From: an uncultured Chloroflexia bacterium
GTDB lineage: Bacteria > Chloroflexota > Limnocylindria > Limnocylindrales > CSP1-4
Reading direction: 5' to 3'
Length of the DNA: 64,000 bases
Assembly (NCBI GenBank): GCA_963713795.1
Contig: CAVQNC010000010.1
Span: 103,966-167,965 of the forward strand
Part shown: piece after piece, positions 1 through 64,000 of the stretch
Layout: each line of letters starts with the position of its first letter
How positions within the stretch are numbered: the stretch's first letter is position 1
The notes under the pieces: model-generated
What the model was told of the DNA's origin: nothing
Databases searched by the model: none
Seen by the model: only the letters and a program-made list of their open reading frames with translations
Made by a program: the position numbers and the translations under genes

Positions 1-1
1 G

Positions 2-193
2 CACGCCCTCGGGGCCGGTGAAGAGGCCACTGCCGTGGCCTACGTCGAGGTTCGCTCCCACGGCGAGGTCCGCTGGGGCGTGGGCATGGATCCGAACATC
101 ACCACGGCCTCGATGAAGGCGGTCCTGAGCGCGCTGGAACGCCTGGGCGTCGAACTGGGCGCTCCTGCCGGGCTCGGAGCGGTCGGCGGCTGA
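2..193 (+). CDS. 3' end of an upstream gene entering the window; C-terminal segment resembling the allosteric/dimerisation tail of LeuA/CimA-type synthases
   Basis: The frame is open from base 2 to TGA 191-193. Translated tail: ...AYVEVRSHGEVRWGVGMDPNITTASMKAVLSALERLGVELG. Family guess from memory of LeuA-type C-termini only. Confidence 0.35.
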   Translation, partial: HALGAGEEATAVAYVEVRSHGEVRWGVGMDPNITTASMKAVLSALERLGVELGAPAGLGAVGG

Positions 194-200
194 TCGAATG

Positions 201-236
201 GAGAACGCCCGCCGGTGACGGCCGGCGGGCGTTCTC
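201..236. terminator. Perfect 15-bp inverted repeat (GAGAACGCCCGCCGG ... CCGGCGGGCGTTCTC); probable bidirectional terminator between convergent genes
   Basis: Read directly from the sequence. Lies between the stop of the + strand partial gene (193) and the stop of the - strand GH130 gene (274). Confidence 0.55.
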
Positions 237-273
237 GGTCGTTGGCTCAGGCGGCCCCGCGGGCCCTCGAGAC

Positions 274-1287
274 CTAGCTTCTGGCTTTGACGAAGTCGAT
301 GACCTCGTTGAGATATCCATGGGCGAGGCAGGTGACCGTGTCGGCGGCGCCGTAGTAGATGGTGAGGCGGCCGGTCGGCTCGTCGAGAAGCGCGGCGCAG
401 GGGAAGGTCACGTTCTGAACGTCGCCGATCTGCTCGTACGGCATCTGCGGCGAGATCAAGTAGTCACGGCTTCGGGCGATCACCTTCCAGGGCTCGTCCA
501 GGTCGAGCAGGGCGGCCCCCATCGAATAGACGAAGCCGTTGCAGGACGTGAGAACGCCGTGGTAGATGAGCAGCCAGCCTTCCGGGGTCTCGATCGGTGT
601 CGGGCCGGCGCCAACCTTGGTCGACTCCCAGGTGTACGGCCGGGTGGTCATGACCCGGCGGTGGCGGCCCCAGTGCACCAGGTCGGGACTCTCCGACAGG
701 TAGATGTCGCCGAAGGGCGTGTGGCCGTTGTCGCTCGGTCGCGACAGCATCTGGTACATGCCGTCGACCCGGCGCGGAAAAAGGACGCCGTTGCGGTTGA
801 AGGGCAGGAAGGCGTTGTCGAGCTGGTGGAAGGTCTTGAAATCGTAGGTGTATCCGACTCCGATGGTCGGGCCGTAGTAGCCGTTGCACCAGGTTACGCA
901 GTAGCGATCCTCGAGCCAGGTCACCCGCGGGTCGTAGGCGTGCGTGAAGAACTCCTGGATCTCCGGCACGCGCTCATCTGCGGCCGCCCAATCGATCGTC
1001 GGCTCCTCGATCTTCCAGTCGATGCCGTCCCGGCTGAAGCCGGCGTGCACGTTCATGACGCGCGTCGTGTCGTCCACCCGGAAGACGCCCGCGAAGCCGC
1101 TGCCGAAGGGAACGACGGCGGAGTTGAAGATGCTGTTGGATCGCGCGATCAGGTCCCGGGGGATGATCGGATTGCGGCCGGATCGCCACAGCGCCGCGGC
1201 TGAACCCGAGGGGCGGTCCTCCCAGGGGATGTTCGGGAGGGCGCGCGCAGGCGCGGTTGGCGTTGCCTTTCCTTCTTCGAAGTCCAT
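274..1287 (-). CDS. Glycoside hydrolase family 130 (beta-mannoside phosphorylase-type, DUF377 fold) protein
   Basis: 337-aa ORF. Five-bladed beta-propeller-type GH130 sequence features ([35 protein letters not shown]). 13-nt gap to the upstream LacI gene on the same strand. Confidence 0.7.
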
Positions 1288-1300
1288 CGAGCCCCTTTCG

Positions 1301-2410
1301 CTACGCGGGTTGCAGGTCGGTCTGTTGCAGGTCCGTCTGAAGTGCCGACGCTGGCCCGTCCGTTCGCGTCGCCGTTCCGAGGACCTTGGTCGATCCGCGC
1401 AGCACGAGCGTCGGCCTCACGAGCGTCTGTGTTACGCACTCCTTGCCGAGCTCGAGGCGGTGGGCCAGCAGGGTCACGGCCAGCCGGCCCATTCCGACCT
1501 TGTCCACGGCCATGGTCGTGAGCCCCGGCGAGACGAACCCGGCCAGGTCGATGTCGTCGAAGCCGACGACGGACAGCCGGCCCGGCACGGCGATGCCGGC
1601 CTGCCTGGCGGCCTGGAGGAGGGCGACGGCGACCGCGTCGTTGGCGCAGAAGACGGCGGTGACATCGGGATGGGCCTGGAGATACGAGACCCCAACCGTC
1701 GCGGCCGCCTCCGGCGGCCAGTAGGGGGTGTCGATATAGATCGGGGCCAGCCCGGCTTCGGCCATGACTTGCTCGTAGCCCCGACGCCGCTGCTGGATGC
1801 TCGGGAAGGATCCGGGCTCGGTTCCCAGGATGGCGACGTCGCGATGGCCCCTGTTGAGAAGATGCTCGACCGCCGTTCGGGCCCCGCCCAGGTTGTCCGT
1901 CGCGACCGAATCGAAGCAGTCGTCTTCTGCATAGGCGTCGACCAGGATGGCCGGCGGGGCGTTCCGGAGTATCTCCGCGGTTGTCCTCGAGAGGTGCGCC
2001 CCGACGACGATCAGGCCGTCGCAGGCCCGGTTGGTGACGAGTCGCGGAACCTCGATGGGATAGTAGTGCTGGTCCACCGGCATGGTCGCCAGCATCAGGT
2101 CGAGACGGTGGATCCGGCAGCTCTCCTCGATACCGGCCATCACCGGGGCATAGAAGCGGTTGGCCTCCGGCGAATCGCCGTGGACGGCCTTGATCACCAG
2201 CCCGATAGTGAGCGGTTGGCGGCGCTGCCGGACCGAACCTGCCGCCGGCCGATACCCGATGGTTTCGGCGGCCTCGACGACGCGAGCCCGGGTCGCCTCG
2301 GAGACGCCAATCCTGCCGCGCAGCGCGAGCGAAACCGCGGCCGGAGAGAGTCCCACGGCCGCGGCGACATCCGCTAGCGTCGCCGGCTTTGGCCCGAACC
2401 GCTTGGCCAC
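1301..2410 (-). CDS. LacI-family transcriptional regulator
   Basis: N-terminal [26 protein letters not shown] followed by a periplasmic-binding-fold sugar-binding domain; 369 aa. Confidence 0.85.
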
Positions 2411-2429
2411 AGAGCGCCTCGCACTACTG

Positions 2430-2441
2430 AAAGTTTAGTGA
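2430..2441. promoter_or_regulatory. Candidate LacI operator half-site copy 1 (AAAGTTTAGTGA) in a low-GC patch of the divergent intergenic region
   Basis: The motif AAAG(A)TTT(T)AGTGA occurs twice in the 2411-2764 intergenic region (here and at 2557-2570). The second copy is embedded in an inverted repeat ACTAAAgatTTTAGT. Confidence 0.35.
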
Positions 2442-2553
2442 ATGATATCAGCGGCTGTTTTGCCGGGCAACTCGCCCCGGGGCGCTCGAATTTGGATTGC
2501 GGGTCGTACATTCGTCGTGGTGGTGCCAGATCGCCGCCTGACTATGGTCAGGG

Positions 2554-2570
2554 CCTCCGATGGACTAAAG
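2554..2570. promoter_or_regulatory. Candidate LacI operator copy 2 (ACTAAAGATTTTAGTGA; inverted repeat ACTAAA/TTTAGT) abutting the -35 box
   Basis: Inverted repeat read directly from the sequence. It sits immediately upstream of the TTGACA -35 hexamer for the transporter operon. Confidence 0.4.
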
Positions 2571-2579
2571 ATTTTAGTG

Positions 2580-2608
2580 ACTCGTTCGATTGACACGCCA
2601 CTTTGCGT
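2580..2608 (+). promoter_or_regulatory. Sigma-70-like promoter TTGACA-17nt-TACTGT for the ABC importer operon
   Basis: Perfect -35 TTGACA (2580-2585), 17-nt spacer, -10 TACTGT (2603-2608). It lies about 155 nt upstream of the substrate-binding-protein start at 2765, which has a strong RBS GGAAGGAGGAAAGGG. Confidence 0.5.
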
Positions 2609-2764
2609 GATCTACTGTCCATCTGCCAATGTCCGGCCCCCCGTCACTGGGGCAAGCCCACGGAGTTGACGCTCTGGCTTAGCCATGCGGAGCGCACAGC
2701 GTGCCCTGAGTTGTGATCAGGCCCAACGCGCTGAGCCGTGCTCCTCATGGGAAGGAGGAAAGGG

Positions 2765-4567
2765 ATGCAAATAGGCAGATCCAGGGTTCTAGCTCTGCTC
2801 GCCGTAGTGGCCATCGTCGGCGCTGCGTGCTCAAGCACGTCGGCGACACCGACCGTAGCCCCCGGGACCCAGGCGCCTGCGACCCAGGCACCGGCCTCCT
2901 CGGCTCCGTCGCCGACGGCCGCGCCGGTCACGTCCTACCCGCGCGCACAGACCCTCTACACCCAGGGAACCGCCTGGGGAGCCCCCTCCACCTGGAACCC
3001 GTTCGACCCCAACCACGCGATGGGCGTCGTCGGCCTTCAGTACGAGACGCTGTTCCTGTACGACCCGCTAAAGGACACCTACACCAACTGGCTGGCCACG
3101 GGTGGTTCGTGGGACTCCACGAACACCACGTACACGATCAACGTTCGCCAGGGGGTCAAGTGGAGCGACGGCACGGCCCTTACGGCCTCTGACGTGGCCT
3201 TCACAATCGGCCTGTACAAGCTCCAGGCTCTGGGCTCCGACCTGTGGACCTACGTTACCGGCGTGACCGCGCCCGACGCTTCGACCGTCGTGGTCACGTT
3301 CAAGAACCCGGCCTACCAGGAGTGGCAGAACTTCCTGTACAACACGCCGATCGTGCCGCAGGCAATCTGGCAGCAGTACGACAACGAGAACATCCTCAAG
3401 TTCACCAACGACAACGGCGTCGGCTCCGGCCCCTACACGAACCTGACCCACGCCGCCGACCGCCAGGTCTGGCAGAAGAACCCGAACTGGTGGGCCACCT
3501 CCGCGCTCAGCCTCAACGTTGCGCCGACGTACATCGTCGACCTCGTCAACACCTCGAACAGCGCTGCCCTGGGCAACCTGCTCGCCGGTAACGTCGACCT
3601 GAGCAACAACTACCTGCCGGGCGTCGCCACGCTCGTCAACGGCGGGTACAGCGTCACCACCTACTACCCGAATCCGCCGTACATGCTCCCGGGCAACACC
3701 GCCGTTCTGATCCCGAACGACCAGAAGGCGCCGATGAGCGACCCGGCCTTCCGCAAGGCCCTCGCGACGGCAATTAACGTCAACGACATCGTGACCACTG
3801 ACTACGGCCAGATCGTCGCCGCGTCCGACCCGACCGGCCTTCTGCCGTACTTCAGCAAGTACATCGACAAGACGGTCACCGCCAAGCTCGGCTTCTCCTT
3901 CAGCACGGCGAAGGCCAAGGCCATGCTCGCCGCCGCCGGGTACAAGACCGACAGCAGCGGCAATGTCCTGAACAAGGACGGCTCCGCGATGAAGCTCGTC
4001 CTCGAGGTTCCGGACGGCTGGTCCGACTGGATGGAAGCTGAGAACCTGATCGCCGCCAGCGCCAAGCTCGCCGGCATCAACATCGATCCGCAGCATCCCG
4101 CTCAGGCCACGACCATCACCGACCGCAACCGGCCTGACGCCACCACGGTTCCGAAGTTCGACCTGGAGATCAACAACGACGTCCAGGTTTCGAACACGCC
4201 GTTCCAGTGGTTCGACTATGTCTTCCGCGAGCCTCTTCCGTTCGGTGCGGGCGAGACTCGAAACTACGAAGGCTACAAGAACGACGCGGCCTGGGCCCTC
4301 GTCCAGAAGCTCGACACCACGCCGGTTTCTGACACGGCCACGATGCAGTCGATCTGCTCTCAGCTGGAGACGATCCAGCTGACCGACATGCCGGTTATCC
4401 CGCTCTGGTATAACGGCGTGTGGTCGCAGGCCAACAACACCGTCTGGACCAACTGGCCGTCCAGCACGGGTTCCAACAACGAAATGGCGGTCGCCTGGGG
4501 CGGCTACTGGCAGATGGGAGCAATCTTCATGCTCACCAATCTGAAGCCCGTCCCGCCGGCCAGCTAA
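2765..4567 (+). CDS. ABC transporter substrate-binding lipoprotein, family 5 (oligopeptide/oligosaccharide Opp/Dpp type)
   Basis: ATG at 2765 preceded by GGAAGGAGG. Signal peptide plus lipobox-like AIVGAAC, then a T/P/A-rich linker. About 600 aa, typical of cluster C family 5 SBPs. Confidence 0.8.
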   Translation: MQIGRSRVLALLAVVAIVGAACSSTSATPTVAPGTQAPATQAPASSAPSPTAAPVTSYPRAQTLYTQGTAWGAPSTWNPFDPNHAMGVVGLQYETLFLYDPLKDTYTNWLATGGSWDSTNTTYTINVRQGVKWSDGTALTASDVAFTIGLYKLQALGSDLWTYVTGVTAPDASTVVVTFKNPAYQEWQNFLYNTPIVPQAIWQQYDNENILKFTNDNGVGSGPYTNLTHAADRQVWQKNPNWWATSALSLNVAPTYIVDLVNTSNSAALGNLLAGNVDLSNNYLPGVATLVNGGYSVTTYYPNPPYMLPGNTAVLIPNDQKAPMSDPAFRKALATAINVNDIVTTDYGQIVAASDPTGLLPYFSKYIDKTVTAKLGFSFSTAKAKAMLAAAGYKTDSSGNVLNKDGSAMKLVLEVPDGWSDWMEAENLIAASAKLAGINIDPQHPAQATTITDRNRPDATTVPKFDLEINNDVQVSNTPFQWFDYVFREPLPFGAGETRNYEGYKNDAAWALVQKLDTTPVSDTATMQSICSQLETIQLTDMPVIPLWYNGVWSQANNTVWTNWPSSTGSNNEMAVAWGGYWQMGAIFMLTNLKPVPPAS

Positions 4568-4688
4568 CCTGGACTCTGGTAGCCCCTCCCTCCGCGCAAC
4601 TCCGGGGGGAGGGGCTATTCTCCTTATGCCGTAGGGCACGTCCAGCTGCAGGGCACGCCGACAAAAGGCACGCCGACCGGGAGATCGT

Positions 4689-5687
4689 GTGCGACGCTAC
4701 TTCGGTAGAAAGCTCTTCACGTACGCCATCACCTTCGTTCTTGCGGCGACGATCGACTGGCTGATCCCTCGCTTCATGCCGGGCGATCCGATCGTCATGC
4801 TCATGACGACGCATGAAAGCAACCTGTCTCCCGCAAATTCGACGGCGCTGTACAACTACTACACCGGGCTCTTTGGACTGAACATGCCGCTGTGGCAGCA
4901 GTACCTCAACTTCTGGGGGTCCCTGCTGCACGGAAACCTCGGCCTGAGCATCATCGGCAACGGTCAGCCCGTGACTCAGGTGATCATGGCCGCCGTGCCG
5001 TACACGCTGGCCCTGCTCATTCCGGCCATCCTGCTCAGCTGGTGGGCCGGCAACTCCTTCGGCGCCCTGGCCGCTCGCCGGAAGTGGCTGGACAACTCCA
5101 TCCTCCCGATCGGATACATCCTGACCGCCACTCCGTACATGTGGCTCGGTCTGCTGCTGTCCTTCGTCCTGTCCTACACGTTCAGGATCTTCCCGCTCTC
5201 AGGCGGCTACGGCTACAACCTCGTGCCGACCCTGTCCCTGACGTTCGCGACCGACCTGATCGCCCACTGGATGCTGCCCTTCCTGTCCCTGTTCATGGTG
5301 ATGTTCGGCGGCTGGGCGATCGGCATGCGCAACATGATCATCTATGAACTGGAGTCGGACTACAGCCGCTACCTGGAGGCCCTCGGTGCTCCCCAGGGGC
5401 TGATCCGCAAGTACGCCTTCCGGAACGCGATGCTGCCCCAGATCACGGGCCTGGCTCTTCAGCTGGGCGTGATCGTCGCCGGAGCGCTCGTTACGGAGAT
5501 CGTCTTCGCCTATCCGGGCGTGGGATCGCTGGTCTTCAACTCCATCAAGAACGAGGATTACTTCCTGATGCAGGGGATCTTCCTGTTCATCATCCTGGGA
5601 GTGCTGATCGCCAACTTCCTCGTCGACATCGTCTACGTGATAGTCGATCCGAGGACTCGTGTAGCCATGCGAGGAGGCACCGCATGA
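4689..5687 (+). CDS. ABC transporter permease (DppB/OppB-like)
   Basis: 332-aa polytopic membrane protein. Its stop overlaps the start of the next permease gene. Confidence 0.8.
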   Translation: MRRYFGRKLFTYAITFVLAATIDWLIPRFMPGDPIVMLMTTHESNLSPANSTALYNYYTGLFGLNMPLWQQYLNFWGSLLHGNLGLSIIGNGQPVTQVIMAAVPYTLALLIPAILLSWWAGNSFGALAARRKWLDNSILPIGYILTATPYMWLGLLLSFVLSYTFRIFPLSGGYGYNLVPTLSLTFATDLIAHWMLPFLSLFMVMFGGWAIGMRNMIIYELESDYSRYLEALGAPQGLIRKYAFRNAMLPQITGLALQLGVIVAGALVTEIVFAYPGVGSLVFNSIKNEDYFLMQGIFLFIILGVLIANFLVDIVYVIVDPRTRVAMRGGTA

Positions 5688-6595
5688 CCGCGATCGGCCA
5701 GGTCGACGCGAAGGTCCCCGCCGAGGTGGCCCCGCCGGCCAAGAAGCAGCGGGAGACGCTCTTCTTCGCTCTTCGCTCGAAGAAGTTCCTCGTCTCCGTG
5801 ACCATCCTGCTGGTGCTCCTGGTGATCGCGATCGTCGGGCCGATGCTGGACCCGACCGACCCGCTGATGCAGAACGGGGCCCACGTCATGGCTCCGCCCT
5901 CATTCCAGGATGGAACCTGGTTTGGCACGACCATATTCGGCGAGGACGTCTTCTCCCAGTTCTGCAACGGCCTGAGGGCCTCCTTCTTCATCGGCTTCCT
6001 TGGGGGAGGGTTCGCCGCGCTGCTCGGGATGGCCATAGGCTTCACGGCCGGCTACAGGGGCGGCTGGACCGACGAGATCCTCAACATGCTGACCAACGTC
6101 TTCCTGGTCATCCCGACCCTGGCCGTGCTGCTCGTGATCACGGCGTACCTGCAGGCTCGCGGCGTGCTCTTCGAGGCCGTCTTCATCGGCGCCACTTCCT
6201 GGCCGTGGGCCGCTCGCGCCATCCGGGCTCAGACCTTCTCGCTGCGATCGCGCGACTTCATCGACCTGGCCCGGCTCAGCGGCCGGCGCGGCTGGAAGGT
6301 GATCGTCTTCGAGATCGCGCCGAACATGAGCTCCTACCTCTTCCTGACGTACATCCTGTTGTTCGGCGGCGCCATCCTGATCGCGGCCAGCCTGGACTTC
6401 ATCGGGCTCGGCCCGACGGGTGCCATGTCGCTCGGGCTGATGATGTTCAACGCGGTGACGTCCGCGTCCCTGGTCCTGGGCATGTGGTGGTGGTTCGTTC
6501 CGCCGGGCATCGGGATCATGGCCCTGGTCGGCGCGCTCTACGTGATGAACGTGGGGCTCGACGAAATCTTCAACCCCAAACTCAGGGAACTCTGA
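5684..6595 (+). CDS. ABC transporter permease (DppC/OppC-like)
   Basis: 303-aa membrane protein, translationally coupled (ATGA overlap) with the previous permease. Confidence 0.8.
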   Translation: MTAIGQVDAKVPAEVAPPAKKQRETLFFALRSKKFLVSVTILLVLLVIAIVGPMLDPTDPLMQNGAHVMAPPSFQDGTWFGTTIFGEDVFSQFCNGLRASFFIGFLGGGFAALLGMAIGFTAGYRGGWTDEILNMLTNVFLVIPTLAVLLVITAYLQARGVLFEAVFIGATSWPWAARAIRAQTFSLRSRDFIDLARLSGRRGWKVIVFEIAPNMSSYLFLTYILLFGGAILIAASLDFIGLGPTGAMSLGLMMFNAVTSASLVLGMWWWFVPPGIGIMALVGALYVMNVGLDEIFNPKLREL

Positions 6596-6598
6596 GCC

Positions 6599-7561
6599 GT
6601 GAGCCTCCAGGTATCCGATCTCAAGGTCTACTACAGAACGCTGGCGGGCGACGTCAAGGCCCTCGACGGCGCCACGTTCTCCATCGCGGATGGAGAGATC
6701 ATGGGTCTCGCGGGAGAGTCGGGCTGCGGCAAGTCGACGCTCGGCAACAGCCTGATCCGGCTCGACGGCCGGATGAAGTACGTCGGCGGCAGCGTGACGC
6801 TCGACGGGACCGAAATGCCGATCTGGGACAAGACGGACATGATCCCGTTCCGCTTCCGCGAAGTCTCGGTGGTCCCGCAGTACGCCATGAGCGCCATGAA
6901 TCCGACCCGGAAGATCGGCCTCATGATCTCCGAGCTGGTCCAGTCCCGGGGCATGGCCTACAGCGAGGTCAAGGTCGAGCTCGAGCGGCGCATAGACATC
7001 GTGGGGTTGCAGCTGGACGTTCTCAAGCGCTACCCGATCGAGCTGTCGGGCGGCATGAAGCAGCGCATGGTCATGGTCATCTCGACCCTGCTCAACCCCT
7101 CGCTGCTGATCGCCGACGAGATCACTTCCGCCCTGGATGTATCGACTCAACGGGCGGTGGCCGAGACGCTGGTCAGCTTCCGAGATCACGGGTTCGTGAA
7201 GAGCATGATGGTGATCACGCACGACGTCTCGATCCTGTATCAGATCGCCGACTCGATCCTCATCATGTACGCCGGCAAGCTCGCCGAGAAGGCGGCGACG
7301 AGCACGATCATCCAGCGCCCGCTGCATCCGTACACGCAGATGCTCGTGGCGTCGCTGCCTGAAGTCGGCGTGCGCTACGAGGACAAGAAGCTGAGCGGCA
7401 TTCCAGGCAGTCCTCCGTCCTTGCTCCAGCCCCCGACGGGGTGCCGATTCCGGGCCCGCTGCCCGCTGGCCTACGCCAAGTGCGCGGAGGAGCCGCCGTT
7501 CGTGGAGGTTGAACCCGACCACTCGGTCGCCTGCTGGAAGGTAGCTGGGCTCAATGCTTAG
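6599..7561 (+). CDS. ABC transporter ATP-binding protein (DppD/OppD-like)
   Basis: Walker A GESGCGKST; signature LSGGMKQR; Walker B LIADEITSALD; C-terminal Opp-type extension with Cys residues. Confidence 0.85.
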   Translation: MSLQVSDLKVYYRTLAGDVKALDGATFSIADGEIMGLAGESGCGKSTLGNSLIRLDGRMKYVGGSVTLDGTEMPIWDKTDMIPFRFREVSVVPQYAMSAMNPTRKIGLMISELVQSRGMAYSEVKVELERRIDIVGLQLDVLKRYPIELSGGMKQRMVMVISTLLNPSLLIADEITSALDVSTQRAVAETLVSFRDHGFVKSMMVITHDVSILYQIADSILIMYAGKLAEKAATSTIIQRPLHPYTQMLVASLPEVGVRYEDKKLSGIPGSPPSLLQPPTGCRFRARCPLAYAKCAEEPPFVEVEPDHSVACWKVAGLNA

Positions 7562-8519
7562 CCTCAACAGGGTTTCCAAGGTCTACAAGGTCGGCACTTT
7601 CGGCGGCAAGGACCTGGTTGCTGTTCGCGACGTCAGCTTCGACCTCAACGAGGGAGAGGTCGTCTCCCTCATCGGCGAGAGCGGCAGCGGAAAGACGACC
7701 GTCGGCAAGATGGTGCTGAAGCTGATCGAGATCACACGTGGATCAATCGTCCTCGACGGCGTGGACGTCGCGGGCGTGAAGGGCGGTGACCTCAAGCAGT
7801 ACTACAGGCACGTCCAGGGCGTCTTCCAGGATCCGTTCAGCTCCTACAACCCGATATTCAAGGCCGATCGCGTCTTCAGCCTGATCCGGAGCGAGTACTT
7901 CTCGGATATGCCCCGGACGGAATGGGGCGACAAGGTGGAAGCCGCGCTGCGCGCCGTGACCCTCGAGCCGGACCAGGTTCTCAACAAGTACCCGCACCAG
8001 CTCAGCGGCGGCCAGCTCCAGCGCCTGCTGGTGGCACGGGCGCTGCTGCTGGAGCTGAAGGTCCTCGTGGCCGACGAGATCATCAGCATGCTCGACGCGT
8101 CGACTCGAATCGACGTCCTGAACCTCCTGGCCGACCTCAAAAGCCGCGGCATGGGGATCTTGTTCATCACCCACGACCTCTCGCTCGGCAACTACATCAG
8201 CGAGAAGACGGTCATCCTTCGCCGCGGCGTCGTCGTCGAGATGGGCGCGACGCAGAAGGTGTTCGGCAATCCGACCCACCCGTACACGCGGATGCTGATC
8301 TCGTCTGTGCCGCAGCTGCACAAGAAGTGGGCCCAGATCGAGTCCGAGCTGGCCGCGCCGATCGCCGGTCGGGGCGGCTGTCTCTTCCACGAGGCGTATC
8401 CGCTGGCAGGACGAGCCGAGTCCCGGACGGCCGACGAACCGACTCTGGCCAAGATCGAGGACGACCATTACGTGGGCTGCTTCGAGCTCGAGAGTGAAAA
8501 GGCCAGCCGGGTAGCCTGA
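7554..8519 (+). CDS. ABC transporter ATP-binding protein (DppF/OppF-like)
   Basis: Walker A GESGSGKTT; signature LSGGQLQR; overlaps the previous ATPase gene by 8 nt. Confidence 0.85.
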   Translation: MLSLNRVSKVYKVGTFGGKDLVAVRDVSFDLNEGEVVSLIGESGSGKTTVGKMVLKLIEITRGSIVLDGVDVAGVKGGDLKQYYRHVQGVFQDPFSSYNPIFKADRVFSLIRSEYFSDMPRTEWGDKVEAALRAVTLEPDQVLNKYPHQLSGGQLQRLLVARALLLELKVLVADEIISMLDASTRIDVLNLLADLKSRGMGILFITHDLSLGNYISEKTVILRRGVVVEMGATQKVFGNPTHPYTRMLISSVPQLHKKWAQIESELAAPIAGRGGCLFHEAYPLAGRAESRTADEPTLAKIEDDHYVGCFELESEKASRVA

Positions 8520-8589
8520 AGCCGCCGCCCGCGCCGCCCCGAACCGTCCGGAAGTGCCTTCAAGGCGTACATACTCGTGTCCTGACCAC

Positions 8590-8615
8590 ATCAGTCCGTC
8601 CCCGGGCGGACTGAT
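8590..8615 (+). terminator. Hairpin (ATCAGTCCG-tccccggg-CGGACTGAT) downstream of the ABC importer operon; candidate terminator lacking a U-tract
   Basis: 9-bp perfect stem read from the sequence, 70 nt after the last ATPase stop. Confidence 0.3.
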
Positions 8616-8766
8616 GGTCGCCCTGGGTGCAGCCTCGACTCCGGTGCCCGCGGCCGACGATGCGTCCGTGTGGCAGGCTGTACGGCGGAGTCTCGGGGGC
8701 CGGACGAACCGTCCTGAGTGAGACTTGGCCCTCCGGATAGGGGACTGACTCGGTTATGGTTCGCGC

Positions 8767-10032
8767 ATGACTTCGATCGGCGGCCTGCGCTCCCTCGGCG
8801 CGACACTGCGCCGCCCTGCCCTCGGCCGCTGGCTTCGCGTGGTGGGCCCGGCCTGGGTGGTGATGCTGGCGGACGTGGACGCACCCAGCGTCATCACGGC
8901 GGCCAAGGGCGGAACCGAGTCCGGCTACGCCCTGCTCCTGCCTTGCTTCGCCGTGGTGCCGGTGCTGTTCGTCGTGCAGGAGATGACGGCGCGCCTGGCG
9001 CTGGCAACCGGGATGGGCCACGCCGAGCTCGTGCGGGCGCGCTACGGGCGCCGCTGGGCCGCGGTCTCCGTCCTGGGCATGGCCGTCATCAACTTCGTGG
9101 CCTACGTGGCCGAGTTCGCCGGCATCGCTCTCGGGGCCTCGATCGTCGGCATCCCGCCGGCCCTCGCGATCGTCGGGGCGCTCGCCGTCCATGCTTCGAT
9201 GGTTCTCTCCGGCAGCTACTCCCGCTTCGAGCGGCTGGCGCTGGTGCTGTCGCTGGCCCTGTTCAGCTTCGTAGTCCTCGCCGTAGCCGGCCGTCCCGAT
9301 CTGGGGCATCTGGCGTCGGACCTGAGCCCTCTGCCGGGCGACGTTCCACACGACTACTTCGCCCTCGTCGTGGCGATAATCGGCGCCTCGATCATGCCGT
9401 GGATGCTCTTCTACCAGCAGTCGGCCAGTGTCGATAAGAAGCTCACGCGCGAGGACCTGCGCGGGTCTCGGGTCGAGACGCTGCTGGGGGCGCTGGCCAG
9501 CCAGGCGTTGATGGCCGCGATCGTGATTGCCGCCGCCGCCGCAATGCAGTCCGCGGCGCCTGTAGCGGCCACGACCCGTAACCTGGCCGACCTGCCCGAG
9601 GGCCTGGCCCGCCTCGCCGCCGGCGGGGCCGGCTGGCTCATCGCCGTCGGGCTCGTCGGCTCCGGCCTGCTGGCGCTGGTCGTGATCTCGCTTTCGGCCG
9701 CCTGGGGCATCGGAGAGCTCATGGGCTGGCCCCGCAGTCTCAACCTCAAGGTCGGCCAGGCCCGGCGCTTCTACGGCGTCTACTTCGTCGAAGTCATCCC
9801 GGCCGCCGCGGTGGCGCTCGCCTCGGCCGACCTCGTGCGCGTCTGTGTCGGGGCGATGGTCTTCAACGTGGTCATTCTGGCCCTGCCTCTGGCGTTCCTG
9901 GTCAGGCTTACGAGCGACCGCGCCCTCCTCGGCGACCTTGCCAACTCCCGCCCGCAGGCGACCGTGCTGTGGCTCGTCGTTGCCGGGCTGCTGGCCGCGG
10001 GCGTCTTCGGGATGATCCAGTACCTCGCTTAG
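8767..10032 (+). CDS. mntH: NRAMP-family divalent metal (Mn2+/Fe2+) transporter
   Basis: 421-aa polytopic protein. N-terminal segment GPAWVVMLADVDAPSVITAAKGGTESGYALL matches the NRAMP DPGN-type region. Confidence 0.7.
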   Translation: MTSIGGLRSLGATLRRPALGRWLRVVGPAWVVMLADVDAPSVITAAKGGTESGYALLLPCFAVVPVLFVVQEMTARLALATGMGHAELVRARYGRRWAAVSVLGMAVINFVAYVAEFAGIALGASIVGIPPALAIVGALAVHASMVLSGSYSRFERLALVLSLALFSFVVLAVAGRPDLGHLASDLSPLPGDVPHDYFALVVAIIGASIMPWMLFYQQSASVDKKLTREDLRGSRVETLLGALASQALMAAIVIAAAAAMQSAAPVAATTRNLADLPEGLARLAAGGAGWLIAVGLVGSGLLALVVISLSAAWGIGELMGWPRSLNLKVGQARRFYGVYFVEVIPAAAVALASADLVRVCVGAMVFNVVILALPLAFLVRLTSDRALLGDLANSRPQATVLWLVVAGLLAAGVFGMIQYLA

Positions 10033-10303
10033 AGCCCGGTCCGGCCGCCGGAAGAGCCCGGCCCGTCGCGGGAAGAGCCGGGCCGATTCTCGGGATGGCG
10101 CCCTGTGGGCCGACCACGGGTTTCCGTCCGGGCCCCGCGCCCGTCGCCAGGGGATGAGAACCACTTGCGCGACGAGGCCGATCTGGGCGACACTAGCCCG
10201 TGCTCCACGACCGCTGGACCGGAGGCGGGTACCGGCTCGGGAGCCCAAGGTTCGCTGCCGGGGGTCGCCCCTACGGCGCGACTGCGGAAGGCCGGGATCG
10301 CCA

Positions 10304-11676
10304 TGGTTCGCACCCGCGTTGTGATCATGGGAGCCGCTGGGCGCGACTTCCACAACTTCAACGTCGTCTATCGGGACGACCAGGCCGTGGAGGTCGTTGC
10401 TTTCACGGCCGCCACGCAGATCCCAGGCATCGCGGGGCGCCGATACCCGGCCGAGCTGGCCGGGCCGCTCTACCCCGACGGCATCCAGATCGTGGCCGAA
10501 TCCGACCTCGAGCGCCTGCTGGTCGCCGAACGGGTCGACCTCGTGGTGTTCGCCTACAGCGACGTGGCTCACGAGCACGTGATGCACACGGCCAGCAGGG
10601 CGCTGGCGGGCGGCGCCGACTTCGAGCTGCTTGGGCCGGCCCACACGATGCTGCCCAGCACCAAGCCGGTGGTCGCCACCGGCGCCACGCGAACCGGCGC
10701 CGGCAAGAGCCAGACCACTCGCTACATCGCGGCGTTGCTCGAGAAGCAGGGCCTGCGGGTCGTCGTGGTCCGCCATCCCATGCCGTACGGCGACCTCGTG
10801 GCCCAGCGGGTGCAGCGGTATGCCACGTACGCGGACCTGGATCGCTACGACACCACGATCGAGGAGCGCGAGGAATACGAGCCGCATCTCGACGCCGGCC
10901 GAGTCCTCTACGCCGGGGTCGACTACGCGGCGATCCTGCGCCAGGCCGAAGCCGAAGCCGACGTCGTCCTCTGGGACGGCGGCAACAACGACTTCCCGTT
11001 CTACCGGCCGGATCTCTTCGTCGCGGTTGCCGATCCGCTCAGGGCCGGCCACGAGATGCATTACCACCCCGGCGAGACCAACATCCGCCTGGCCGACGTC
11101 GTCGTGATCAACAAGGTGGACTCGGCCACGCCCGCGCAGGTGGCCGAGGTGCGAGCGAACGTGAACTCGATGAATCCCCGGGCGCGAGTCGTTCTGGCCC
11201 GGTCGACCCTGACCCTGCAGGGCGGTGAGATCGCCGGCAAGCGGGTGGCGGTCGTCGAGGACGGCCCTACGCTCACGCACGGCGGCATGACCTACGGTGC
11301 CGGCGTTGTCGCGGCGCGGCGGTTCGGGGCGGCCGAACTCGTGGACCCGGTGCCTTTCGCGGTCGGCCAGCTGGCCGAGACGCTGGGCCGCTATCCGGCA
11401 CTGGAGCACCTGATCCCGGCCATGGGCTACGGCCAGGGCCAGATGCACGAGCTGGAGACCACGCTCAACGCGATGCCGGTCGACCTGGTGCTCTCGGCCA
11501 CGCCGATCGACCTGACGCGGGTCCTCAAACTGGACAAGCCGGTCGTGCGCGTCCGCTACGAGCTCGAGGAGCTCGCCGGAGACGAGCCCGGACACGGCGA
11601 ATCGAACCTGACCCAACTTCTCGCCCCAATCGTCGAGCGGGCCCGGGCCGGCCTGCGCGCGGAGACAAGCCGCTAG
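10304..11676 (+). CDS. cpgS-like (cyclic 2,3-diphosphoglycerate synthetase homologue) P-loop protein, function unknown in bacteria
   Basis: ATG at 10304 preceded by GGAAGG. 457 aa, matching archaeal cpgS length. Walker A TGATRTGAGKSQTT. The N-terminal 66 residues of the track ORF (from 10105) look non-coding. The stop lies 12 nt before the OTC start. Confidence 0.55.
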
Positions 11677-11687
11677 CCGGAGGGACT

Positions 11688-12632
11688 GTGATGACGCGCC
11701 ACCTTCTGACTTTGGATTCCCTCGGGCGCGAAGGGATCCTGGTCAACCTCGACATGGCCGGCCGACTCAAGAGCGCCAGGGGGATGGCGCGGGAGGCGCT
11801 CCCGGGCGGGCGGCTGGGCCTCATCTTCGACAAGCCGTCGACGCGGACGCGGGTCAGTTTCGAGGCCGCGGCCTGGGGCCTCGGCATGCTGCCGATCACG
11901 CTCCGACCCGATGAACTGCAGCTGGGGCGGGGCGAGACGATCGCCGACACGGCGCGGGTCCTGTCCCGCTACCTGACGGCGCTCGCGATTCGGACGTTCG
12001 ACCAGGCGAGGGTCGAGGAGCTGGCTCGCTACGCCACGATCCCGATCATCAACGCCCTGACCGACGACCATCATCCGTGCCAGGCCCTGGCGGACGTCAT
12101 GACCCTGCGGGAGGAGTTCGGCGAGCTGAAGGGGCTCCGGGTGGCCTTTATCGGCGACGGCAACAACGTCTGCAACTCTCTGATCCAGGCGGCCGGCTAC
12201 CTGGGTTTCACCATGGCCATATCAACGCCTGAGGGCTACGAGTCGAACGCCGCCGTCGTCGAGGCGGCCACGGCGAATTGCCGCGTCAACGGCGGTGCGA
12301 TCGAGCTCGGACATGACGTTCGGGCGGCCGCGCGCGGCGCCGACGCCGTCTACACGGACGTCTGGGCGAGCATGGGGCAGGAGAAGGAACGCGAGGAGCG
12401 AGCCCGGGTCTTTGCCGGGTACTGCGTGACTCCCGAGCTGATGGGTCTGGCGGCGCCGCGGGCGATATTCCTGCACTGCCTGCCGGCCCATCGCGGCGAT
12501 GAGGTACTCGACGAGGTGATCGACGGCCCCTGGTCACGGGTCTGGAACGAGGCCGAGAACCGCTGGTACACCGAGCAGGCGCTGCTCTACAAGCTCATCA
12601 CCGGCGAGGAACACCCGGAGCGCGTGGGATGA
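11688..12632 (+). CDS. arcB: Ornithine carbamoyltransferase
   Basis: STRTR carbamoyl-phosphate motif, HCLP motif, DxxxSMG (DVWASMGQE). 314 aa. Confidence 0.85.
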   Translation: MMTRHLLTLDSLGREGILVNLDMAGRLKSARGMAREALPGGRLGLIFDKPSTRTRVSFEAAAWGLGMLPITLRPDELQLGRGETIADTARVLSRYLTALAIRTFDQARVEELARYATIPIINALTDDHHPCQALADVMTLREEFGELKGLRVAFIGDGNNVCNSLIQAAGYLGFTMAISTPEGYESNAAVVEAATANCRVNGGAIELGHDVRAAARGADAVYTDVWASMGQEKEREERARVFAGYCVTPELMGLAAPRAIFLHCLPAHRGDEVLDEVIDGPWSRVWNEAENRWYTEQALLYKLITGEEHPERVG

Positions 12633-13597
12633 CCCGGCTGGCCATCGCCCTCGGCGGCAACGCGCTGATAAGGCGGGGCGAGCCGGGCTCCACGGAGGTC
12701 CAGCGCCGCAACCTGGTGGCTGCGGCGCGCGGCCTCGTCACGCTGGCCGAGGGCAGCCGGGCCGAGATCGTCGTCACCCACGGAAATGGACCGCAGGTCG
12801 GATTCCTGGCCATCGGAGCGGAGATGGCCGCCTCGGTGGTGCCGGCGCCGCCGCTCGACGTGCTCGGCGCGGAGACGCAGGGTCAGATCGGCTACCTGCT
12901 GGCACAGGCCCTCAACGATGCCTTCCTCGAGCGCGGCCGCAGGCGGGAGATGGCCGTCATCGTGACGCGGACGGTCGTCCCGGCCGACGATCCGGCCTTC
13001 GCCAACCCGTCCAAGCCCGTCGGGCCGGTTTACGACGAAGCCACGGCCCGAGAGCACGCGGCATCGCGCGGTTGGACGGTTGCCCCGGACGGCAAGAACT
13101 GGCGGCGCGTCGTGCCGTCGCCGCCGCCGATCCGGATCGTCGAGGCGGCCGCCATCCGCTCCCTGGTCGACGCCGGGATCCTGGTCGTGGCCTCCGGGGG
13201 TGGGGGAGTGCCCGTGGTCGAGCTGCCCGACGGCCGCCTGGAGGGCGTGGAAGCGGTCATCGACAAGGATCTCGCGGCGGTCGTGCTGGCGAGGTCCGTC
13301 GACGCGGATGGGCTGCTGCTGCTGAGCGACGTCGACGCGGTCTACCGGCGCTGGGGCACGCCGCGGCAGGAGCCGATCCTGCGGCTTTCCGTCGAGGAGG
13401 CGAGGGAGGGGCTTGCCGCCGGCTTCTGGCCTTCGGGCTCGATGGCGCCGAAGGTTCGAGCCTGCGCCGAGTTCGTCGCCGGCGGAGGTAGATTCGCCGC
13501 AATCGGCGCACTGGAGAACGCCGTGGCCATCGTCAAGGGCAGCTCCGGCACCTGGTTCGGCGCCGAGTCGACGGGCCTGCCGCGCCGGGCCGCCTGA
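12629..13597 (+). CDS. arcC: Carbamate kinase
   Basis: N-terminal AIALGGNAL motif of the amino-acid-kinase family. 322 aa. ATGA overlap with the OTC gene. Confidence 0.8.
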   Translation: MTRLAIALGGNALIRRGEPGSTEVQRRNLVAAARGLVTLAEGSRAEIVVTHGNGPQVGFLAIGAEMAASVVPAPPLDVLGAETQGQIGYLLAQALNDAFLERGRRREMAVIVTRTVVPADDPAFANPSKPVGPVYDEATAREHAASRGWTVAPDGKNWRRVVPSPPPIRIVEAAAIRSLVDAGILVVASGGGGVPVVELPDGRLEGVEAVIDKDLAAVVLARSVDADGLLLLSDVDAVYRRWGTPRQEPILRLSVEEAREGLAAGFWPSGSMAPKVRACAEFVAGGGRFAAIGALENAVAIVKGSSGTWFGAESTGLPRRAA

Positions 13598-13634
13598 GGC
13601 CGCCGGCTGCCTTGCATGAGACGGAGGAACTCGG

Positions 13635-14393
13635 ATGGAGCGACCTGATTTCGACCTGTCCGGACAGGTGGCGCTGGTCACCGGCGCCGGGAGAGGGATC
13701 GGCCGCGACCTCGGGCGGGCGCTGGCGGCCTGCGGCGCCCACGTCCTTGCCGGCGTGCGCGACCCGGGCGCTGCCGGCGTCGCCTGGACGGCACCGGCGG
13801 GGGGCAGCGTTGAGCCCGTCGGCATCGACGTGACGGACGTCGCCGGGACGCGCGCCGCCGTGGACGCGGCCGTTCGGGCCCACGACCGGATAGACATCCT
13901 GGTCAACAACGCCGGGCTCGGAGCGAACCACGACGCCCTCGACGTGAGCGAGTCCGACTGGGACGAGATGATGGCCGTCAACCTCAAGGGCCTCTTCTTC
14001 ACGAGCCAGGCCGTCGGCCGGCACATGGTCGAGCGAGGTTACGGCCGCATCGTCAACATCAGCTCCCAGGCCGGGCTCGTCGGCATCCGCCGCCATGCCG
14101 TCTATTCCGCGAGCAAGGGCGGCGTGAACCTGCTGACCAAGGTCCTGGCGCTCGAGTGGGCGCCGTTCGGCGTCACGGTCAACGCCATAGCCCCGACCTG
14201 GATCTACACGCCCGGGACGGCGGAGCGCCTCGACGACCCGGCCTTCCTGGCCGGCGTCCTGGCCAGGATTCCCGTCGGTCGGGTCGGAACCACCGACGAC
14301 GTCGCGGCCGCGGTCGTCTTCCTCTCGTCCCGTGCCGCCGGCCTGGTGACGGGTGCCGTCCTGCCGGTCGACGGCGGCTGGACGGCCCAGTAG
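13635..14393 (+). CDS. SDR-family oxidoreductase (3-oxoacyl-ACP reductase-like)
   Basis: TGAGRGIG Rossmann motif and catalytic YSASK; 252 aa; 38 nt after the carbamate kinase gene. Confidence 0.8.
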   Translation: MERPDFDLSGQVALVTGAGRGIGRDLGRALAACGAHVLAGVRDPGAAGVAWTAPAGGSVEPVGIDVTDVAGTRAAVDAAVRAHDRIDILVNNAGLGANHDALDVSESDWDEMMAVNLKGLFFTSQAVGRHMVERGYGRIVNISSQAGLVGIRRHAVYSASKGGVNLLTKVLALEWAPFGVTVNAIAPTWIYTPGTAERLDDPAFLAGVLARIPVGRVGTTDDVAAAVVFLSSRAAGLVTGAVLPVDGGWTAQ

Positions 14394-14518
14394 GGGACGG
14401 CGTGGACGCGGCCGCGTGATACCACTTCCGGCGGCCGCCGCCACGCCGCCCCATACCACTCGGCCGGCCGCCACGCCGCCCCATGCCACTCGGCCGGGAC
14501 GAGCCCGCCCGCCGGCGT

Positions 14519-16303
14519 TCATTCGTAGGCGCTGGCCTGCAGCTCGTACAGCTCGGAGTAGAGGCCGCGGTTGCGCATCAGCTGGGCGTGAGGGCCCGCC
14601 TCGACCACCTTGCCGTCCGCGACGACCACGATGAGATCGGCCATGCGGACAGTCGAGAACCGGTGTGAGACCAGGACGGTGATCCCGCCCGTGGCCCGGC
14701 CGACTCGCCGCGCCCCCTCGGCGTAGCGTTCGAAGAGGTTGTGCTCCGCCTCCGCGTCGAGGGCGGCGGTGGGCTCGTCGAGGATCAGCACGAGCGGCAT
14801 CTCGCGCATCATCGAGCGGCCGAGGGCGAGCTTCTGCCACTGGCCGCCGGAGAGTTCGGTGCCTTCCGTGTAGGACTTGCCGAGTTGCGTGGACAGGCCC
14901 TGCTCGAGGCGCCCGACGACGTCGCCGGCGTGCGCGCGGTCAAGGGCCGCCTCCACGGCGGGCTGCTCGTCCATTTGCGGCAGGTCGCCCACGCCGACCG
15001 TGCGGCGGGCCACGAACTCGAAGCGCGCGAAGTCCTGGAAGCCCGTGGCGATGCGATGTCGCCATGCATCCAGCGGAAGGCGGGCCAGGTCCGCGCCGTC
15101 GACCGAGATGGCCCCGCTGCTGGGCTCGTAGAAACGGCACAGGAGCTTGACCAGCGTGCTCTTTCCGGCGCCGTTCTCGCCGACGATCGCCACCGTGGAG
15201 CCGGCGGGCACGACCAGGTTCACGCCCTCCAGAACGGCGCGGTCGGTGCCCGGGTAGTGGAAGGACACGTTCTCGAAACGGATGCCGCTCTCCAGGCGCT
15301 CCGGCACGGGCAGATCGCCTTCGGCCGGCTCACGCTCGGCGATGTACGTCTCCAGCCAGGTGAATCGGGTGTACGCCCGGGCGATGCGCTGCAGGTCGTG
15401 CAGGAGCGAGACGGCCGAGGAGACCTGCTGGTTGACCTGGGCGGCGAGGGTGATGGCGAGGACTACGTCGCCGACGCTCCGGCTCCCGGAGATCGCGTCG
15501 GCCACCACGAGCAGGACGCCCGCCACGTACCCGGCCGCGAAGACGAGCTGGCCGGCGGCACGGAGCGCCGTGGCCTCCAGCTGTGCCCGCCACAGGCGCC
15601 GCGTGGTGCGCTCCCACAGATCCCGGTGGCGCCGCCGGATCTCTTCCTGGAGGCGGAATACTCGCAGCTCCTTGGCCGGGCCGGCGCTCGTGGCGAGACG
15701 GAAGAGATGCATGGCCAGGCGCGTGTCTGCGGCGGTCGCGTCGCGAGACCTGTCGATGAGCTCCTGGGCCTTGCGGCCGGCGTACAGCGGCGGAACCGCC
15801 ACCAGGGGAAGCAGCAACAGGATGGGGTTGACCAGGGCCAGGAGGATTCCGGTCAGGGCGATGGCCACGGCCAGGCTCGACAGGGCCAGTACCGCGTAGA
15901 AGCCGTCCTGGATCTGCTGCAGTTCAGTCTCGAGGACGCTGAGCCGGTCGGCGTATTCCGGGCGCTCCTGGTGCTCTATCCCGGCGGAGCCGTTGCTCAG
16001 CGCCACGAGGCGCAGCTCCATGTCGAGGGTGTTGATCTCCGATAGCTCGAAGTAGGCGATGTGGGCGAAGTGGCCGAGCGTGAGCGTGCCGATGACGCAG
16101 GCGCCGACCGCGACTCCGGCGATCGCCGCAGAAGTGCCGTCGCCGGCGATCGCGGCGTTGGTCAGTCCCTTCATCGCCAGGGCCATGAGCGGAGCCGCCA
16201 CCGCATTGCCAAGTACCAGGACGAGGGCGGCGGCCGTCTTCGCAGGGTTCTGCCGCCACGACAGGCGGAGCAGCCAGGCCGCGCTCCGAAGGGCGTCGCT
16301 CAT
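14519..16303 (-). CDS. ABC exporter, fused permease-ATPase half transporter (MsbA/type I exporter fold)
   Basis: Six-TM N-terminal domain plus an NBD with Walker A GENGAGKST, signature LSGGQWQK and Walker B LILDEPTAALD. Confidence 0.85.
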   Translation of the reverse strand: MSDALRSAAWLLRLSWRQNPAKTAAALVLVLGNAVAAPLMALAMKGLTNAAIAGDGTSAAIAGVAVGACVIGTLTLGHFAHIAYFELSEINTLDMELRLVALSNGSAGIEHQERPEYADRLSVLETELQQIQDGFYAVLALSSLAVAIALTGILLALVNPILLLLPLVAVPPLYAGRKAQELIDRSRDATAADTRLAMHLFRLATSAGPAKELRVFRLQEEIRRRHRDLWERTTRRLWRAQLEATALRAAGQLVFAAGYVAGVLLVVADAISGSRSVGDVVLAITLAAQVNQQVSSAVSLLHDLQRIARAYTRFTWLETYIAEREPAEGDLPVPERLESGIRFENVSFHYPGTDRAVLEGVNLVVPAGSTVAIVGENGAGKSTLVKLLCRFYEPSSGAISVDGADLARLPLDAWRHRIATGFQDFARFEFVARRTVGVGDLPQMDEQPAVEAALDRAHAGDVVGRLEQGLSTQLGKSYTEGTELSGGQWQKLALGRSMMREMPLVLILDEPTAALDAEAEHNLFERYAEGARRVGRATGGITVLVSHRFSTVRMADLIVVVADGKVVEAGPHAQLMRNRGLYSELYELQASAYE

Positions 16304-18258
16304 CGAACGACCTCCAGCGCCGGGCCGCTGCCCGAGGTGGCTCCGCTCGTCGTATCTCCATCCCCGACCAGGTCGGCGGCGTCGACCGACTCAGTCTCGG
16401 CCTCATCCTCCGTGAACCGCTGGGCCTGCAGGCGGAAGAGCTCGGCATACCGGCCGTCCGCCGCAAGGAGCTCTTCGTGGGTGCCCTGCTCGATGACCTT
16501 GCCGCCGGCCAGGACCACGATGCCGTCGGCGTGCCGCACGCTCGAGAAACGGTGGGAAATCAGGATGGCGGTCGCCCCGCGGGTGACGTCGACGAACTTG
16601 TCGAAGAACGCGGCCTCGGCCCTGACGTCGAGGGCGGCGGTCGGCTCGTCCAGGACCAGGATCGAAGCGCCGTTCTCCAGGGCGAATAGCGCGCGGGCGA
16701 TGGCCACGCGCTGCCACTGGCCGCCCGAGAGCTCCGCGCCGTTCTCGTACTGGCGCGCCAGCGGCGTGTCCAGGCCGAGCGGCAGCCGCTCGAGCGTGGT
16801 GAGGATCCCGGCGCGCCTGGCCGCCGCGCGGACGCGTTCGCGGTCCTCGCTCAGCTCGATCGCCCCGAAGCCGATGTTCTCGGCCGCCGTGAACTCGTAT
16901 CGATTGAAGTCCTGGAAGATGACCCCGATCTGGCGGCGCCAGTCATCGATGGCGAAGGAGCGGATGTCTGTCCCGTCGACGAGGAGGCGCCCGGACGTTG
17001 GCTCGTACAGACGGGCCAGGAGCTTGACGAGGGTCGTCTTGCCGGCGCCGTTGAGGCCGACGATGGCGGTGCATCTGCCGGCCGGGAGAACCAGGTCCAG
17101 GCCGTCTAGCACGGGCCTGTCCGATCCGGGATAGTGGAAGTGGATCTGCTCCAGCCGGATCTCCCTCGCGGGCAGGCATAGCGGGTCCCGGCGCGGCTCC
17201 AGCTGGACGGCCTTCTCGTCGAAGTCGGCCACGCCGCGTTCGAATGCCTGGACGCCGTCGTAGGCGAACATCCCGAACTGCGTCTGGGTGTCCGACTCGG
17301 GGAAGCTCTCCCCCAGTCGGAGCGCGCCGAGCGCCGCCTGGAGGCTGACGGCCAGCTCGGTCAGCGTCAGGCCGCCGGCGGCCGCGGTCATACCGATCGC
17401 GGCCAGCGTCACAGCCGCGATGGCGAGCCCGAAGGCCGTGTATACGAGATAGGGGCCGAGGTAGATGCGCCGTCTCTCGGACCAGATCTGGCCGAGCAAC
17501 GTCATCTGGAGCTCTCGGTAGGTGGCGGCGAGCCAGCCCGCCAGGCCGAAGACCCGGATCTCCTTGCCGGCCGCGGGTGCCATCGCCGTGGCCCTGTAAT
17601 AGCGGGATTCGCGGCGGATGGCGATGTTTCTGGCGAAGAGCCGGCCGTACGTCCGAAGGCCGCCCCGGTTGCCCTTGCGGAAGGTCATCGTGGCTGCTAC
17701 GAGGGCCGCGGCGGCCGGCCAGGAGAAGATCAGGCCGACGACAAAGGCGAACCCGACGAGCTGTGTGTAGCGAGCTACGAGGGCCAGCAGACCGGCGCAG
17801 GCCAGCCCGGGCGTTCGGAAGGATTGCTCGAGCGTCGTGGCGGCCTGGGTCAGGTCGTCCAGCAGCCGCTGATCCTCCAGCGGGCCTATCCCGGTGCTCT
17901 GCAGCGATGCTCCGATCAGGCGGCCGTAGACGCGGCCGTCGATCCGGCGAGCCATCAGCTCACCCAGCGAAACCTGCAGCGGGGCAAGGATCTGCTGGGC
18001 CACGAAGGCGGCGGCCGCCAGGACGAACGCCCAGACTAGCGATTGCCACTCGGCGGAGCCGAGTCCGCCGGTCACGGCCGCCGGTACGCGGCCGATCATC
18101 ACGCTCGTGGCCAGCACGAACATCACCGGCAGGATGCCGAGCAGGAGATTCACGATCAGCAGTACGCAGGCCAGCCCTGTCCCACCGGAGGGAACGAGCG
18201 CGGCGATGCGCTGATAGCTTCTCGAGACGTCGCCGACGCCTCGAAGGTAGTTCCTCAT
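16300..18258 (-). CDS. ABC exporter, fused permease-ATPase half transporter (partner of the downstream gene)
   Basis: TM domain plus an NBD with Walker A GLNGAGKTT, signature LSGGQWQR and Walker B LVLDEPTAALD; 4-nt overlap with the partner gene. Confidence 0.85.
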   Translation of the reverse strand: MRNYLRGVGDVSRSYQRIAALVPSGGTGLACVLLIVNLLLGILPVMFVLATSVMIGRVPAAVTGGLGSAEWQSLVWAFVLAAAAFVAQQILAPLQVSLGELMARRIDGRVYGRLIGASLQSTGIGPLEDQRLLDDLTQAATTLEQSFRTPGLACAGLLALVARYTQLVGFAFVVGLIFSWPAAAALVAATMTFRKGNRGGLRTYGRLFARNIAIRRESRYYRATAMAPAAGKEIRVFGLAGWLAATYRELQMTLLGQIWSERRRIYLGPYLVYTAFGLAIAAVTLAAIGMTAAAGGLTLTELAVSLQAALGALRLGESFPESDTQTQFGMFAYDGVQAFERGVADFDEKAVQLEPRRDPLCLPAREIRLEQIHFHYPGSDRPVLDGLDLVLPAGRCTAIVGLNGAGKTTLVKLLARLYEPTSGRLLVDGTDIRSFAIDDWRRQIGVIFQDFNRYEFTAAENIGFGAIELSEDRERVRAAARRAGILTTLERLPLGLDTPLARQYENGAELSGGQWQRVAIARALFALENGASILVLDEPTAALDVRAEAAFFDKFVDVTRGATAILISHRFSSVRHADGIVVLAGGKVIEQGTHEELLAADGRYAELFRLQAQRFTEDEAETESVDAADLVGDGDTTSGATSGSGPALEVVR

Positions 18259-18449
18259 CGGAGCGAGGATCCCCGGTCCCAGGTGACGGAGGGCACAGTC
18301 TATCAGCCCTCCGTTCGTCCAAATCCAGACGAATCCCGCGGCCCGACTGTTCGCCGGACACCGGCACGCTCGCCGCGGCGGTTGCCGTGGCCGCCGCTCC
18401 AGCCTGTCTTCGGCTTGCTACGAGGTGCGTTCGGCCGGTCGATCCGGGT

Positions 18450-19004
18450 TCAGGCGGGAGTTCCGAACCCGAACCGCGCCGAGAGCCGGCCCGCGAACTC
18501 GGCTCGAACCGTGGCCGCGTCATCGCGGGACATCTCGAGCTCGCTGGCGATCTCGTCCATCGTGGCACTCTCGGTGCCGCTGATGGCGTCGTCGGCCGCG
18601 CAGACCCGGTAGCAGGCCCGCATGACCGTCATCCGCTGCTCGATGGTGGAGTGCTCGCGAAACTCCCGCGTGACCAGGTAGTCGCTCGTGCCGCCCGAGG
18701 TCTTCTCCTGGAGTTTGGCCATCTCCACGACCAGGACCGCCTGCGACGGGTCGAGCCCCGACTCGGTCAGCTCCTGCTCCATCGCCGCCGTCTCAGCGTC
18801 GCTGATCTCCAGGTCGGCGTAAGCCGCCCGCGCCAGGAGATAGGCGGTGCCGGCGAGAAGCCTGGCCACGTCGGGCGGAAGGGCTTCGAGCCTGGCGACG
18901 ATTCGGCGGACCGCCTCGGTCTCGTCGGACAGGGGCGGCGCGGGCTGGACGGCATTGCCGTGCGACGGCTCGCCGGGACGACTCCCCAGAAAACGCATGA
19001 AGGA
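18450..19004 (-). CDS. TerB-like (tellurite-resistance TerB fold) protein
   Basis: Acidic helical repeats (DLEISDAETAAMEQELT, ISGTESATMDEIASELEMSRDDAA). Start taken as the GTG 3 nt after AAAGGAGAG, not the upstream ATG of the track ORF. Confidence 0.45.
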   Translation of the reverse strand, partial: SFMRFLGSRPGEPSHGNAVQPAPPLSDETEAVRRIVARLEALPPDVARLLAGTAYLLARAAYADLEISDAETAAMEQELTESGLDPSQAVLVVEMAKLQEKTSGGTSDYLVTREFREHSTIEQRMTVMRACYRVCAADDAISGTESATMDEIASELEMSRDDAATVRAEFAGRLSARFGFGTPA

Positions 19005-19058
19005 CACTGGCTCTCCTTTGGTCGCGGCGTGGGCTCGGCGCATTGTCGCCGCAGCCGA

Positions 19059-19820
19059 TCAGGCGTGGGTGAACAGCAGGTGCAGCTCCATGGTGCCCTG
19101 GTCGTCAACGGAGAGCACGGAGAAGCTGTTCGGTTTCTGGATCGAGTAGTCGGCGAATAGTATCGGCAGGGATCCTGTTACCGCGATCAGGCCGCCCTGC
19201 CGAACGGCCTGCAGGGCGATCGTCACCGTCCTGGTGACACCGTGGAGCGTCAGCGCGCCGGTGGCGTCGACGGCGACGGTCGTGCCCTGGGCCGGCAGCG
19301 CTCCGAGGTCGATGGCCTTGGTCGTCTTGAATGTCGCGGTTGGGTACGTGTCCGTCTGCAGCGCCTGGCTCCGCAGCTGGTTGTCGCGCTGAGGGCTGTC
19401 GCTGGTCAGCGCGGTCAGGTCGGCTGTGATCTGGACGTTCTCGACGACGGCTCCCGCTAGCGTAATCGATCCGGTGACCTGCGTCGTCCGGCCCACGGCG
19501 GTGTGGCCGCCGATGCCCACCAGCTGCTCCTGGACGCGATAGCCGACGAACGAGGCGGTCCCATTTCCAATCGACCCGAGGCTGGTGTCAACGTTCCAGG
19601 TTCCGCCGAGCGAGGCCGGGGCGGTCACCGCCGCGCCGCCGGGCAGCGCCGGCGCGGCGGTGACCGCTGCCGGGGCACTCGGACCGACGAGCACGTACCA
19701 GAGGCCGTAACCGCCCGCGGCCACGATTGCGATCGCCAGGACCGCCAGGCCGACCACCAGGCGCCTGCGGTGCGTTCGACTGCCGGCTGAAGGCCGGTCC
19801 CCGGGAGCGGATGTACTCAT
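19059..19820 (-). CDS. YceI-like (lipid/polyisoprenoid-binding) protein with an N-terminal membrane anchor
   Basis: One TM helix (LVVGLAVLAIAIVAAGGYGLWYV), then a YceI-type beta-barrel region. Start chosen at the ATG after GAGGCA. Confidence 0.5.
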   Translation of the reverse strand: MSTSAPGDRPSAGSRTHRRRLVVGLAVLAIAIVAAGGYGLWYVLVGPSAPAAVTAAPALPGGAAVTAPASLGGTWNVDTSLGSIGNGTASFVGYRVQEQLVGIGGHTAVGRTTQVTGSITLAGAVVENVQITADLTALTSDSPQRDNQLRSQALQTDTYPTATFKTTKAIDLGALPAQGTTVAVDATGALTLHGVTRTVTIALQAVRQGGLIAVTGSLPILFADYSIQKPNSFSVLSVDDQGTMELHLLFTHA

Positions 19821-20330
19821 CGATTTGCCTCGGGCGCGGGACATGCCTGGCTGGCCCGCCTGCGGCGGGTGCCAGTCGAACCTATCCGGGACGGCTGAAG
19901 TGCGGTTGAAGATCACGTCGCCCGCGCGCCACGTGGAACCACCCTTGTAGCAGAGGAGCGCCGGTGGTCGTGGCCGCGATGGCCGCCGACCCGTCTTCGG
20001 CGAGGTCCGGACGAGTCAAGGGCGACCTCCCCGCCCGGTCCAGGCTCCCGGGTCGGCCGGATCACCGACCCGTCTTCTGCCCGGAGCGCCGCTCCGCTGA
20101 CCAACGCAGGTGAAGAAGCACTCCAGACCAGGTGTCACTTTCTTCAGCAAACCTGGCCTCTGGAGCCCGGGTTGAATTCAACAAGGACGGGTAGGAGCGA
20201 AATACTGCCCGAATGGGTGGTTGCGGGCTGGTCTAAGACAAAGACCAAAGCATCGGCTCTCTAGTCAGGGCCAGGGCGATCGTCACTTCGTCCCGATATC
20301 ACCAGCCTCTTCCCGTCCGGAGGACAAACC

Positions 20331-21455
20331 GTGCGTTTCCCGACTCGAGCGCGAATCATCGCTGTGCCCACGGCGATGGTGCTCGCCCTATCGCTCTTCA
20401 CCTTCTCGCTCACGTGGCAGGTTCCGGCGGTCCACGCCGCGTCAGGTCCCGCCGACGCTCAGGCAACCGAACTGGTCCGACTCATGAACGGCGCACGAGC
20501 CGCCCAGGGTAAAGCGCCGCTGAAGATAGATGTCTACCTGGCGTCCGAAGCGCGTAACGGCGCGATTCCTTGCCCCGACGACTCTTCGCGGACAATCGCC
20601 GGTCGCGCTCAGGATTTCGCCGCCTACGGGTCGATGTCCCACTACCTGCGCCTGTGCGACGCTTCGACGTACACGCTCTCGACCAAGCTCTTTGTCTCGG
20701 TCATGCAGGGCTGGGGCTATGGAAGCGTGGGTGAGATCGACGACTCGAACACCGGCTATGGCAGCGGCGCGTTCCTGTACACGTTCTCCGGCTCGAAGAC
20801 GTGGCGGACGTGGACGTACTCCACTGCGGGCAACGCCCTGATCGAGTGGAAGGCGTCTCCGACGCACTGGAACATCATCATGGGCTCCTACGACCGCGTC
20901 GGCTGCGGTGGCTGGATCGGTGGATCGAGCTACTACTACGACTGCGCCTTCGCCGAGGGCGGCCCTTCGCCGAGCGGCCTGCGAGCCGCGCCAACGGCCT
21001 CGCCGTTCAGCAACCCGCTGCCGACAACCGCGCCGGTTCGGACGGCCGCGCCGGCCCCGGTCAGCACGCCCGGCATCACTGAGGCTCCCGTCGCCGGCAG
21101 CGGCGGTGGCAGCGGGGCTTCGAACGGCGGCTCCTCCAACTCGGTCGCCGGGCCGGCGCTGAGCCAGATCGCCAACCCGACGGCGGACCCGTGGGCCTCG
21201 CGTGGGGCCCCCGAGCCTACCTCGGTCGTCCAGGGCCAGGTCCAGGCCATTCCGACGGCGGGGCCCACGGGCGGCATCGCGGCGGCCGTGCAGGAGGGCA
21301 GTCACAACATGATGCCCCCATCGGGCTCGTCCGGGCCGACGACCGCGAACGCGTTCCTTGTCGCCCTCGTTGCCGCCGGCTGTGGGCTTCTGTGCCTCGC
21401 CTCCGCTGCTTTCCTGTCGCTCAGGCGCCGGAGGCGCCGCGAAGCGGCCCTCTAG
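20331..21455 (+). CDS. CAP/SCP-domain surface protein with signal peptide, Pro/Ala/Thr-rich linker and a C-terminal TM helix plus poly-Arg tail
   Basis: GTG start 6 nt after GGAGG. Signal peptide ends AVHA. The C-terminus is FLVALVAAGCGLLCLASAAFLSLRRRRRRE. Confidence 0.55.
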   Translation: MRFPTRARIIAVPTAMVLALSLFTFSLTWQVPAVHAASGPADAQATELVRLMNGARAAQGKAPLKIDVYLASEARNGAIPCPDDSSRTIAGRAQDFAAYGSMSHYLRLCDASTYTLSTKLFVSVMQGWGYGSVGEIDDSNTGYGSGAFLYTFSGSKTWRTWTYSTAGNALIEWKASPTHWNIIMGSYDRVGCGGWIGGSSYYYDCAFAEGGPSPSGLRAAPTASPFSNPLPTTAPVRTAAPAPVSTPGITEAPVAGSGGGSGASNGGSSNSVAGPALSQIANPTADPWASRGAPEPTSVVQGQVQAIPTAGPTGGIAAAVQEGSHNMMPPSGSSGPTTANAFLVALVAAGCGLLCLASAAFLSLRRRRRREAAL

Positions 21456-22135
21456 CGATCGCGGATACGGAGCGACGAAACGACGAGGATCGCCCCGAAC
21501 GCGATTATCACGACCGGCCAGGTCAGGTTGAGGTCGAAGCTCGGGTCGACCTGATGCCAGGCCAGCATGCCGCCGACCAGGATGAGCAGCAGTCCGAAGA
21601 CCAGTCCGGGGCCGGTGTGGCTGCGGTACTCACGCCGTTCGGCCCTCTGCTGCCAGCGGTCGGCCCTCTGCTGCCAGCGTTCCTGGCGCCACTGGGAGCG
21701 CCAGTCGTTGCTCCACGATCCGCCGGGAGCGGTGGTGGGAGGCATTCCGGAGGCCGCGTCGGGGCCGGCGGCCGGGCCGGCCTGTCCGGCTTCCGTGGGT
21801 GATCCCGTCGGGGCTCCCGGCTGGGTCGCCGGGGCGGCTCCCTCCGCCGCGTCCGGAGACGCGGGGGCCGTCGGAGGCGCGTATCCGGCCCCGTATCCGG
21901 ATGGACCTCCACCCGGAGCCCACGGCGACTGGGGCGGCCATTCGCTCGGCTCGAGCGGGACGACGATGATCATGATCAGGTAGGCCCAGAAGGTCAGCGA
22001 CCCGGTGAAGAAGACCGACAGGAACCAGATGATCCGGACAATGACCGGGTCGACGTCGAAGTAGGCGGCAACGCCGCCCGCGACGCCGGCCAGGATGCGG
22101 TCGTCGGCCGAACGATAAAGACGTCGAGGGTTCAC
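21452..22135 (-). CDS. PspC-domain membrane protein
   Basis: N-terminal YRSADDRILAGVAGGVAAYFDVDPVIVRIIWF PspC motif, a low-complexity P/G/A linker and a second TM segment; 227 aa. Confidence 0.8.
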   Translation of the reverse strand: MNPRRLYRSADDRILAGVAGGVAAYFDVDPVIVRIIWFLSVFFTGSLTFWAYLIMIIVVPLEPSEWPPQSPWAPGGGPSGYGAGYAPPTAPASPDAAEGAAPATQPGAPTGSPTEAGQAGPAAGPDAASGMPPTTAPGGSWSNDWRSQWRQERWQQRADRWQQRAERREYRSHTGPGLVFGLLLILVGGMLAWHQVDPSFDLNLTWPVVIIAFGAILVVSSLRIRDR

Positions 22136-23091
22136 TTGCAGCCTCCTGCGGGGCGGAGCTTCAGGCTCCCGAGACTAGTTTCGATGGTCAGGTTGGCCTT
22201 GTGGGTGGCGAGGTCATAGCCGGGCGTCTGCCACAGCCCGCCGACCTGGACGAGGCCGGCGCCGCTGAAGTCACTCGACGAGAGGCTGTCGCTGGCGGTC
22301 ACCTGGACGCCCAGGCCTGCCGGCACACAGACCGACAGCGAGCCCAGGTTGGTCTTCAGGTCGGCCGTCAGGTCCGACGAACCGTCGAGCGTGACGTAGG
22401 CCGCTCCCAGGTTCGTCGAGACGCTCAGAGTGCCGACCCTGGCGCCGGACAGGTCGACGTGGAGCGAGCCGAGGTTGAGCGAGAACCGGGCAGTCGCCAG
22501 GTTGACCGAGGCCAGCGAGAAGCTGGCGTCGCCCATGTCGAGACTCGACGTGAGGTCTATCTGCGCTCCGTTGGGCAGTGCTACCCGCCAGTCGTCCGTG
22601 CCGCGGTCGAACTGCCAGCCGTCCGTCGTGGCGGACGTGACTCGAAGCCAGCCGGCGTTCGAGCTGACCTGCGCGGCCTCGCCGGCGGAATTGGCGGCGG
22701 CGACGTGCCACTGGCCGTCGCCCGACGCCGTGACGGTCGCGGAGCCGCACTGCAGGTCGAGCTCCACCGACGGCGCTCCCTCGAATGAGCCGGACCGCGA
22801 GATCGTCGTCGAGTTGCTGTCGCCCCCGCCGCAGCCGATGTTCGGGCCGACGGCGAGCACGCTCCCGAAGACCAGGCCGAGGCAGATCGCCACGATCGTG
22901 CCGCCCACGAAGAAGGCGGGCGTGCGCGCGAGGACGAGGGCCAGGCCTATGCCCACGATGATCAGCGGCCACAGACGCCAGGCGTCGCCCAGGACGGAAG
23001 AACTGACGGCGCCCTGATGGTAAGCCACGGGAACGGCGCCGAGAACGATGAAGAAGATTCCCCAGTTGAGTCGGCCGCGGTCAACTCTCAT
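22132..23091 (-). CDS. Membrane protein with a DUF4097/toastrack-type beta-helical extracytoplasmic domain
   Basis: ATG at 23091 (M21 of the track ORF). Two N-terminal TM helices, then repetitive beta-strand segments (SVSTNLGAAYVTLDGSSDLTADLKTNLGSLSV). 4-nt overlap with the PspC gene. Confidence 0.6.
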   Translation of the reverse strand: MRVDRGRLNWGIFFIVLGAVPVAYHQGAVSSSVLGDAWRLWPLIIVGIGLALVLARTPAFFVGGTIVAICLGLVFGSVLAVGPNIGCGGGDSNSTTISRSGSFEGAPSVELDLQCGSATVTASGDGQWHVAAANSAGEAAQVSSNAGWLRVTSATTDGWQFDRGTDDWRVALPNGAQIDLTSSLDMGDASFSLASVNLATARFSLNLGSLHVDLSGARVGTLSVSTNLGAAYVTLDGSSDLTADLKTNLGSLSVCVPAGLGVQVTASDSLSSSDFSGAGLVQVGGLWQTPGYDLATHKANLTIETSLGSLKLRPAGGCK

Positions 23092-23438
23092 TCGCACCAC
23101 CTCATGCAGTTCGCGCGGCGCTCCAAGCGAAGCTCGAGCCGGGCCGTCCATGTGAGTCCGGCGACGCCACCCGGCGTCCCGCCGGTGTCAGGATACGCGC
23201 GCGGATTCGGGCGGCGCGTCATTCCTTCGGTGGGCCGACCCATCCTTCGCTAGATCGAACCGGCCTCGTCCGCGGGCCGTGTCGGGGCAACCCCGGCACA
23301 CTCGGGCCGGGTGGTCGGAAACGCGGCGCCGACCTGGAGAACTCACCGGCCTTACCATTCGAGTCGCGATATCGTGCGGGGCGCCCGACCACCGGTGAGA
23401 GTGGCGCCGAAGCCGGCGACCAAGCAGAGAGGCTGGCA

Positions 23439-25838
23439 GTGACTGACTCTGGCCGGATGCCGCCGGAAGTTGGGGCCAATCGCGCGCTCCCCGCCGGCCG
23501 GGGCCGACGTGATACCGCGGTGGACAGCCGCCCGGCGACGCCGGACCGCCTCGCTCTCGCCCTTGCCGGCGCGGTGGCCGTCGAGGGACTCTCCGTCCTC
23601 CTCGGCTGGGCCCTGGCGTTGCCCTTGCTGACGAGCTGGCTACCCGGGCTGGTCCAGACCAAGCTCAACGCCGGCGTTTGCCTGGTCAGCCTGGGGCTGG
23701 CGTTGGGATTGCGCGTCCACTCCGAACGGAGAGCTTATCGGTGGCTGTCGGCGGTCCTTGCTCTGATCGTGGTCGCCATTGCCGCGGCAACCCTGTATGA
23801 GTACCTGGCCGGCACGAGTCTCGGCATCGACCAGGCTCTTGAAGCCGACAAGGCGAGCGCGGCATCGCCGTACCCGGGGCGGTTCGCGGTCCAGACGGGG
23901 ATGGCGTTTCTGGCCGGCGCGCTCGCGATCATCGCGATGGGCCGTCGGTGGCGAGGGGTTGCCGTGACGGAGGTCCTGGGCCTGGCCTGCGCGACCGTCG
24001 GGGGGATCGAGGTGCTTGGCTACCTGTACGGCGCCCAGGGCCTGCTCTCACTGGTTTCACCGTCGCAGGTATCCCTGCCCACGTCATGCGCCCTCCTCGG
24101 CCTTGGCGGTGGCGTCGTGGCCGCAGACGCCGACCACGTGCTGGTCCGCCTCGTACGGGACAAGGGCATGGCCGGCCAGGTCATCCGGCGCATCGTTCCG
24201 GCCGCGTTGATCGTCCTGCCGCTGGGCGCCTGGCTGCGCCTCTGGGGCGAACGGGCCGGCCTGTACGACGAGACCGTCGGACTGTCGATCACGGTGGTCT
24301 TCGAGGCCCTGGTGCTGGTGGCGATCGGTGCCTGGACTACCGTGCGCGTCCAGCGCCTCGAGGAAGAACGTCTCGAGGCCCTCTCGGACCTCGTCCGGCT
24401 CGGCGCGGCCGCGTCGACGCCGCTGATCGAGACGGCGCCCGTGGGCCTGGCCGTACTCGACGCTGACCTTCGCTACCTGTACGTCAACCCGGCCCTCGCG
24501 GCGATCGGCGGGCTGTCCGCCGTCGAGAGCCTGGGCCTGCCCATCGATCGCGTGATGCCTGCGTTTGGTCCCGAAGCCAGGGCCGCCCTGGCTCGAGTGC
24601 TGGCCGACGGCGTACCCATCCGCGACCTGGAGGTCAGCGGGCAGACCCGATCGGGCGGGCAACGGCGGACGTGGCTGATGAATGCTGAAGGGCTGAAGGA
24701 CGCGCTGGGAGACATGGCCGGCGTGACGGTAAGCGTCGTGGAGATCACGGAACGCAAGAACCGTGAAGTAGCCCTGGCCGCCGTCGCGGAAATGCGGCGC
24801 CAGGCCCAGGCGATCGGCGAGTCGATCCCATTCGGCATCTGGCTCGCCACTGAGGACGGCAGCATGACCTACCTGAGCGACTCGTTCCTCGAGATGTCCG
24901 GGCAGACGATGGAGCAGGCTCGCGGTCTCGGCTGGATTTCGACCCTGGCGCCGGAAACGGCCGAGCAGACGAGGCGCGACTGGATGGAAGCGGTGGCCAC
25001 CCGGACCCCCTGGAACCATGAGCTGGTCGTCCTGGGCGCGGACGAACGCAGCCGCACTGTCCTCTCGCGCGGGTTCCCGATCTCCGACGAGACGGGCAGA
25101 GTCTCCAGCTGGGCCGGCATTAATCTCGACATCACCGACCGAAGGGACGCGGAGGCATTCCGAGAGGCATTCATGGGGATCCTGTCGCACGAGCTCAGGA
25201 CGCCGATCACGTCGATCTACGCGGCCAGCACTCTGCTCGCCCGGCCCGGCCAGATCGAGGGCCGCCGCGACGAGCTCGTCGCCGACATCGGCCACGAGGC
25301 CGAGCGGCTTCGCCGTTTGGTCGACGATCTCGTGATCCTCGCCCGGACCGAGCGCGGGACGATCCAGGTCCACGCCGAACCGGTCCTGCTCCAGCATGTC
25401 TTGCGGAGGGTCTGCGACCAGGAAAGGCACCGCCATCCGAACAACCGCCTGGAGTTGAGCGTCGCGCCATCGCTGCCGGTCGCCCGGGCGGACGAGGCTT
25501 TCGTCGAGCAGATCGTCCGGAACCTGCTCGAGAACGCGGTCAAGTACGGACCTCCGGGCGGCCAGATCGAGTTGGTTGTGGATGCGCCGGACGGTTGGCC
25601 GCGGGTTCGAGTGCTGGACCACGGGCCCGGCGTCGATCCGGCCGAAGCCGAGCGGCTCTTCGAGGTCTTCTATCGCTCCAGGCGCACGTCACGGGTGGCC
25701 GGCTCCGGGATCGGGCTTTTCGTGGCGCACCGGCTGGTGGAGTCGATCGGCGGCACGATCTGGGCCAGGCCCAGGGACGACGGCCCCGGCGCCGAATTCG
25801 GGTTCCGGCTCCAGCCCTTCACCGAGGACGCCATCTGA
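23439..25838 (+). CDS. Sensor histidine kinase: polytopic N-terminal membrane domain, two PAS domains, HisKA and HATPase_c; no receiver domain and no adjacent response regulator
   Basis: H-box ILSHELRTPITSI; N-box LVRNLLENAVKYG; G-boxes DHGPGV and GSGIGL. 799 aa. Confidence 0.85.
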   Translation: MTDSGRMPPEVGANRALPAGRGRRDTAVDSRPATPDRLALALAGAVAVEGLSVLLGWALALPLLTSWLPGLVQTKLNAGVCLVSLGLALGLRVHSERRAYRWLSAVLALIVVAIAAATLYEYLAGTSLGIDQALEADKASAASPYPGRFAVQTGMAFLAGALAIIAMGRRWRGVAVTEVLGLACATVGGIEVLGYLYGAQGLLSLVSPSQVSLPTSCALLGLGGGVVAADADHVLVRLVRDKGMAGQVIRRIVPAALIVLPLGAWLRLWGERAGLYDETVGLSITVVFEALVLVAIGAWTTVRVQRLEEERLEALSDLVRLGAAASTPLIETAPVGLAVLDADLRYLYVNPALAAIGGLSAVESLGLPIDRVMPAFGPEARAALARVLADGVPIRDLEVSGQTRSGGQRRTWLMNAEGLKDALGDMAGVTVSVVEITERKNREVALAAVAEMRRQAQAIGESIPFGIWLATEDGSMTYLSDSFLEMSGQTMEQARGLGWISTLAPETAEQTRRDWMEAVATRTPWNHELVVLGADERSRTVLSRGFPISDETGRVSSWAGINLDITDRRDAEAFREAFMGILSHELRTPITSIYAASTLLARPGQIEGRRDELVADIGHEAERLRRLVDDLVILARTERGTIQVHAEPVLLQHVLRRVCDQERHRHPNNRLELSVAPSLPVARADEAFVEQIVRNLLENAVKYGPPGGQIELVVDAPDGWPRVRVLDHGPGVDPAEAERLFEVFYRSRRTSRVAGSGIGLFVAHRLVESIGGTIWARPRDDGPGAEFGFRLQPFTEDAI

Positions 25839-25972
25839 GGGAGGACCCACGGCAAGGCACGTCGTGGCAGCCGGACGGCGTCTCGCCGGACCGATGCCGG
25901 GCGGGGAGGAACGCAAGACGCAGCCCCCGCCGGGAGGCGGAGGCTGCGCTGAAAGAGGGTGCCGGTCGGTCG

Positions 25973-26737
25973 CTAGAGGGCGTTCAGGGCCGCGCGACAG
26001 GCCTCGGCGTCGGCGATCGCCGACTTGAGCAGGTTGCGCGCCTGGCCCAGGGCCGTCCGGGCGTTGATCAGGATCGGGCCCGCGGTACCGCCGTTGTACT
26101 CGGCCGGGGTGAGCGGCAGCAGCGCGGCGGGCAGCGGCGTCGCCAGTCCGGCTGCCTGGGTCACGGCCGCGTTCATGGCATCGAGGTCGGCCTGGGCCGC
26201 CGCGGTGTTCTTGCCGGCCGCGTTCGCGGCGGCGATTCGAGCGGCCAGCCTGGTGTTGACGTCGGCGAACCTGGCCTGAGCGGCCAGGACGCCGTCGGCC
26301 GCGTTCACGAGATTGGCCTGGGGGACGACGAGAAGGTAGACGCGGAATTCGGTCGCGATTTTGACTATGTCGGCCCTGAGCGCCAGCAGCCCGGTCTCAC
26401 TGTCGATCGTGGCCTTCAGGCTGGTCAGGCCCGACCGGGTCGAGCTTATCTCGCCCTGGAGGGCCGCGGCGTCGGAGGATGTCATCACCTTCGAGGCGGT
26501 GATCCTGGCCGAGAGGTTGGTCAACGTGACGAAGCGCCGGTTGATCTCGCAATCGCCCCATGCCTGAAGTGACGCCACGCCCGGGTCCGCCAGTGCCGCG
26601 GTGGCTTCAACGGCGCAGACGCCCTTGCCCGAGGGACCCGCGGCCGGCGTTGCGGCGGTGACCATGCCGGCCGAGGCGAAGAGCACGGAGCCGCCGAGGG
26701 CGAGACCGGCGACGAGGGCTGTCAGTCGAGACTTCAC
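25973..26737 (-). CDS. Secreted Ala-rich hypothetical protein
   Basis: GTG start 8 nt after AGGAG; signal peptide KSRLTALVAGLALGGSVLFASA; helical Ala-rich body. Confidence 0.5.
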   Translation of the reverse strand: MKSRLTALVAGLALGGSVLFASAGMVTAATPAAGPSGKGVCAVEATAALADPGVASLQAWGDCEINRRFVTLTNLSARITASKVMTSSDAAALQGEISSTRSGLTSLKATIDSETGLLALRADIVKIATEFRVYLLVVPQANLVNAADGVLAAQARFADVNTRLAARIAAANAAGKNTAAAQADLDAMNAAVTQAAGLATPLPAALLPLTPAEYNGGTAGPILINARTALGQARNLLKSAIADAEACRAALNAL

Positions 26738-26766
26738 GGGATTACTCCTTCTGTGAATAGCGGCGG

Positions 26767-27156
26767 TCACTCGCCGCCGGAGGTGCCGGCATCGCTGCCC
26801 GACAGCGAGCTGTTGATGCCGTTGAGGATGTCTTTGAGGTTCGAGATCTGGCCGGCCAGCGGGTCGGGTGTGGCTGCGGCAGGCCCCGAAGTCGCGGCCC
26901 CGCCGGAGGTCGCGGCGGGGCTCGACTGGACCGGACTACCCGAGTCGGCCGGGGTCGCGGAACCGGCCGCCGCGTCGGTCGGCGTCGGGGCGCTCGTCGC
27001 CTCCGCTTGATCGACCTGGCTGGCCTGCCCGGCCGGAGCCGGCGACGAGCCCGCGGTGGCCGTGGCCCCGCCGCGCCCCGCGCAGGCAGTGGCGGCCATG
27101 CCGACGATGAGCGCGGCCGCCGCAAGTCTGGCTACGGAACTGACTTGACGATCCAC
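26767..27156 (-). CDS. Small secreted low-complexity lipoprotein
   Basis: GTG start after AAGGAG; lipobox-like MAATAC; Ser/Ala/Thr/Gly-rich body; overlaps the downstream gene by 4 nt. Confidence 0.4.
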   Translation of the reverse strand: MDRQVSSVARLAAAALIVGMAATACAGRGGATATAGSSPAPAGQASQVDQAEATSAPTPTDAAAGSATPADSGSPVQSSPAATSGGAATSGPAAATPDPLAGQISNLKDILNGINSSLSGSDAGTSGGE

Positions 27157-27445
27157 CTTGTTGGTCTCCTTGTCCCGCTCTTCTGGAACTGATGTTGGAG
27201 ATCCTGGTGGACCGGCCTTCGGAGACTTCGCGGCGCAAGTAAGACGACTGTAAGGTCGATGGCCGGCGGTGCCTCGGCGCACACGCCGAAATCCGGGCAC
27301 CTCGGCATTACCTGCGCCCGCTTGGGGCCTGGAGTGTTGCCTCCGGGCGACGCGTTGATGCATTTGGCGACGTCCGAGGGCGCGCTTGATATGGCCCTGT
27401 TATTGTCGAACGCATCCCGTGCCCGGAGAATAGCAGCGGGGTTCG

Positions 27446-27886
27446 GTGTCTCTTCACGGGGTTGGAAACTTGATCGTCCGGATCCTCAAAGGCCGCGTCG
27501 ATCCCGGACACGTGGCCATCTTTCGCGAGCAAGCCCGCCGAGTCGTTCGCGATGCTCGAAACCGCGATGGGCTCGTCTACGCCCACGTTGGACGTCAGGC
27601 GGACGCGGACGACGGCGAGGAGATGGTCTTCGTAAGCGTGTGGCGAGATCTCGAGTCCATCTACAGCTGGCTCGGGGTGACGGACCTTCTCCAGACACCG
27701 AGACTCGATGACGGTCAACGCGAGGCTTTCGAGCAACTCGAACTCCAGCACTACGAAGTCCTGGAGCCCGACGGCGCGGCCACGATACTGATCGAGGGGC
27801 TGGGTGTCGGACCGATTCCGGGGCAGGAGTTCGAGGCCACGGCGGATGCCCCTTTGCCTGCCGCCGCCGTCGATCTCGCCGTTTGA
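27446..27886 (+). CDS. Hypothetical protein, possibly ABM/Dabb-like alpha-beta barrel
   Basis: 146-aa ORF. An LIVRILKG...VSVWRDLESI pattern is compatible with an ABM fold. Weak RBS; start uncertain (GTG 27446 or TTG 27470). Confidence 0.3.
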   Translation: MSLHGVGNLIVRILKGRVDPGHVAIFREQARRVVRDARNRDGLVYAHVGRQADADDGEEMVFVSVWRDLESIYSWLGVTDLLQTPRLDDGQREAFEQLELQHYEVLEPDGAATILIEGLGVGPIPGQEFEATADAPLPAAAVDLAV

Positions 27887-28306
27887 CCGCACAGCAAAGC
27901 AGCCGGCCGCGGAGGGGGTAGAGCGACCGGCTGCTTCGAGTCTGTGGCCGGTCGCGTCGCGAGACGCGCGGGCCGGCTACGCGAGCCATTTGATCGCGGG
28001 ATCCTGATGAACTCCTGAATCTGGCTGAGGTTAGGGTAAACCCGCGGTGGATCGCGGCCCGCAACGGCCGGCTGAAGACTGCGGGGCCGGCCCGGGAGGG
28101 CGCTCGGACACGTGGACTGGTGAGTCGCGCCCACCCCGCGGGGGCAGCCCTCCCGCTCGCTCCGGCGGGTCGACCGGGTGGGCTGTTTCGCCCGCGCGGC
28201 CGTCGATGCGGCCTCCGAGGCGAACCGGCCTCGACGGGACCGACCTGGGCGCGGGCCTTCGCGGCGACGCGTTGTCGTCTGCCGCCGGACCGGCGACACT
28301 ATCGGC

Positions 28307-29605
28307 ATGAGCGCAAGCACGAACCCGACCCCAGGGCCGCCTCGATCGGGAGAGGAACCCTCTGAGGCCGCGCCGCAGACGGTTCCTCCGACCGCCGCCG
28401 GTCCTACGCCCCCTCGCTCGCGCGGAGCGCCCAGCAACTCGCCGGCCGGGGTCGCGCCGACAGCCCCGCCGCCAGCCTCGCCCACCAGCGCGGACATCGC
28501 CCGCTATCGCGAGAACCTTCAGGGTGAGATCGACGCCATCGCCCTCTATTCATTGCTGCGGGAGAAGGAAGAGAGCCGGCCGGTCAAGGACTTCTATGCC
28601 CGCATGGTCCAGGTGGAGTCGATGCACGCGGCGGTCTGGCGGGACCGCCTCACTGCAGTGGGCGTCGACACGGCCCGGTTGAGCCCGGCCTGGCGGACCC
28701 GGGTCCTGATGTTCATCGCCCGCCACTTCGGGCCGTCCCTCGTGGTTCCGACGATCGCGGAGCACGAGGCCTCCGACGAGGCGATGTACGACGACCAGCC
28801 CGAGGCCCTGGCTAGGATGCCCGGCGACGAGCGATCCCACGCCCGGCTTTTCCGCGAACTGGCCGCCGGCCGGGGCGTTGAGGGCGGCGCCATCGCCCGC
28901 ATCGAGGGACGCCATCGCGGCAGCGGCGGGAACCAGCTCCGGGCGGCGGTTCTGGGCGCTAACGACGGCCTGGTGTCGAACCTGAGCATCACCATGGGCG
29001 TCGCCGGTGCCTCGAGCGGCGGCGGCGGTCATGCGGTTCTGATAGCCGGCCTGGCCGGCATGCTCGCCGGCGCCCTGTCGATGGCCATCGGGGAGTGGCT
29101 GTCGGTCCAGAGCGCCCGCGAGCTCTACGCCCATCAGGTCAAGGTCGAGCGTGAGGAGTTGCTCAGCGTCCCCGACGAGGAGGAAGAGGAGTTGACGCTC
29201 ATCTACCAGTCGAAGGGCCTCACGGCCGAACAGGCCCGCCTCATGGCGCAGTCGCTGATCGGCGGCGAGCTCGGGCGGGCGGTCGACACGCTCGCTCGAG
29301 AGGAACTCGGCATCGACCCCGACGAGCTCGGCGGGTCGGCCTGGGTCGCCGCGACAACCTCGTTCTGCCTCTTCGCCCTCGGGGCCGTCGTGCCGCTCTC
29401 GCCATTCTTCTTCGCCGCGGGGATGCCCGCGGTCGCGGCTTCGATCATCGTCAGCGCCGCGGCCCTGATGGTCGTCGGGGCGGCCATCACGGTTGTGACC
29501 GGATCCAGCGTGATCAAGACCGGGGGCCGGCAGGTCCTGCTCGGGCTCTTCGCGGCCGCGATCACCTTCGGCCTCGGGACCCTCGTCGGCCGGGCCGTCG
29601 GGTAA
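28307..29605 (+). CDS. mbfA: Erythrin-VIT1 fusion protein (MbfA-type membrane-bound ferritin-like iron exporter)
   Basis: N-terminal rubrerythrin-like domain with two ExxH motifs (VESMHAA, DERSHAR). C-terminal VIT1/CCC1 domain with GANDGLVSNLS and TM helices. Confidence 0.75.
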   Translation: MSASTNPTPGPPRSGEEPSEAAPQTVPPTAAGPTPPRSRGAPSNSPAGVAPTAPPPASPTSADIARYRENLQGEIDAIALYSLLREKEESRPVKDFYARMVQVESMHAAVWRDRLTAVGVDTARLSPAWRTRVLMFIARHFGPSLVVPTIAEHEASDEAMYDDQPEALARMPGDERSHARLFRELAAGRGVEGGAIARIEGRHRGSGGNQLRAAVLGANDGLVSNLSITMGVAGASSGGGGHAVLIAGLAGMLAGALSMAIGEWLSVQSARELYAHQVKVEREELLSVPDEEEEELTLIYQSKGLTAEQARLMAQSLIGGELGRAVDTLAREELGIDPDELGGSAWVAATTSFCLFALGAVVPLSPFFFAAGMPAVAASIIVSAAALMVVGAAITVVTGSSVIKTGGRQVLLGLFAAAITFGLGTLVGRAVG

Positions 29606-29659
29606 GGGCGTCGAGACTTCGGCTCGATCCGGCAGGCCCGCTGGCCGGCCAGTCAGGAC

Positions 29660-30127
29660 TCAGTCGCGGCGGGCGGACACGGCGGCATGCGGCGGGGAGG
29701 GCGAGGCCGGCTCGGGCGGGCCGGCCATGCGGTAGCCGGTGCCGTAGACACTCTCGATCAACGAGTACTCGCGGACCGGGGCGACTCGAGCGCGCAGGCT
29801 GCGGATCGTCACCTGGAGCAGGTGGATGTCGTCGCCGTACCCCGGACCCCAGACGGACAACAGCAGCTCGCGATGACCCACGACCCTGTCCGAGTGCTCG
29901 ACGAGGTAGCAGAGCAGCCGGAACTCGGTCGGCGTGAGGTGAACCTCCTCGCCCAGCACGCGGACGGATCTGCGGCCGGTGTCGATGTCCAGCGGGCCGA
30001 ACGAGAGGTGAGGCACCGGATCGACCCAAGGATCGGGACTCGGCGAGGAGAGTGAGGAGACGGAGACGGCGTAGTCGAGGGAGGAGCCGGGCCCGGGCGC
30101 CGGGCTCACGTAGCTGACCGCCCTCAT
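29660..30127 (-). CDS. Orphan OmpR/PhoB-type winged-helix DNA-binding protein (trans_reg_C domain only, no receiver)
   Basis: LTPTEFRLLCYLVEHSDRVVGHRELLLSVWG...VYGTGYRM is a complete wHTH effector domain. Start taken at the ATG following GAGAGAGGTG (M36 of the track ORF). N-terminal P/S-rich tail. Confidence 0.65.
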   Translation of the reverse strand: MRAVSYVSPAPGPGSSLDYAVSVSSLSSPSPDPWVDPVPHLSFGPLDIDTGRRSVRVLGEEVHLTPTEFRLLCYLVEHSDRVVGHRELLLSVWGPGYGDDIHLLQVTIRSLRARVAPVREYSLIESVYGTGYRMAGPPEPASPSPPHAAVSARRD

Positions 30128-30836
30128 AACACCTCTCTCGGGCGAGCGAGTCGTGCCTGCCGGCGCGGGCGCGGCATCTGCCGGCGGTACCGCAGGCACG
30201 TCCGGGCGGTTGTCGCTGCCCATAGGGATCATCTCGAGGCCGCGCCTGGCGAGCCACGAACTGATGAACTCAGCCAGGGCCCGGTCGTCGTTGGCCAGAA
30301 CGGTGCGTGCCCTGTGTCGTGGGCGGCGAAGCCGCTCGTCCGTGCGACCACCTCACCTTTCAGCCGAGGAGCCGGCTCGTTGACCTGCCTTGAATGGTGC
30401 TTGCCCCACCCCATTACGTCAACCCCGGAGTCGGCCGGCGGACCGCGCAGCCGAGACGTGGCTCTCCCTAGTCGAGCGGGAGTCACATCCGGCCGCGAGG
30501 CCGGCAGGGGCGCGCTTTCGCGGGGCGGCTGTGCCCCAAGTGTTTTGAGAATGATTTGAGATTTGCGGCGGGTTGTCGGGAATAGAGTTCGGTCACAAGC
30601 GCCCGGGCCCACGCACTGGTAGGAGAAGTGGGTCACCCCAGGAGAGGAGGTATGGTCGCGGTACCTGGTAGCGGCGTGCGCCTGGCAGGCCGCACTCGGG
30701 TACTCGCACGGGGACCGGCTTCGGCATAGCTGGGTTCGCGACGCCGAGATTTACCAAACCATCGAATTCCGAATCCCATCTGGCGGATCCGCTACCCCGG
30801 TGGATTTCGCCGATGGGGCGCCAGGGAGATTTGAGA

Positions 30837-31601
30837 ATGGTCGAGAAAATGGTTGCCGAGATCTTCGGCACGGCGATTCTGGTCCTTCTGGGCGACGGCG
30901 TTGTAGCGGGTGTCCTGCTCTCGAAGTCGAAGGCCCAGAACTCGGGCTGGATCGTCATAACCATGGCATGGGCATTCGCCGTCTTCATGGGCGTGTGCGT
31001 GGCCGGACCGCTCAGCGGCGCCCACCTTAACCCGGCCGTGACGATCGGCCTTGCCACCTACGGGTCGCTCCAGTCGGGCGCCGGCATCACCTGGGACCAG
31101 GTCCCGCCGTACATTGCCGGTGAGATGATCGGTGCCATGATCGGCGCGATCCTTGTGGTCATCCACTACTGGGATCACTTCAAGGCCACCGAGGACAAGG
31201 GCCTCAAGCTGGCGGTCTTCAGCACGGCCCCGAACATCCGCAACCTGCCGCTCAACCTGGTCTCGGAGATCATCGGCACCTTCGTGCTCGTCTTCGTGAT
31301 CCTCTGCTTCGGCCAGCCCGGTTCCAAGGCCCCGGCGACCATGGGCGCGCTGCCCGTCGCCCTGCTGGTCCTGGTCATCGGCCTCTCGCTCGGCGGTACG
31401 ACCGGATATGCGATCAACCCCGCCCGCGACCTCGGCCCGCGCATCATCCACGCCATCCTGCCAATTCCTGGCAAGGGCGGTTCGGACTGGGAGTACTCGT
31501 GGGTTCCCGTCGTCGGTCCGCTGATCGGCGGCGCAATCGCGGCCATCGTCTACTACGCGGCCTTCACCCAGTTCATCGTCCTCAAGATTCCGGTTTCGTA
31601 A
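30837..31601 (+). CDS. glpF: Glycerol uptake facilitator (MIP/aquaporin family)
   Basis: Two NPA boxes (HLNPAVTIG and AINPARDLGPR); six TM helices; ATG 8 nt after AGGGAG. Confidence 0.9.
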   Translation: MVEKMVAEIFGTAILVLLGDGVVAGVLLSKSKAQNSGWIVITMAWAFAVFMGVCVAGPLSGAHLNPAVTIGLATYGSLQSGAGITWDQVPPYIAGEMIGAMIGAILVVIHYWDHFKATEDKGLKLAVFSTAPNIRNLPLNLVSEIIGTFVLVFVILCFGQPGSKAPATMGALPVALLVLVIGLSLGGTTGYAINPARDLGPRIIHAILPIPGKGGSDWEYSWVPVVGPLIGGAIAAIVYYAAFTQFIVLKIPVS

Positions 31602-31716
31602 GCGGTCGTTTCAAGTTGAGCCGCCGGTTCGAGGCAACTCGGGCCGGCGGCTCGCCCTGCCGAACCGACCTGAACCGACCTGAACTGTCGGATCCAGGAG
31701 TCGCGGAGGAAGTCGA

Positions 31717-32715
31717 ATGAAGAAGCTCATCAACGCGCCGGACCGCGTCGTGGACGAGGCGCTGGCCGGCATGGCAGCGGCTCACCCGGATCTGATCCGG
31801 GTCGAGGAGCCAAACATCATCGTCCGAAAGGATGCCCCCAAGCGCGGCAAGGTCGGCATCATCTCCGGCGGCGGGTCGGGCCACGAACCCATGCACGGCG
31901 GCTTTGTCGGCATGGGCATGCTCGATGCCGCCTGCCCGGGCGCTGTGTTCACGTCACCGGTTCCGGATCAGATGCAGGCCGCCACCAGGGCGGTCAACGG
32001 CGGCGCCGGTGTGCTGCACATCGTCAAGAACTACACGGGCGATATCATGAACTTCGACCTCGCGGCTCAACTGACCGAGGCCGAAGGGATCCCGGTGAAG
32101 GCGGTCGTCATCGCCGACGACGTAGCCGTAAAGGACTCGCTCTACACCGCTGGCCGGCGCGGTGTCGGCGGGACGGTGCTCGCCGAGAAGATCGTCGGCG
32201 GCGCGGCCGAGGCCGGCGCCGATCTGGACAAGGTGACGGCCTTGTGCCAGAGGGTCCAGGACAATGTCCGTTCCATGGGCATGGCCCTGACCAGTTGCAC
32301 CGTCCCGGCGGCGGGCAAGCCCACCTTCGAGCTCGCCGACGACGAGATGGAGATCGGCATCGGCATTCACGGCGAGCCTGGCCGGACCAGGATGAAGCTC
32401 GCCCCAGCGGACGACATCGTCGAAATGCTGATGGTGCCGATCCTCGAAGACCTTCCGTTCAAGTCGGGTGACAAGGTGCTCGCCTTCGTCAACGGCATGG
32501 GCGGAACGCCGCTTATCGAGTTGTACGTCGTGTACAACGCGGTCAACAAGATCCTCAAGGGCCGTGGGATCACGATCGCACGGAACCTCGTCGGGAGTTA
32601 CATCACGTCCCTGGAGATGGCCGGCTGCTCTATCAGCTTGCTCAGGCTCGACGACGAGATGACCCGCTTCTGGGATGCCCCGGTCCATACGCCGGGTCTT
32701 CGCTGGGGCGTGTGA
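31717..32715 (+). CDS. dhaK: Dihydroxyacetone kinase subunit DhaK (copy 1)
   Basis: GGGSGHEP motif and DhaK fold; ATG after GGAGGAAG. Confidence 0.9.
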
Positions 32716-33365
32716 CGTCGATGGACCAAACCGGCCGGTTGTCGTTCGATGATGTCCGTGGCTGGATCCGGCGCTTCGCGGCGCAGATCGTCGCCAACAA
32801 GAAGTACCTGACCGAGCTCGACTCGGCCATCGGCGACGCCGACCACGGCATCAACATGGATCGCGGCTTCCAGGCTGCGATTCCGAAGCTAGATGCCCTT
32901 ACGGGCGAGGATCCCGGCGCAGCCTGCAAGCTCGTCGGGTCGACGCTCATCTCCACGGTCGGCGGAGCCGGCGGGCCCCTCTACGGCTCGCTCTTCCTCC
33001 AGTTCGGCATCGCCTTGTCCGGCCACGACACGATCAGCCTGAACGAATGGCTGACCGGATTCGACCTGGGCATCGCTGCGATCCAGCGGCTTGGAAAGGC
33101 CGAGGCCGGCGACAAAACGATGCTCGATGCCCTCATGCCCGCCCGCGACGCCCTCAAACAGGCTCTCGCCGATGGAAAGAGTCCCAGAGAGGCTCTCCTC
33201 GGCGCGGCCTCGGCGGCCGAGGCGGGGATGATAGGCACCATCCCGATCGTGGCCCGCAGGGGCCGGGCGAGCTACCTGGGAGAGCGCAGCGCGGGCCATC
33301 AGGACCCGGGCGCGACCTCCTCGTACATGCTCGTCAAAGCCGCAGCGGACGAATGGGCGGCCTAG
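32712..33365 (+). CDS. dhaL: Dihydroxyacetone kinase subunit DhaL (copy 1)
   Basis: DGDHGINM ADP-binding motif; 4-nt overlap with dhaK. Confidence 0.85.
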
Positions 33366-33375
33366 ATCCGCGGTA

Positions 33376-34905
33376 GTGGATTCCGGTTTATCGAAAGAGG
33401 TGACTAGATTGGCTCAGTATGTAGGCGCCCTGGACCAGGGGACTACAAGCACCCGCTTCATGATCTTCGATCACTCCGGCGGCGTCGTCGGGATCGATCA
33501 GAAGGAGCATGAGCAGATCTACCCGAAGCCGGGTTGGGTCGAGCACGATCCGCTGGAGATCTGGACGCGCAGCGTCGAGGTCATCCGCGGCGCCCTGGCC
33601 AAGGCCGGCATCAAGGCCTCCGACCTGGCGGCGGTCGGCATCACCAACCAGCGCGAGACCACGGTGGTCTGGGATCGCAAGACGGGCAAGCCCGTCTACA
33701 ACGCGATCGTCTGGCAGGACACCCGGACCGACGTGATCATCAACGAGTTCGCCAAGGACGGCGGCCAGGATCGGCTCCGCGCCAAGGTCGGCCTGCCTCT
33801 GGCGACCTACTTCTCCGGCCCGAAGATCAAGTGGATCCTCGACAACGTCGCGGGTGCCCGTGCCAAGGCCGACGCCGGAGACCTCCTCTTCGGCAACATC
33901 GACACCTGGTGCATCTGGAACCTGACCGGCGGCGTCAGCGGCGGCGTGCACGTCACGGACGTGAGCAACGCCAGCCGCACGATGCTGATGAACCTCGAGA
34001 CCCTGGACTGGGATCCCGAGATTCTCAAGCTCATGGGCATCCCGCGGTCCATGCTGCCGGCCATCAAGGCCTCCAGCGAGGTCTACGGCAAGGGCGTCGG
34101 CGACCTCGCCGGCGTTCCGGTGGCCGGTGACCTGGGTGACCAGCAGGCGGCCCTCTTCGGCCAGACGTGCTTCTCCGCCGGCGAGGCGAAGAACACCTAC
34201 GGCACGGGCTGCTTCATGCTCCTGAACACGGGCACCAAGGCGGTCCCGTCCAAGAGCGGCCTGCTGACCACGCTCGGATACAAGATCGGCGACCAGCCCG
34301 CGGTCTACGCCCTTGAAGGCTCGATCGCGATCACCGGCGCCCTGGTCCAGTGGCTGCGCGACAACCTTGGCATGATCAAGACCTCGCCCGAGATCGAAGA
34401 GCTTGCCAAGACGGTCGACGACAATGGCGGCGTGTACTTCGTGCCGGCCTTCTCCGGCCTGTTCGCGCCGTACTGGAAGAGCGATGCGCGCGGCGTCATC
34501 GCCGGATTGACTCGCTACGTCAACAAGGGCCACATCGCCCGAGCAGTGCTCGAGGCGACGGCCTGGCAGACCCGCGAAGTGCTCGACGCGATGAACTCCG
34601 ACTCCGGCGTTCCGCTAACCGCACTCAAGGTCGACGGCGGCATGGTCTTCAACGACCTGCTCATGCAGTTCCAGGCCGACGTCCTGGGCGTGCCGGTCAT
34701 CCGGCCGAAGGTCGCAGAGACGACCGCCCTGGGCGCCGCCTACGCTGCCGGCCTCGCGGTCGGCTTCTGGAAGGCCGTCGAGGACCTGCGGGCGAACTGG
34801 CAGAAGGATCACGAGTGGAAGCCCAAGATGGATGCCACCACTCGTGAGAAGGACCTCAAGCTCTGGAAGAAGGCCGTGACCCGGACCTTCGACTGGGTCG
34901 AGTAG
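33376..34905 (+). CDS. glpK: Glycerol kinase
   Basis: [17 protein letters not shown]-terminal motif, FGGY-family length. The true start may be the TTG at about 33409 (LAQYVGAL). Confidence 0.9.
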
Positions 34906-34917
34906 GGTCTCCACCAA

Positions 34918-34946
34918 TCCGGCGGCCGGCTTGCCCGGCCGCCGGA
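34918..34946 (+). terminator. Perfect 12-bp stem hairpin (TCCGGCGGCCGG-cttgc-CCGGCCGCCGGA) between glpK and the glpA-like gene
   Basis: Read directly from the sequence. No U-tract; may act as a terminator/attenuator or RNA processing site. Confidence 0.4.
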
Positions 34947-34979
34947 TAACAATGTTCGAACATCGCATCTGGCAGAACA

Positions 34980-36167
34980 ATGGATAGACAGTCAGGCGCA
35001 CCAAGGGTCGTCATCATCGGCGGCGGTGGCACGGGGGGAGCCCTCGCCCACGATCTGACTCTGCGCGGGGTCCGCGTGACCCTCGTCGAGCGCGGCGAAA
35101 TCACTTCGGGGACGACGGGCCGGCACCACGGCCTGCTCCACTGCGGCGCCCGGTACGCGGTCAAGGACCGCGAGTCCGCCGTTGAGTGCATTGAAGAGAA
35201 CACCATCCTGCGGAGGATCGCGCCGGGCTCGTTCGAGCTCAACGACGGGCTCTTCGTCGCGGTCACCGATGCCGAGGCGGATTACGAGAAGGTCTTCTTC
35301 GAGTCGTGCCAGGCCGCCGAGATTCCCGTCAGGAGAGTGGACCGGGCCGGGGCGCTGCGCCTCGAGCCCAGGCTGAACCCGGAGCTCCGGTGCGCCGTCC
35401 AGGTCCCCGACGGCACCATGGACGCGATGCGCATGCCGCTCCGGTTCTTCGCCACCGCCAAGCGCAACGGCGCCGATATCCGGCCGTTCAGCGAGGTCGT
35501 CGGGCTGACCATGACGGACGCGGCGTCGCCGCGCGCGGTCACCGGGGTGGCCGTGAAGGACCTCACGTCCGGCCGCACGTACGAGATCGGCGCGGACCTG
35601 GTGGTCAACGCGGGCGGGCCGTGGGCGGGCAAGGTGGCCGGAATGGCCGGTGTGGACGTGCCGATCCAGCCCTCGCCGGGGATCCTGGTCGCGGTCCGCG
35701 GCCGCTACTGCAACATGGTCGTCAACCGGCTCCACGCCTCCGGCGACGGCGACATCGTGGTGCCCCAGCGCGAGCTCTCAGTGATCGGAACGAGCTCGTG
35801 GGTCACCGACGATCCGGACCACCTGACCGTCCCATCCGACCACGTGGAGATGATGTTCCGCGAGGGATCGATGATGATCCCGTCGATCCGCACGGCCGAG
35901 ATTCGGGCGACCTGGTCCGCCGCCCGGCCGCTCATCGGCGAGCGCGGCGCCTCCACCGGCCGCGAGCTTTCGCGCACTTTCAAATGCTTCGACCACGCGG
36001 CCGACGACGGCGTCGAGGGCTTCGTGACCATCTCGGGAGGCAAGGCGACGACGCTGCGGGCGATGGCGGAGGCGACGGCCAACGTCGTGTGCCGCAAGCT
36101 CGGCGTCGACCGGCCGTGCATGACCCGCGAGGTCGTGCTGCTGCCCCACACGGAGTACTACGCATGA
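34980..36167 (+). CDS. glpA: Glycerol-3-phosphate dehydrogenase flavoprotein, GlpA-type but truncated (about 395 aa, lacks the C-terminal BFD-like domain)
   Basis: N-terminus VVIIGGGGTGGALAHDLTLRGVRVTLVERGEITSGTTGRHHGLLHCGARYAVKDRESAVECIEEN is collinear with the E. coli GlpA N-terminus as recalled. Confidence 0.8.
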   Translation: MDRQSGAPRVVIIGGGGTGGALAHDLTLRGVRVTLVERGEITSGTTGRHHGLLHCGARYAVKDRESAVECIEENTILRRIAPGSFELNDGLFVAVTDAEADYEKVFFESCQAAEIPVRRVDRAGALRLEPRLNPELRCAVQVPDGTMDAMRMPLRFFATAKRNGADIRPFSEVVGLTMTDAASPRAVTGVAVKDLTSGRTYEIGADLVVNAGGPWAGKVAGMAGVDVPIQPSPGILVAVRGRYCNMVVNRLHASGDGDIVVPQRELSVIGTSSWVTDDPDHLTVPSDHVEMMFREGSMMIPSIRTAEIRATWSAARPLIGERGASTGRELSRTFKCFDHAADDGVEGFVTISGGKATTLRAMAEATANVVCRKLGVDRPCMTREVVLLPHTEYYA

Positions 36168-36955
36168 GCGCCCAGGAGTCTCCGGTGACCGAAGGGGCTC
36201 AGGCCCCCGTCGATACCCACGCCACCTCGGGAACCGGCCGCCACGTCCGCTTCCGCGTCTCCCGTTTCAAGCAGGGCGACCAGCAGCCGCACCTCCAGGA
36301 CTACGACGTGGAGATTGCGCCGGCGACCACGGTCCTGGACGCCCTGACGGCGATCCGCCGCGACCAGGACCCGACGCTGCTCCTGCGCCATTCCTGCTTC
36401 CACGCGTCCTGCGGCACCTGCGGCATGCGCGTCAACGACAAGGAAGAGCTGGCCTGCGTCACGGCCGTCAGCGACCTCGACTGCGACACGGTCAAGGTGG
36501 AGCCGATCGCGAACCAGCGACTCGTTTCGGACCTGGTCACGGACATGGTCGACTTCTACGATCGGTTCCGGGCGATCGGCCGGCCGCTCATCCGCCAGAG
36601 TGAGGTCTACCCGGACTCGGAGGTCGCGCCGGGAGTCGAGGAGCACCGCCGCTACGAGAGCTGCATCGAATGCGGGCTCTGCCTGTCGGCCTGCCCGATC
36701 GTAGCCAGCGACGGCCGCTACCTCGGCCCGGCGGCGCTCGCGGCGGCCCAGCGTACCGTCGCCGAGCCGCGCGGTGGCGACAGCTTCTCCGTCCTGCGCC
36801 TGACCGACGACGCCCAGGCGGCCTGGCGCTGCCACCTGTCGTTCGAGTGCTCGGAGGCCTGCCCGTCCAACGTGGATCCGGCCGGCGCCATCATGTTCAT
36901 CCGCCGCAAGCTGGCAGGCCAGCGCGTCAACTCGATCTTCGGGAGGCGGTCATGA
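36164..36955 (+). CDS. Succinate dehydrogenase/fumarate reductase-type iron-sulfur subunit (SdhB-like: 2Fe-2S plus two 4Fe-4S-type motifs)
   Basis: ATGA overlap with the glpA stop. CFHASCGTCGMRVN...C plant-ferredoxin motif; CIECGLCLSACP; CHLSFECSEACP. The 5' 286 codons of track ORF 35306..36955 are a frame artefact. Confidence 0.75.
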   Translation: MSAQESPVTEGAQAPVDTHATSGTGRHVRFRVSRFKQGDQQPHLQDYDVEIAPATTVLDALTAIRRDQDPTLLLRHSCFHASCGTCGMRVNDKEELACVTAVSDLDCDTVKVEPIANQRLVSDLVTDMVDFYDRFRAIGRPLIRQSEVYPDSEVAPGVEEHRRYESCIECGLCLSACPIVASDGRYLGPAALAAAQRTVAEPRGGDSFSVLRLTDDAQAAWRCHLSFECSEACPSNVDPAGAIMFIRRKLAGQRVNSIFGRRS

Positions 36956-37353
36956 CCGTAAGGGAAGATAGGGCAAGCCCCCGGCGCCGCGGCGTCTACG
37001 GCTGGGTCGACCCGCGGGGTCGCCGGCTGGGTCACTGGGCCTTCATCCTCAACCGCCTGACCGGTCTGGGCATCCTTCTGTACCTGGGCCTGCATCTGGT
37101 CGTGCTGTCGATGCTGGCCACCGGCCCGAATGCCTGGGACAACTTCGTCTCCCTCGCCCTGACGCCCGTCTTCCTGTCCCTGGACGTGATCCTGATCTTC
37201 GGCCTGCTGCTCCACGGGCTCAACGGCATCCGCGTGACGCTTGTCGGCTTCGGCCTGGTGGTCGATCGCCAGAAGGCCCTCTTCGTGTCGCTGATGGTGA
37301 TAGGAGCCATCATCCTGGTCGTGGCGTCGCTCCACATTTTCGAGGTGGGGTAA
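36952..37353 (+). CDS. SdhC-like membrane anchor/cytochrome b subunit
   Basis: ATGA overlap with the FeS gene; 133 aa, three TM helices with His residues (HWAF, LHLV, LLHGLNG). Confidence 0.65.
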   Translation: MTVREDRASPRRRGVYGWVDPRGRRLGHWAFILNRLTGLGILLYLGLHLVVLSMLATGPNAWDNFVSLALTPVFLSLDVILIFGLLLHGLNGIRVTLVGFGLVVDRQKALFVSLMVIGAIILVVASLHIFEVG

Positions 37354-37356
37354 GCG

Positions 37357-37791
37357 ATGTCTGAGCCAATCTCCGGCCACTCCAAAGCGACCGATCAGCC
37401 GGTCGATCACGATGTCGAGCGCTCGACCTGGACGCCTTCGAACGAGTCCGGGAAGCCGGCCTGGGGCTGGATCCTGCAGGCGGTCACCGGCGTGCTGGTG
37501 CTGTTCCTTCTGACCTTCCACATGATCGCCAACCATTTCATGGTGACCAAGGGCCTGCGCGACGCCGCCTCCGTGGCCCAGTGGTTCTCGAACCCGCTCG
37601 TCGTCGTCCTGGAGGTAACCTTTCTGGTGATGGTGACGTGGCACGGGCTGCTCGGCCTGCGCGCGATCATCTTCGACTTCGGCTTCAGCCCGAAGACGGA
37701 GCGCCGGATTACCTGGACCCTGACAGTGGTTGGCACAGTGGCGGTCGTCTATGGAATCTGGCTTACGTCGGTGATCGTCTCCCGGGGTTGA
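37357..37791 (+). CDS. SdhD-like hydrophobic membrane anchor subunit
   Basis: 144 aa, three TM helices (FHMIANHFMV, WHGLLGLRAI); follows the SdhC-like gene after 3 nt. Confidence 0.6.
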   Translation: MSEPISGHSKATDQPVDHDVERSTWTPSNESGKPAWGWILQAVTGVLVLFLLTFHMIANHFMVTKGLRDAASVAQWFSNPLVVVLEVTFLVMVTWHGLLGLRAIIFDFGFSPKTERRITWTLTVVGTVAVVYGIWLTSVIVSRG

Positions 37792-37812
37792 TCCTGCGAC
37801 TGGAGGCGTGGC

Positions 37813-40425
37813 GTGGCGGATGCGACCGGGCCGCTGGTAGGGATAGTCGTCGTCTCACACTCGGCGCGGATCGCCGAGGGTGTCGTCGAGCTGGCCCGGC
37901 AGATGGCCGGCCCGGACGTGCCTCTCGTTGCCGCCGGAGGCATGGCCGACGGCGCCATCGGAACCGATGCGGTTCTCATAGCGGAGGCGATCGCCCGGGC
38001 CGACGTTGGTGGCGGCGTGCTCGTTCTGGCCGACCTCGGCAGCGCGGTCCTGAGCACGAAACTGGCCCTGGACATGGCCGATCCGGAACTGGCCGCCCGG
38101 ACTCGCCTGAGCAACGGGCCGATCGTCGAAGGCGCGGTCGTGGCCGCGGTCCGAGCCAGGGGCGGCGCGACGGTCGACGAGGTTCTGCGCGAGGCGGAGG
38201 CCGCTGCCTCGGTGGTCAAGGACTCTGGTGACGAGGCTGCCGACGTCTTCGGTGCGGCCGGCCCCGGGCCGAGCCTGGCGGCCGGAGCGGCCGGGACGAG
38301 CGGCGGCGTGGCCGGTGCGGCCGGCGGGCCCAGCACGTTCACCCTCGAGGTCTCGAACCCGTCCGGCCTGCATGCCCGGCCGGCGGCGGAGTTCGTCGCC
38401 ACCGCCGCACGGTTCCGATCCGCGATCCGGCTCGAGAACCTGACTCGGGGCACGTCACCGGCCGACGCCAGGAGCCCGACGGCGATCATGTCGAGCGGAG
38501 TGGCCCAGGGCCACGCGATCCGCGTGTCGGCTGAGGGAGAGGACCAGGACGCGGCGCTTGCGGCGCTCCTGTCGCTCGCCGCTGGCGGCTTCGGCGAGGG
38601 CAAGGCGGCCGCCACCCGACCCGGGCCGGCCGCGGCTCGGCCGGCGGCCGAATTGCCGCTCCTGGCGCCCCGCCCGCGCCTGGCCGGGGCCATCGCCGGG
38701 ACGCCGGGCGCAGCCGGCGTGGCCGTCGGGCCGGTGTGGGTCTACGCCTCGCGGCCGCCGTCCGATGCCGCCGCTCACGGGGCCGGGGCGACTTACGATC
38801 CCGGCGCGGCAGTCCGTTCGGCGGCCGCCGAAGCCACCGCCCAGCTCAACGCGCTGGCGGCACGGGTGCGGCGGCATGGTCGAGACGAGGACGCCGGCAT
38901 CTTCCGAGCCCAGGCCATGATTGCCTCCGACCCGCAGCTCCTGGACGATGCCGTGGCGCGGGCGGCCGCGGGCGAGGACCCGGGCAGGGCCGTGGAGTCG
39001 GCCGCGGCGATGGCCGCGGAACGCATGGAGGCCCTGCCGGACGCGCTCCTGGCGGCCCGTGGGGCCGACTTCCGCGACGTGGGGGCCAGGATCGCCCGGA
39101 TCGTTCGAGGTGAGTCGCTGACCCTGCCGGCCGTGCCTTCCATCGCGGTCGCCGAGGACCTGCCGCCCTCCGTCGCGGAGGAGCTGCCGGAAGATCTCCT
39201 GCTCGGAGTGGCGATCCAGGGCGGCTCGGCCACGGCGCACGTCGTAATCCTGTCCCGCGGCCGGGGGATCCCGGCCGTAGTGGCGGTGCCCGGACTCCTC
39301 GAAGCGGCGGCGAAGGCGTCGGCCATCGCCATCGACGGCGAGTCGGGCGAAGTGGTCCTCGATCCGGACGCGGCCGCGCTGGCCGAGCTGGCGGCTCGCG
39401 CCGAGGCCTTGGCCGAGCGCCGCCGCGCCGCGGCCGCGCTTCGCGGCGACAAGGGAGCCACTGCCGACGGGCAGCCCGTTGCGCTGCTGGCGAACATCGG
39501 CGGCCCTGATGATGCCGGCCGCGCCATCGAAGCCGGAGCCGAGGGCGTGGGCCTGTTTCGAACCGAGTTCCTGTTCATGAAGCGCCGGACGGCTCCGACC
39601 GAGGACGACCAGGTCGAGCCGTATCGGCGCGTCTTCGAAGCCTTCGGGCGCGATCGCCCGGTCGTCGTCCGCCTGGCGGACATCGGCGGCGACAAGGACC
39701 TGCCTTACCTGGGCTTGCCGCACGAGGAGAACCCGTTCCTCGGAGTCCGGGCGATCCGCCTGGCCGAGGGTTCGCGCGAGCTGCTCGCCGCCCAGCTGCG
39801 GGCGATCTGGCGGGCCGCCGGGCTGGCCGGCGTGGTGCCGCACGTCATGGCGCCGATGGTCTCCACGCTGGAGGACGCCCGTCTCCTGGTCGAGCTGCGC
39901 GACGAAGCCCGGGCGGTGGTGGCGGCCGGGGGCGCGCCCCTGCCCGAGCGCATGGTCACCGGAATCATGGTCGAGGTCCCGTCCGCGGCGATCCTGGCTC
40001 CGGAGCTCGCGCGGCTGGTCGATTTCTTCTCGATCGGCACGAACGACCTGACCCAGTACACGCTGGCGGCGGATCGCTCGAACCCGGCTCTGGCCCACTT
40101 CCAGGATGCCCTCCATCCCGCTGTTCTACGCCTCATCGCCGGCGTGGTCGCCGGGGCCGACGAGGCCGGCATCCCGGTCGCGGTCTGCGGGGAACTGGCC
40201 GGCGATCCGATCGGGGCCCTCGTGCTGGTCGGCCTGGGTGTCGACGAACTCTCCGCGGACGCCGGCTCGCTCGATGACGTGCGGGCGGCGCTCGCGGGCG
40301 TGACGCGCGCTCAGCTGGCCGATCTTGCGCAGGACGCCCTCAAGGCGGCCGATGCCGCGGCGGTCAGGGCCATGGCCCGCGAGCTCCTGCGGCCGCTCGC
40401 AGCGGGGCCCGGGCGCACGCCGTGA
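37813..40425 (+). CDS. dhaM: Multiphosphoryl transfer protein: DhaM-type EIIA(Man)-like domain, HPr domain and full Enzyme I (PEP-protein phosphotransferase)
   Basis: N-terminus VGIVVVSHSARIAEGVVELARQM matches the DhaM N-terminus. HPr GLHARPAAEFV. EI phospho-His region GGSATAHVVILSRGRGIPAVV and PEP-utilizing signature FFSIGTNDLTQYTLA. 870 aa. Confidence 0.85.
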   Translation: MADATGPLVGIVVVSHSARIAEGVVELARQMAGPDVPLVAAGGMADGAIGTDAVLIAEAIARADVGGGVLVLADLGSAVLSTKLALDMADPELAARTRLSNGPIVEGAVVAAVRARGGATVDEVLREAEAAASVVKDSGDEAADVFGAAGPGPSLAAGAAGTSGGVAGAAGGPSTFTLEVSNPSGLHARPAAEFVATAARFRSAIRLENLTRGTSPADARSPTAIMSSGVAQGHAIRVSAEGEDQDAALAALLSLAAGGFGEGKAAATRPGPAAARPAAELPLLAPRPRLAGAIAGTPGAAGVAVGPVWVYASRPPSDAAAHGAGATYDPGAAVRSAAAEATAQLNALAARVRRHGRDEDAGIFRAQAMIASDPQLLDDAVARAAAGEDPGRAVESAAAMAAERMEALPDALLAARGADFRDVGARIARIVRGESLTLPAVPSIAVAEDLPPSVAEELPEDLLLGVAIQGGSATAHVVILSRGRGIPAVVAVPGLLEAAAKASAIAIDGESGEVVLDPDAAALAELAARAEALAERRRAAAALRGDKGATADGQPVALLANIGGPDDAGRAIEAGAEGVGLFRTEFLFMKRRTAPTEDDQVEPYRRVFEAFGRDRPVVVRLADIGGDKDLPYLGLPHEENPFLGVRAIRLAEGSRELLAAQLRAIWRAAGLAGVVPHVMAPMVSTLEDARLLVELRDEARAVVAAGGAPLPERMVTGIMVEVPSAAILAPELARLVDFFSIGTNDLTQYTLAADRSNPALAHFQDALHPAVLRLIAGVVAGADEAGIPVAVCGELAGDPIGALVLVGLGVDELSADAGSLDDVRAALAGVTRAQLADLAQDALKAADAAAVRAMARELLRPLAAGPGRTP

Positions 40426-41432
40426 GAATGGCGAGCCTGGGCAGGTCCGGCCTCCCCGTCAGCGAGATCGGGCTGGGCCTGGCCGCGATCGGCCGGCCGG
40501 GCTATATCAACCTCGGACGCGACCGCGACCTCGGCGCCGATCGCAGCGTCGAGGTCATGCGGAGCAGAGCCCACCACGTGCTCGACGCCGCCTACGCCGG
40601 CGGCGTGCGTTACTTCGACGCCGCGCGCTCGTACGGCCTGGCCGAGGACTTCCTGGCCTCGTGGCTGGACGCACGCGCCCTCGGGCCCGCCGACGTGACC
40701 GTGGGCTCCAAGTGGGGCTACCGCTACACGGCCGACTGGCAGGTCGGGGCGAGCGTCAACGAGATCAAGGACCACTCCGTCGCGAACCTGCGGCGCCAGG
40801 CGGCCGAGAGCCGCGGGCTGCTGGGAGACCGGCTGCGCCTCTACCAGATCCACTCCGCCACTCTCGAGAGCGGCGTGCTCGACGACGCCGAGGTGCTGGC
40901 CGAGCTGAGCTCGCTGGCCGGGGCCGGCCTGGCGGTCGGGCTGTCGGTGAGCGGTCCGCGGCAGTCGGACGTGATCCGTCGCGCGCTCGAGGTCCGGGTC
41001 GACGGCCGCCCGCTCTTTGCCTCCGTCCAGGCGACCTGGAACCTGCTCGAGCCGTCGGCCGGACCCGCGCTGGCCGAGGCCAGGGAGGCGGGCTGGGGAG
41101 TGATCGTCAAGGAAGCGCTGGCGAACGGCCGCCTGGCCACGCCGGCGGCGCCGGCGGCCCTCGCGGCGCCGGGTTCGCCGGGCCGGCCCGCTCCGCTCGA
41201 GAACGTGGCCGGGCGCCTCCGCTGCGCCGCCGACGCCGTGTCCATCGCCGCCGCGCTGGCTCAGCCGTGGTCCGACGTAGTCCTGTCGGGAGCGGTCAGC
41301 CCTGAACAGCTCACCAGCAACCTTGCCGCGGTCGACGTGCGGATCTCGCCCGACGACCTGGCCGAACTCGGGTCCATGGCCGAGCCGCCGGCATCGTACT
41401 GGGCGACGCGAGCCTCGCTGGCCTGGGCCTGA
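40422..41432 (+). CDS. Aldo/keto reductase
   Basis: 336 aa; AKR (alpha/beta)8 barrel features; ATGA overlap with the dhaM fusion gene. Confidence 0.7.
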   Translation: MRMASLGRSGLPVSEIGLGLAAIGRPGYINLGRDRDLGADRSVEVMRSRAHHVLDAAYAGGVRYFDAARSYGLAEDFLASWLDARALGPADVTVGSKWGYRYTADWQVGASVNEIKDHSVANLRRQAAESRGLLGDRLRLYQIHSATLESGVLDDAEVLAELSSLAGAGLAVGLSVSGPRQSDVIRRALEVRVDGRPLFASVQATWNLLEPSAGPALAEAREAGWGVIVKEALANGRLATPAAPAALAAPGSPGRPAPLENVAGRLRCAADAVSIAAALAQPWSDVVLSGAVSPEQLTSNLAAVDVRISPDDLAELGSMAEPPASYWATRASLAWA

Positions 41433-41459
41433 CTGCCCAGGGACTCCCGGCACGGAGAG

Positions 41460-41710
41460 GGTGAGGGCGGCCGCGCCGCCCGCCCGCGCGGCCCCGCGCC
41501 GCCCGCCCGCGCGGCCCCGCGCCGCCCGCGCGCCGAGTCGGCCGCCTGCGTCCTTCGCCGCCTGCCTGCACCCCGCGTCGCCCACCGCGAGCTGTGCAGC
41601 CGCCCGCGACCTGTGCCGCCCGCGCGCCGCCCAGCGTGTCGCGCCCGCCCCGAGCTGTCCCGCCCCGAGCTGTCCCGCTCGCGCCCGAGCTGTCCCGCCC
41701 GCCCTGAGCC
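41460..41710. repeat. GC-rich degenerate tandem repeats in an intergenic region (23-nt unit GCCGCCCGCCCGCGCGGCCCCGC x2 plus partial copy; 14-15-nt unit CCCGAGCTGTCCCGC x3)
   Basis: Read directly from the sequence between the AKR stop and the SorC-family regulator start. Confidence 0.6.
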
Positions 41711-41841
41711 GATTCCTCTTGGGGATCGACGACAACTCATGACCCGCACCGTGAATCAGCCGGCTCCGGCGGGACCCGCTCTGGTAACATTGGGCACACG
41801 CTCACCACTGAGCAAATGATCGGGCCGCCTGGGGTTGGCAG

Positions 41842-42906
41842 TTGGAAGAGAACGCCGGCCAGAGCCTGTACGAATTCCTGGCGCGCATCGCCCATCGTTA
41901 CTACGTCGACGATCGGACGCAGGAGGAGATCGCGCGCGAATTCGCTCTGTCGCGGGCGAAGGTCCAGCGGCTCCTCGTCCAGGCGCGCGAGGCGGGCGTG
42001 GTCGAGATCAGGATCCAGGCCCCGCCGTGGCTCCACCTGGAGCTCGAGGACGAGTTCGCCGCCGAGTTCCGTCTGACCGACGTGATCGTCAGCACGTCGC
42101 GGCCGGACCCGCAATCGCAGCGCGAGGCGGTGGCCCGGAGCGCGGCCCAGTACCTTGAGCGGCGCCTCGGCAAAGGAGCGATCGTGGCGGTGGGCCACGG
42201 GCGCGACACCGGCGAGGTGCCGCGTTTCTTCCGGCCGGGCCGCCGGCTCGATTGCACGTTCGTCAGCGCCATGGGCGGGTCGCCGCGGGTCGATGCCCCA
42301 ACCAACCCCAACGAGATCTGCCGCGCCCTGGCGCAACAGTGCGGCGGCCGGGCCGAGAGTCTCTACGCCCCGGCCTACGTCGAGAGCGAGGAGATGCGCG
42401 ATGGGCTGCTCCAGCAGGAGGCGATCTCGCACACCCTGCGGCTTGCCGCACAGGCGAGCGTCGCCCTCGTCGGCATTGGCGGCACGAACGAGAACTGCAC
42501 GATGGTCCGCAGCGGCTGTCTCTCCACCGACGAGATAGGCCGGCTCGTGGGCCAGGGGGCCGTCGGCGACGTGCTCGGGAACTACATGGATGTCGATGGT
42601 CGGTTGATCGCGGCGCCCCACCGGGACCGGCTGGTGGCCCTGTCCGTAGACGAGCTGCGCCGTATCGAGACCGTCGTCGCGGTCGTGAGCGAGGCCGAGA
42701 AGCCGCTCGCGATCCTCGGCGTCCTGCGAGCGGGAGTCATCGATGTCCTGATCGTCGACGAAGCCAACGCCAGGGCCGTGCTGGACCTGGTGCGCCGCGG
42801 CCGTGATTCGGGCGACCCGGCCGGCAGCGAAGAGGTTCCGGCGGGCAAGAAGGCGACAGCCCGGGCTGCCCGGGACAAAGGAGTGATCGGCTCGACGAAG
42901 GATTGA
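41842..42906 (+). CDS. SorC/DeoR-family sugar-binding transcriptional regulator
   Basis: TTG start. N-terminal HTH LYEFLARIAHRYYVDDRTQEEIAREFALSRAKVQRLL, then a sugar-phosphate-binding CggR/SorC-type domain. Confidence 0.75.
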   Translation: MEENAGQSLYEFLARIAHRYYVDDRTQEEIAREFALSRAKVQRLLVQAREAGVVEIRIQAPPWLHLELEDEFAAEFRLTDVIVSTSRPDPQSQREAVARSAAQYLERRLGKGAIVAVGHGRDTGEVPRFFRPGRRLDCTFVSAMGGSPRVDAPTNPNEICRALAQQCGGRAESLYAPAYVESEEMRDGLLQQEAISHTLRLAAQASVALVGIGGTNENCTMVRSGCLSTDEIGRLVGQGAVGDVLGNYMDVDGRLIAAPHRDRLVALSVDELRRIETVVAVVSEAEKPLAILGVLRAGVIDVLIVDEANARAVLDLVRRGRDSGDPAGSEEVPAGKKATARAARDKGVIGSTKD

Positions 42907-43016
42907 ACAGCCGCGGAGCGGTGGCGTAACCAGTTCGGCCGCGAGCCCGGAGGGCTCTGGCCGATGGCCGGAGTAGGCGTAAGCCGGACAGCGAAGCGTC
43001 CCAAGGAGGTGCTGGA

Positions 43017-43871
43017 GTGCCGATCGTATCGACAAAAGAGATCCTCAACAGGGCATTTGCCGAACGCTACGGGGTCGCGGCGATCAACGTCATCAACGAC
43101 CTGACGATGGAGGCCGTCCTGGCCGCGGCGGAGGAACTGAAAGCCCCCGTCATCCTCCAGACCTCGGTCAAGCACGTGAAGATGACCGGGCTGGACGCCA
43201 TGTACGCGATGTGGGTGGAGTACACCAAGCACGTCTCCGTCCCGGTCGCCCTCCACCTGGACCATTGCCCGGAGCGCGACGTCATCAGCGCCTGCCTCGC
43301 GAAGGGCTGGAACTCGGTCCTCTTCGACGCCAGCAAGCTTTCGGTCGAGGAGAACAAGCGCCAGTGCGCCGAGGTCGTCGCCGAGGCCCGCCGCTACGGC
43401 GCCGACGTCGAGGGCGAGATCGAGGGCTTCAAGCGGACCGAGGAGATGACCGGCGACGAGGCCGAGCACGTCCAGAGCCTCGAGACCGTCATCGACTTCG
43501 TCCACGCCACCGGCGTCGACGTCTTCGCGCCGGCGATCGGCAACGCCCACGGCATGTACAAGACGACGCCGCACCTCGACAGCCAGCGGGTAACCGACAT
43601 CGTCGAGGCAACCGGGATTCCGGTGGCGCTCCACGGCGGCACCGGCATGACCCCGGAGCAGTTCAGCGACCTGATCTCCCGCGGTTGCGCCAAAGTCAAC
43701 ATCTCCACCGCGCTCAAGATCGCCTTCATGAAGTCGGGCTACGACTTCATGACCGAACACCCGGGCGACTACGACCCGCCCAAGATCTTCACCGCCCAGC
43801 GCGCCGCGGTGATGGAAATGGCCAAGTACCACATCCGGCTGTTCGGCAGCGAAGGCAAGGCCTGGAAATGA
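43017..43871 (+). CDS. Class II ketose-bisphosphate aldolase (FbaA/GatY/KbaY family)
   Basis: GTG after AAGGAGG. Collinear with E. coli GatY as recalled ([30 protein letters not shown]). Confidence 0.85.
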
Positions 43872-44641
43872 ACGCGCTGGTCTTCGACTGCGACGGCGTC
43901 CTGGCCGACACCGAGCGGTACGGACACCTGCCGTCGTTCAACCAGACGTTCCGCGAGTTCGGACTCCCTCTCGAGTGGTCGGAGGAGGAGTACGGGCGAA
44001 AGCTGCTCATCGGCGGCGGCAAGGAGCGCATGTCGAGCGAACTGACGCCCGACTTCGTTCGGGCCAACCGCCTGCCCTCCGACCCCGAAGCTCTGGCGGC
44101 AGAGGTCGCCAAGTGGCACAAGCGCAAGACTGCCCTCTATACGGAGATGGTCGCCGCCGGCAAGCTGCCGCCGCGGCCGGGCATCCGGCGGGTGATCTCC
44201 GACGCGCAGGACGCGGGCTGGAAGCTGGCGGTGGCGTCCACGTCAGCCGAGGCGTCGGTCCACGCCATCCTCGAGTTCGCGGTCGGCAAGGAGCGCGCCG
44301 ACCTCTTCGACGTCTTCCTGGCCGGCGACTGCGTTCCCAAGAAGAAGCCGGCTCCGGACATCTATCTCCTCGCGCTCGAGAAGCTCGGCGTCGACCCCGC
44401 CGAGGTGCTCGTCGTGGAGGACTCTCGCAACGGGCTCGAGGCGGCCTACGCCGCGGGCCTGCGCTGCCTGGTAACGGTCAACGGCTACACCGAGAAGGAG
44501 GACTTCAGCGAGGCAATCCTCGTGGTTTCGTCCCTTGGTGATCCGGATGGGGAGCAGACGACAGTCATCGCCAACCGCTCGGCCGCGCGGCCGGGTGCGT
44601 ACGTGACCCTCGCCGACCTGGAGGCCTGCCTCGCCCCGTAA
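43868..44641 (+). CDS. HAD-IA family hydrolase (phosphatase/phosphomutase-like)
   Basis: DxD motif FDCDGVLAD at the N-terminus; ATGA overlap with the aldolase gene. The 5' part of track ORF 43211..44641 is a frame artefact. Confidence 0.75.
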
Positions 44642-44683
44642 CTCCGCCCGGCAACCCACCGAAGCAAGGAGAAGGAGGTCCAT

Positions 44684-45355
44684 ATGGCTAAGGCGTCGTT
44701 CGACGACGTCGACCTCGTGCTCAAGACGATGGCCACCACGATCGTCGACAACGCGGAGTACTTCGCCCAACTCGACTCGATCGTCGGGGACGGCGACTTC
44801 GGCTTCTCGTTGCGCAACGGATTCGAGGTCGTGGTCGCCGACTACGACACGTTCGACAAGTCGAGCGTGGGAGCCGTGCTCAAGAAGATCGGCCTCACCC
44901 TCGCCGGCAAGGTCGGCGGAGTTTCCGGCCCCATCTGGGGTACGGCTTTCCTCCGGGCCGGCGTTGCGGCCGGCGATCGGACCGAACTGGCGCCCGAAGA
45001 CCTGATCGCGATGTTGCGTGCCGCGATCACGGGAATCATGGCCCGCGGCGGCGCATCGCTGGGCGAGAAGACCCTGCTCGACGCCCTTGTTCCGGCAACC
45101 AATTCCATGGAGGCGGCGATCGGCGACCCGGCGATGCAAGGCGACCACGGCGTCAAGGCGATCCAGAGTGCCGCTGACGTGGCGGTCAAGGCGGCGGAAG
45201 ACACCAAGTCCATGCTGGCGATGCGCGGTCGGGCCGCGTACACCGGCGAGCGGAGCATCGGCTCCGTCGATGCCGGCGCGACGGCGATCGGCGTAATCCT
45301 CCAGGCCATCGCGTCGGCGTGGCGCGAAAAGTACGGAAAGGAAGCACAGGCGTGA
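44684..45355 (+). CDS. dhaL: Dihydroxyacetone kinase subunit DhaL (copy 2, divergent)
   Basis: DhaL fold with variant nucleotide motif DGDFGFSL; 223 aa. Confidence 0.75.
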   Translation: MAKASFDDVDLVLKTMATTIVDNAEYFAQLDSIVGDGDFGFSLRNGFEVVVADYDTFDKSSVGAVLKKIGLTLAGKVGGVSGPIWGTAFLRAGVAAGDRTELAPEDLIAMLRAAITGIMARGGASLGEKTLLDALVPATNSMEAAIGDPAMQGDHGVKAIQSAADVAVKAAEDTKSMLAMRGRAAYTGERSIGSVDAGATAIGVILQAIASAWREKYGKEAQA

Positions 45356-46347
45356 GGAAGTTCCTGAACGACCCGAAGAAGTTCGTGCCCGAGTTCCTCG
45401 AGGGCATCGCGCTCGCGAGCGGCGGCACGCTCAAGTACGAGCCGAAGTACAACCTGATCTACCGGGCCGACATGCCCAAGAAGGATCGGGTCTCGATCAT
45501 CCAGGGTTCCGGGTCCGGCCACGAGCCGGCGCACACCATGATCGTCGGCCCCGGCATGCTCGACGCGGCATGCCCGGGCGACGTCTTCGCCGGCCCGCCC
45601 GTTGAGTTCGTCACCGAGACGTCCAAGCTGATGGACACCCCGGCCGGCGTGCTCTACATCGTCAACAACTACACGGGCGACCGCACCGCCTGGGAGATGG
45701 CCAAGGAGCTCTGCGAGGCCGAGGGCCAGAAGATCGGCTATCTGCTCGTCAACGACGACGTGGCGGTCAAGGACTCCACCTGGACGATCGGCCGGCGCGG
45801 CGTGGCCGGCAACTTCTTCGTGATCAAGGCCGTCGGCGCCAAGGCCGACAAGGGCGGCTCGCTCGAGGAGTGCGTCAAGGTCGGCGAGAAGGTCATCAGC
45901 CGCGTCCGGACGATGGGTATCGCCCTGTCGTCCTGCACGCCGCCGGTCCGCGGCACGCCGCTCTTCGAGATCGCCGACGGCGAGATGGAAGTCGGCATCG
46001 GCATCCACGGCGAGCCGGGTCGCGAGCGGCGCAAGATGGGCACGGCCGACGAGATCGTCGACGTGCTCCTCGGCGCCATCGTCCCCGACCTGCCGTTCAA
46101 GGCAGGCGACGAGGTCGCGCTGATGGTCAACGGCCTCGGCGGGACCCCGATCAGCGAGCTCTACCTGCTCTACGGCATTGCCCACAAGAAGCTGGCCGCG
46201 CAGGGCATCAAGGTCTTCCGCAGCTACGTCGGCGAGTACTGCACCTCGCTCGAGATGGCGGGCGCGCACATCTCGATGCTCAAGGTGGACGACGAGCTCA
46301 AGGAACTGCTCCTCGCCCCGGCGGAGGTCGCCGTCCGGGTCTTCTAG
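45352..46347 (+). CDS. dhaK: Dihydroxyacetone/ketose kinase subunit DhaK (copy 2)
   Basis: GTG 45352 overlapping the dhaL2 stop (GTGA), preceded by GGAAAGGAAG; GSGSGHEP motif. Confidence 0.8.
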   Translation: MRKFLNDPKKFVPEFLEGIALASGGTLKYEPKYNLIYRADMPKKDRVSIIQGSGSGHEPAHTMIVGPGMLDAACPGDVFAGPPVEFVTETSKLMDTPAGVLYIVNNYTGDRTAWEMAKELCEAEGQKIGYLLVNDDVAVKDSTWTIGRRGVAGNFFVIKAVGAKADKGGSLEECVKVGEKVISRVRTMGIALSSCTPPVRGTPLFEIADGEMEVGIGIHGEPGRERRKMGTADEIVDVLLGAIVPDLPFKAGDEVALMVNGLGGTPISELYLLYGIAHKKLAAQGIKVFRSYVGEYCTSLEMAGAHISMLKVDDELKELLLAPAEVAVRVF

Positions 46348-46368
46348 ATCTGTCCGATCCGCAGCGGG

Positions 46369-46409
46369 TGGCGGCCCGGCCCAGGTGGGCAGGGCCGCCA
46401 CTCTTTGTG
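46369..46409 (+). terminator. Rho-independent-like terminator: 10-bp perfect stem GTGGCGGCCC / GGGCCGCCAC followed by TCTTTGTG
   Basis: Read directly, 20 nt downstream of the dhaK2 stop. Confidence 0.55.
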
Positions 46410-46584
46410 CCCGGCCGCTTCGTGGCCGCGCCCGGGCCGGCCGCGGCGGCGCTTCGGCCCCGGCGTCCTGGCGTTTCGGGCCGGCCGCGCCGGCGCTTCG
46501 GCCGGGCCGTGAGCGCCCGCCACGGAGGTGGGCGCGAAATCGGGTACAGTCATGGTCTAGATCGGAGTCGGGAGCCGCGCCAAG

Positions 46585-48306
<1,722 letters not shown>

Positions 48307-48584
48307 GGGAGGGCGCGAGGGGTCGCCGGGGCGCGGCAGCGGGGGCGCCAACAGCCAGGTCCCCCAGGATCGCCCGGGCCGGCGGCCTCGGGTCGCGGGT
48401 CGCGGTCGGCCGCCACAGGGGCCCGGATCGCCAGGCGGCCCGGCGACCCCGTGGCCCGGATATCGTCCGATCAATCTCGGCGGATGATTTCGCGGTCAAC
48501 TCGGTAGACTGGCCGACAACATGCGGGCGATGATCCCGCCCGGCGGCGCACGGCCGCGCCACCGCCATCTTTCGTTCGCCTGCC

Positions 48585-49655
48585 GTGGAGGTGCGGAGCA
48601 GCGTGCTTTCGGATGCCACCGGCACTTCGGTCGATCTCGCCGGATCGGATGCCGGCCCGATCGAGTTGATCGGCCGCCTGCCCAAGGTCGAACTGCACGT
48701 TCACCTGGAGGGGACGCTCGAACCCGAGCTGGCCATCCGGCTGGCCGCGCGCAACGGCGTTGCTCTCCCGGTCCGCTCGGTGGAGGAGATGCGGGCCGCC
48801 TACGACTTTGCCGATCTGCAGTCCTTCCTCGACATCTACTACGCCGCCTGCTCGGTTCTCGTCAAGCGCGAGGACTTCCGTGAGCTGACCCTGGCGTACA
48901 TGACCCGCGCCCACGCCGACCGCGTCCGGCACGTCGAGCCTTTCTTCGACCCTCAGACGCACACCGACCGCGGCATCCCGATCGGAGAGGTGATCGGCGG
49001 GATCCTCGACGGCCTGGCCGACGGCGAGCGCGAATACGGCATCACCAGCGGGCTGATCCTGTCGTTCCTCCGGCATCTGCCCGCTGAGGCGGCCGAGGCG
49101 ACCCTCGCTGCCGCCGAACCGTGGCTGGACCGGATCGTGGCGGTGGGCCTCGACTCGAGCGAGGTCGGCTTCCCGCCCGAACCGTTCGCGGACGTGTTTG
49201 CCCGGGCTCGCGCTCGGGGGCTGCGCGCGGTCGCCCACGCCGGCGAGGAGGGCGAGGCGGCCCTGGTCGTGCGCACGCTGGACTCGCTGGGCGTCTCGCG
49301 AATCGACCACGGCGTCCGGGCGTCGGACGACCCGGCGGTGATGCGCCGGCTGGCCGATTCCGGCGTCACCCTGACGACCTGCCCGATGTCGAACGTCCGG
49401 CTCCGGGTTATCCCGGCGATGGAGAGGTCGTCGATCCGGGCGCTCCTCGAGGCCGGCGTGGCCGTGACGATCAACTCGGACGACCCGGCCTACTTCGGCG
49501 GCCACATCGGCGACAACTACCGCAGGATCGCGGCAGCGCTCAGGTTGACCGCCGGCGATCTCGAGCGGCTGGCGGCGAACGCGATCAACGGGTCGTTTGC
49601 CACGGCCGAGCGCAAGCGAGAGCTCCTGGCCGAGCTGGCGGAGGCGACGGAGTAG
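48585..49655 (+). CDS. add: Adenosine deaminase
   Basis: LPKVELHVHLEGTL metal-binding motif, HAGE, SDDPAYFG; 356 aa. Confidence 0.85.
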   Translation: MEVRSSVLSDATGTSVDLAGSDAGPIELIGRLPKVELHVHLEGTLEPELAIRLAARNGVALPVRSVEEMRAAYDFADLQSFLDIYYAACSVLVKREDFRELTLAYMTRAHADRVRHVEPFFDPQTHTDRGIPIGEVIGGILDGLADGEREYGITSGLILSFLRHLPAEAAEATLAAAEPWLDRIVAVGLDSSEVGFPPEPFADVFARARARGLRAVAHAGEEGEAALVVRTLDSLGVSRIDHGVRASDDPAVMRRLADSGVTLTTCPMSNVRLRVIPAMERSSIRALLEAGVAVTINSDDPAYFGGHIGDNYRRIAAALRLTAGDLERLAANAINGSFATAERKRELLAELAEATE

Positions 49656-49770
49656 GGGAGCCGTCGGGTCGCGCTGGCGGCCTGGGCTCGGGCGAGGCGC
49701 GGCTCGGCGCCGGCCGCGGTTTCCCGGGGCGGCCAAGCGCGCCCGGGGCGTGTCCCGCCCGGAGAATCGA

Positions 49771-49799
49771 AAAGGAGCCCGAGTGACCGGGCTCCTTCT
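49771..49799. terminator. Bidirectional intrinsic terminator AAAAGGAGCCCG-agtgac-CGGGCTCCTTCT between the convergent add and zinc-ribbon genes
   Basis: 8-bp GC stem flanked by AAAA on one side and TTCT on the other; on the minus strand it is followed by TTTT. Confidence 0.65.
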
Positions 49800-49814
49800 A
49801 CGTGGCTTAGCGAG

Positions 49815-50198
49815 TTAGTACGAGCGGGAGCTCGAGCTTCGCTGGCTGGTGAAGCAGTCGCTGCAGTAGACCGGCTTCGCGCCGCTGGGGCGGAAGGGGA
49901 CCTGGGCCTCGCGGCCGCAGCTGGAGCAGGTGGCGCTGAACATCTCGCGCGGGCCGCTGGAATAGCCGCCCGAACCGCTCGAGTAGCCGCCGCCGGAGCG
50001 GCCGCCGCCTGAGTAGCCACCGCTCGAGTACCCGCCGCCACCGGCGTCACCGCGCGATGCCTTGCGGGCTGCGCGGCACGAGGGGCAGCGCCGTGGCTCG
50101 GTGAACTGCCGGTCCGCGTAGAACTGCTGCTCGCTCGCGGTGAACGAGAACTCCTGGTTGCAGTCGGCGCAGGTGAGCGTCTTGTCTTGTCCGTACAA
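49815..50198 (-). CDS. FmdB-like double zinc-ribbon protein with a central Gly/Tyr/Ser/Arg-rich low-complexity linker
   Basis: TTG start 6 nt after GAAGGAG. N-terminal ribbon CADC...CPSC with the FmdB-like pattern TCADCNQEFSF...RCPSCR. Linker GGGGYSSGGYSGGGRSGGGYSSGSGGYSS. C-terminal ribbon CSSC...CSDC. Confidence 0.6.
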   Translation of the reverse strand: MYGQDKTLTCADCNQEFSFTASEQQFYADRQFTEPRRCPSCRAARKASRGDAGGGGYSSGGYSGGGRSGGGYSSGSGGYSSGPREMFSATCSSCGREAQVPFRPSGAKPVYCSDCFTSQRSSSSRSY

Positions 50199-50297
50199 AG
50201 AAAAACTCCTTCTCTTGCGGCCTCAGCGAACCTTTCTCGCCGAGTACCGATGAGAGGGAGTGGTCGTAGTGCCGCTATTGAATTAGCACCAATCCGG

Positions 50298-50337
50298 TGG
50301 TCGAAAGACTATACCACAGGCCGCCGCGTCTGTCGAA
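50298..50337 (-). promoter_or_regulatory. Near-consensus sigma-70-type promoter on the minus strand (-35 TCGACA, 17-nt spacer, extended -10 TGGTATAGT) with an adjacent perfect 10-bp palindrome CGAACGTTCG
   Basis: Plus-strand coordinates: -10 at 50298-50303, TGG at 50304-50306, -35 at 50321-50326, palindrome at 50328-50337. Lies about 100 nt upstream of the zinc-ribbon gene start. Confidence 0.5.
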
Positions 50338-50537
50338 CGAACGTTCGTGGATGGGTGGGCGGTCTTCCGCTGGCCGATCGTCGCCTTGACCCCCGGCCTT
50401 GCCTTCTGGACGGGTGTCCATTCCTGGGCGGCTCAGAGGGAAACGCCTCGTGTCATGACACGCGTTCCATCGCCGACACCCCCGGCGCGCATACCTCCCG
50501 CCGACCGAGCATTTCCTGCTAGGATTCGGCCCTGCCC

Positions 50538-50613
50538 GCTGGCGAGTGGCCTAACGGTAAGGCACCTGACTCTGGATCAGGGGATTGAAGGTTCGAATCC
50601 TTCCTCGCCAGCC
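50538..50613 (+). tRNA. tRNA-Gln: tRNA-Gln (anticodon CTG)
   Basis: Cloverleaf read by eye: acceptor stem GCTGGCG/CGCCAGC, D-arm TGGCCTAACGGTAAGGCA, anticodon stem CCTGA/TCAGG with loop CTCTGGA, T-arm GGTTCGAATCC. Confidence 0.8.
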
Positions 50614-50723
50614 AACTTGTGAGCGAGAGACAGGCCCCCGGAGGCAACTCCGAGGGCTTTTCTTGTTGCCCAGTGGCGAACGTAAGGCGCGCCGTCTATC
50701 CTGGGTCGACAGGTGGATGTCCC

Positions 50724-50981
50724 ATGGTCGATCCGAGGCAGACGGTGCCCGGCGTCGCAGCTCAAATGAGCGCCGTGACTTTCGAATGGCGCAATCTCCG
50801 TCTCCACGTGATCACCCGCGAGCCGCTGTCCGAAGACCAGGTGCGTGCCCTCAAGCGGGCGTTGCCGAAGCTTTCCAGCGTGGGCCTTTTCGCCGACCTG
50901 CTGGCGATGCTTCTGGGGCGGCCCGTCAGGATCAGGACCGAGCGGCCCTCGCCGGACATCCGGCTCGAGGTCGGGCTGTAG
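50724..50981 (+). CDS. Small hypothetical protein (86 aa)
   Basis: ORF MVDPRQTVPGV... immediately downstream of the tRNA; no recognisable motif; could be non-coding. Confidence 0.2.
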   Translation: MVDPRQTVPGVAAQMSAVTFEWRNLRLHVITREPLSEDQVRALKRALPKLSSVGLFADLLAMLLGRPVRIRTERPSPDIRLEVGL

Positions 50982-51136
50982 GCCGCCGCCCTCCATCTCC
51001 CCGCCGTCCAGTGGGAGACCCGGCCGATCGCGGATGGCGGTTTCGCGGGCTCAGACACCGACGCGGTCGCCGAGTGATTGCGCTCGCCCGGTCGAGCGCA
51101 ATCACCTGGTCTGGCCTGAGAGGTGGGATCCGCCGG

Positions 51137-52183
51137 TCAGGCGCTGAGTCGTTCCGCGAGGTAGCGGATGGCGACCGGGTAGCGGTACTCGATCGCCCCG
51201 TGTGCGGCGGGGAAGATCTCGAAGAAGGGCTCCGGCGACCCGGCCGCCACGCAGGCGCGGCGAAACGCCTCGGCCCCCAGGTCGAGGAAGTACTCGTCCC
51301 GATCGCCCGCGTCGATGTAGATCGCCCGCATCGAGCGCAGCGCCGCCGCGCCCTCGGGCGTACGCGCCATCCGGACGGGATCGCGGCTCAGCCAGCGTGC
51401 CCAGATCTCCGGGATGAGCTCGCCGGTCGTTGGGTCGAATGGGTGGCGGATCGTGCCGTCCGGGTCGGCCGAGTAGCAGGCCGAATACCCGTGGGCCTCG
51501 ACGAGTGCCTCGTCCGCCTTCCTGGTGAAGGCCGGCCGCGACCGAAAGTCCGCCAGCCATCGCTCGATCGAGCCCTCGTAGGCGTCCCGCAGGGCCCGGG
51601 CGGCCGCGGCGAACATCGGCCCGTAGCAGACCTCGAAGAGGGCATCTCCGGAGTGGGTGGCCAGCCCGCCGAACAGGTCCGGACGGAGCATTGGCGTGAC
51701 CATCGCGCCGTACCCGCCGCTCGACTTGCCGGTGATCCCGCGGTGATCGCGGTGGGCCAGCGTGCGGTACCGGGCGTCGACGAACGGCACGACCTCGTCG
51801 CACAGGTAGGTGTGGTAGGCCCCGGTCGCCGCTGAGTCGAGGAACTGGCTGCCGCCGTAAGAAGTCCAGCAGTCGACGAAGACCACGATCGCCGGCGGCG
51901 GGGCGCCCTCGCCCGGGCCCTCGCCCGCGAACAGGGCATCGATGTTCTCGGGGGTCGTGGGTCGGAAGGCGGAGCGGTTCCTCCACATGTCGATCTGGCC
52001 CGTCATGCCCTGGATGAGGTAGATCGAGGCGTAGCGACGGCCGGACTCCGCGTCGTAGCCGGGAGGCAGGTAAACCCAGATCGGGCGGTCGCTGGGATCG
52101 CCCGGCAGGTTGCCAGCCAGGGTGCGACTCGCGATCGTCAGCTCATCGATACGACCGCGCAGCGGCCTCGACCAGGGGCGCAC
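51137..52183 (-). CDS. Esterase-D/enterochelin-esterase-like alpha/beta hydrolase
   Basis: GxSxG nucleophile elbow ITGKSSGGYGA. GTG start 4 nt after GGAGGA (residue 114 of the track ORF); the upstream extension looks non-coding. Confidence 0.6.
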   Translation of the reverse strand: MRPWSRPLRGRIDELTIASRTLAGNLPGDPSDRPIWVYLPPGYDAESGRRYASIYLIQGMTGQIDMWRNRSAFRPTTPENIDALFAGEGPGEGAPPPAIVVFVDCWTSYGGSQFLDSAATGAYHTYLCDEVVPFVDARYRTLAHRDHRGITGKSSGGYGAMVTPMLRPDLFGGLATHSGDALFEVCYGPMFAAAARALRDAYEGSIERWLADFRSRPAFTRKADEALVEAHGYSACYSADPDGTIRHPFDPTTGELIPEIWARWLSRDPVRMARTPEGAAALRSMRAIYIDAGDRDEYFLDLGAEAFRRACVAAGSPEPFFEIFPAAHGAIEYRYPVAIRYLAERLSA

Positions 52184-52353
52184 CTCGTCCTCCTCACCGT
52201 CGTCTGGACACGCCGACCCGGAAGGCCGGCCGGCCGGCCACGGTGAACATCGTAGCGGGCTCCCGGAGTTGGCGGCGGCGTGCCTCGTCCGAGCAAGGCC
52301 GGCCGGTTCGCCGCGCCACTCCCCGGGGGCGTCGCGACCCGGGCGGATGGCTT

Positions 52354-53577
52354 GTGACCCGTCGGTGCGGGACCTCCGTTGCGTCCGGTTGCGATCGCGG
52401 GGAACCCCGGCGGTCGGGTGGCCGTCTTGACCACGAACCGGCAGTTGACCGGCGGGACAATCGCTGGAGCGTACCGATAAATCGCCTGATCCCCGCTGCC
52501 GCTCTTCTTCTGGCCCTGGCAATGCCCGCCGCAGTCAGCGCCGCCGATACCACGAACTCGACAACGGCGGTCACGGCCGCGCCCGGCCTCGGCGGTGCCT
52601 GGGAGATAGGCGCCATCGAGACGTCGGGCGTCACGATCCAGGTCGACGGCAAGCTCGCCATCGGCACGGACCTGAGCGCGAGCGTCGGCTGCAACACACT
52701 CAGCGCTCCGGTTACCAGCTTCGACGGCACGCACCTGGTGATCGGCTCGATCGCCACGACCCTGATGGGCTGCCCGACCGGGCAGGCCCGCGCCGAGCAG
52801 ATGCTCGCCTCGGTCCTGGGGGCCGGGGCCCTCACCTTCGACGGGCGCTCGCTCACCTCGAACGCGGGGCGGATCGACTTCGTCGGCAACCAGCCGGCCC
52901 AGCCCATCGCGACGCCGCAGCCGGTGCCGAGCGGTCCGGTGGTCGACCCTGTCACCTGCGCCAGATTGCTCGGCCCGGCGTGGAACCTCTCGAGCGCGCC
53001 TGCCCCGGCCGTTGGGGCTGGCGCGATGGCGGGCTCCGCCGCCGGCGGCTTTTCCGGATCAGGGAGCGGCCCGGCGGCGATCTCCACGTCTGCGGCCGTG
53101 CTCCCGCCCGACCAGGTACCGAGGCCGATCGCGGCCGGGAGCCCGGTGGCCGTCGAGCCGCCGAGCCCGGGCCCGACAGAGCCGGCCGGCACCGTTCCGG
53201 TCGAAAGCCCAAAGCCGATCAGCCCGGTCCCGCCCGTCCCGCTGCCGGTCGAGGTGACGAGCCCGGCTCCGATCGCTTCGACCAACGTCGAACCTGTGCC
53301 GGCCGGATCACCCTCGCTGGTGGAGCTGTGCGATGACCTGCTCGCCCAGCTCCGGGGCGGGACGCTCGCATTCCCGCCCGCAGGCGCTGCCGGCGGGGCA
53401 GTCCCCGGGGTGGCGACGACGGACAAGCAAGCGTTCGGCGCGAACGCCCCTGGGGGCGGCAACGTCGTGCTCGCCGTGCTCGCCGTCTTGCTTGTCGCGC
53501 TGGTAGCCGGCGCCGTCGCCGGCCGGCGGATGTGGTCGCGGCGTCGCCGCACGCCACCCCCTGCGGCATCGGCGTAG
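52354..53577 (+). CDS. Secreted META-domain (DUF306-like) protein with Pro-rich linker and C-terminal TM plus poly-Arg tail
   Basis: Signal peptide ...LIPAAALLLALAMPAAVSA/ADTT. The start is uncertain (GTG 52354, CTG 52486 or ATG 52522). C-terminus APGGGNVVLAVLAVLLVALVAGAVAGRRMWSRRRR. Confidence 0.45.
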   Translation: MTRRCGTSVASGCDRGEPRRSGGRLDHEPAVDRRDNRWSVPINRLIPAAALLLALAMPAAVSAADTTNSTTAVTAAPGLGGAWEIGAIETSGVTIQVDGKLAIGTDLSASVGCNTLSAPVTSFDGTHLVIGSIATTLMGCPTGQARAEQMLASVLGAGALTFDGRSLTSNAGRIDFVGNQPAQPIATPQPVPSGPVVDPVTCARLLGPAWNLSSAPAPAVGAGAMAGSAAGGFSGSGSGPAAISTSAAVLPPDQVPRPIAAGSPVAVEPPSPGPTEPAGTVPVESPKPISPVPPVPLPVEVTSPAPIASTNVEPVPAGSPSLVELCDDLLAQLRGGTLAFPPAGAAGGAVPGVATTDKQAFGANAPGGGNVVLAVLAVLLVALVAGAVAGRRMWSRRRRTPPPAASA

Positions 53578-53933
53578 GCCCCGCGACGGAGTTCTCGGGC
53601 GGGAACAGGGTGGCGCGCAGGATCTCCGCTGTCAGGCCGGCGCCGATGGGGAAGACCTCACTGACGCCGGCGCCGATGGCGGTTGCCCGGATCGTTTCGA
53701 GCCGGTCGGCGACGACTCGTCCGGCCAGGCCGTAGGGCGCCAGCGCCTGTGCCCACCATGCCTGTGGGACGGCCCCCCGCAGAGGCATCGGTCGGCCTTC
53801 GACGTCGTCGGCGACTAAGATGCGGGTGTCGTGCGGCACGTCGGCGGGTCGGCGGCCGGGCCGGGAGGCCAGGAAGCTGCGCTGTCGCAGCCGATCGCCG
53901 ACGGCTCCCTGAACTGGGCAGCTGGAGGAAACC

Positions 53934-54341
53934 ATGAGCGCCTTCGTCAAGCAGGCCGATATCCGGATCGAACAGTTCGATTGGGGCGTCATCGGGTGGC
54001 GGCTGACTCCCGAGCGGGGAGGAAAGCACCTCGTGGTGATGGACGTCACTATCGAGCCCGGAAAGGAGCACGACTTCCATCGCCACCCCGGGCAGGAGGA
54101 GATGATCGTCGTCAAGCAGGGGCGCGTGATCCAGTTCATCGAGGAGGCATCGACGATCCTCGATCCGGGCGACTCCGTTCTGGTGAGCGAAGACGTCGTG
54201 CACGCCTCCTTCAACCGGGGGGCCGAGACGGCGCACCTCCAGGTCATCATCGGCCCGTCACTGGGCGAAGGATCTGGCTACGGCCTCGTCGACGTGTCCG
54301 GCGAAGAGCACTGGGCGGCACTCGGACCCAAGCGAGGGTAG
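53934..54341 (+). CDS. Cupin-domain protein
   Basis: HDFHRHPGQEE ... H metal-binding motifs of the cupin barrel; 135 aa. Confidence 0.7.
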   Translation: MSAFVKQADIRIEQFDWGVIGWRLTPERGGKHLVVMDVTIEPGKEHDFHRHPGQEEMIVVKQGRVIQFIEEASTILDPGDSVLVSEDVVHASFNRGAETAHLQVIIGPSLGEGSGYGLVDVSGEEHWAALGPKRG

Positions 54342-54546
54342 GAGCCGGGCTCGACCCGGGTGCGGGCGCCGGCGACGCCGGTCGGCCGAGCCGGAGGCCC
54401 TTCATCGTAGAGTTCGGCTGAGCCGCGGGCCCGATGCGGGGCCACCACCGGGCGGCTTCCCATCGGCTCCGGGCAGTGCCATGCTTGCGCGACGAACGGG
54501 AGCGGGTGGGCGGCGCGAGGCAGCGGCCTACCCAGGGGGAGCGACT

Positions 54547-54942
54547 ATGCGCTATCGAGTCGAGCCGGGGGATGCCGGGGCGCTGGTTGAAGGCGGCACA
54601 GACCGGCTCGCCGCGGACGCGTCGCGCACTTCAGAGGCCATCGCCGCATGGATGAACGAGCTCGGGGTGAGTGAGGCCGAGTCGGGCCGGGCCGAGCCGG
54701 GAGTCGACTGCCTCTTCTACGTCGTCTCAGGGCTGGCTCGGGCCGTCGTCGAGGGCAGGGAGTGCGACGCGGCGGCAGGAGACAGCTTCCTCGTACCGGC
54801 GAACCAGGCGTACATCCTGTCGAACGCGGGCATGTCGGAGCTGCTCGCCCTCGAGATGCAGCTGCCCTGCCGCCCCGAGCGACTCGACGGCTACGCCGAC
54901 ACCTGCAGCGAGACGGGGCCGGCCCGGAGGGGCGAGGAGTAA
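54547..54942 (+). CDS. Cupin-domain protein (second copy)
   Basis: ATG at 54547 (M23 of the track ORF); small beta-barrel, GDSFLVPANQAYILSN motif 2-like. Confidence 0.45.
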   Translation: MRYRVEPGDAGALVEGGTDRLAADASRTSEAIAAWMNELGVSEAESGRAEPGVDCLFYVVSGLARAVVEGRECDAAAGDSFLVPANQAYILSNAGMSELLALEMQLPCRPERLDGYADTCSETGPARRGEE

Positions 54943-55063
54943 CTGCCGCAGGGAAGCCAGGCTCAAGGGGATTAGCCGGACGCCCGCGATGGGGGCGCGC
55001 CGGCGGCCCCGTTCGGCCGCGCCCGCGGGCCAGGTCCGCCGCGCCGCCGGCCTCCGTCGCCGC

Positions 55064-56206
55064 CTATTCGAGCACGAAGATGTTCTTCTTCGCGCAGATC
55101 TCCTTCAGGATCTTCGGCCAGACGGTGACCGTGACCTCGCCCAGATGGGCCTTGTGGAGCAGGAGCATCTGGGTCCGGCCCTGGCCGATCCCGCCGCCGA
55201 TGCTGAGCGGCGTCTCGCCGCTGACGATGCCGCGGTGATACGGCAGCGTTAGCCAGTCGAGCTGGCCGGTGATCTCCAGCTGCTGCTTCAGGGTCTCGGC
55301 ATTGACCCGGATGCCCATCGAGGTCAGCTCGTGGCGACGCTGCGTGACGTGGTTCCATACGAGGATGTCGCCGTTGAGGCCGTGCATGGGCTGCCCGTAC
55401 TCGGAGACGGTCGGTGTGACCCAGTCGTCGTAGTCCGCGGCCCGCATCTCGTGTGGGTAGCCGTCGGCGAGGGTCCAGCCGATCCCGATGATGAAGATTG
55501 CCGGGACTTCCTGGAGGATGGCCGTTTCGCGCTGCTTGCGCGGCAGGTTCGGGTAGCGGGCGAGCAGCTCCTCGGCGTGCATGAATGTGATCTCTTCGGG
55601 CAGTTCCGGGTACTTGTCGGCGCGGAGCCTGGGGAACCTGTCGAGCGCCTCCTGCTCGGCCCCCTTCAGAACCTTCCAGATCTTCCGCACGATCATCTCG
55701 AGGAAGTCGAGGTTTCTGTCCTCGGCGGTGATGACCCTCTCCCAGTCCCACTGGTCCACGTAGCAGCTGTGGTCGTGATCCAGGAAGTAGTCCTTGCGGA
55801 CGGCCCGCATGTCCGTGAGCAGACCCTCGCCGACCCCGTAGCCGATCTCCTTGAGGGCGGGACGCTTCCATTTCGTGGCGGCCTGGACGACCTGGGCGTC
55901 GATCGGGTGCTGGTCGTAGTCGTTCGAGATGTGGAACCCGACCGGCCCGCGCTTGCCGTCTCGGTCGAGCATGTCGTTGATGCCCGACTCGACGTCGACG
56001 ATCAGCGGCACCTGCACCATGTGCAGGTTCAGCTCCCGGCAGAGACCCTTCTCGATGAAGTCCTTGACTACGTAGATGGCCTCCTGCGTCTCCCTGCGGC
56101 TGAGCGCCGATTCGTAGTCGTCCGGCAGGACCTTCTCGAGGTCCTCGTAGTTGCCGATGCCCGGGCCGGCAAGGTCGGCCTTCTTGTCACCCGTCGGAAC
56201 CGTCAT
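55064..56206 (-). CDS. asnA: Aspartate--ammonia ligase (asparagine synthetase A)
   Basis: ATG at 56206 after AAGGGA. HSCYVDQWDWERVI, SMGIRVNAETLKQQLEITG and GGGIGQGRTQMLLL are collinear with E. coli AsnA as recalled. The upstream 370 codons of track ORF 55064..57316 are an artefact. Confidence 0.85.
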   Translation of the reverse strand: MTVPTGDKKADLAGPGIGNYEDLEKVLPDDYESALSRRETQEAIYVVKDFIEKGLCRELNLHMVQVPLIVDVESGINDMLDRDGKRGPVGFHISNDYDQHPIDAQVVQAATKWKRPALKEIGYGVGEGLLTDMRAVRKDYFLDHDHSCYVDQWDWERVITAEDRNLDFLEMIVRKIWKVLKGAEQEALDRFPRLRADKYPELPEEITFMHAEELLARYPNLPRKQRETAILQEVPAIFIIGIGWTLADGYPHEMRAADYDDWVTPTVSEYGQPMHGLNGDILVWNHVTQRRHELTSMGIRVNAETLKQQLEITGQLDWLTLPYHRGIVSGETPLSIGGGIGQGRTQMLLLHKAHLGEVTVTVWPKILKEICAKKNIFVLE

Positions 56207-56359
56207 TCGTCCGTTCCCTTTCCATGACTGGACCTGGTACCGCACGAAACAGTCGGTTGCCGCCGCTCCGCGTGAGTCGATGGCAATCGGCTCAACTCCG
56301 CCCCGCCAGATCATATCCAGGCTTGACCGCACGCGAACGCTCGGCCATCGTGAGACCCC

Positions 56360-57685
56360 GTGACCGATCGAACCACGTCCGACCCGCTCTATTCGGCGAC
56401 CGCCCTGCCCGAACCGCGCCGCACGCTCGGGCAACCCGACGCGCCTTCGCCGGCCGATCCGTCCCCGCCGCTCGACCTGGATGAACGCCTGACTCTCTCC
56501 GCGACCCAGATCGCTGCCGCGGTGAACCGCCGCGAGCTTTCGGCTATCGAGATCGTCGCGGCGACGCTGGCTCGCATCGAGGCGGGCCGCGGCGGCCACG
56601 CCTACGTCACCGTCTGCCCCGAGGCGGCGCTGAAGCGGGCCCGTGAGGGCCCGACCGGACCGCTCGCCGGAGTCCCGCTCGCCGTGAAGGACATCTTCGA
56701 CACGGCCGGCGTGCGGACCACCTACGGTTCCTCGATCTTCGCCGGCCACGTCCCGCGGCGGACGGCCACGGCGGTGGTCAGGCTGGAGGCCGCCGGGGCG
56801 ATCGTCGTCGGCAAGACGAACCTGCACGAGTTCGCCTGGGGCGTGACGAGCCAGAACCCGCACTGGGGCACGGTCGCGAACCCGGCCCGGCCCGGCCGCG
56901 TGGCCGGCGGCTCCAGCGGCGGGAGCGCGGCGGCACTGGCCGATTACCAGGCCACGATCGGCCTGGGCACGGACACAGGGGGATCGATCCGGATCCCGGC
57001 GGCCTGCTGCGGGGTGGTGGGTTTCAAGCCGGCCTACGGCGCGGTCCCAACGCACGGCGTCTTTCCGCTCGCGCCGTCGTTCGACACCGTCGGGTCCATG
57101 GCTCGGACCGTGGCCGACGTCGCGCTCGTCGACGCGGTCCTGACCGGACGGCCTCAGCCTGTGCCCCGGCTCGCCGGACTGCGTATCGGCGTGCTGGCCG
57201 TCACCGGCCTCGAGGACGAGCTGGCCAGGCTGGGCGCTCGCCTCGAGGAGGCTGAACTTCCCGAGCTCGACCCGGATCTTCTGGCGGCCTTCGCCGCCGA
57301 AGGCGCGATCACGCACATGACGTGGTTTCCGCGCGAACGCGAGCGCTACGGGCCCGACCTTCGGGTCAAGCTGGACGAAGCCCAGGAGATCGGGGCGGTG
57401 CGATGGCAGAGGGGCCTGGCGGCCGCCCGGGAATTGCGGAAGCGGGCGCGCTCGATTCCCGACTGCGACCTCCTGGTCGGCCCGGTGATGGCGATCGATC
57501 CTCCTCCGGTCGAGTGCTGGGAACCTGACGTTCGGGCGGCCATGACCCGCTGGACGCGCCCGTACAACTTCCTGGGCTGGCCGGCGATTGCCGTGGGCGG
57601 CCTGCAGATCGCCGGTCGCGACCGGGACGCCGTGCTGGGCGCCGCCCTGGAACTGGAGGCGAGCGGCCTGGAGGTGTTGCGCTGA
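56360..57685 (+). CDS. Amidase-signature family amidase (GatA-like)
   Basis: GGSSGGSAAALA amidase signature with the Ser-cisSer-Lys triad context; 441 aa. Confidence 0.8.
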   Translation: MTDRTTSDPLYSATALPEPRRTLGQPDAPSPADPSPPLDLDERLTLSATQIAAAVNRRELSAIEIVAATLARIEAGRGGHAYVTVCPEAALKRAREGPTGPLAGVPLAVKDIFDTAGVRTTYGSSIFAGHVPRRTATAVVRLEAAGAIVVGKTNLHEFAWGVTSQNPHWGTVANPARPGRVAGGSSGGSAAALADYQATIGLGTDTGGSIRIPAACCGVVGFKPAYGAVPTHGVFPLAPSFDTVGSMARTVADVALVDAVLTGRPQPVPRLAGLRIGVLAVTGLEDELARLGARLEEAELPELDPDLLAAFAAEGAITHMTWFPRERERYGPDLRVKLDEAQEIGAVRWQRGLAAARELRKRARSIPDCDLLVGPVMAIDPPPVECWEPDVRAAMTRWTRPYNFLGWPAIAVGGLQIAGRDRDAVLGAALELEASGLEVLR

Positions 57686-57834
57686 TCACCGCAACCGGCC
57701 GTCGTCCAATGCCGGTGAGGTGACTCTGGGCCGCCTGCGAGCGCCCGATTTGGGGGCTCGGGGAACCTTATGCTGCCGGCCCCAGGTACCTTCGTCCTGC
57801 TCCGGCTTCATGCGTTTGATCGTATGGTCCGCAC

Positions 57835-59367
57835 ATGTCCAGGTGGGGGATCCCTCTTGCAGTTTCGGCCGCGATGCTCGCGGCAGCTGGGGAGGCAGTG
57901 GTCCGATTTGGGACCAGAGCCCCCCTCACCGACGTCCTCGTCGGGGCTTCGGTCACGGCGGCGATCTGTGTGGTCGGCGCCACGCTGGTTCTGCGGCACC
58001 TGGTCAACGCCCTGGCGGACGCCACGGCCCAGATCGGCGACGGCGCCCCGGCCAGCCTCGACCCGAACCGGTTCGGCCCGCTGGCCCCGGTTGCCCGGCG
58101 CCTCGAGGAGGTCGAAGCCGCGCTCGAGGCGGCGACCGAGGCTGCCGCGACGGACCGGCTCACCCACGTTGCCAATCGGCCGACCCTGCTGGCCTACCTG
58201 TTCGGCGAGGTCGAGCGTGTGGCGCGATACAACAGGCGATTGTCGATCGCGTTCATCGACATAGACCACTTCAAGGCCGTGAACGACGCCTTTGGCCACG
58301 AAGTCGGCGACCTGGTCCTGCGGGGCGTGGCGGAGATCCTGCGCGCCAACACCCGCCAGACGGACCTCGTCGGTCGTTACGGGGGCGAGGAATTCGTGAT
58401 CGTGATGCCCGAGACGTCGGTCGAGGACGCGGCCGGCCTGGCGGAGAAGCTACGCCGGCTCGTGGTCAAGCACCGGTTCCAGGCCGGTTTGGGCGCGGAG
58501 GTCGCCGTCTCGGTGTCGATCGGCATCGCCGGTGGGCAGGCCCAGCAGATCCGCGTCGACCAGCTCATCCGGGACGCCGACGCCGCGATGTACTCGGCCA
58601 AGTCGCTTGGGCGGAACCAGACCTACGTCTTCGCCGAGATGGACGACGACAGCGCGCGGATTCCGCGAGCCGCCATCTCGAGCGAGGGCCGCGCGCGGGC
58701 GGCCGTGGTCGGGCATCTCGCCTGTGAAGCCGCCAATGCCGCTCTCTCGTCGATAGTGAGCCCTCTGCCGCATTATCGGGGGAGGCCTTCGCCGCTGATC
58801 GCCGAGATCGCCGTCAGCCTCGCGCGCGAGCTGCAGCTGCCGGATGCCGAGGTCGACCGGATCCGCGTAGCCTCGCTGCTCCACGACATCGGCAAAGTGG
58901 GCGTGCCTGAGGAGATTCTCGAGAAGCCGGGACCTTTGACCATAGAGGAATGGCAGTCGGTCGTGCAGCACTCCCGCATCGGTCAGTTGATCATCGAGCA
59001 GATAGCCTCCGTCCAGGAGACCGGCGCGATCATCCTCCATCATCACGAGCGGTACTCCGGCCGCGGCTACCCCTACGGACTTCGAGGCTCGGAGATACCG
59101 CTCGGGGCCCGAATCGTAGCCATCGCCGACGCGTACGACGCCATGACTCACGACCGGCCTTACAGCCGTGCGATCGGGCACGCGGCCGCCGTCGAGGAGC
59201 TGCGTCGCTGCGCGGACATGCAGTTCGACCCGGAACTCGTTGATGTGTTCTGCCGGCTTTATGCCTCCAACCCACCACAAGCGAACATCTCCCTCCTGCT
59301 CGTCCCGCCCGATCTGAGCGCAGTCCACTCATCCGGCCGGAGATCCAGCCACGCGGTTTCAGCATGA
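57835..59367 (+). CDS. Membrane-anchored bifunctional c-di-GMP protein: GGDEF diguanylate cyclase plus HD-GYP phosphodiesterase
   Basis: Two N-terminal TM helices; GGDEF motif RYGGEEF; HD-GYP motifs HDIGK and HHERYSGRGYPYGL. Confidence 0.8.
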   Translation: MSRWGIPLAVSAAMLAAAGEAVVRFGTRAPLTDVLVGASVTAAICVVGATLVLRHLVNALADATAQIGDGAPASLDPNRFGPLAPVARRLEEVEAALEAATEAAATDRLTHVANRPTLLAYLFGEVERVARYNRRLSIAFIDIDHFKAVNDAFGHEVGDLVLRGVAEILRANTRQTDLVGRYGGEEFVIVMPETSVEDAAGLAEKLRRLVVKHRFQAGLGAEVAVSVSIGIAGGQAQQIRVDQLIRDADAAMYSAKSLGRNQTYVFAEMDDDSARIPRAAISSEGRARAAVVGHLACEAANAALSSIVSPLPHYRGRPSPLIAEIAVSLARELQLPDAEVDRIRVASLLHDIGKVGVPEEILEKPGPLTIEEWQSVVQHSRIGQLIIEQIASVQETGAIILHHHERYSGRGYPYGLRGSEIPLGARIVAIADAYDAMTHDRPYSRAIGHAAAVEELRRCADMQFDPELVDVFCRLYASNPPQANISLLLVPPDLSAVHSSGRRSSHAVSA

Positions 59368-59397
59368 AGAGGACGCGGTGCCGTTGAGTCGTCGAAC

Positions 59398-60054
59398 ATG
59401 ATCGGCAACATTCGCCGCCGCCTCGGAGTCTCGGGCCAACCCGGCCTGGGCTCGCCGATCGCGCCCAGCCCGATGGTCTTCACCCGTGAGTCGATCGAGA
59501 TCGAGCTGGCCGCCTACGCCGAGGACTGCCTGGTATTCGGCTTCGTGCTCGTCGACACGGACCGTCTGACCGACTATCTGAACGAACGAGAGCGGTACGA
59601 GCTGCGGGACGTGCTCGTGGTGGCGCTCGATGACGGCTGTGCGACCGAGGCGAAGACGCTGACCGTCGAGCGGGGCGAGCTGCTGGCCGTTCGCGCATCC
59701 GGGCCGCGTGGGAACGCCGACCGGCGAGGGCGTACTCGTCCGTACCCGGTGACGCTCGGGACGGGGCCGTACACGATCCGCGGTCATCTTCACGCCCTGC
59801 CCGGCAGCGACCCGTTGCGGCACCTTCGCATGCGCCGGCCGATGGTTGCCCTGACCGAGTCGTGGATCGAGTACCTGTCCGAGGGCGAGACCCACCGCGG
59901 ACGGGTGGGGACGATCATCTTCAACCGCGAGGTGGCCGACTGGATCCACCTCTCCGGGGACGACGAGGTTCGGCTGCCGGATCTCCCGGCCGAAGCCGGG
60001 CCGGATCCTCTGGCCAAGGATCTCACCGGCTTGATCTGGGCGACCCGACGCTGA
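59398..60054 (+). CDS. Hypothetical protein (218 aa), probably co-transcribed with the GGDEF/HD-GYP gene
   Basis: ORF starts 31 nt after the upstream stop; no recognisable motif. Confidence 0.4.
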   Translation: MIGNIRRRLGVSGQPGLGSPIAPSPMVFTRESIEIELAAYAEDCLVFGFVLVDTDRLTDYLNERERYELRDVLVVALDDGCATEAKTLTVERGELLAVRASGPRGNADRRGRTRPYPVTLGTGPYTIRGHLHALPGSDPLRHLRMRRPMVALTESWIEYLSEGETHRGRVGTIIFNREVADWIHLSGDDEVRLPDLPAEAGPDPLAKDLTGLIWATRR

Positions 60055-60212
60055 CAAGGTCGAACCGTTCGAACCGAAGCAGGCCCGCCGCTCCGTGACA
60101 GCCAAGGTGGCACGGCCTGTGTGCGACACTGCGGCCGCGATGACCAAACAGTGCGCTCCTTGACGCGGCTCCCGATCTCGCCCCGATGTTCGGGGCTCCA
60201 CGGGAGCACCAG

Positions 60213-60542
60213 ATGCCTGTACATCTCACCTACGACGCGACCACCGACGTCGCCTATCTCCAGCTTCGCCCGACGGGCCCGGCCGACGTAATCGGCCCGG
60301 CCCTCATCCTCGAGCACGACCGTGACTTCCCGGGCGTCGTCATCGCCGACTTCACCCTCATCGACGGCTGCCTGGTCGGCTTCGAGTTTCAGTTCGCGAG
60401 CGCCTGTCTCCCGGCCGAACTGCTCGCAACGGCCGAGCGCATCGACGGCCAGCACGCGGCGCGCCGTTTCGGCGAGCGTATCGGGCGTCTGCTGGCTCAG
60501 GGCCTCCCCTCGAAGAAAGGACCGGGCAGACGTGGGCACTGA
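60213..60542 (+). CDS. DUF2283-family small protein
   Basis: N-terminal HLTYDATTDVAYLQL matches the characteristic Y-D-x-x-x-D-x-x-Y-I/L-x-L motif of DUF2283; start taken at the second ATG. Confidence 0.5.
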   Translation: MPVHLTYDATTDVAYLQLRPTGPADVIGPALILEHDRDFPGVVIADFTLIDGCLVGFEFQFASACLPAELLATAERIDGQHAARRFGERIGRLLAQGLPSKKGPGRRGH

Positions 60543-60558
60543 ACCAGAGAGGGACGCA

Positions 60559-60843
60559 ATGAGCGGCGGTCTCCGAGGGCGGTTCGGACGAGGAAAGAGG
60601 CCGGCGGCGGCCTCGAAACCGGGGCAGCCGGGAAACGTCGGGCCGGCCCTGAATGCTGCCGATCCGGCCGCCGGCGCTCCCGGACCGGGAGGCGACCCGG
60701 TCGACCTTCACTTCTGCTGCATCTGCGGCGCCATGCTGGGCTTCGACTTCGAAGACGAGATAGACGGCGAGGGCGCCGGCCGGGACATCTGCGGCGCCTG
60801 CAACCGGACGAAGAACGACGACTCGATAGAGTTCGGGTGGTAG
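60559..60843 (+). CDS. Small Cys-rich hypothetical protein (94 aa) with CCxC...CxxC putative zinc-binding motif
   Basis: ATG after GAGAGGGA; HFCCICGAMLGF...DICGACNR. Confidence 0.35.
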   Translation: MSGGLRGRFGRGKRPAAASKPGQPGNVGPALNAADPAAGAPGPGGDPVDLHFCCICGAMLGFDFEDEIDGEGAGRDICGACNRTKNDDSIEFGW

Positions 60844-60949
60844 AGATGCCGAACGACGGACTCCAGCCCGGCCGCGACGAGCCGGTCGAGGCGCCCCTGG
60901 AACCGTCGATCGCCGCGAGTTCGACGCCAGTATCCGGCTCACGTCGCAG

Positions 60950-62941
60950 ATGAGCGCCGCCGAGGATCCCGCGCGCCTGCTCGGAGACCTCAATCCCTCG
61001 CAACGCGAGGCAGTGACGACGACATCCGGCCCGCTCGCGATCGTCGCCGGGGCCGGATCCGGCAAGACGCGCGTCATCAGCCGGCGTGCCGCCTACGCCG
61101 TCGAGACTGGCGCGACACCTGCCGACCAGGTCCTGCTCGTCACTTTCACCGACAAAGCTGCGGGCGAGATGGTCGAGCGGATGACCGCGCTGGGACATCG
61201 GGGCGTCATGGCCCGAACCTTCCACGCCGCAGCCCTGGCCCAGTTGCGCCACTTCTGGCCGGGCAGGCACGATGGGGACCAGCTGCCCGCGATCCTGGAC
61301 TCGAAGCTGCGGCTCCTGGTGCCGCTGATCAGCCGCCTGCCGGGCGGATACCGCTTCACGCCGGCCAGGGACATGGCGGACACGATCGAATGGGCGAAGG
61401 TTCGCCGCATCCGGCCAGAACGCTGGGTCGGCCAGGGCGGTGACCGGGCGCCGATCCCAGCCGACCTCTTCGCCCGGGCCTATCGCGACTACGAACGTGC
61501 GAAGGCGAAGGCAGGCCTGCTGGACTTCGAGGACATGCTCGTCGAGACCGTACAGCTCCTCGAAGACGATTCCGACGCCGCCGCCCTCGTCCGGTCCCGC
61601 AAGTCCTGGTTCAGCGTCGACGAGTACCAGGACACCAACCCGCTCTCGGAGCGGCTGCTCGAGCTCTGGCAGGGCGAATCACGAGACCTGGCGGTCGTCG
61701 GCGACCCGGACCAGACGATCTACACGTTTACCGGCGCTACGCCGGAGTTCCTGCTCGGCTTCGCCGAGCGCCACCAGAGCGCGCGCGTCGTCACGCTGAC
61801 CGACAACTACCGTTCCAGCCCGCAGATCCTGGAGCTCGCGAATCGTGTCTCGGCGGGAGGCCCCCGCGGCCCGCTGCGGGCGACCAGGCCGGACGGACCC
61901 CCGCCGACCGTCAGGCGTTTCCCCGATGCCGAGGCCGAGCGGGCGGCCATGGTCGAGTGGCTCAGAACGGTGGCGGCGGCCGGCGTGGCCCCGACCGAGA
62001 CGGCCGTGCTGGTACGGATGAACGCCCAGCTGCCGGAGATAGAAGCCGCGCTGACGCGGGCGGGCGTAGGGTTCACCGTCCGCGGTCAGCAATTCTTCGA
62101 TCGTCGGGAGATACGCGAGGCATGTCAGCTGATTCGGCGGGAGCGGCCGGCCGAAACCGGGGCCGGGCTCGTCGCCGCGGTCGAACGGCTGTTCGTCGAG
62201 CGCCTGGGGCTGGACGACGTGGCCGCCGATGCGGGCCCCGAAGGACGCGATCGAGCGGCCTCGCTCGAGCTTCTCCTCGGCATCGTCGACGACCTCGCCT
62301 CGGCCGACACCGGGCTGACCATCGACGCCGCGCTCGCCGAGGTGGATCGCCGCCGGGCGGCGGAGGCGGACGCATCCGCCGGCGGCGTGAACCTGCTGAC
62401 TTACCACCGGGCCAAGGGCCTCGAATGGGAGGCCGTCTACCTGCCGGCTCTCGACGAGGGCGTCCTGCCAATTCGCCAGGCGAAGGAGGACGAGGAAGTC
62501 GCCGAAGAGCGCCGGCTGCTGTACGTTGGGATAACCCGCGCGCGGCGGTTTCTGGCGCTTTCGTCGTCGTCGCGCCGGCCGTCGCGGTTTCTGGCGTCGG
62601 TCCAGCCGGCGCGGCCGGCGGCGCGACCAGCGGCGCGGCCCGGGGAGCGGCCGGAGCGACCCGCCTCGAGCCGCGTACGAGTACTGCCCGGCCCGCCGGA
62701 CGCCACGGCCGCCGTCGCCGACGACTCGCTGGTCGAGGCGCTCCGCCGCTGGCGACGCGAGCGCGCGGCGGCCGACGGCGTGCCCGCTTACGTCGTCGCC
62801 CACGATGCGACGCTCCTCGAGATCGCCGATGCGCGCCCGCGAACGCTGCCCGCGCTCCGCCGGGTGCGAGGCATGGGCCCGGCCAAGCTCGAGCGATACG
62901 GCCCGGAGATCCTCGCCCTGATCGATGGATCCGAGCGGTAG
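60950..62941 (+). CDS. UvrD/PcrA-family DNA helicase with C-terminal HRDC domain (UvrD2-like)
   Basis: Walker A GAGSGKTRV; UvrD motifs (TFHAAAL, VDEYQDTN, GDPDQTIY, YHRAKGLEWEAVY); C-terminal HRDC-like segment DDSLVEALRRWRRERAAADGVPAYVVAHDATLLEIA. Confidence 0.8.
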   Translation: MSAAEDPARLLGDLNPSQREAVTTTSGPLAIVAGAGSGKTRVISRRAAYAVETGATPADQVLLVTFTDKAAGEMVERMTALGHRGVMARTFHAAALAQLRHFWPGRHDGDQLPAILDSKLRLLVPLISRLPGGYRFTPARDMADTIEWAKVRRIRPERWVGQGGDRAPIPADLFARAYRDYERAKAKAGLLDFEDMLVETVQLLEDDSDAAALVRSRKSWFSVDEYQDTNPLSERLLELWQGESRDLAVVGDPDQTIYTFTGATPEFLLGFAERHQSARVVTLTDNYRSSPQILELANRVSAGGPRGPLRATRPDGPPPTVRRFPDAEAERAAMVEWLRTVAAAGVAPTETAVLVRMNAQLPEIEAALTRAGVGFTVRGQQFFDRREIREACQLIRRERPAETGAGLVAAVERLFVERLGLDDVAADAGPEGRDRAASLELLLGIVDDLASADTGLTIDAALAEVDRRRAAEADASAGGVNLLTYHRAKGLEWEAVYLPALDEGVLPIRQAKEDEEVAEERRLLYVGITRARRFLALSSSSRRPSRFLASVQPARPAARPAARPGERPERPASSRVRVLPGPPDATAAVADDSLVEALRRWRRERAAADGVPAYVVAHDATLLEIADARPRTLPALRRVRGMGPAKLERYGPEILALIDGSER

Positions 62942-63000
62942 TGAGTACCAGCGCCGATTGACGAAATACCCATACGCGGCCCCCCGACCCGGGTCATACG

Positions 63001-64000
63001 CTGCAGGTCGTCGGCTCCGCGCGCAGCTCGAGGTACACGTCGATCAACCATCCGTCCGATCGCCGGCGCGTCGCGCGGCCGGCTCTGCTGATCCTCGTGC
63101 TTGCCGCCTTCCTCGTGATCATCGGGGCGACGGCGAGCGGTCAGGCCGCGCTCGTCACCGCCGACTCGTCGACGACCCTGCTTAACGCCACGGTCAGCGC
63201 GGACGCGGCAGCGGTGCGCAGCTTCGTGGGCCTCAACCTGGGCCAGACCGACCTCCAGCCGGGCGGTCTGAGCGCCGCGCGTGAAGCTGCGCTGCAGCAC
63301 GGCCTGTTCCTGATGACGGACCGGGGCGGGATCCTGCACGCGGCCCTGTTGACTCCCGAGGGCACTGTGCTGGCAAGTGACGACGGCCTGAGCGTCGGCC
63401 ATCTCGCCCCCGGTACACCGGGCCTGACGAGCGCGGTCAAGGACGCCCAGGCGGACGCGGCAATCGTGCAGCCCGACGAGGCCGGCGCGCTGTCGGCGCT
63501 CGACACGGACGCGGTGCTGCGCGAGTACCTTCCGATCATCGACGCCGGTCACGTGTACGCCGTTGTCGCCCTGTGGCGCGACGCCGCCCCGATCCTGTCG
63601 CAGCTGGCCGAAGGCCGGATCAGGGTCGTGGCCATCACCCTCACGGCCGGCCTCATCAGCGCGTTGCTGCTCTTCTTTATCTTCCGCGGGGCCCAGCAAC
63701 GTCTCACCCGCCAGACGCTCCAGCTGCTCGATGCCGCAAAGCGCGACCCGCTGACGGGCTCCCCGAACCACGGGGCGCTCGTGGAGACACTGGCCGCGCA
63801 GATCGAGGCGGCCAGAGAAGGTGGGGGAACGCTGGGCGTGGCCCTTCTCGACCTCGACAGCTTCGGCCTCCTCGACAGCACGTACGGCCACCAGGCCGGC
63901 GACCACGTGATCGTCGAGGTCGTACGGCTACTGGCCGGATGCATGCCATCCGGGGCGACCTGGGGCCGTTACGGCCCGGACGAGTTCCTGGTGGTCACTG
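63001..64000 (+). CDS. Membrane protein with a periplasmic sensor-like region and a C-terminal degenerate GGDEF domain (RYGPDEF); partial, runs off the window
   Basis: Open frame with no stop to base 64000, so absent from the ORF track. TM helix PALLILVLAAFLVIIGA, second TM GLISALLLFFIF, then RDPLTGSPNHGAL...GVALLDLDSFGLLDSTYGHQAGD...WGRYGPDEF. Start unresolved (no canonical in-frame start before the first TM). Confidence 0.55.
   Translation, partial: MQVVGSARSSRYTSINHPSDRRRVARPALLILVLAAFLVIIGATASGQAALVTADSSTTLLNATVSADAAAVRSFVGLNLGQTDLQPGGLSAAREAALQHGLFLMTDRGGILHAALLTPEGTVLASDDGLSVGHLAPGTPGLTSAVKDAQADAAIVQPDEAGALSALDTDAVLREYLPIIDAGHVYAVVALWRDAAPILSQLAEGRIRVVAITLTAGLISALLLFFIFRGAQQRLTRQTLQLLDAAKRDPLTGSPNHGALVETLAAQIEAAREGGGTLGVALLDLDSFGLLDSTYGHQAGDHVIVEVVRLLAGCMPSGATWGRYGPDEFLVVT

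Follow-up and report, generated by a model that had tools for sequence, protein, structure and literature searches.

A short GlpA-type flavoprotein encoded with SdhB-, SdhC- and SdhD-like subunits in an uncultured Chloroflexota bacterium: a predicted respiratory glycerol-3-phosphate:menaquinone oxidoreductase

Four consecutive genes are found on the forward strand of the window (i.e., the whole 64-kb stretch of DNA that was analysed). They code for a short GlpA-type FAD flavoprotein of 395 aa (34980..36167), an iron-sulfur (FeS) subunit of the SdhB/FrdB family of 263 aa (36164..36955), an SdhC-like membrane anchor of 133 aa (anchor 1, 36952..37353) and an SdhD-like membrane anchor of 144 aa (anchor 2, 37357..37791). 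An earlier sequence-only reading had considered the whole set as coupled by ATGA overlaps. Such overlaps are present at the flavoprotein/FeS and FeS/anchor 1 junctions, but anchors 1 and 2 are separated by a gap of 3 nt.

The four genes are embedded in a glycerol operon, all on the same strand, with the gene order glpF-dhaK-dhaL-glpK-[four genes]-dhaM/HPr/EI. The first gene of the cluster codes for a GlpF-type glycerol facilitator (30813..31601; Pfam MIP, 1.2e-45). It is followed by DhaK and DhaL, the subunits of dihydroxyacetone kinase (31717..33365; Dak1, 4e-136; Dak2, 1.4e-51), then by the glycerol kinase GlpK (33376..34905; FGGY_N, 3.3e-76; FGGY_C, 2.4e-50), directly 5' of the four genes. 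Directly 3' of them is a DhaM-like fusion of EIIA-man, HPr and Enzyme I of 870 aa (37813..40425), with the domains EIIA-man, PTS-HPr, PEP-utilisers_N, PEP-utilizers and PEP-utilizers_C; this position is also filled in related loci. A class-II aldolase also belongs to the operon, somewhat beyond the DhaKLM genes. The product of GlpK, sn-glycerol-3-phosphate (G3P), is the proposed substrate of the flavoprotein. DhaK/DhaL, encoded in the cluster too, give another route to DHAP, and the DhaM-like fusion is proposed as their phosphoryl donor.

The 74-nt spacer between glpK and glpA contains a perfect 13-bp G+C-rich hairpin devoid of a T-run (34917..34947, forward strand). The 86-nt stretch 34900-34985 that includes it has a minimum free energy of −36.8 kcal/mol (z = −3.2) and none of 200 shuffled sequences folds as well. 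No intrinsic terminator is called at this hairpin; it may be a processing element, a stability element or a partial terminator.

Neither GlpB, GlpC nor SdhA homologues are detected by phmmer across the 64-kb window, the sole match of the GlpB/GlpC search being a ferredoxin-motif match of 14.9 bits to the FeS subunit. The initial remark that no GlpB or GlpC follows the flavoprotein is thus valid for the whole window.

The profile matches of the four proteins greatly exceed chance. The flavoprotein matches the GlpA model TIGR03377 (E = 4.6e-129, 431.4 bits) on profile positions 2-380 of 530 only, and thus the BFD-like C-terminus is absent, as had been noticed from the length of the protein (about 395 aa). 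Indeed, the sequence stops at residue 395, just ahead of the Cys-rich C-terminal domain of E. coli GlpA, and no Fer2_BFD domain is matched in Pfam. The absence of this domain accounts for a score lower than the equivalog cutoff of TIGR03377 (431.4 vs. 552.8 bits). The score with PRK11101 is also lower than the cutoff (365.2 vs. 425). Residues 9-357 match Pfam DAO (1.2e-44). Identity with E. coli GlpA is 42% over residues 1-390, and it is 26% with GlpD. R58, Y59, R316 and K355 align with R54, Y55, R317 and K354 of GlpD, respectively, which bind the substrate and its phosphate in GlpD. Among 26 diverse short GlpAs, these four residues are invariant or at least 90% conserved, and G14, G16 and G19 of the dinucleotide-binding GxGxxG motif are invariant.

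The AF2 model of the flavoprotein (pLDDT 84, pTM 0.85) has GlpD and GlpO as top PDB matches, with TM-scores of 0.78-0.85 normalised to the query; neither SdhA nor FrdA is found among the top 50 structural matches. Hydropathy reveals no signal peptide, transmembrane or hydrophobic segment. On the basis of sequence and modelled fold, the flavoprotein is of the GlpA/GlpD type within the DAO superfamily, and is a candidate G3P oxidiser. An SdhA-like or L-aspartate-oxidase-like flavoprotein is ruled out by the FAD_binding_2 match, which is weak (36 bits vs. 431 for GlpA), and by the structural matches to GlpD and GlpO.

The FeS subunit had been described as SdhB/FrdB-like with 2Fe-2S and 4Fe-4S centres, and the profiles agree: it obtains 190.9 bits with TIGR00384 (dhsB, cutoff 88), 93 bits with Fer2_3 (1.3e-26) and 44 bits with Fer4_8 (2.4e-11). 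It nevertheless remains under the cutoff of every equivalog-level SdhB/FrdB model. GlpC was considered and rejected, since GlpC models give 18-28 bits only, far under their cutoffs. The nearest solved relatives are SdhB/FrdB chains (E from 7e-39 to 1e-30). Eleven cysteines (C78, C83, C86, C98, C167, C170, C173, C177, C223, C229 and C233) match those of the E. coli SdhB motifs in an alignment and are kept in 77-79 of 79 homologues. They presumably form the ligand sets of a [2Fe-2S], a [4Fe-4S] and a [3Fe-4S] cluster. His224, in the motif WRCH, corresponds in position to a residue of the proximal quinone site in E. coli SdhB; the Trp of that site is not conserved. This histidine occurs in 46 of 48 loci with anchors vs. 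2 of 31 without. The subunit has no hydrophobic helix according to hydropathy.

Both anchors exceed the gathering score of Pfam Sdh_cyt (3e-12 for anchor 1 and 3e-16 for anchor 2) and each contains three hydrophobic helices (hydropathy). The nearest solved relative of anchor 1 is chain C of the M. smegmatis complex II 6LUM (E = 2.3e-12). H48 and H88 of anchor 1 align with His C47 and His C87 of 6LUM, which are heme ligands (PMC7447783), and H55 and H96 of anchor 2 fall on His D65 and His D107 in the alignment to chain D. From these alignments, H48 and H55 are proposed as ligands of a distal heme, H88 and H96 as ligands of a proximal heme. The pattern of type-A anchors is therefore found, i.e., two subunits of three helices each and four His for two predicted b hemes; the description of two small SdhC/SdhD-like anchors with conserved His was correct. 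H48, H88, R35, N91 and R94 of anchor 1 are invariant in 47/47 homologues, and H55, H60 and H96 of anchor 2 in 48/48. It must be noticed that H60 is a third invariant His of anchor 2, outside the proposed pair of heme ligands.

The gene order was compared in the 80 best related genome loci, 78 of which are informative (two contigs end too early). An SdhB-like gene comes directly after the short glpA in all 78, as a separate gene (77) or in an in-frame fusion (1). SdhC/D-like anchors come next in 47 of the 80 loci, which belong to Chloroflexota, Actinomycetota and one MAG labelled Planctomycetaceae; the order short glpA-sdhB-sdhC-sdhD-like is thus common to 47 related bacterial loci. This architecture is kept down to 42% identity of the flavoprotein. 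Another 25 loci, mostly from Desulfobacterota and Spirochaetota with some from Chloroflexota, contain the glpA-sdhB pair but lack any SdhC/D-like gene over a distance of at least 1.5 kb. A deep relative (P0153) has no SdhB. The anchor is thus not obligatory for the family. In one locus (L024), the FeS subunit carries a fused CCG domain.

None of the 80 fetched loci contains an SdhA homologue, and no GlpB, GlpC or SdhA homologue adjoins the short glpA at any of them. Some genomes have a GlpABC and a short-glpA system side by side (L050, L060, L065, L074 and L078). In 50 of the 80 loci, the flanking sequence that was fetched includes a GlpK homologue, usually directly upstream. Many loci of Cellulomonadaceae, Desulfobacterota and Spirochaetota have no glpK beside the module.

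In-frame GlpA-SdhB fusions form 31 protein clusters, five cultured isolates being among them; the carriers include isolates of Cellulomonas, Isoptericola, Actinotalea and Pengzhenrongella. Where checked, two Sdh_cyt genes come after each fusion gene. These natural fusions support the existence of one physical complex. The AF2 model of one of them has a pTM of 0.59 with a poorly predicted 4Fe-4S half, thus the docking geometry of flavoprotein and FeS subunit has no computational support.

In a neighbor-joining tree without support values, SdhB-linked GlpAs group in a single clade, which excludes E. coli GlpA, all the glpBC-linked GlpAs and 66 of 68 long representatives. The archaeal short GlpAs placed in the tree are CoxG-linked and also outside; a CoxG gene adjoins or lies close to the short glpA in Pyrofollis, in a Thermoprotei MAG and in a Nitrososphaerota MAG.

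Taken together, the four genes most likely code for one membrane-bound respiratory sn-glycerol-3-phosphate:menaquinone oxidoreductase, in an uncultured Chloroflexota host that is Limnocylindria-like. The four-subunit G3P:quinone oxidoreductase on a complex-II chassis put forward by the sequence-only reading is supported at the sequence level by (i) the glpA-sdhB adjacency in other genomes, (ii) the fusions, (iii) the conservation of ligands and (iv) the glpF/glpK operon. Its alternative outcomes, i.e., FeS and anchor subunits of the GlpC/GlpB families or a flavoprotein of the SdhA/L-aspartate oxidase type, are not what the profiles indicate.

Glycerol would enter via GlpF and be phosphorylated by GlpK. 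The short GlpA subunit, in the cytoplasm, would then use its non-covalent FAD to oxidise G3P to DHAP and, having lost the BFD-type 2Fe-2S domain, would dock on the SdhB-type subunit instead. In the FeS subunit, electrons would follow the path [2Fe-2S] -> [4Fe-4S] -> [3Fe-4S], then pass into an anchor like that of type-A complex II, with two subunits of three helices each. The proximal heme b would be held by H88 of anchor 1 and H96 of anchor 2, the distal heme b by H48 of anchor 1 and H55 of anchor 2, and menaquinone (MK) would be reduced at the anchor, at a proximal or distal site. The potentials are about −190 mV for DHAP/G3P and about −74 mV for MK, thus the G3P:MK reaction is exergonic. 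It needs no input of proton-motive force, unlike succinate:MK reduction.

It is unlikely that the complex is real but acts on another substrate (2-hydroxy acid, polyol phosphate or amine) or runs backwards, reducing DHAP with quinol. In its favour, the match to GlpA (431 bits) does not reach the equivalog cutoff of 552.8, the substrates of the DAO family vary widely, and glycerol genes are lacking near many related loci. Against this, the missing C-terminal domain accounts for the low score, the 42% identity with E. coli GlpA extends across the whole catalytic region, residues at the positions of the phosphate/substrate site of GlpD are conserved, and glpK is in the flank in the window as in 50/80 loci, usually directly upstream. 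As for the reverse reaction, it would be endergonic from menaquinol according to textbook potentials.

A soluble or peripheral two-subunit enzyme made of the flavoprotein and the FeS subunit, with another acceptor and with anchors that are dispensable or heme-free scaffolds, is very unlikely at this locus. The 25 anchor-less loci described above are in its favour, and so is the FeS-CCG fusion of L024. However, anchors are present in the own clade of the window, anchor 1 is translationally coupled to the FeS gene, the four heme-ligand histidines are invariant and the His of WRCH co-varies with the presence of anchors. This suggests that anchor-less forms represent a variant apart, rather than the ground state of this locus.

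Finally, it is highly improbable that the sdhB/C/D-like genes belong to an ordinary SQR/fumarate reductase with its SdhA elsewhere, the short GlpA being alone, GlpD-like and monotopic, and the adjacency coincidental. In favour of this reading, the FeS subunit scores above the cutoff of the broad dhsB model, both anchors are similar to SdhC/D of M. smegmatis Sdh2 (type A), the short GlpA of Sulfolobus acidocaldarius is active and reduces quinones without FeS partner (PMC11962113) and, the view being that of a 64-kb window, a canonical sdhA may exist elsewhere in the genome. The glpA-sdhB adjacency in 78/78 informative loci of several phyla, the ATGA overlaps, the 31 clusters of in-frame fusions, the absence of SdhA homologues in the 80 loci and the window, and the position of the FeS subunit under every SdhB/FrdB equivalog cutoff all argue against this reading.

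Beyond the window, it is likely that a large, mainly bacterial family of respiratory G3P dehydrogenases re-uses the complete FeS/di-heme module of complex II with a flavoprotein unrelated to SdhA, and that this family exists as separate subunits, GlpA-SdhB fusions, an FeS-CCG fusion and anchor-less pairs. If true, it would be a third major route from G3P to the quinone pool, beside GlpD and GlpABC. The enzyme appears to be the main such route in soil Chloroflexota and many Actinomycetota. It would also mean that the FeS/heme module of complex II is portable between unrelated flavoproteins, and would clearly document the use of the complex-II electron wire by a different dehydrogenase. The di-heme anchor normally spends proton-motive force on the uphill succinate:menaquinone reduction; here the predicted donor is of low potential and the reaction downhill, so that the anchor could be electroneutral, force-dissipating or energy-conserving. 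Automatic annotation calls a subunit "FAD-dependent oxidoreductase". With such labels, metabolic reconstructions from MAGs can miscount complex II and miss glycerol respiration. The prediction is directly testable since cultured carriers exist: Cellulomonas sp. P24, Pengzhenrongella phosphoraccumulans, Thermanaerothrix solaris and Nitratidesulfovibrio spp.

The glpA-sdhBCD architecture is not unprecedented, as an archaeal description precedes the bacterial case. A «GlpA-SdhBCD» of Thermofilum pendens and related archaea was predicted from synteny, its SdhB/C/D counterparts being proposed to give electron transfer and membrane anchoring (Commun Biol 2025, PMC11962113). This synteny inference for archaea is the only published mention of the arrangement that was found, and, according to the same article, the glpA of bacteria is consistently accompanied by glpB and glpC (PMC11962113). 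Compared by its published description, the Thermofilum system also has a short glpA followed by sdhB-, sdhC- and sdhD-like genes; it is archaeal, whereas the genes of the window are bacterial (Chloroflexota). Judging from the loci compared, the GlpA-SdhBCD-type design, of a kind so far only predicted, is widespread in bacteria, and the bacterial case is new.

With E. coli GlpABC, the window enzyme shares a homologous catalytic flavoprotein (42% over about 390 residues, best NCBIfam match) and, as predicted, the same overall reaction from G3P to quinone. GlpABC has a BFD-like 2Fe-2S domain, GlpB, and GlpC with two 4Fe-4S clusters and CCG domains; all these are missing in the window, where an SdhB-type three-cluster subunit and two integral, predicted heme-b anchors are found instead.

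M. smegmatis Sdh2 (PDB 6LUM), a type-A complex II, has the same SdhB cluster motifs, two three-helix anchors, four anchor His aligned with the bP and bD heme ligands, and menaquinone as the likely common acceptor. Unlike complex II, the window flavoprotein has the DAO/GlpA fold and not that of SdhA/FrdA, and its substrate would be G3P and not succinate/fumarate. No equivalent of the SdhF of Sdh2 was identified.

E. coli GlpD (PDB 2QCU) and GlpO are the closest solved folds, and GlpD and the window flavoprotein share the residues aligned with the substrate site. GlpD differs in being monotopic and about 500 aa long, with a C-terminal domain of its own, and in passing electrons straight to quinone, with neither FeS nor heme partners. 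Finally, the characterised GlpA-CoxG of S. acidocaldarius (PMC11962113) likewise combines a short GlpA without BFD and a membrane partner other than GlpBC; its CoxG-like anchor is small and has no redox cofactors, whereas the partners encoded in the window constitute a full predicted FeS/heme wire.

The four genes at positions 34980-37791 (+ strand) probably encode one G3P:menaquinone oxidoreductase, built from a GlpA flavoprotein, an SdhB-type electron wire and a di-heme anchor; this proposal draws on their anatomy, conservation and linkage, which are observed directly. The genes are those of a flavoprotein (395 aa, 34980-36167), an iron-sulfur (FeS) subunit (263 aa, 36164-36955) and two membrane anchors, the SdhC-like Anc1 (133 aa, 36952-37353) and the SdhD-like Anc2 (144 aa, 37357-37791). 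The flavoprotein/FeS and FeS/Anc1 junctions are ATGA stop/start overlaps and a 3-nt spacer separates Anc1 from Anc2, thus the positions and the translational coupling noted in the sequence-only reading are correct. The whole window has about 68% G+C.

The module belongs to a glycerol cluster. It is preceded by a MIP gene (GlpF, from 30813), Dak1 and Dak2 (DhaK and DhaL, 31717-33365) and an FGGY kinase gene (GlpK, from 33376). Right after the anchors comes an EIIA-man (DhaM-like)/HPr/Enzyme I fusion, i.e., one protein of 870 aa (37813-40425), whose Enzyme I part is complete (PEP-utilisers N, mobile and C domains); this position is filled in the same way in many related loci. Further downstream are found an aldo-keto reductase, then a SorC-type sugar-binding regulator, a class-II fructose-bisphosphate aldolase and a second DhaL/DhaK pair, the last three spanning 41842-46347 with the kinase genes in inverted order (L, then K). 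There are therefore two dihydroxyacetone kinase sets at the locus. The G+C content is 0.74-0.75 in 38001-42000 (Enzyme I fusion and aldo-keto reductase gene) vs. about 0.68 on either side. Between glpK and the short glpA, 74 nt apart, lies a perfect 13-bp G+C-rich hairpin (34917-34947), and the 86-nt stretch around it has an MFE of -36.8 kcal/mol (z = -3.2). This hairpin is not called an intrinsic terminator because it has no T-run.

The top NCBIfam match of the flavoprotein is GlpA (TIGR03377, E 4.6e-129, 431 bits); its score is below the equivalog cutoff because the profile is matched at positions 2-380 of 530 only. Pfam gives a single DAO domain (residues 9-357), FAD_binding_2 being weak (36 bits). 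The identity is 42% with E. coli GlpA and 26% with GlpD. In the alignment to E. coli GlpA the protein ends just ahead of the Cys-rich C-terminal domain (BFD-like 2Fe-2S), as had been read from its length. R58, Y59, R316 and K355 align with the substrate site of GlpD, where we take the corresponding residues to have substrate-site roles, and they are invariant or nearly so in 26 diverse short GlpAs. The AF2 model (pLDDT 84, pTM 0.85) resembles GlpD, GlpO and other DAO-family structures, and neither SdhA nor FrdA is present in its top 50 structural matches. An SdhA or L-aspartate oxidase identity, which the sequence-only reading had named as fatal to its proposal, is ruled out by the profile scores and by these structural matches. 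By hydropathy, no hydrophobic segment is found in the flavoprotein or in the FeS subunit; the flavoprotein starts straight with the dinucleotide-binding motif and is therefore cytoplasmic.

The FeS subunit clears the SdhB/FrdB family model (TIGR00384, 190.9 bits vs. 88) and contains Fer2_3 and Fer4_8 domains; among solved structures it is closest to SdhB and FrdB chains (E 7e-39 to 1e-30). A GlpC identity is ruled out, the GlpC models giving 18-28 bits for cutoffs near 280. Aligned to E. coli SdhB, the protein has three complete cysteine motifs (C78/C83/C86/C98, C167/C170/C173/C177 and C223/C229/C233), which presumably ligate, in this order, the [2Fe-2S], [4Fe-4S] and [3Fe-4S] clusters. These cysteines are kept in 77-79 of 79 homologues; the position of E. 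coli SdhB Trp164 is not kept in the FeS subunit. ENA soil-metagenome contigs encode a protein with 100% identity to the subunit.

Anc1 and Anc2 both clear Pfam Sdh_cyt, have three hydrophobic segments each (hydropathy), and find their nearest solved relatives in SdhC and SdhD of Mycobacterium smegmatis Sdh2 (PDB 6LUM), a type-A di-heme complex II. The FeS subunit and the anchors are thus neither GlpC nor GlpB homologues, the other outcome that would have spoken against the first proposal. In 6LUM the proximal heme b (bP) is held by His D107 and His C87 and the distal one (bD) by His D65 and His C47 (PMC7447783). In HMMER alignments the bP ligands fall on Anc1 H88 and Anc2 H96 and the bD ligands on Anc1 H48 and Anc2 H55. 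The four histidines are invariant in 47-48 homologues. Together with the three segments per anchor, they make up the sequence hallmarks of a type-A complex-II anchor (two subunits, two hemes), a class typical of menaquinone users. A further histidine, Anc2 H60, lies five residues past the distal-heme ligand H55, toward the outer end of helix 1; all 48 homologues have it (48/48), M. smegmatis SdhD does not. It could sit in a distal quinone or proton site.

The nearest flavoprotein homologues (97-79% identical) are found in soil metagenomes and in «Candidatus Limnocylindrales» MAGs, which, with the soil-metagenome match of the FeS subunit, points to an uncultured Chloroflexota bacterium as host. 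An Ardenticatenaceae MAG, at 70% identity, shares the order glpF-dhaK-dhaL-glpK-glpA-sdhB-sdhC-sdhD-dhaM. Related loci were collected by scanning one genome per GTDB species with a 9-sequence short-GlpA alignment, and the best 80 were read by six-frame phmmer; the 590 loci matched in the scan do not measure the family, because the search pattern also takes in canonical GlpA. A separate SdhB-like gene directly follows the short glpA in 77 of the 80 best loci, one has an in-frame fusion, and two contigs end early, hence an adjacency in all 78 informative loci. SdhC/D-like anchors are also present in 47 of the 80 (Chloroflexota, many Actinomycetota and one Planctomycetaceae-labelled MAG). Among deeper representatives, a 42%-identical protein keeps SdhB, SdhC and SdhD, a 43%-identical one has glpK-glpA-sdhB without anchors, and another 43%-identical one has no SdhB at its locus at all.

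In a neighbor-joining tree (in-house distance and NJ code, without bootstrap support, thus indicative only) the SdhB-linked GlpAs all fall in one clade, to which neither E. coli GlpA nor any of the four glpBC-linked GlpAs belongs; of the 68 long representatives, 66 are likewise placed outside. Ten short representatives of about 430 aa run just outside this clade. Organism names or look-ups are available for five of them, archaeal proteins among these, and a CoxG gene is beside or near glpA in 3/3 checked; these CoxG-neighbored proteins are of the Sulfolobus acidocaldarius type.

GlpA and SdhB are found in one reading frame in L023, the locus of Cellulomonas sp. T2.31MG-18. A search with this protein gives 31 fusion-protein clusters (570-752 aa, most 664-752 aa) with DAO, Fer2_3 and Fer4 domains, including those of Cellulomonas sp. 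SG140, Cellulomonas sp. P24, Pengzhenrongella phosphoraccumulans, Isoptericola sp. b490 and Actinotalea sp. M2MS4P-6; with 31 independent clusters, a sequencing artefact is ruled out. The single polypeptide is encoded at L023:6947-9052, L090:7001-9067 and L091:7001-9049, in Cellulomonadaceae and related isolates, and two Sdh_cyt genes follow the fusion gene in 2/2 fusion loci checked. In these three genomes the linker is about 50 aa, rich in T, A and G, and the unit is not beside glpK or glpF. The AF2 model of a natural fusion (P0432, 73-row alignment) has a pTM of 0.59, its 4Fe-4S half being poorly predicted.

Of the 80 best loci, 25 show no detectable anchor although 1.5 kb or more of sequence is available downstream; they are mostly from Desulfobacterota and Spirochaetota, with some Chloroflexota. 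A reading in which the anchors are dispensable would draw on these loci. The glpA-sdhB pair stands alone, with unrelated genes downstream, in L057-L083 (Desulfobacterota, Spirochaetota and some others; e.g., L081:6956-8993, L063:6917-8786, L080:6995-8837), where the FeS subunits have no «WRCH» histidine; those of (Nitrati)desulfovibrio have an insert of about 40-50 aa past the CP of the second Cys motif. In the window, this histidine is H224, after the first [3Fe-4S] cysteine; it aligns with E. coli SdhB His207, which we take to be a residue of the proximal quinone site. It is found in 46/48 anchor-bearing loci vs. 2/31 anchor-less loci, thus the FeS subunit co-varies with the anchors. Both H224 and the invariant H60 of Anc2 may belong to a quinone site.

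Other layouts exist. In a Solirubrobacteraceae locus (L024:8169-9773) the SdhB-like subunit has a C-terminal CCG (HdrB/GlpC-type) domain in place of the SdhC/D-like anchors, a layout resembling TfrB or type-E complex II; a Solirubrobacterales locus (L019:8193-9908) probably carries the same extension. In two anchor-less Chloroflexota loci (L020:9016-10200, L033:8987-10168) a protein of about 394 aa is encoded after the SdhB-like gene; it is ketopantoate-reductase-like in L020 (ApbA/ApbA_C, scanned) and similar by eye only in L033. In L050, L060, L065, L074 and L078, canonical glpA/glpB/glpC share the locus with the short-glpA/sdhB module, which therefore indicates coexistence, not replacement.

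We infer substrate, assembly, cofactor occupancy and acceptor as follows: (i) sn-G3P would be delivered by GlpF and GlpK; (ii) it would be oxidized to DHAP at the FAD of the cytoplasmic short GlpA; (iii) the three clusters in the SdhB-like subunit would carry the electrons to the di-heme anchor, and from there they would reach menaquinone. By textbook potentials the G3P:menaquinone reaction is exergonic, unlike succinate:menaquinone reduction. Dispensable anchors, another substrate or direction, and an SdhBCD set that works with an SdhA encoded elsewhere are, even taken together, rather unlikely. The last would account for the complex-II families of three of the four subunits; adjacency in all loci examined, coupling, natural fusions and the co-variation of H224 argue, at the level of sequence, for one complex. 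The observation itself holds, and the four-subunit G3P:quinone oxidoreductase first proposed is supported by protein families, glpA-sdhB adjacency, fusions and predicted cofactor ligands.

Phmmer finds no GlpB, GlpC or SdhA homologue in the whole 64-kb window, which bears out the earlier remark that neither GlpB nor GlpC follows the flavoprotein. The window system is thus not GlpABC (no BFD domain, GlpB or GlpC), nor complex II (no SdhA), and it also differs from GlpD. Canonical glpA in Bacteria is said to co-occur consistently with glpB and glpC, and in archaea related to Thermofilum putative sdhB, sdhC and sdhD come after glpA («GlpA-SdhBCD», Fig. 9b), a system inferred from synteny (Commun Biol 2025, PMC11962113). 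Full-text literature searches give no mention of this architecture beyond that paper and its preprint. The idea as such has been published before, and a glycerol operon makes the function a predictable one; new here are how widely the family occurs in bacteria, the prediction of a type-A di-heme anchor, the natural GlpA-SdhB fusions, and the anchor-less and CCG-fused variants. A DAO-family dehydrogenase that re-uses the complex-II wire as a module would be notable, and appears to be widespread and mis-annotated in databases. The window genes match the predicted archaeal type by gene content, and the window system would be a bacterial case of an architecture so far only predicted.

Follow-up and report, generated by a model that had tools for sequence, protein, structure and literature searches.

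Multiphosphoryl transfer proteins (MTPs) that join IIAMan, HPr and Enzyme I (EI) modules in one chain, encoded beside dihydroxyacetone (DHA) kinase genes, have already been described by Comas et al. 2008 (PMC2405797), with published examples from Vibrio parahaemolyticus, Photobacterium profundum and Desulfovibrio vulgaris (YP_010202). The same study regards the E. coli DhaM as derived, its EI domain having been lost, treats the FruB-type proteins as a separate MTP group, and describes dha clusters in Mesorhizobium loti and Bradyrhizobium japonicum with separate ptsH and ptsI genes dedicated to the dhaKL operon (PMC2405797). PtsT of Mycobacterium smegmatis (Titgemeyer et al. 2007, as cited in PMC13099321) is said in the citing text to have the composition seen here, and its function is given as unknown in PMC13099321.

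We analysed a window of 64 kb from a Chloroflexota (Limnocylindria-like) metagenome-assembled genome (MAG), which encodes a protein agreeing with the MTPs of Comas et al. in module set, module order, association with dhaK and dhaL, and predicted PEP-to-DhaL relay. With L047, a representative from Vibrio, the alignment covers residues 8-820, and dhaK-dhaL lies immediately upstream there. However, sequence identity to this published type is just 35-45%, and the window gene differs in its setting, a larger glycerol operon (glpF...glpK-G3P dehydrogenase) in which five genes separate it from dhaKL, and in its Chloroflexota host. Actinomycetota homologues (L038 and L072) also have dhaK-dhaL directly upstream; the actinobacterial group is about 42-45% identical to the window protein.

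FruB-type MTPs (IIAFru-HPr-EI; Pseudomonas, Xanthomonas, Rhodobacter capsulatus) likewise combine a sugar-specific EIIA with HPr and a full EI into a private phosphoryl chain, but their EIIA belongs to the fructose class and their client is a membrane EIIBC transporter, whereas the window MTP is of the mannose/DhaM class with a soluble kinase as its expected client. Lactococcus lactis DhaM shares the chemistry and the EIIA-Man-type donor domain, although in L. lactis and the rhizobia the modules are separate polypeptides and here they are fused. Positions 2-471 of 473 in the E. coli DhaM (YcgC) model NF008478 align to aa 9-515 of the window protein, spanning EIIA-Man, HPr and the phosphohistidine-bearing EI N-terminal domain, and the MTP can thus be described as DhaM plus the missing EI C-domain, since the PEP-binding C-terminal domain (aa 544-830) is present here and absent from E. 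coli DhaM. The E. coli protein is reported to need the cellular EI and HPr (Gutknecht et al. 2001, as cited in PMC13099321 and PMC3863723). Assignment of the window protein to the E. coli type was rejected, given that NF008478 scored 217.9 against an equivalog cut-off of 520 and that beyond aa 515, where the alignment ends, the protein goes on into the PEP-binding domain.

Domain architecture and active-site residues

The initial annotation had read a DhaM-type N-terminus, an HPr domain and a full Enzyme I in a single 870-aa polypeptide, and this was borne out by an intact open reading frame (GTG start, no internal stop in the translation), Pfam and NCBIfam. The gene and its parts are as follows.

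37802..37806, + strand: ribosome-binding site GGAGG, 6 nt 5' of the MTP GTG start, read from the sequence
37813..40425, + strand: MTP gene (EIIA-Man/DhaM - HPr - Enzyme I), 870 aa; ORF list and translation, Pfam, NCBIfam
37840..38184, + strand: EIIA-Man/DhaM-type domain, aa 10-124; PF03610 (E = 7.5e-26, 91 bits), TIGR02364
38185..38337, + strand: linker 1, aa 125-175, Ala/Gly/Pro/Ser-rich; composition, alignment
38338..38577, + strand: HPr domain, aa 176-255; PF00381 (E = 3e-24, 85.3 bits), TIGR01003, tblastn
38578..38697, + strand: linker 2, aa 256-295, Ala/Pro/Gly-rich; composition
38698..39348, + strand: Enzyme I N-terminal half; PF05524, PF00391, alignment to E. coli EI 2hwg
39442..40302, + strand: Enzyme I C-terminal PEP-binding/dimerisation domain, aa 544-830; PEP-utilizers_C, PF02896 (E = 1.1e-95)

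When the Pfam annotation proposed for this protein was carried out, all five domains scored far above their gathering scores. At the N-terminus, the DhaM subtype is indicated by the dha_pts model TIGR02364 (127.6 against a cut-off of 98.25) and by matches of the L. lactis DhaM structures 3ct6/3cr3 to aa 9-129, together with an active-site His and the presence of dhaK1 and dhaL1 in the same operon. The HPr assignment rests on TIGR01003 (61.6 against 47.9), an E. coli HPr tblastn match at 38350-38547, and an HPr fold carrying the G-x-H-x-R-P motif as GLHARPA. Both motifs cited initially were found in the translation, GLHARPA at aa 185-191 and FFSIGTNDLTQYTLA at aa 738-752. Enzyme I as a whole occupies aa 296-830 with all three Pfam parts present, namely the HPr-binding helical subdomain (aa 296-416; PEP-utilisers_N, PF05524, E = 1.1e-13), the mobile phosphohistidine domain (aa 442-512; PEP-utilizers, PF00391, E = 4.3e-12) and the C-terminal domain listed above. 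This three-part layout is accompanied by a score above the curated cut-off for the family (TIGR01417 PTS_I_fam, 435.8 bits against 341.7, model positions 43-562 of 565), and aa 293-859 are matched by the PtsP model. The protein belongs to the IIAMan MTPs, as it has the IIAMan, HPr and EI modules in this order and a genomic link to DHA-kinase genes. The modules are separated by stretches in which Ala, Gly, Pro and Ser make up 65% (aa 125-176) and 66% (aa 256-296) of residues; linker 1 varies in length and aligns poorly among homologues.

The claim of a complete Enzyme I depended on its catalytic residues being retained, which we assessed by alignment of the MTP with 12 full-length homologues of 42-79% identity (alignment A1) and by a residue-by-residue map to E. 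coli EI. All of the residues were kept. The three phosphohistidines, His16 of the EIIA-Man domain (codon 37858-37860), His187 of HPr in GLHARPA (codon 38371-38373) and His476 of EI (codon 39238-39240), are invariant in the 12 homologues, as are Asp74 of the EIIA-Man domain, R189 of GLHARPA and Cys792 (codon 40186-40188). His476 and Cys792 correspond to His189 and Cys502, catalytic residues of E. coli EI. The residues R583, R620, K628 and R646 map to E. coli R296, R332, K340 and R358, and E721, N744, D745 and R755 map to E431, N454, D455 and R465, the PEP/Mg2+ ligands; all eight are invariant in A1.

Because the source is a metagenome-assembled genome, and because relatives carry split or decayed versions (L005 has an ApbA-like insertion, and L084 retains an EIIA remnant), one could suppose that a frameshift or misassembly joined neighbouring dhaM, ptsH and ptsI genes, or that the EI part is a decaying relic. 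We consider this extremely improbable. The same unbroken frame recurs across about 8 phyla, in dozens of assemblies and isolates that are independent of one another, the identical protein is present on three contigs (two of which were read) and has a 100% identical public copy (P0001) in NCBI and ENA, all catalytic residues are invariant, and the gene's GC3 of 0.87 is a typical coding value for the window. An artefactual fusion is effectively refuted by the recurrence of the frame across phyla, the identical copies and the invariant catalytic residues.

Presumed operon and distribution of the fusion

The MTP gene is the ninth gene of a presumed ten-gene operon, ordered glpF, dhaK1, dhaL1, glpK, glpA-like, sdhB-like, sdhC-like, sdhD-like, MTP and aldo-keto reductase, whose relevant members are:

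30813..41432, + strand: presumed ten-gene operon; same strand, gaps of -4 to 115 nt, families assigned by profile
31717-32715, + strand: dhaK1; TIGR02363 494.5 against 406, with GSGHEP, YTGD and GIHGEPG motifs
32712-33365, + strand: dhaL1; TIGR02365 224.3 against 138, with a DxxxGDxDxG motif

A scan for promoters and terminators across 29.5-47 kb gave counts no higher than in shuffled sequence, so the operon structure is argued solely from gene spacing. Two related loci (L003 and L013) share the ten-gene order.

The absence of other PTS components from the window, as first proposed, held up: among about 55 predicted genes scanned, which cover the window but for a few short ORFs and gaps, there was no EIIB/EIIC, second EIIA-Man or other PTS protein. 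In tblastn searches of the window, neither E. coli HPr nor the MTP itself matched anything besides the MTP reading frame.

The same three-module architecture was present in 66 of the best 120 protein matches. At the level of genomic loci, 22 of the best 80 contain all three modules and span about 8 phyla (Chloroflexota, Cyanobacteriota, Caldisericota, Verrucomicrobiota, Pseudomonadota, Spirochaetota, Dormiibacterota and Actinomycetota). Such fusions carry the IMG product names 'multiphosphoryl transfer protein' or 'phosphoenolpyruvate-protein phosphotransferase/dihydroxyacetone kinase phosphotransfer subunit'. Among the matches listed, the nearest named relatives of the MTP and of DhaK2, the kinase subunit of a second pair discussed below, come from Candidatus Limnocylindrales/Limnocylindria MAGs.

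The window MTP is an ordinary further example of a widespread, already described fusion type. Its implied unusualness finds no support given a published type, standard IMG names and occurrence in many phyla, and the notion of a canonical DhaM carrying only an EI N-terminal fragment does not stand either, the E. coli protein being one lineage's derived form (PMC2405797). The example illustrates that E. coli DhaM is a reduced form, and adds a Chloroflexota/Limnocylindria member to a known class, with little import beyond correct annotation: 'multiphosphoryl transfer protein (DhaM-HPr-EI)' describes the protein best, as against the bare 'PEP-protein phosphotransferase' of some MAG records.

Proposed phosphoryl relay to DhaK1 and DhaL1

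What we observe here is the domain architecture, a full set of conserved catalytic residues and a conserved dhaKL linkage; by analogy with the E. coli and L. lactis systems we infer that the protein transfers phosphoryl groups. Since the domains are intact and all EI catalytic residues are present, a relay from PEP through EI-His, HPr-His and EIIA-His to DhaL-ADP within one polypeptide is the natural prediction. It is highly probable that the MTP is functional and supplies a PTS-type dihydroxyacetone kinase with phosphoryl groups from PEP, and the self-contained PEP-to-DhaL relay first suggested for this protein is the best reading for DhaK1/DhaL1.

In the proposed sequence of events, the C-terminal EI domain would bind PEP and Mg2+ (through E721 and D745, C792 donating the proton) and autophosphorylate His476 of the mobile domain, from which the phosphoryl group would pass to His187 of the built-in HPr and on to His16 of the N-terminal DhaM/EIIA-Man domain. 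His16 would then phosphorylate ADP held by DhaL1, and DhaL1 would transfer the group to DHA covalently bound at His218 (GIHGEPG) of DhaK1, yielding DHAP. The two Ala/Gly/Pro-rich linkers may allow the domains to swing, and, as both the EI and the EIIA-Man domains dimerise, the phosphoryl group could move inside one chain or from one chain to its partner. As the MTP is presumably co-transcribed with glpF, dhaKL, glpK and the glycerol-3-phosphate dehydrogenase gene, the operon would funnel both glycerol and DHA to DHAP.

In weighing this donor function we counted in its favour the five Pfam domains and three NCBIfam models above curated cut-offs and, on the other side, the five genes that separate the MTP gene from dhaKL and those relatives whose EI and HPr lie away from dha genes (L083) or are unfused (L084). 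The latter raise the alternative that the MTP is not dedicated to DHA kinase, acting as a general and possibly the only EI/HPr that feeds other PTS or regulatory targets, or engaging in cross-talk with a separate ptsI/ptsH pair. One close relative of 64% identity (L083) has an HPr-EI fusion alone with no dha genes nearby, and another (L084) keeps intact, separate HPr and EI genes next to a 54-aa EIIA remnant after the apparent loss of dhaKL and most of EIIA; since both carry HPr/EI apart from dha genes, the EI/HPr module may have other partners. We nevertheless regard a general role as unlikely, given that the 64-kb window lacks any EIIB/EIIC or further PTS protein, that the full fusion lies downstream of dhaK/dhaL in 18 of the 22 related loci drawn from the best 80, and that the N-terminal domain fits the DhaM-specific model and not just generic EIIA-Man.

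Within the searchable literature we found no biochemical assay of any full IIAMan-HPr-EI fusion, including PEP-dependent transfer to DhaL without separate EI or HPr. Reconstitution of such a full-length protein is apparently unreported, and any member of the class, the window MTP included, could serve.

The second DhaKL pair

Two DhaKL pairs were confirmed in the window, dhaK1/dhaL1 at 31717-33365 and dhaL2/dhaK2 at 44684-46347, the latter within a second cassette.

41842..46347, + strand: second cassette, comprising a SorC/DeoR-type regulator, class II ketose-bisphosphate aldolase, HAD phosphatase, dhaL2 and dhaK2; family profiles

The second pair looks to be of the PTS type from its sequence. 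DhaL2 passes the PTS-type model TIGR02365 (178 against 138.3), and, measured against the ATP-dependent C. freundii kinase, DhaK2 and DhaL2 reach 154 and 42 bits, far below their scores with the E. coli and L. lactis subunits, which depend on the PTS (271/262 and 128 bits). Catalytic motifs are kept in both proteins, save for a Phe in place of His in the GDxDHG motif of DhaL2.

The cassette is a possible second client of the MTP, and the initial annotation held that this one protein must serve both DhaKL pairs. We found this obligation to be an inference that the data do not support, and a single MTP acting as obligatory donor to DhaL2/DhaK2 of the aldolase/phosphatase cassette as well as to DhaK1/DhaL1 is a tentative proposition that we lean against. 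In its favour, in addition to the PTS-type scores and intact motifs of pair 2, the MTP carries the sole EIIA-Man domain found in the window and the cassette begins downstream of the MTP gene at a distance of just 1.4 kb. A stronger version, in which the MTP is the sole PTS protein of this Limnocylindria-like bacterium, has no sugar-transport role, and powers DhaK1/DhaL1 together with a clade-wide DhaL2/DhaK2 whose real substrate may not be DHA, seems to us quite improbable; if true, one PTS relay would drive two different soluble kinases.

Several observations argue against obligatory service to both pairs. The cassette appears as a separate transcription unit, set off from the ten-gene operon by a 409-nt gap and carrying its own regulator. 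DhaK2 falls below the DhaK equivalog cut-off (384.1 against 406.25), and the His that DhaL2 lacks is present at the GDxDHG position in both E. coli DhaL and DhaL1. This five-gene set is also found in four other Limnocylindrales contexts (L085, L086, L087/L088 and L089) with no DhaM or MTP within 10 kb of the cassette. Within the clade, conservation of pair 2 also extends far more broadly than that of the MTP: DhaK2 relatives show 86-97% identity in all clusters listed (at least 120), whereas about six MTP relatives reach at least 70% identity among the matches listed. Because relatives of DhaK2 are many and close and close relatives of the MTP few, pair 2 looks core to the clade and the MTP operon patchy.

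Architecture and catalytic residues of the fusion protein

The multiphosphoryl transfer protein (MTP) is encoded by an uninterrupted frame of 870 codons at 37813-40425 (+), as seen in both the ORF list and the translation, which starts with GTG 6 nt after a GGAGG at 37802-37806 and has a GC3 of 0.87, like the remaining coding regions of the window (69% G+C overall). Pfam assigned five domains, every one scoring far over its gathering score:

MTP residues 10-124, EIIA-man, E = 7.5e-26
MTP residues 176-255, PTS-HPr, E = 3e-24
MTP residues 296-416, PEP-utilisers_N, E = 1.1e-13
MTP residues 442-512, PEP-utilizers, E = 4.3e-12
MTP residues 544-830, PEP-utilizers_C, E = 1.1e-95

NCBIfam models for the Enzyme I (EI) family (TIGR01417, 435.8 bits; cut-off 341.7), the DhaM-specific donor domain (TIGR02364, 127.6; cut-off 98.25) and the HPr family (TIGR01003, 61.6; cut-off 47.9) also matched. 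The initial annotation had described a DhaM N-terminus, HPr and full EI in one 870-aa chain, and the exact ORF, the five domains and the three models, together with recovery of both motifs it cited, establish that this observation is correct, well above chance. The E. coli DhaM model NF008478 aligned over profile positions 2-471 of 473, covering MTP residues 9-515 only, and its score of 217.9 lies well below the cut-off of 520. Confinement of this match to residues 9-515, taken with the domain and model scores, indicates that at the sequence level MTP corresponds to an E. coli-like DhaM joined to the PEP-binding half of EI.

For EI we took the catalytic residue identities to be those established for the E. 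coli enzyme. Per-residue mapping by HMMER alignment to E. coli EI (PDB 2hwg) revealed identity at all ten positions (E. coli His189, R296, R332, K340, R358, E431, N454, D455, R465 and Cys502 correspond to MTP H476, R583, R620, K628, R646, E721, N744, D745, R755 and C792, respectively), and none of these ten varies in an alignment of 12 full-length homologues that are 42-79% identical to MTP. Equally invariant are the EIIA-Man/DhaM residues His16 and Asp74 and, within the HPr motif GLHARPA, His187 and Arg189. The EI module is complete and shows purifying selection; the loss of catalytic residues considered in the initial annotation therefore does not hold. Both inter-domain segments (residues 125-176 and 256-296) are ~65% Ala/Gly/Pro/Ser and differ in length among the homologues, as would be expected of flexible PTS linkers.

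Distribution of the fusion and standing of truncated DhaM

A protein identical to MTP (P0001) is present in NCBI and ENA, where contig_499 of ERZ25039473 carries it in the gene order of the window. EIIA-man, HPr and EI share a single chain in 66 of the 120 best database matches, among which the closest named fusions come from Candidatus Limnocylindrales MAGs; IMG calls such fusions 'multiphosphoryl transfer protein' or 'phosphoenolpyruvate-protein phosphotransferase/dihydroxyacetone kinase phosphotransfer subunit'. When one genome per species was scanned, all three modules were present in 22 of the 80 best loci (counting L005, whose EIIA part is split from HPr-EI), spanning Chloroflexota (Anaerolineae, Chloroflexia, Ktedonobacteraceae, Limnocylindria), Cyanobacteriota (Nostoc, Chroococcidiopsis, Lyngbya, Leptolyngbyaceae), Pseudomonadota (Vibrio, Cellvibrionaceae), Actinomycetota (Pseudonocardia, Dermatophilaceae), Caldisericota, Verrucomicrobiota, Spirochaetota and Dormiibacterota. 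When searched by tblastn with the window's operon proteins, 18 of these 22 loci have dhaK/dhaL upstream of the fusion gene, and in two of the other four the upstream sequence extends just 2-3 kb. The order glpF-dhaK-dhaL-glpK-glpA...MTP recurs (tblastn) in Anaerolineae (L003, L013), in further MAGs of Chloroflexota (L006, L014), and in Limnocylindria (L023) and Dormiibacterota (L026, L030).

Comas, Gonzalez-Candelas and Zuniga (2008; PMC2405797) sorted multiphosphoryl transfer proteins into three groups; their examples of IIAMan-HPr-EI proteins linked to DHA-kinase genes include Vibrio parahaemolyticus, Photobacterium profundum and Desulfovibrio vulgaris, and they view E. coli DhaM as derived by loss of the EI domain. 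Another paper (PMC13099321), citing 2007 work on Mycobacterium smegmatis PtsT, a protein of like composition, drew a contrast with E. coli DhaM. The EI domain of E. coli DhaM is truncated, whereas MTP holds a complete EI with its PEP-binding C-terminal domain. The initial annotation treated the truncated protein as canonical; both papers and the wide occurrence of full fusions argue against this, and E. coli-type DhaM is therefore a derived, lineage-specific form. The full IIAMan-HPr-EI fusion is the published, widespread form and probably the ancestral one, and MTP is an ordinary member of a previously described class already named by annotation pipelines.

HPr-EI also occurs apart from dha genes. 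In locus L083 (10001-12100) a 699-aa HPr-EI fusion, 64% identical to the matching part of MTP, adjoins a catalase gene, and neither EIIA nor dha genes lie within 10 kb, which suggests that in this clade the module also exists independently of DHA kinase. Locus L084 (8183-11749) lacks dhaK and dhaL and contains a 432-aa FGGY_N+CCG chimera, a 54-aa EIIA-man remnant, intact separate genes for HPr (94 aa) and EI (582 aa; 71% identical to the MTP EI), and then a class-I tRNA-synthetase gene (Pfam tRNA-synt_1c), as at 46585-48306 downstream of MTP; it looks like a decayed version of the dha/MTP locus. Given these two loci, the HPr-EI module may have roles beyond DhaKL. In L005 (9303-13758), from an uncultured Chloroflexia MAG, the EI part is 67% identical to MTP, an EIIA-like N-terminus precedes a ketopantoate-reductase-like (ApbA) region within one ORF, and HPr-EI forms a separate 739-aa ORF; upstream lie canonical GlpA, GlpB and GlpC and then one 225-aa protein containing two anchor segments of the Sdh_cyt type. 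Either a genuine rearrangement or an error in assembling the MAG could account for this.

The proposed phosphorelay and the second DhaKL pair

MTP is encoded by the ninth gene of a presumed operon of ten co-directional genes separated by -4 to 115 nt:

30813-31601 (+), glpF
31717-32715 (+), dhaK1
32712-33365 (+), dhaL1
33376-34905 (+), glpK
34980-36167 (+), GlpA-like flavoprotein
36164-36955 (+), SdhB-like iron-sulfur protein
36952-37353 (+), Sdh_cyt membrane anchor 1
37357-37791 (+), Sdh_cyt membrane anchor 2
37813-40425 (+), MTP
40422-41432 (+), aldo-keto reductase

A consensus promoter and terminator scan gave counts no better than shuffled sequence. DhaK1 and DhaL1 exceed their equivalog cut-offs and keep their catalytic motifs. 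The initial annotation had stated that the window contains no other PTS components; in agreement, domain scans of ~55 predicted genes across it found no other PTS families, and tblastn with E. coli HPr and with MTP matched only the MTP ORF.

In PTS-dependent DHA kinases phosphate passes from PEP through EI, HPr and DhaM to ADP on DhaL and then to DHA on DhaK (PMC3863723). Observed here are the order of the domains, every phospho-acceptor and PEP/Mg2+ residue and the conserved dhaKL linkage, and from homology we infer the phosphotransfer: PEP would phosphorylate His476 of the EI module, the phosphoryl group would pass to His187 of HPr, His16 of the DhaM module and the ADP cofactor of DhaL1, and it would end on DHA held by DhaK1, with the relay transfers either intramolecular or across a dimer. 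With GlpF, GlpK and glycerol-3-phosphate dehydrogenase also encoded, the operon would turn glycerol and DHA into DHAP. We consider this relay and route very probable, and the self-contained phosphorelay predicted earlier is reasonable for this first pair.

The aldo-keto reductase start overlaps the MTP stop, and 55% identical homologues lie near dha/MTP loci in a Dormiibacterota MAG (L030, 16225-17184) and a Pseudonocardia MAG (L072, 7264-8193). This hints that the genes are functionally linked, for instance in glycerol/DHA or methylglyoxal reduction.

Beyond a 409-nt gap follows a second unit:

41842-46347 (+), five-gene cassette: SorC/DeoR-type regulator, class II ketose-bisphosphate aldolase, HAD phosphatase, dhaL2, dhaK2

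Its L-K order reverses the usual one, and in DhaL2 Phe replaces the His of the GDxDHG motif. The initial annotation held that MTP must serve both pairs. By sequence the second pair does resemble the PTS-dependent type, as DhaL2 passes TIGR02365, catalytic motifs are intact, and both subunits score much higher against their E. coli and L. lactis counterparts than against the ATP-dependent kinase of C. freundii; however, the pair sits under separate regulation in a cassette that recurs unchanged in four other Limnocylindrales contexts (L085-L089) with no DhaM/MTP within 10 kb. All 120 listed DhaK2 clusters are 86-97% identical to DhaK2, whereas only ~6 MTP relatives reach at least 70% identity among the matches listed. 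A necessary role for MTP as donor to both pairs is thus somewhat doubtful. Recurrence and tight DhaK2 conservation against few MTP relatives make the cassette look core to the clade and the MTP operon accessory, and many relatives probably run the second pair without MTP. That a sole, transporter-less PTS relay drives two different soluble kinases is unlikely, and would be only moderately interesting if true.

Dehydrogenase genes and a further reading frame

The genes at 34980-37791 (+) encode a glycerol-3-phosphate dehydrogenase with a fumarate-reductase-like build, also found in L003 (7263-9970) and L013 (6626-9408). The GlpA-type flavoprotein is truncated (395 aa; TIGR03377 positions 2-380 of 530) and lacks the BFD [2Fe-2S] tail; next, with overlaps of 4 nt, come an SdhB/FrdB-family iron-sulfur protein (TIGR00384, 190.9 > 88) and a pair of Sdh_cyt membrane anchors. 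Thermofilum-related archaea are the only organisms for which a GlpA-SdhBCD arrangement has been described, and bacterial glpA is said to be always accompanied by both glpB and glpC (PMC11962113); here the arrangement is found in Chloroflexota bacteria, whereas Dormiibacterota relatives (L026) have a canonical GlpABC at this position of the operon. The public gene call for the flavoprotein starts at 35337 (276 aa; L001 7525-8355), removing the N-terminal FAD-binding segment (34980-35336), and is probably wrong because in the 395-aa ORF that begins at 34980 the DAO match starts at residue 9.

Elsewhere, in a 750-aa ORF at 55064-57316 (-), the aspartate-ammonia ligase (AsnA) domain is confined to residues 411-659, and the first 410 residues match no Pfam family; the N-terminal part probably reflects over-extension of the ORF in this high-GC sequence and not a true extension of the protein.

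Follow-up and report, generated by a model that had tools for sequence, protein, structure and literature searches.

A conserved operon of class II aldolase, CbbY-type phosphatase and a divergent DhaL-DhaK kinase in soil Chloroflexota: a candidate route from a small carbonyl compound to sugar phosphates

A 64,000-nucleotide stretch of DNA from an uncultured Chloroflexia bacterium (hereafter, the window) carries a conserved operon, shared by soil Chloroflexota and many Actinomycetes and composed of five consecutive genes on the + strand (positions 41842–46347). We tentatively propose, from the sequences of its products, that this is an autonomous operon in which a small free carbonyl compound would be converted to a sugar monophosphate by a kinase, an aldolase and a CbbY-type 1-phosphatase. 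Synthesis of sugar phosphates from such a compound appears a more likely function of the module than degradation of a new ketose; the operon's own SorC regulator probably represses it. The genes are as follows.

41842–42906, + strand: SorC/DeoR-type regulator, HTH and sugar-phosphate-binding domain (PF04198, 6e-63; N-terminal HTH)
43017–43871, + strand: divergent class IIb ketose-bisphosphate aldolase, Ald2 (PF01116, 9e-80)
43868–44641, + strand: CbbY-family HAD phosphatase (PF00702/PF13419, 1e-28)
44684–45355, + strand: DhaL2, nucleotide-binding subunit (PF02734, 2e-43)
45352–46347, + strand: DhaK2, substrate-binding subunit (PF02733, 2e-114)

The gene order given in the initial annotation is thus confirmed. 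The overlapping stops and starts that it described are found at two of the four junctions, where direct reading of the sequence gives 4-nt overlaps between the aldolase and HAD genes (ATGA) and between DhaL2 and DhaK2 (GTGA); HAD is translationally coupled to the aldolase, and DhaK2 to DhaL2. The other two junctions are gaps, of 110 nt between SorC and the aldolase and of 42 nt between HAD and DhaL2, with good Shine-Dalgarno sequences before the aldolase and DhaL2. The true start of DhaK2 is the GTG at 45352 and that of HAD the ATG at 43868, a longer HAD reading frame from 43211 having been rejected.

In 61 of 68 Limnocylindrales loci the aldolase-HAD-DhaL-DhaK block is unbroken and its flanks vary; it is found again in Solirubrobacterales, in the cultured Actinomycetes Rathayibacter, Aeromicrobium and Arthrobacter, and on a Cryobacterium plasmid, where it adjoins a Tn3 transposase. 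The block is an autonomous unit, and the view of these genes as a real, tightly linked functional unit is upheld. Within Limnocylindrales the module is nearly universal, and DhaK2 is 87–98% identical across 80 species; the NCBI annotation gives all module genes generic names. Neither a conserved transporter nor a conserved dehydrogenase adjoins the module in the Limnocylindrales loci, which fits a small diffusible substrate, and no erythrulose-type isomerase accompanies it in that order.

Sequence comparison places the HAD enzyme, initially described as a generic sugar-phosphate phosphatase, in the CbbY family. Its PDB matches include CbbY from A. thaliana (PDB code: 4uav; E 1e-58) and R. sphaeroides (PDB code: 4uar; 1.5e-44), and it is 49% identical to AtCbbYA. 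Of the 47 positions that are invariant in six bona fide CbbYs, 46 are kept, cap included, against 19 in a CbbZ-type outgroup, and the cap-domain motifs FNxxF, W, GGKER and HxxKT are present. The enzyme is set apart from CbbY of Rhodobacter sphaeroides and Arabidopsis (CbbYA/B) by a five-residue cap insertion, common to other DhaKL-linked copies. Unlike CbbY, it is encoded outside any cbb operon, coupled to a class II aldolase and in an operon with a DhaKL kinase; Rubisco is absent from the window. It had been supposed that only photosynthetic organisms and autotrophs possess CbbY orthologues (PMC9833046). CbbY cleaves the 1-phosphate from XuBP, and weakly from FBP, and does not attack monophosphates (PMC10212915, PMC9833046); its preference for XuBP over RuBP is about 1000–5000-fold (PMC10212915). 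The HAD enzyme is accordingly predicted to be a ketose-1,n-bisphosphate 1-phosphatase. Cleavage of a ketose 1-phosphate, as initially envisaged, is disfavoured because a phosphatase beside the kinase would be futile. With both enzymes in one operon, we infer that the phosphatase must act on a bisphosphate, and its CbbY type suggests an aldol condensation with subsequent dephosphorylation.

The aldolase shares the fold and the metal and catalytic motifs (LHLDH, GNAHG and LHGGTG) of class II FBP/TBP aldolases (FbaA, CbbA, GatY/KbaY and the B. methanolicus FBA), and is approximately 37% identical to Bacillus FBAs and KbaY-type enzymes. It differs from that class in carrying KVNISTALK, or more generally NISTA(L/V)K, where K(I/V)NV(N/D)TE is usual. 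The NIST motif is kept in all 69 Limnocylindrales copies and also in Solirubrobacter, Cryobacterium and Shinella. Among the NCBIfam models, Ald2 passes only the cut-off of the broad ketose-bisphosphate aldolase subfamily TIGR00167 (221 versus 215.6) and reaches no FBA, GatY or KbaY equivalog cut-off. As it falls below the FBA cut-offs and lacks the N/D-T-E motif, FBP or SBP may not be its product.

The kinase subunits were compared with a canonical pair encoded elsewhere in the window, in a separate upstream glycerol/DHA operon (glpF-dhaK1-dhaL1-glpK-glpD-like) that also contains a fused DhaM.

31717–32715: DhaK1, canonical
32712–33365: DhaL1, canonical
37813–40425, + strand: DhaM-HPr-EI triple fusion, outside the module (EIIA-man, PTS-HPr and PEP-utilizers; matches to TIGR02364 and TIGR01417)

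The description of DhaL2-DhaK2 as a second, divergent pair is correct, since DhaK2 scores 384 bits against TIGR02363 (cut-off 406; DhaK1, 494) and is only 49% identical to DhaK1. DhaL2 is 36% identical to DhaL1 and scores 178 bits against TIGR02365 (cut-off 138). The pair represents a distinct subfamily and did not arise by recent duplication of the canonical one. The closest relatives of known structure are E. coli DhaK (E 9e-80) and DhaL (4e-36), and the two-subunit K/L architecture is common to DhaK-DhaL-DhaM of E. coli and Lactococcus lactis, as are the catalytic His56, Asp109 and His218 of DhaK (E. coli numbering) and the three Mg-binding Asp residues of DhaL, which alignment with the E. 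coli, L. lactis and C. freundii proteins shows to be intact in DhaL2. Its variant motif, DGDFG instead of DGDHG, is indeed present (LDSIVGDGDFG, with Phe replacing the His of E. coli, L. lactis and DhaL1), but it is uninformative, because the Mg-binding residues are intact and the position varies (L/H/C/F/I/M) among 45 fused kinases. The module differs from DhaK-DhaL-DhaM in its gene order, L then K, and in its linkage to an aldolase and CbbY-type phosphatase, the known system being PTS-dependent. DhaK2 carries the motifs GSGSGHEPAHTMIVG, VNNYTGDR and GIHGEPG, and its subfamily departs from E. coli and L. lactis DhaK at G52S, G62M, K104N and I110R/K. Gly occupies positions 52 and 62 in 96% and 98% of 107 other K domains; within the subfamily, Ser52 and Met62 occur in 358 of 359 sequences, and Asn104 and Arg/Lys110 are near-invariant. 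These changes at near-invariant glycines, together with the coexisting canonical DhaK1L1, argue that the substrate is not simply DHA, as does one Solirubrobacter operon in which DhaK2 stands alongside another DhaKL pair. A substrate other than DHA is possible.

That the module lacks a dhaM of its own agrees with the initial annotation. The suggestion that it borrows the DhaM-HPr-EI fusion 5 kb upstream fares less well, as the fusion belongs to a separate operon and just three of 80 related loci have a DhaM no more than 10 kb from DhaK2. The lack of a linked dhaM within that distance in the other 77 favours independence from a dedicated DhaM. The donor would be either ATP or DhaM; the fusion possibly serves DhaL2.

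Under the proposed scheme, which reverses the direction initially suggested, DhaK2/DhaL2 would bind the carbonyl compound covalently via the conserved His and then phosphorylate it. Candidate substrates are DHA, glyceraldehyde, glycolaldehyde and erythrulose; dihydroxyacetone, giving DHAP, seems the most likely, with D-glyceraldehyde or another short aldehyde as the alternative. The aldolase would join DHAP to an aldose phosphate (GAP, erythrose-4-P or a shorter aldehyde phosphate) to form a D-threo ketose 1,n-bisphosphate, namely fructose-1,6-P2, sedoheptulose-1,7-P2 or xylulose-1,5-P2. The D-threo configuration is preferred by CbbY and is also made by FBA-type aldolases. Removal of the 1-phosphate by the CbbY-type enzyme would render the sequence irreversible, and F6P, S7P or Xu5P would enter gluconeogenesis or the pentose phosphate pathway. 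The poor FBPase activity of the characterised CbbYs (PMC9833046) counts against this scheme.

Gluconeogenic or regenerative pairs of FBA and bisphosphatase follow the same logic, from triose phosphate through ketose bisphosphate to ketose monophosphate beside a gene for a triose-producing kinase. They include E. coli glpFKX, which encodes the FBPase GlpX, fba-glpX of B. methanolicus pBM19, which belongs to the SBPase variant of the RuMP cycle, and DAS-DAK-FBA-FBPase of the yeast XuMP cycle. The module has a CbbY-family HAD in place of GlpX or class I FBPase, and a DhaKL-type kinase in place of GlpK, Pfk or fused DAK. The condensation reading draws further support from Shinella, in which the same aldolase-HAD pair ends a polyol-uptake/FGGY-kinase operon near GlpD-like and tpiA genes, a parallel to GlpX in glpFKX, and from the operons of Aeromicrobium (Ald-HAD-DhaL-DhaK-RpiB-TktN-TktC, the last two a split transketolase) and Cryobacterium (rpiB and split transketolase, plus a MIP channel and a tpiA whose product passes the TPI model). 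Some Solirubrobacterales have a transaldolase-like gene in place of aldolase and HAD, adjoining DhaL2-DhaK2, which recalls the classical alternative of transaldolase versus SBPase for adding C3 to an aldose phosphate. The link that some carriers show to transketolase and Rpi likewise agrees with the FBA and bisphosphatase systems (PMC11611044).

The module was also compared, from published descriptions, with the tetritol pathway of Mycobacterium smegmatis (LerK/DerK, LerI, DerI), whose LerK we take to be a DAK-family kinase. In that pathway the kinase acts on a non-DHA ketose and feeds the pentose phosphate pathway (PMC10733421, PMC12780249). The module lacks its tetritol dehydrogenase, LerI and DerI, and the pathway in turn lacks an aldolase and a CbbY-type phosphatase. 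An analogous catabolic role, close to the initial annotation and in our view unlikely, would have DhaK2L2 make a ketose 1-phosphate from a non-DHA short-chain ketose such as L-erythrulose and the aldolase split it into DHAP and an aldehyde, with HAD as an accessory. The separate DhaK2 subfamily, changed at near-invariant residues beside catalytic His56, would suit this role, as would the tpiA and rpiB homologues in Cryobacterium and Aeromicrobium. DAK-family erythrulose kinases serve tetritol catabolism in M. smegmatis (LerK; PMC10733421, PMC12780249); in Propionibacterium and Sinorhizobium, erythrulose-1-P has been proposed to be split into DHAP and formaldehyde (PMC10733421); and L-erythrulose supports growth of one Microbacteriaceae isolate (PMC12780249). 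However, the full CbbY bisphosphatase signature would be left unexplained, no conserved polyol dehydrogenase, transporter or LerI/DerI-type isomerase accompanies the module in Limnocylindrales, and the Cryobacterium RpiB, which passes the generic RpiB model, scores 119 bits against a D-erythrulose-4-P isomerase cut-off of 240. It is also doubtful, if conceivable, that DhaK2L2 phosphorylates glycolaldehyde (or D-glyceraldehyde) instead of DHA, the aldolase then forming xylulose-1,5-bisphosphate from DHAP and glycolaldehyde-2-P and the CbbY-type enzyme releasing Xu5P; this would constitute a carbon-conserving route of C2 assimilation. It builds on the sole biochemically established CbbY activity, with its strong preference for XuBP (PMC10212915), and agrees with the D-threo stereochemistry of FBA-type aldolases. 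Moreover, it would account for a second kinase beside the canonical DHA kinase, for the transaldolase-like exchange (a C3 unit and glycolaldehyde-P also give Xu5P) and for the transketolase, RpiB and TpiA linkage, through which Xu5P would be consumed and DHAP regenerated. A GlcG-like gene lies 3' of DhaK in Cryobacterium and 5' of a lone DhaK2 copy (locus L015), and glycolaldehyde presumably shares the carbonyl-plus-adjacent-CH2OH geometry of DHA. Against it, a natural glycolaldehyde kinase is absent from the searched literature (zero occurrences of the term), the Gly to Met/Ser changes may simply exchange one packing arrangement for another that compensates (Gly-Tyr to Met-small residue) and leave the pocket unaffected, and the Shinella pair sits in a glycerol-like locus devoid of any DhaKL.

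Formaldehyde assimilation resembling the XuMP cycle appears very improbable. Here the transketolase would act as a dihydroxyacetone synthase, forming DHA from formaldehyde and Xu5P, and the module would take DHA to F6P with its analogues of DAK, FBA and FBPase, which together with DAS make up the specific enzyme set of the yeast cycle (PMC11611044). Mycobacterium sp. JC1 has a described dihydroxyacetone synthase, one has been conjectured for Rhodococcus (PMC4505118), and the Aeromicrobium and Cryobacterium operons have a suitable composition. Yet the split transketolase is missing from the module in the window, the 80 Limnocylindrales loci, Rathayibacter and Arthrobacter; genes for methanol or formaldehyde oxidation are not linked, and many other pathways use split transketolases. 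Little credence can likewise be given to the absence of any dedicated pathway, in which a housekeeping FBP aldolase, a redundant DHA kinase and an unrelated HAD would be co-transcribed for regulatory convenience. Core metabolism would show the same near-universal occurrence and high DhaK2 identity, and the generic NCBI names are in keeping with it, but the four genes stay together and translationally coupled across two phyla and on the plasmid, and subfamily-specific residues co-occur in all four proteins.

The SorC regulator falls below every NCBIfam equivalog cut-off; its best solved relative is 3kv1 (ligand unknown), and CggR is distant. In 54 of 68 loci the regulator gene is immediately followed by that of the aldolase. 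A conserved palindromic operator emerged when 62 upstream regions were aligned, and the transcription signals flanking the operon are as follows.

41785–41822, + strand: promoter/operator region upstream of SorC
41785–41790, + strand: -10-like TAACAT
41791–41804, + strand: degenerate palindrome O1, TGGGCACACGCTCA
41809–41822, + strand: O2, TGAGCAAATGATCG
46360–46409, + strand: terminator-like GC-rich hairpin followed by UCUUUGUG (RNA fold, terminator scan)

The lineage consensus TGAGCAATTGCTCA is at least 90% conserved in the alignment, with TAGAGT-like -10 and TTGC-like -35 elements in front of it; the copy in the window has three mismatches to it. A scan of 1.46 Mb of loci allowing up to two mismatches returned 59 matches, 45 of which lie within 80 nt upstream of a SorC start, in 45 of the 62 loci. 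SorC opens the operon and is probably autoregulated. At the other end, the strong hairpin begins 13 nt past the DhaK2 stop, with a folding energy of -44.9 kcal/mol (z = -3.6 versus shuffles), and is also detected by the terminator scan.

The module comprises five genes running head to tail on the forward strand, in the order given by the initial annotation, and each is supported by Pfam matches with E-values from 1e-28 to 2e-114:

41842-42906, + strand, SorC-type regulator (PF04198, 6e-63, with N-terminal HTH matches)
43017-43871, + strand, class II aldolase (PF01116, 9e-80)
43868-44641, + strand, HAD hydrolase (Pfam)
44684-45355, + strand, DhaL2 (Pfam)
45352-46347, + strand, DhaK2 (PF02733, 2e-114)

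The overlapping stop and start codons that had been described as coupling these genes are found at the aldolase/HAD (ATGA) and DhaL2/DhaK2 (GTGA) junctions, whereas the other two junctions are spacers of 110 nt and 42 nt, both with strong ribosome-binding sites as read from the sequence.

A -35/-10-like promoter is common to the SorC upstream regions of 62 loci, and the palindrome TGAGCAATTGCTCA comes after it. Matches with up to two mismatches occur 59 times in 1.46 Mb, and 45 of these are no more than 80 nt away from the SorC start. The copy in the window is degenerate (TGAGCAAATGATCG at 41809) and is accompanied by a second, half-conserved site at 41791. No conserved operator was seen between SorC and the aldolase, where the spacer keeps only the ribosome-binding site. 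Given an operator upstream of SorC and a spacer of this kind, the five genes look like a single autoregulated transcription unit. About 13 nt past the DhaK2 stop codon starts a hairpin of -44.9 kcal/mol (z = -3.6), followed by UCUUUGUG, in a window with a G+C content of about 69%. The regulator has the HTH and PF04198 domains of SorC/DeoR-type sugar-phosphate regulators. Its assignment as an orthologue of the FBP-sensing CggR was not supported, as CggR is distant (E 3e-14) and the best match is 3kv1, for which the ligand is not known. GC-rich tandem repeats are present before SorC (41471-41709; 23 nt x2.7, 20 nt x4.8 and 15 nt x2.3) and 3' of the terminator (46433-46509; 22 nt x3.5).

The window is closest to metagenome-assembled genomes (MAGs) of Candidatus Limnocylindrales, in the phylum Chloroflexota. 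When a single genome of each species was scanned, 219 DhaK2 relatives were found; the best 80 of these, whose loci were analysed, are 87-98% identical and all come from Limnocylindrales-type MAGs. Upstream sequence was sufficient at 68 loci; the aldolase, HAD, DhaL2 and DhaK2 genes are contiguous in 61 of them and preceded by SorC in 54. The flanks vary by lineage and are unrelated in function (FeoAB, ribosomal proteins, acyl-CoA enzymes, ABC ATPases), and clustering of 1395 predicted proteins from the 80 loci returned no conserved neighbour that would reveal the substrate. The module is an autonomous, conserved unit. Among the full-length clusters found in a library of 1.84 billion representatives (50% identity clustering), just one, P0121 from Solirubrobacteraceae (66% identity), is nearer to DhaK2 than to canonical DhaKs; the other full-length representatives are at most 52% identical to DhaK2 and more DhaK1-like. 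Members of the subfamily are frequent in cultured Actinomycetes, among them Rathayibacter, Frondihabitans, Herbiconiux, Microbacterium, Arthrobacter and Aeromicrobium. The core of aldolase, HAD, DhaL and DhaK recurs in Solirubrobacterales, Rathayibacter, Aeromicrobium and Arthrobacter, and on a 50-kb Cryobacterium plasmid, where it adjoins a Tn3 transposase. Between lineages, pairwise identities are 66-68% for DhaK, 47-54% for DhaL, 57-63% for the HAD and 41-57% for the aldolase. The operon is real, widely conserved and uncharacterised, and the combination of a DhaKL kinase with a class II aldolase and a CbbY phosphatase is not described in the literature searched.

DhaK2 retains the residues for covalent substrate binding and transfer, His56, Asp109 and His218 (E. 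coli numbering), and its motifs GSGH, NYTGD and GIHGEPG align with those of E. coli DhaK. Its description as a second, divergent DhaK is borne out by 49% identity to DhaK1, the canonical kinase encoded upstream, and by a score of 384.1 bits against the DhaK equivalog model TIGR02363, below the cut-off of 406.25 that DhaK1 passes with 494.5; the Cryobacterium orthologue, at 414 bits, is barely over it. In the DhaK2 subfamily, two glycines that rank among the most conserved in the fold are changed. Ser is invariant at position 52 and Met at position 62, where 96% and 98%, respectively, of 107 other K domains have Gly; 358 of the 359 subfamily sequences, which come from three lineages, have the pair. 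The residue after Met62 is aliphatic or small rather than Tyr/Phe, and near-invariant Asn and Arg/Lys residues flank NYTGD. Both substitutions are at most six residues away from His56, which makes a reshaped pocket plausible; the exchange of Gly-Tyr for Met-small could instead be a compensated packing swap. The presence of DhaK2L2 alongside other DhaKL pairs, together with the altered glycines, argues against plain redundancy. DhaL2 keeps the three Asp residues that bind the two Mg2+ ions (Asp30, Asp35 and Asp37 in E. coli; LDSIVGDGDFG aligned with LDREIGDADHG) and scores 178 bits against TIGR02365 (cut-off 138). Its DGDFG motif had been singled out as a variant; the position varies in fused kinases (L16/H11/C7/F7/I2/M1), and the motif was discarded as a marker of donor or substrate. 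A DhaL "cap" has been described for E. coli (PMC9136124).

The canonical pair belongs to a separate upstream operon, which also encodes glycerol kinase, a GlpD-like dehydrogenase with Fe-S and membrane subunits, and an aldo-keto reductase, and which a repeat-rich gap of 409 nt separates from SorC:

30837-31601, MIP channel
31717-32715, DhaK1, canonical DhaK
32712-33365, DhaL1, canonical DhaL
37813-40425, DhaM-HPr-EI fusion

It had been proposed that DhaK2L2 borrows the DhaM encoded here, 5 kb upstream. Of 80 related loci, only 3 have a DhaM-HPr-EI gene within 10 kb; its nearness in the window is therefore incidental, and it belongs with DhaK1L1. The module operon itself lacks the DhaM that is encoded with DhaK and DhaL in PTS-dependent DhaKLM systems, and DhaM is likewise absent from all eight actinobacterial loci examined. 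That dhaM is missing from every operon examined favours independence of DhaK2L2 from a dedicated DhaM; use of ATP is not thereby proven.

The triple fusion of DhaM (EIIA-man), HPr and Enzyme I has 870 residues. Its stop codon is no more than 3 nt from the start of the aldo-keto reductase gene (40428-41432) and would be overlapped by initiation at an in-frame GTG (40422); the two genes were called translationally coupled. The reductase could form DHA or glyceraldehyde out of glycerol, and its adjacency to SorC recurs in one related locus (L041). Positions 34980-37791 encode a GlpD/GlpA-like FAD dehydrogenase, a 2Fe-2S/4Fe-4S subunit and two succinate-dehydrogenase-type membrane anchors, an unusual four-subunit arrangement of glycerol-3-phosphate dehydrogenase within the glpF-dhaK1L1-glpK operon.

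The aldolase is a class II TIM-barrel enzyme in which LHLDH, GNAHG and LHGGTG, with the catalytic Asp and three metal-binding His residues, align to solved fructose-bisphosphate aldolases (FBAs). It falls below the FBA, GatY and KbaY equivalogs (240 against a cut-off of 343 for TIGR01859; 222 against 383 for GatY), and the sole model that it passes is the broad "ketose-bisphosphate aldolase" TIGR00167 (221 against 215.6). It reads KVNISTALK where five solved FBA/KbaY-type enzymes have K(I/V)NV(N/D)TE; the NIST core is kept in 69 of 69 Limnocylindrales aldolases and also in Solirubrobacter, Cryobacterium and Shinella. FBA-type aldolases yield the D-threo configuration, which is the one that CbbY prefers.

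Of the module's components the HAD says the most. Its best solved relatives are Arabidopsis CbbYA (E 1e-58, 49% identity) and Rhodobacter sphaeroides CbbY (1.5e-44), with the next PDB match weaker by 40 orders of magnitude. Six bona fide CbbY sequences, namely both characterised enzymes and four whose genes adjoin cbbLS-cbbX (in Cupriavidus, Afipia, Acidovorax and Allomeiothermus), share 47 invariant positions. The window HAD, which has the HAD core motifs and the cap residues specific to CbbY, keeps 46 of these and the HADs of Solirubrobacter, Cryobacterium and Shinella 45-47, against 19 in a CbbZ-type outgroup HAD. Copies linked to DhaKL share a five-residue cap insertion, which might alter chain-length preference. 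CbbY takes the 1-phosphate off xylulose-1,5-bisphosphate (XuBP), leaves Xu5P and Ru5P untouched and acts weakly on FBP (PMC10212915, PMC9833046), and its orthologues are believed to be absent outside photosynthetic organisms (reviewed in PMC9833046). The window HAD gene is translationally coupled to that of the aldolase. Of the 55 predicted genes of the window, about 35 were scanned, and neither Rubisco nor phosphoribulokinase was among them.

In other lineages the core, or part of it, is found in informative surroundings. The Aeromicrobium operon runs straight on into rpiB and a split transketolase, and the Cryobacterium plasmid carries these together with a MIP channel, a GlcG-like protein and tpiA. 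By NCBIfam, Cryobacterium TpiA and RpiB seem to be ordinary enzymes and not erythrulose-phosphate isomerases (RpiB scores 119, against a DerI cut-off of 240). Shinella plasmids carry an aldolase-HAD pair without DhaKL that closes an operon of FGGY kinase and ABC transporter genes, with GlpD-like and tpiA genes divergently upstream and a transaldolase-like gene nearby in an E1/E2/E3 cluster. At two Solirubrobacterales loci a transaldolase-like gene of 389-403 residues replaces the aldolase and HAD beside DhaL2-DhaK2. At a Solirubrobacteraceae locus (L081, 5888-7590), aldolase-HAD-DhaL2-DhaK2 directly follows a DhaK/DhaL pair of a third type (GGGSGHLP, NYGGD, GDGDLG), which shares 40-45% identity with DhaK1 and with DhaK2 alike, so that one operon holds two non-canonical kinases.

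The transaldolase-like copies (L092 6951-8120, L094 6689-7900 and L086 12131-13351; 389-406 aa) form a divergent subfamily whose scores, about 100-117 bits, fall short of the Tal cut-off (367), and are situated either beside DhaL2-DhaK2 or in an acetoin-dehydrogenase-like E1/E2/E3 cluster with gph. Those of Solirubrobacterales and Shinella are 46% identical. A GlcG/DUF336-like "heme-binding" protein adjoins a DhaK2-type gene in two distant lineages (L015, 9433-10996, and the Cryobacterium plasmid L085, 13899-14318); in L015 it precedes a lone DhaK2 without DhaL, near an aldehyde dehydrogenase and an FGGY kinase. As GlcG is a member of the E. coli glycolate operon, this neighbour may hint at C2 chemistry.

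Co-transcription of a phosphatase with a kinase makes sense only if the phosphatase acts on a bisphosphate, as the CbbY family does. DhaK2L2 would accordingly supply a triose phosphate, which the aldolase would join by aldol condensation into a ketose bisphosphate, and the HAD, as a CbbY-type 1-phosphatase, would release F6P, S7P or Xu5P. The linked tpiA, rpiB, transketolase and glycerol-type genes would place this product in gluconeogenesis or the pentose phosphate pathway. The requirement for a bisphosphate, the CbbY family membership, the D-threo match, the interchange with a transaldolase and the gene linkage together favour the condensation route, to which we give somewhat less than an even chance. 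It would run in the reverse direction to the scheme of the initial annotation, in which a short-chain ketose is phosphorylated and the product cleaved. The favoured route resembles E. coli glpFKX and Bacillus methanolicus fba-glpX, and the exchange of aldolase and bisphosphatase for a transaldolase-like gene mirrors the SBPase and transaldolase variants of sugar-phosphate rearrangement. A further parallel is the DAK-FBA-FBPase part of the XuMP cycle in yeast (PMC11611044).

Catabolism of a ketose such as erythrulose, the reading nearest to the original scheme, is unlikely; LerI/DerI-like isomerases of the TPI and RpiB families and a tetritol dehydrogenase are absent from the window module and its conserved neighbours, the comparison being one of neighbouring genes. 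The kinase might instead act on an aldehyde acceptor, the best candidate being glycolaldehyde: glycolaldehyde-2-phosphate and DHAP would be condensed by the aldolase to XuBP, the substrate for which CbbY is known, and dephosphorylated to Xu5P. However, no natural glycolaldehyde kinase was found in the literature searched, and we consider this proposal distinctly unlikely. Where a transketolase is linked, as in Aeromicrobium and Cryobacterium, a formaldehyde route resembling the XuMP cycle can be drawn, but is very improbable. There is similarly little chance that the genes are housekeeping functions that are merely co-transcribed.

The module is core to Limnocylindrales, an abundant uncultured soil order, and its presence in many cultured Actinomycetes makes it directly testable. 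Carriers in culture include Rathayibacter sp. VKM Ac-2759, Aeromicrobium fastidiosum, Arthrobacter sp. 260 and Cryobacterium (pA10BH1). The CbbY family was regarded as limited to Rubisco-containing organisms, as a metabolite-repair enzyme; its occurrence in heterotrophic kinase-aldolase operons implies a Rubisco-independent role for the family. Should the substrate be DHA, the module would represent an ordinary triose-to-hexose route with an unusual phosphatase. With another substrate it would open a new way into the pentose phosphate pathway for C2-C4 carbonyls (glycolaldehyde, glyceraldehyde, erythrulose or formaldehyde-derived DHA), and thousands of dhaK, dhaL, fba and HAD annotations would be corrected. 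We know of XuBP only as a Rubisco misfire product. If the glycolaldehyde reading were true, heterotrophic soil bacteria would have XuBP as a true intermediate, within a natural carbon-conserving route of C2 assimilation, and a relative or ancestor of the Rubisco-repair CbbY would serve metabolism in organisms that are not autotrophs. The importance of the module could rise substantially in either case, a substrate other than DHA or XuBP as an intermediate.

A few individual sequences are of additional interest. In one locus (L084, 8340-11683) the gene calls join the aldolase to the HAD (554 aa) and DhaL to DhaK (560 aa, L before K), and L-before-K fusions are also present among the 50% cluster representatives (P0148, P0218 and P0230). 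These may be genuine, with a domain order opposite to that of classical ATP-dependent DAKs, or may be long-read indel artefacts. One MAG has three DhaK2 loci (L004, L007 and L024); in L004 (9720-10996) DhaK2 is preceded only by a DhaL2 remnant of 94 residues, which suggests a partial duplication or an artefact of assembly or binning. Arabidopsis CbbYA is nearer to the aldolase-linked HADs (61% identity to that of Shinella, 47-49% to the DhaKL-linked copies) than to the CbbYs of proteobacterial cbb operons (37-41%), which raises the question of the origin of the plant enzyme.
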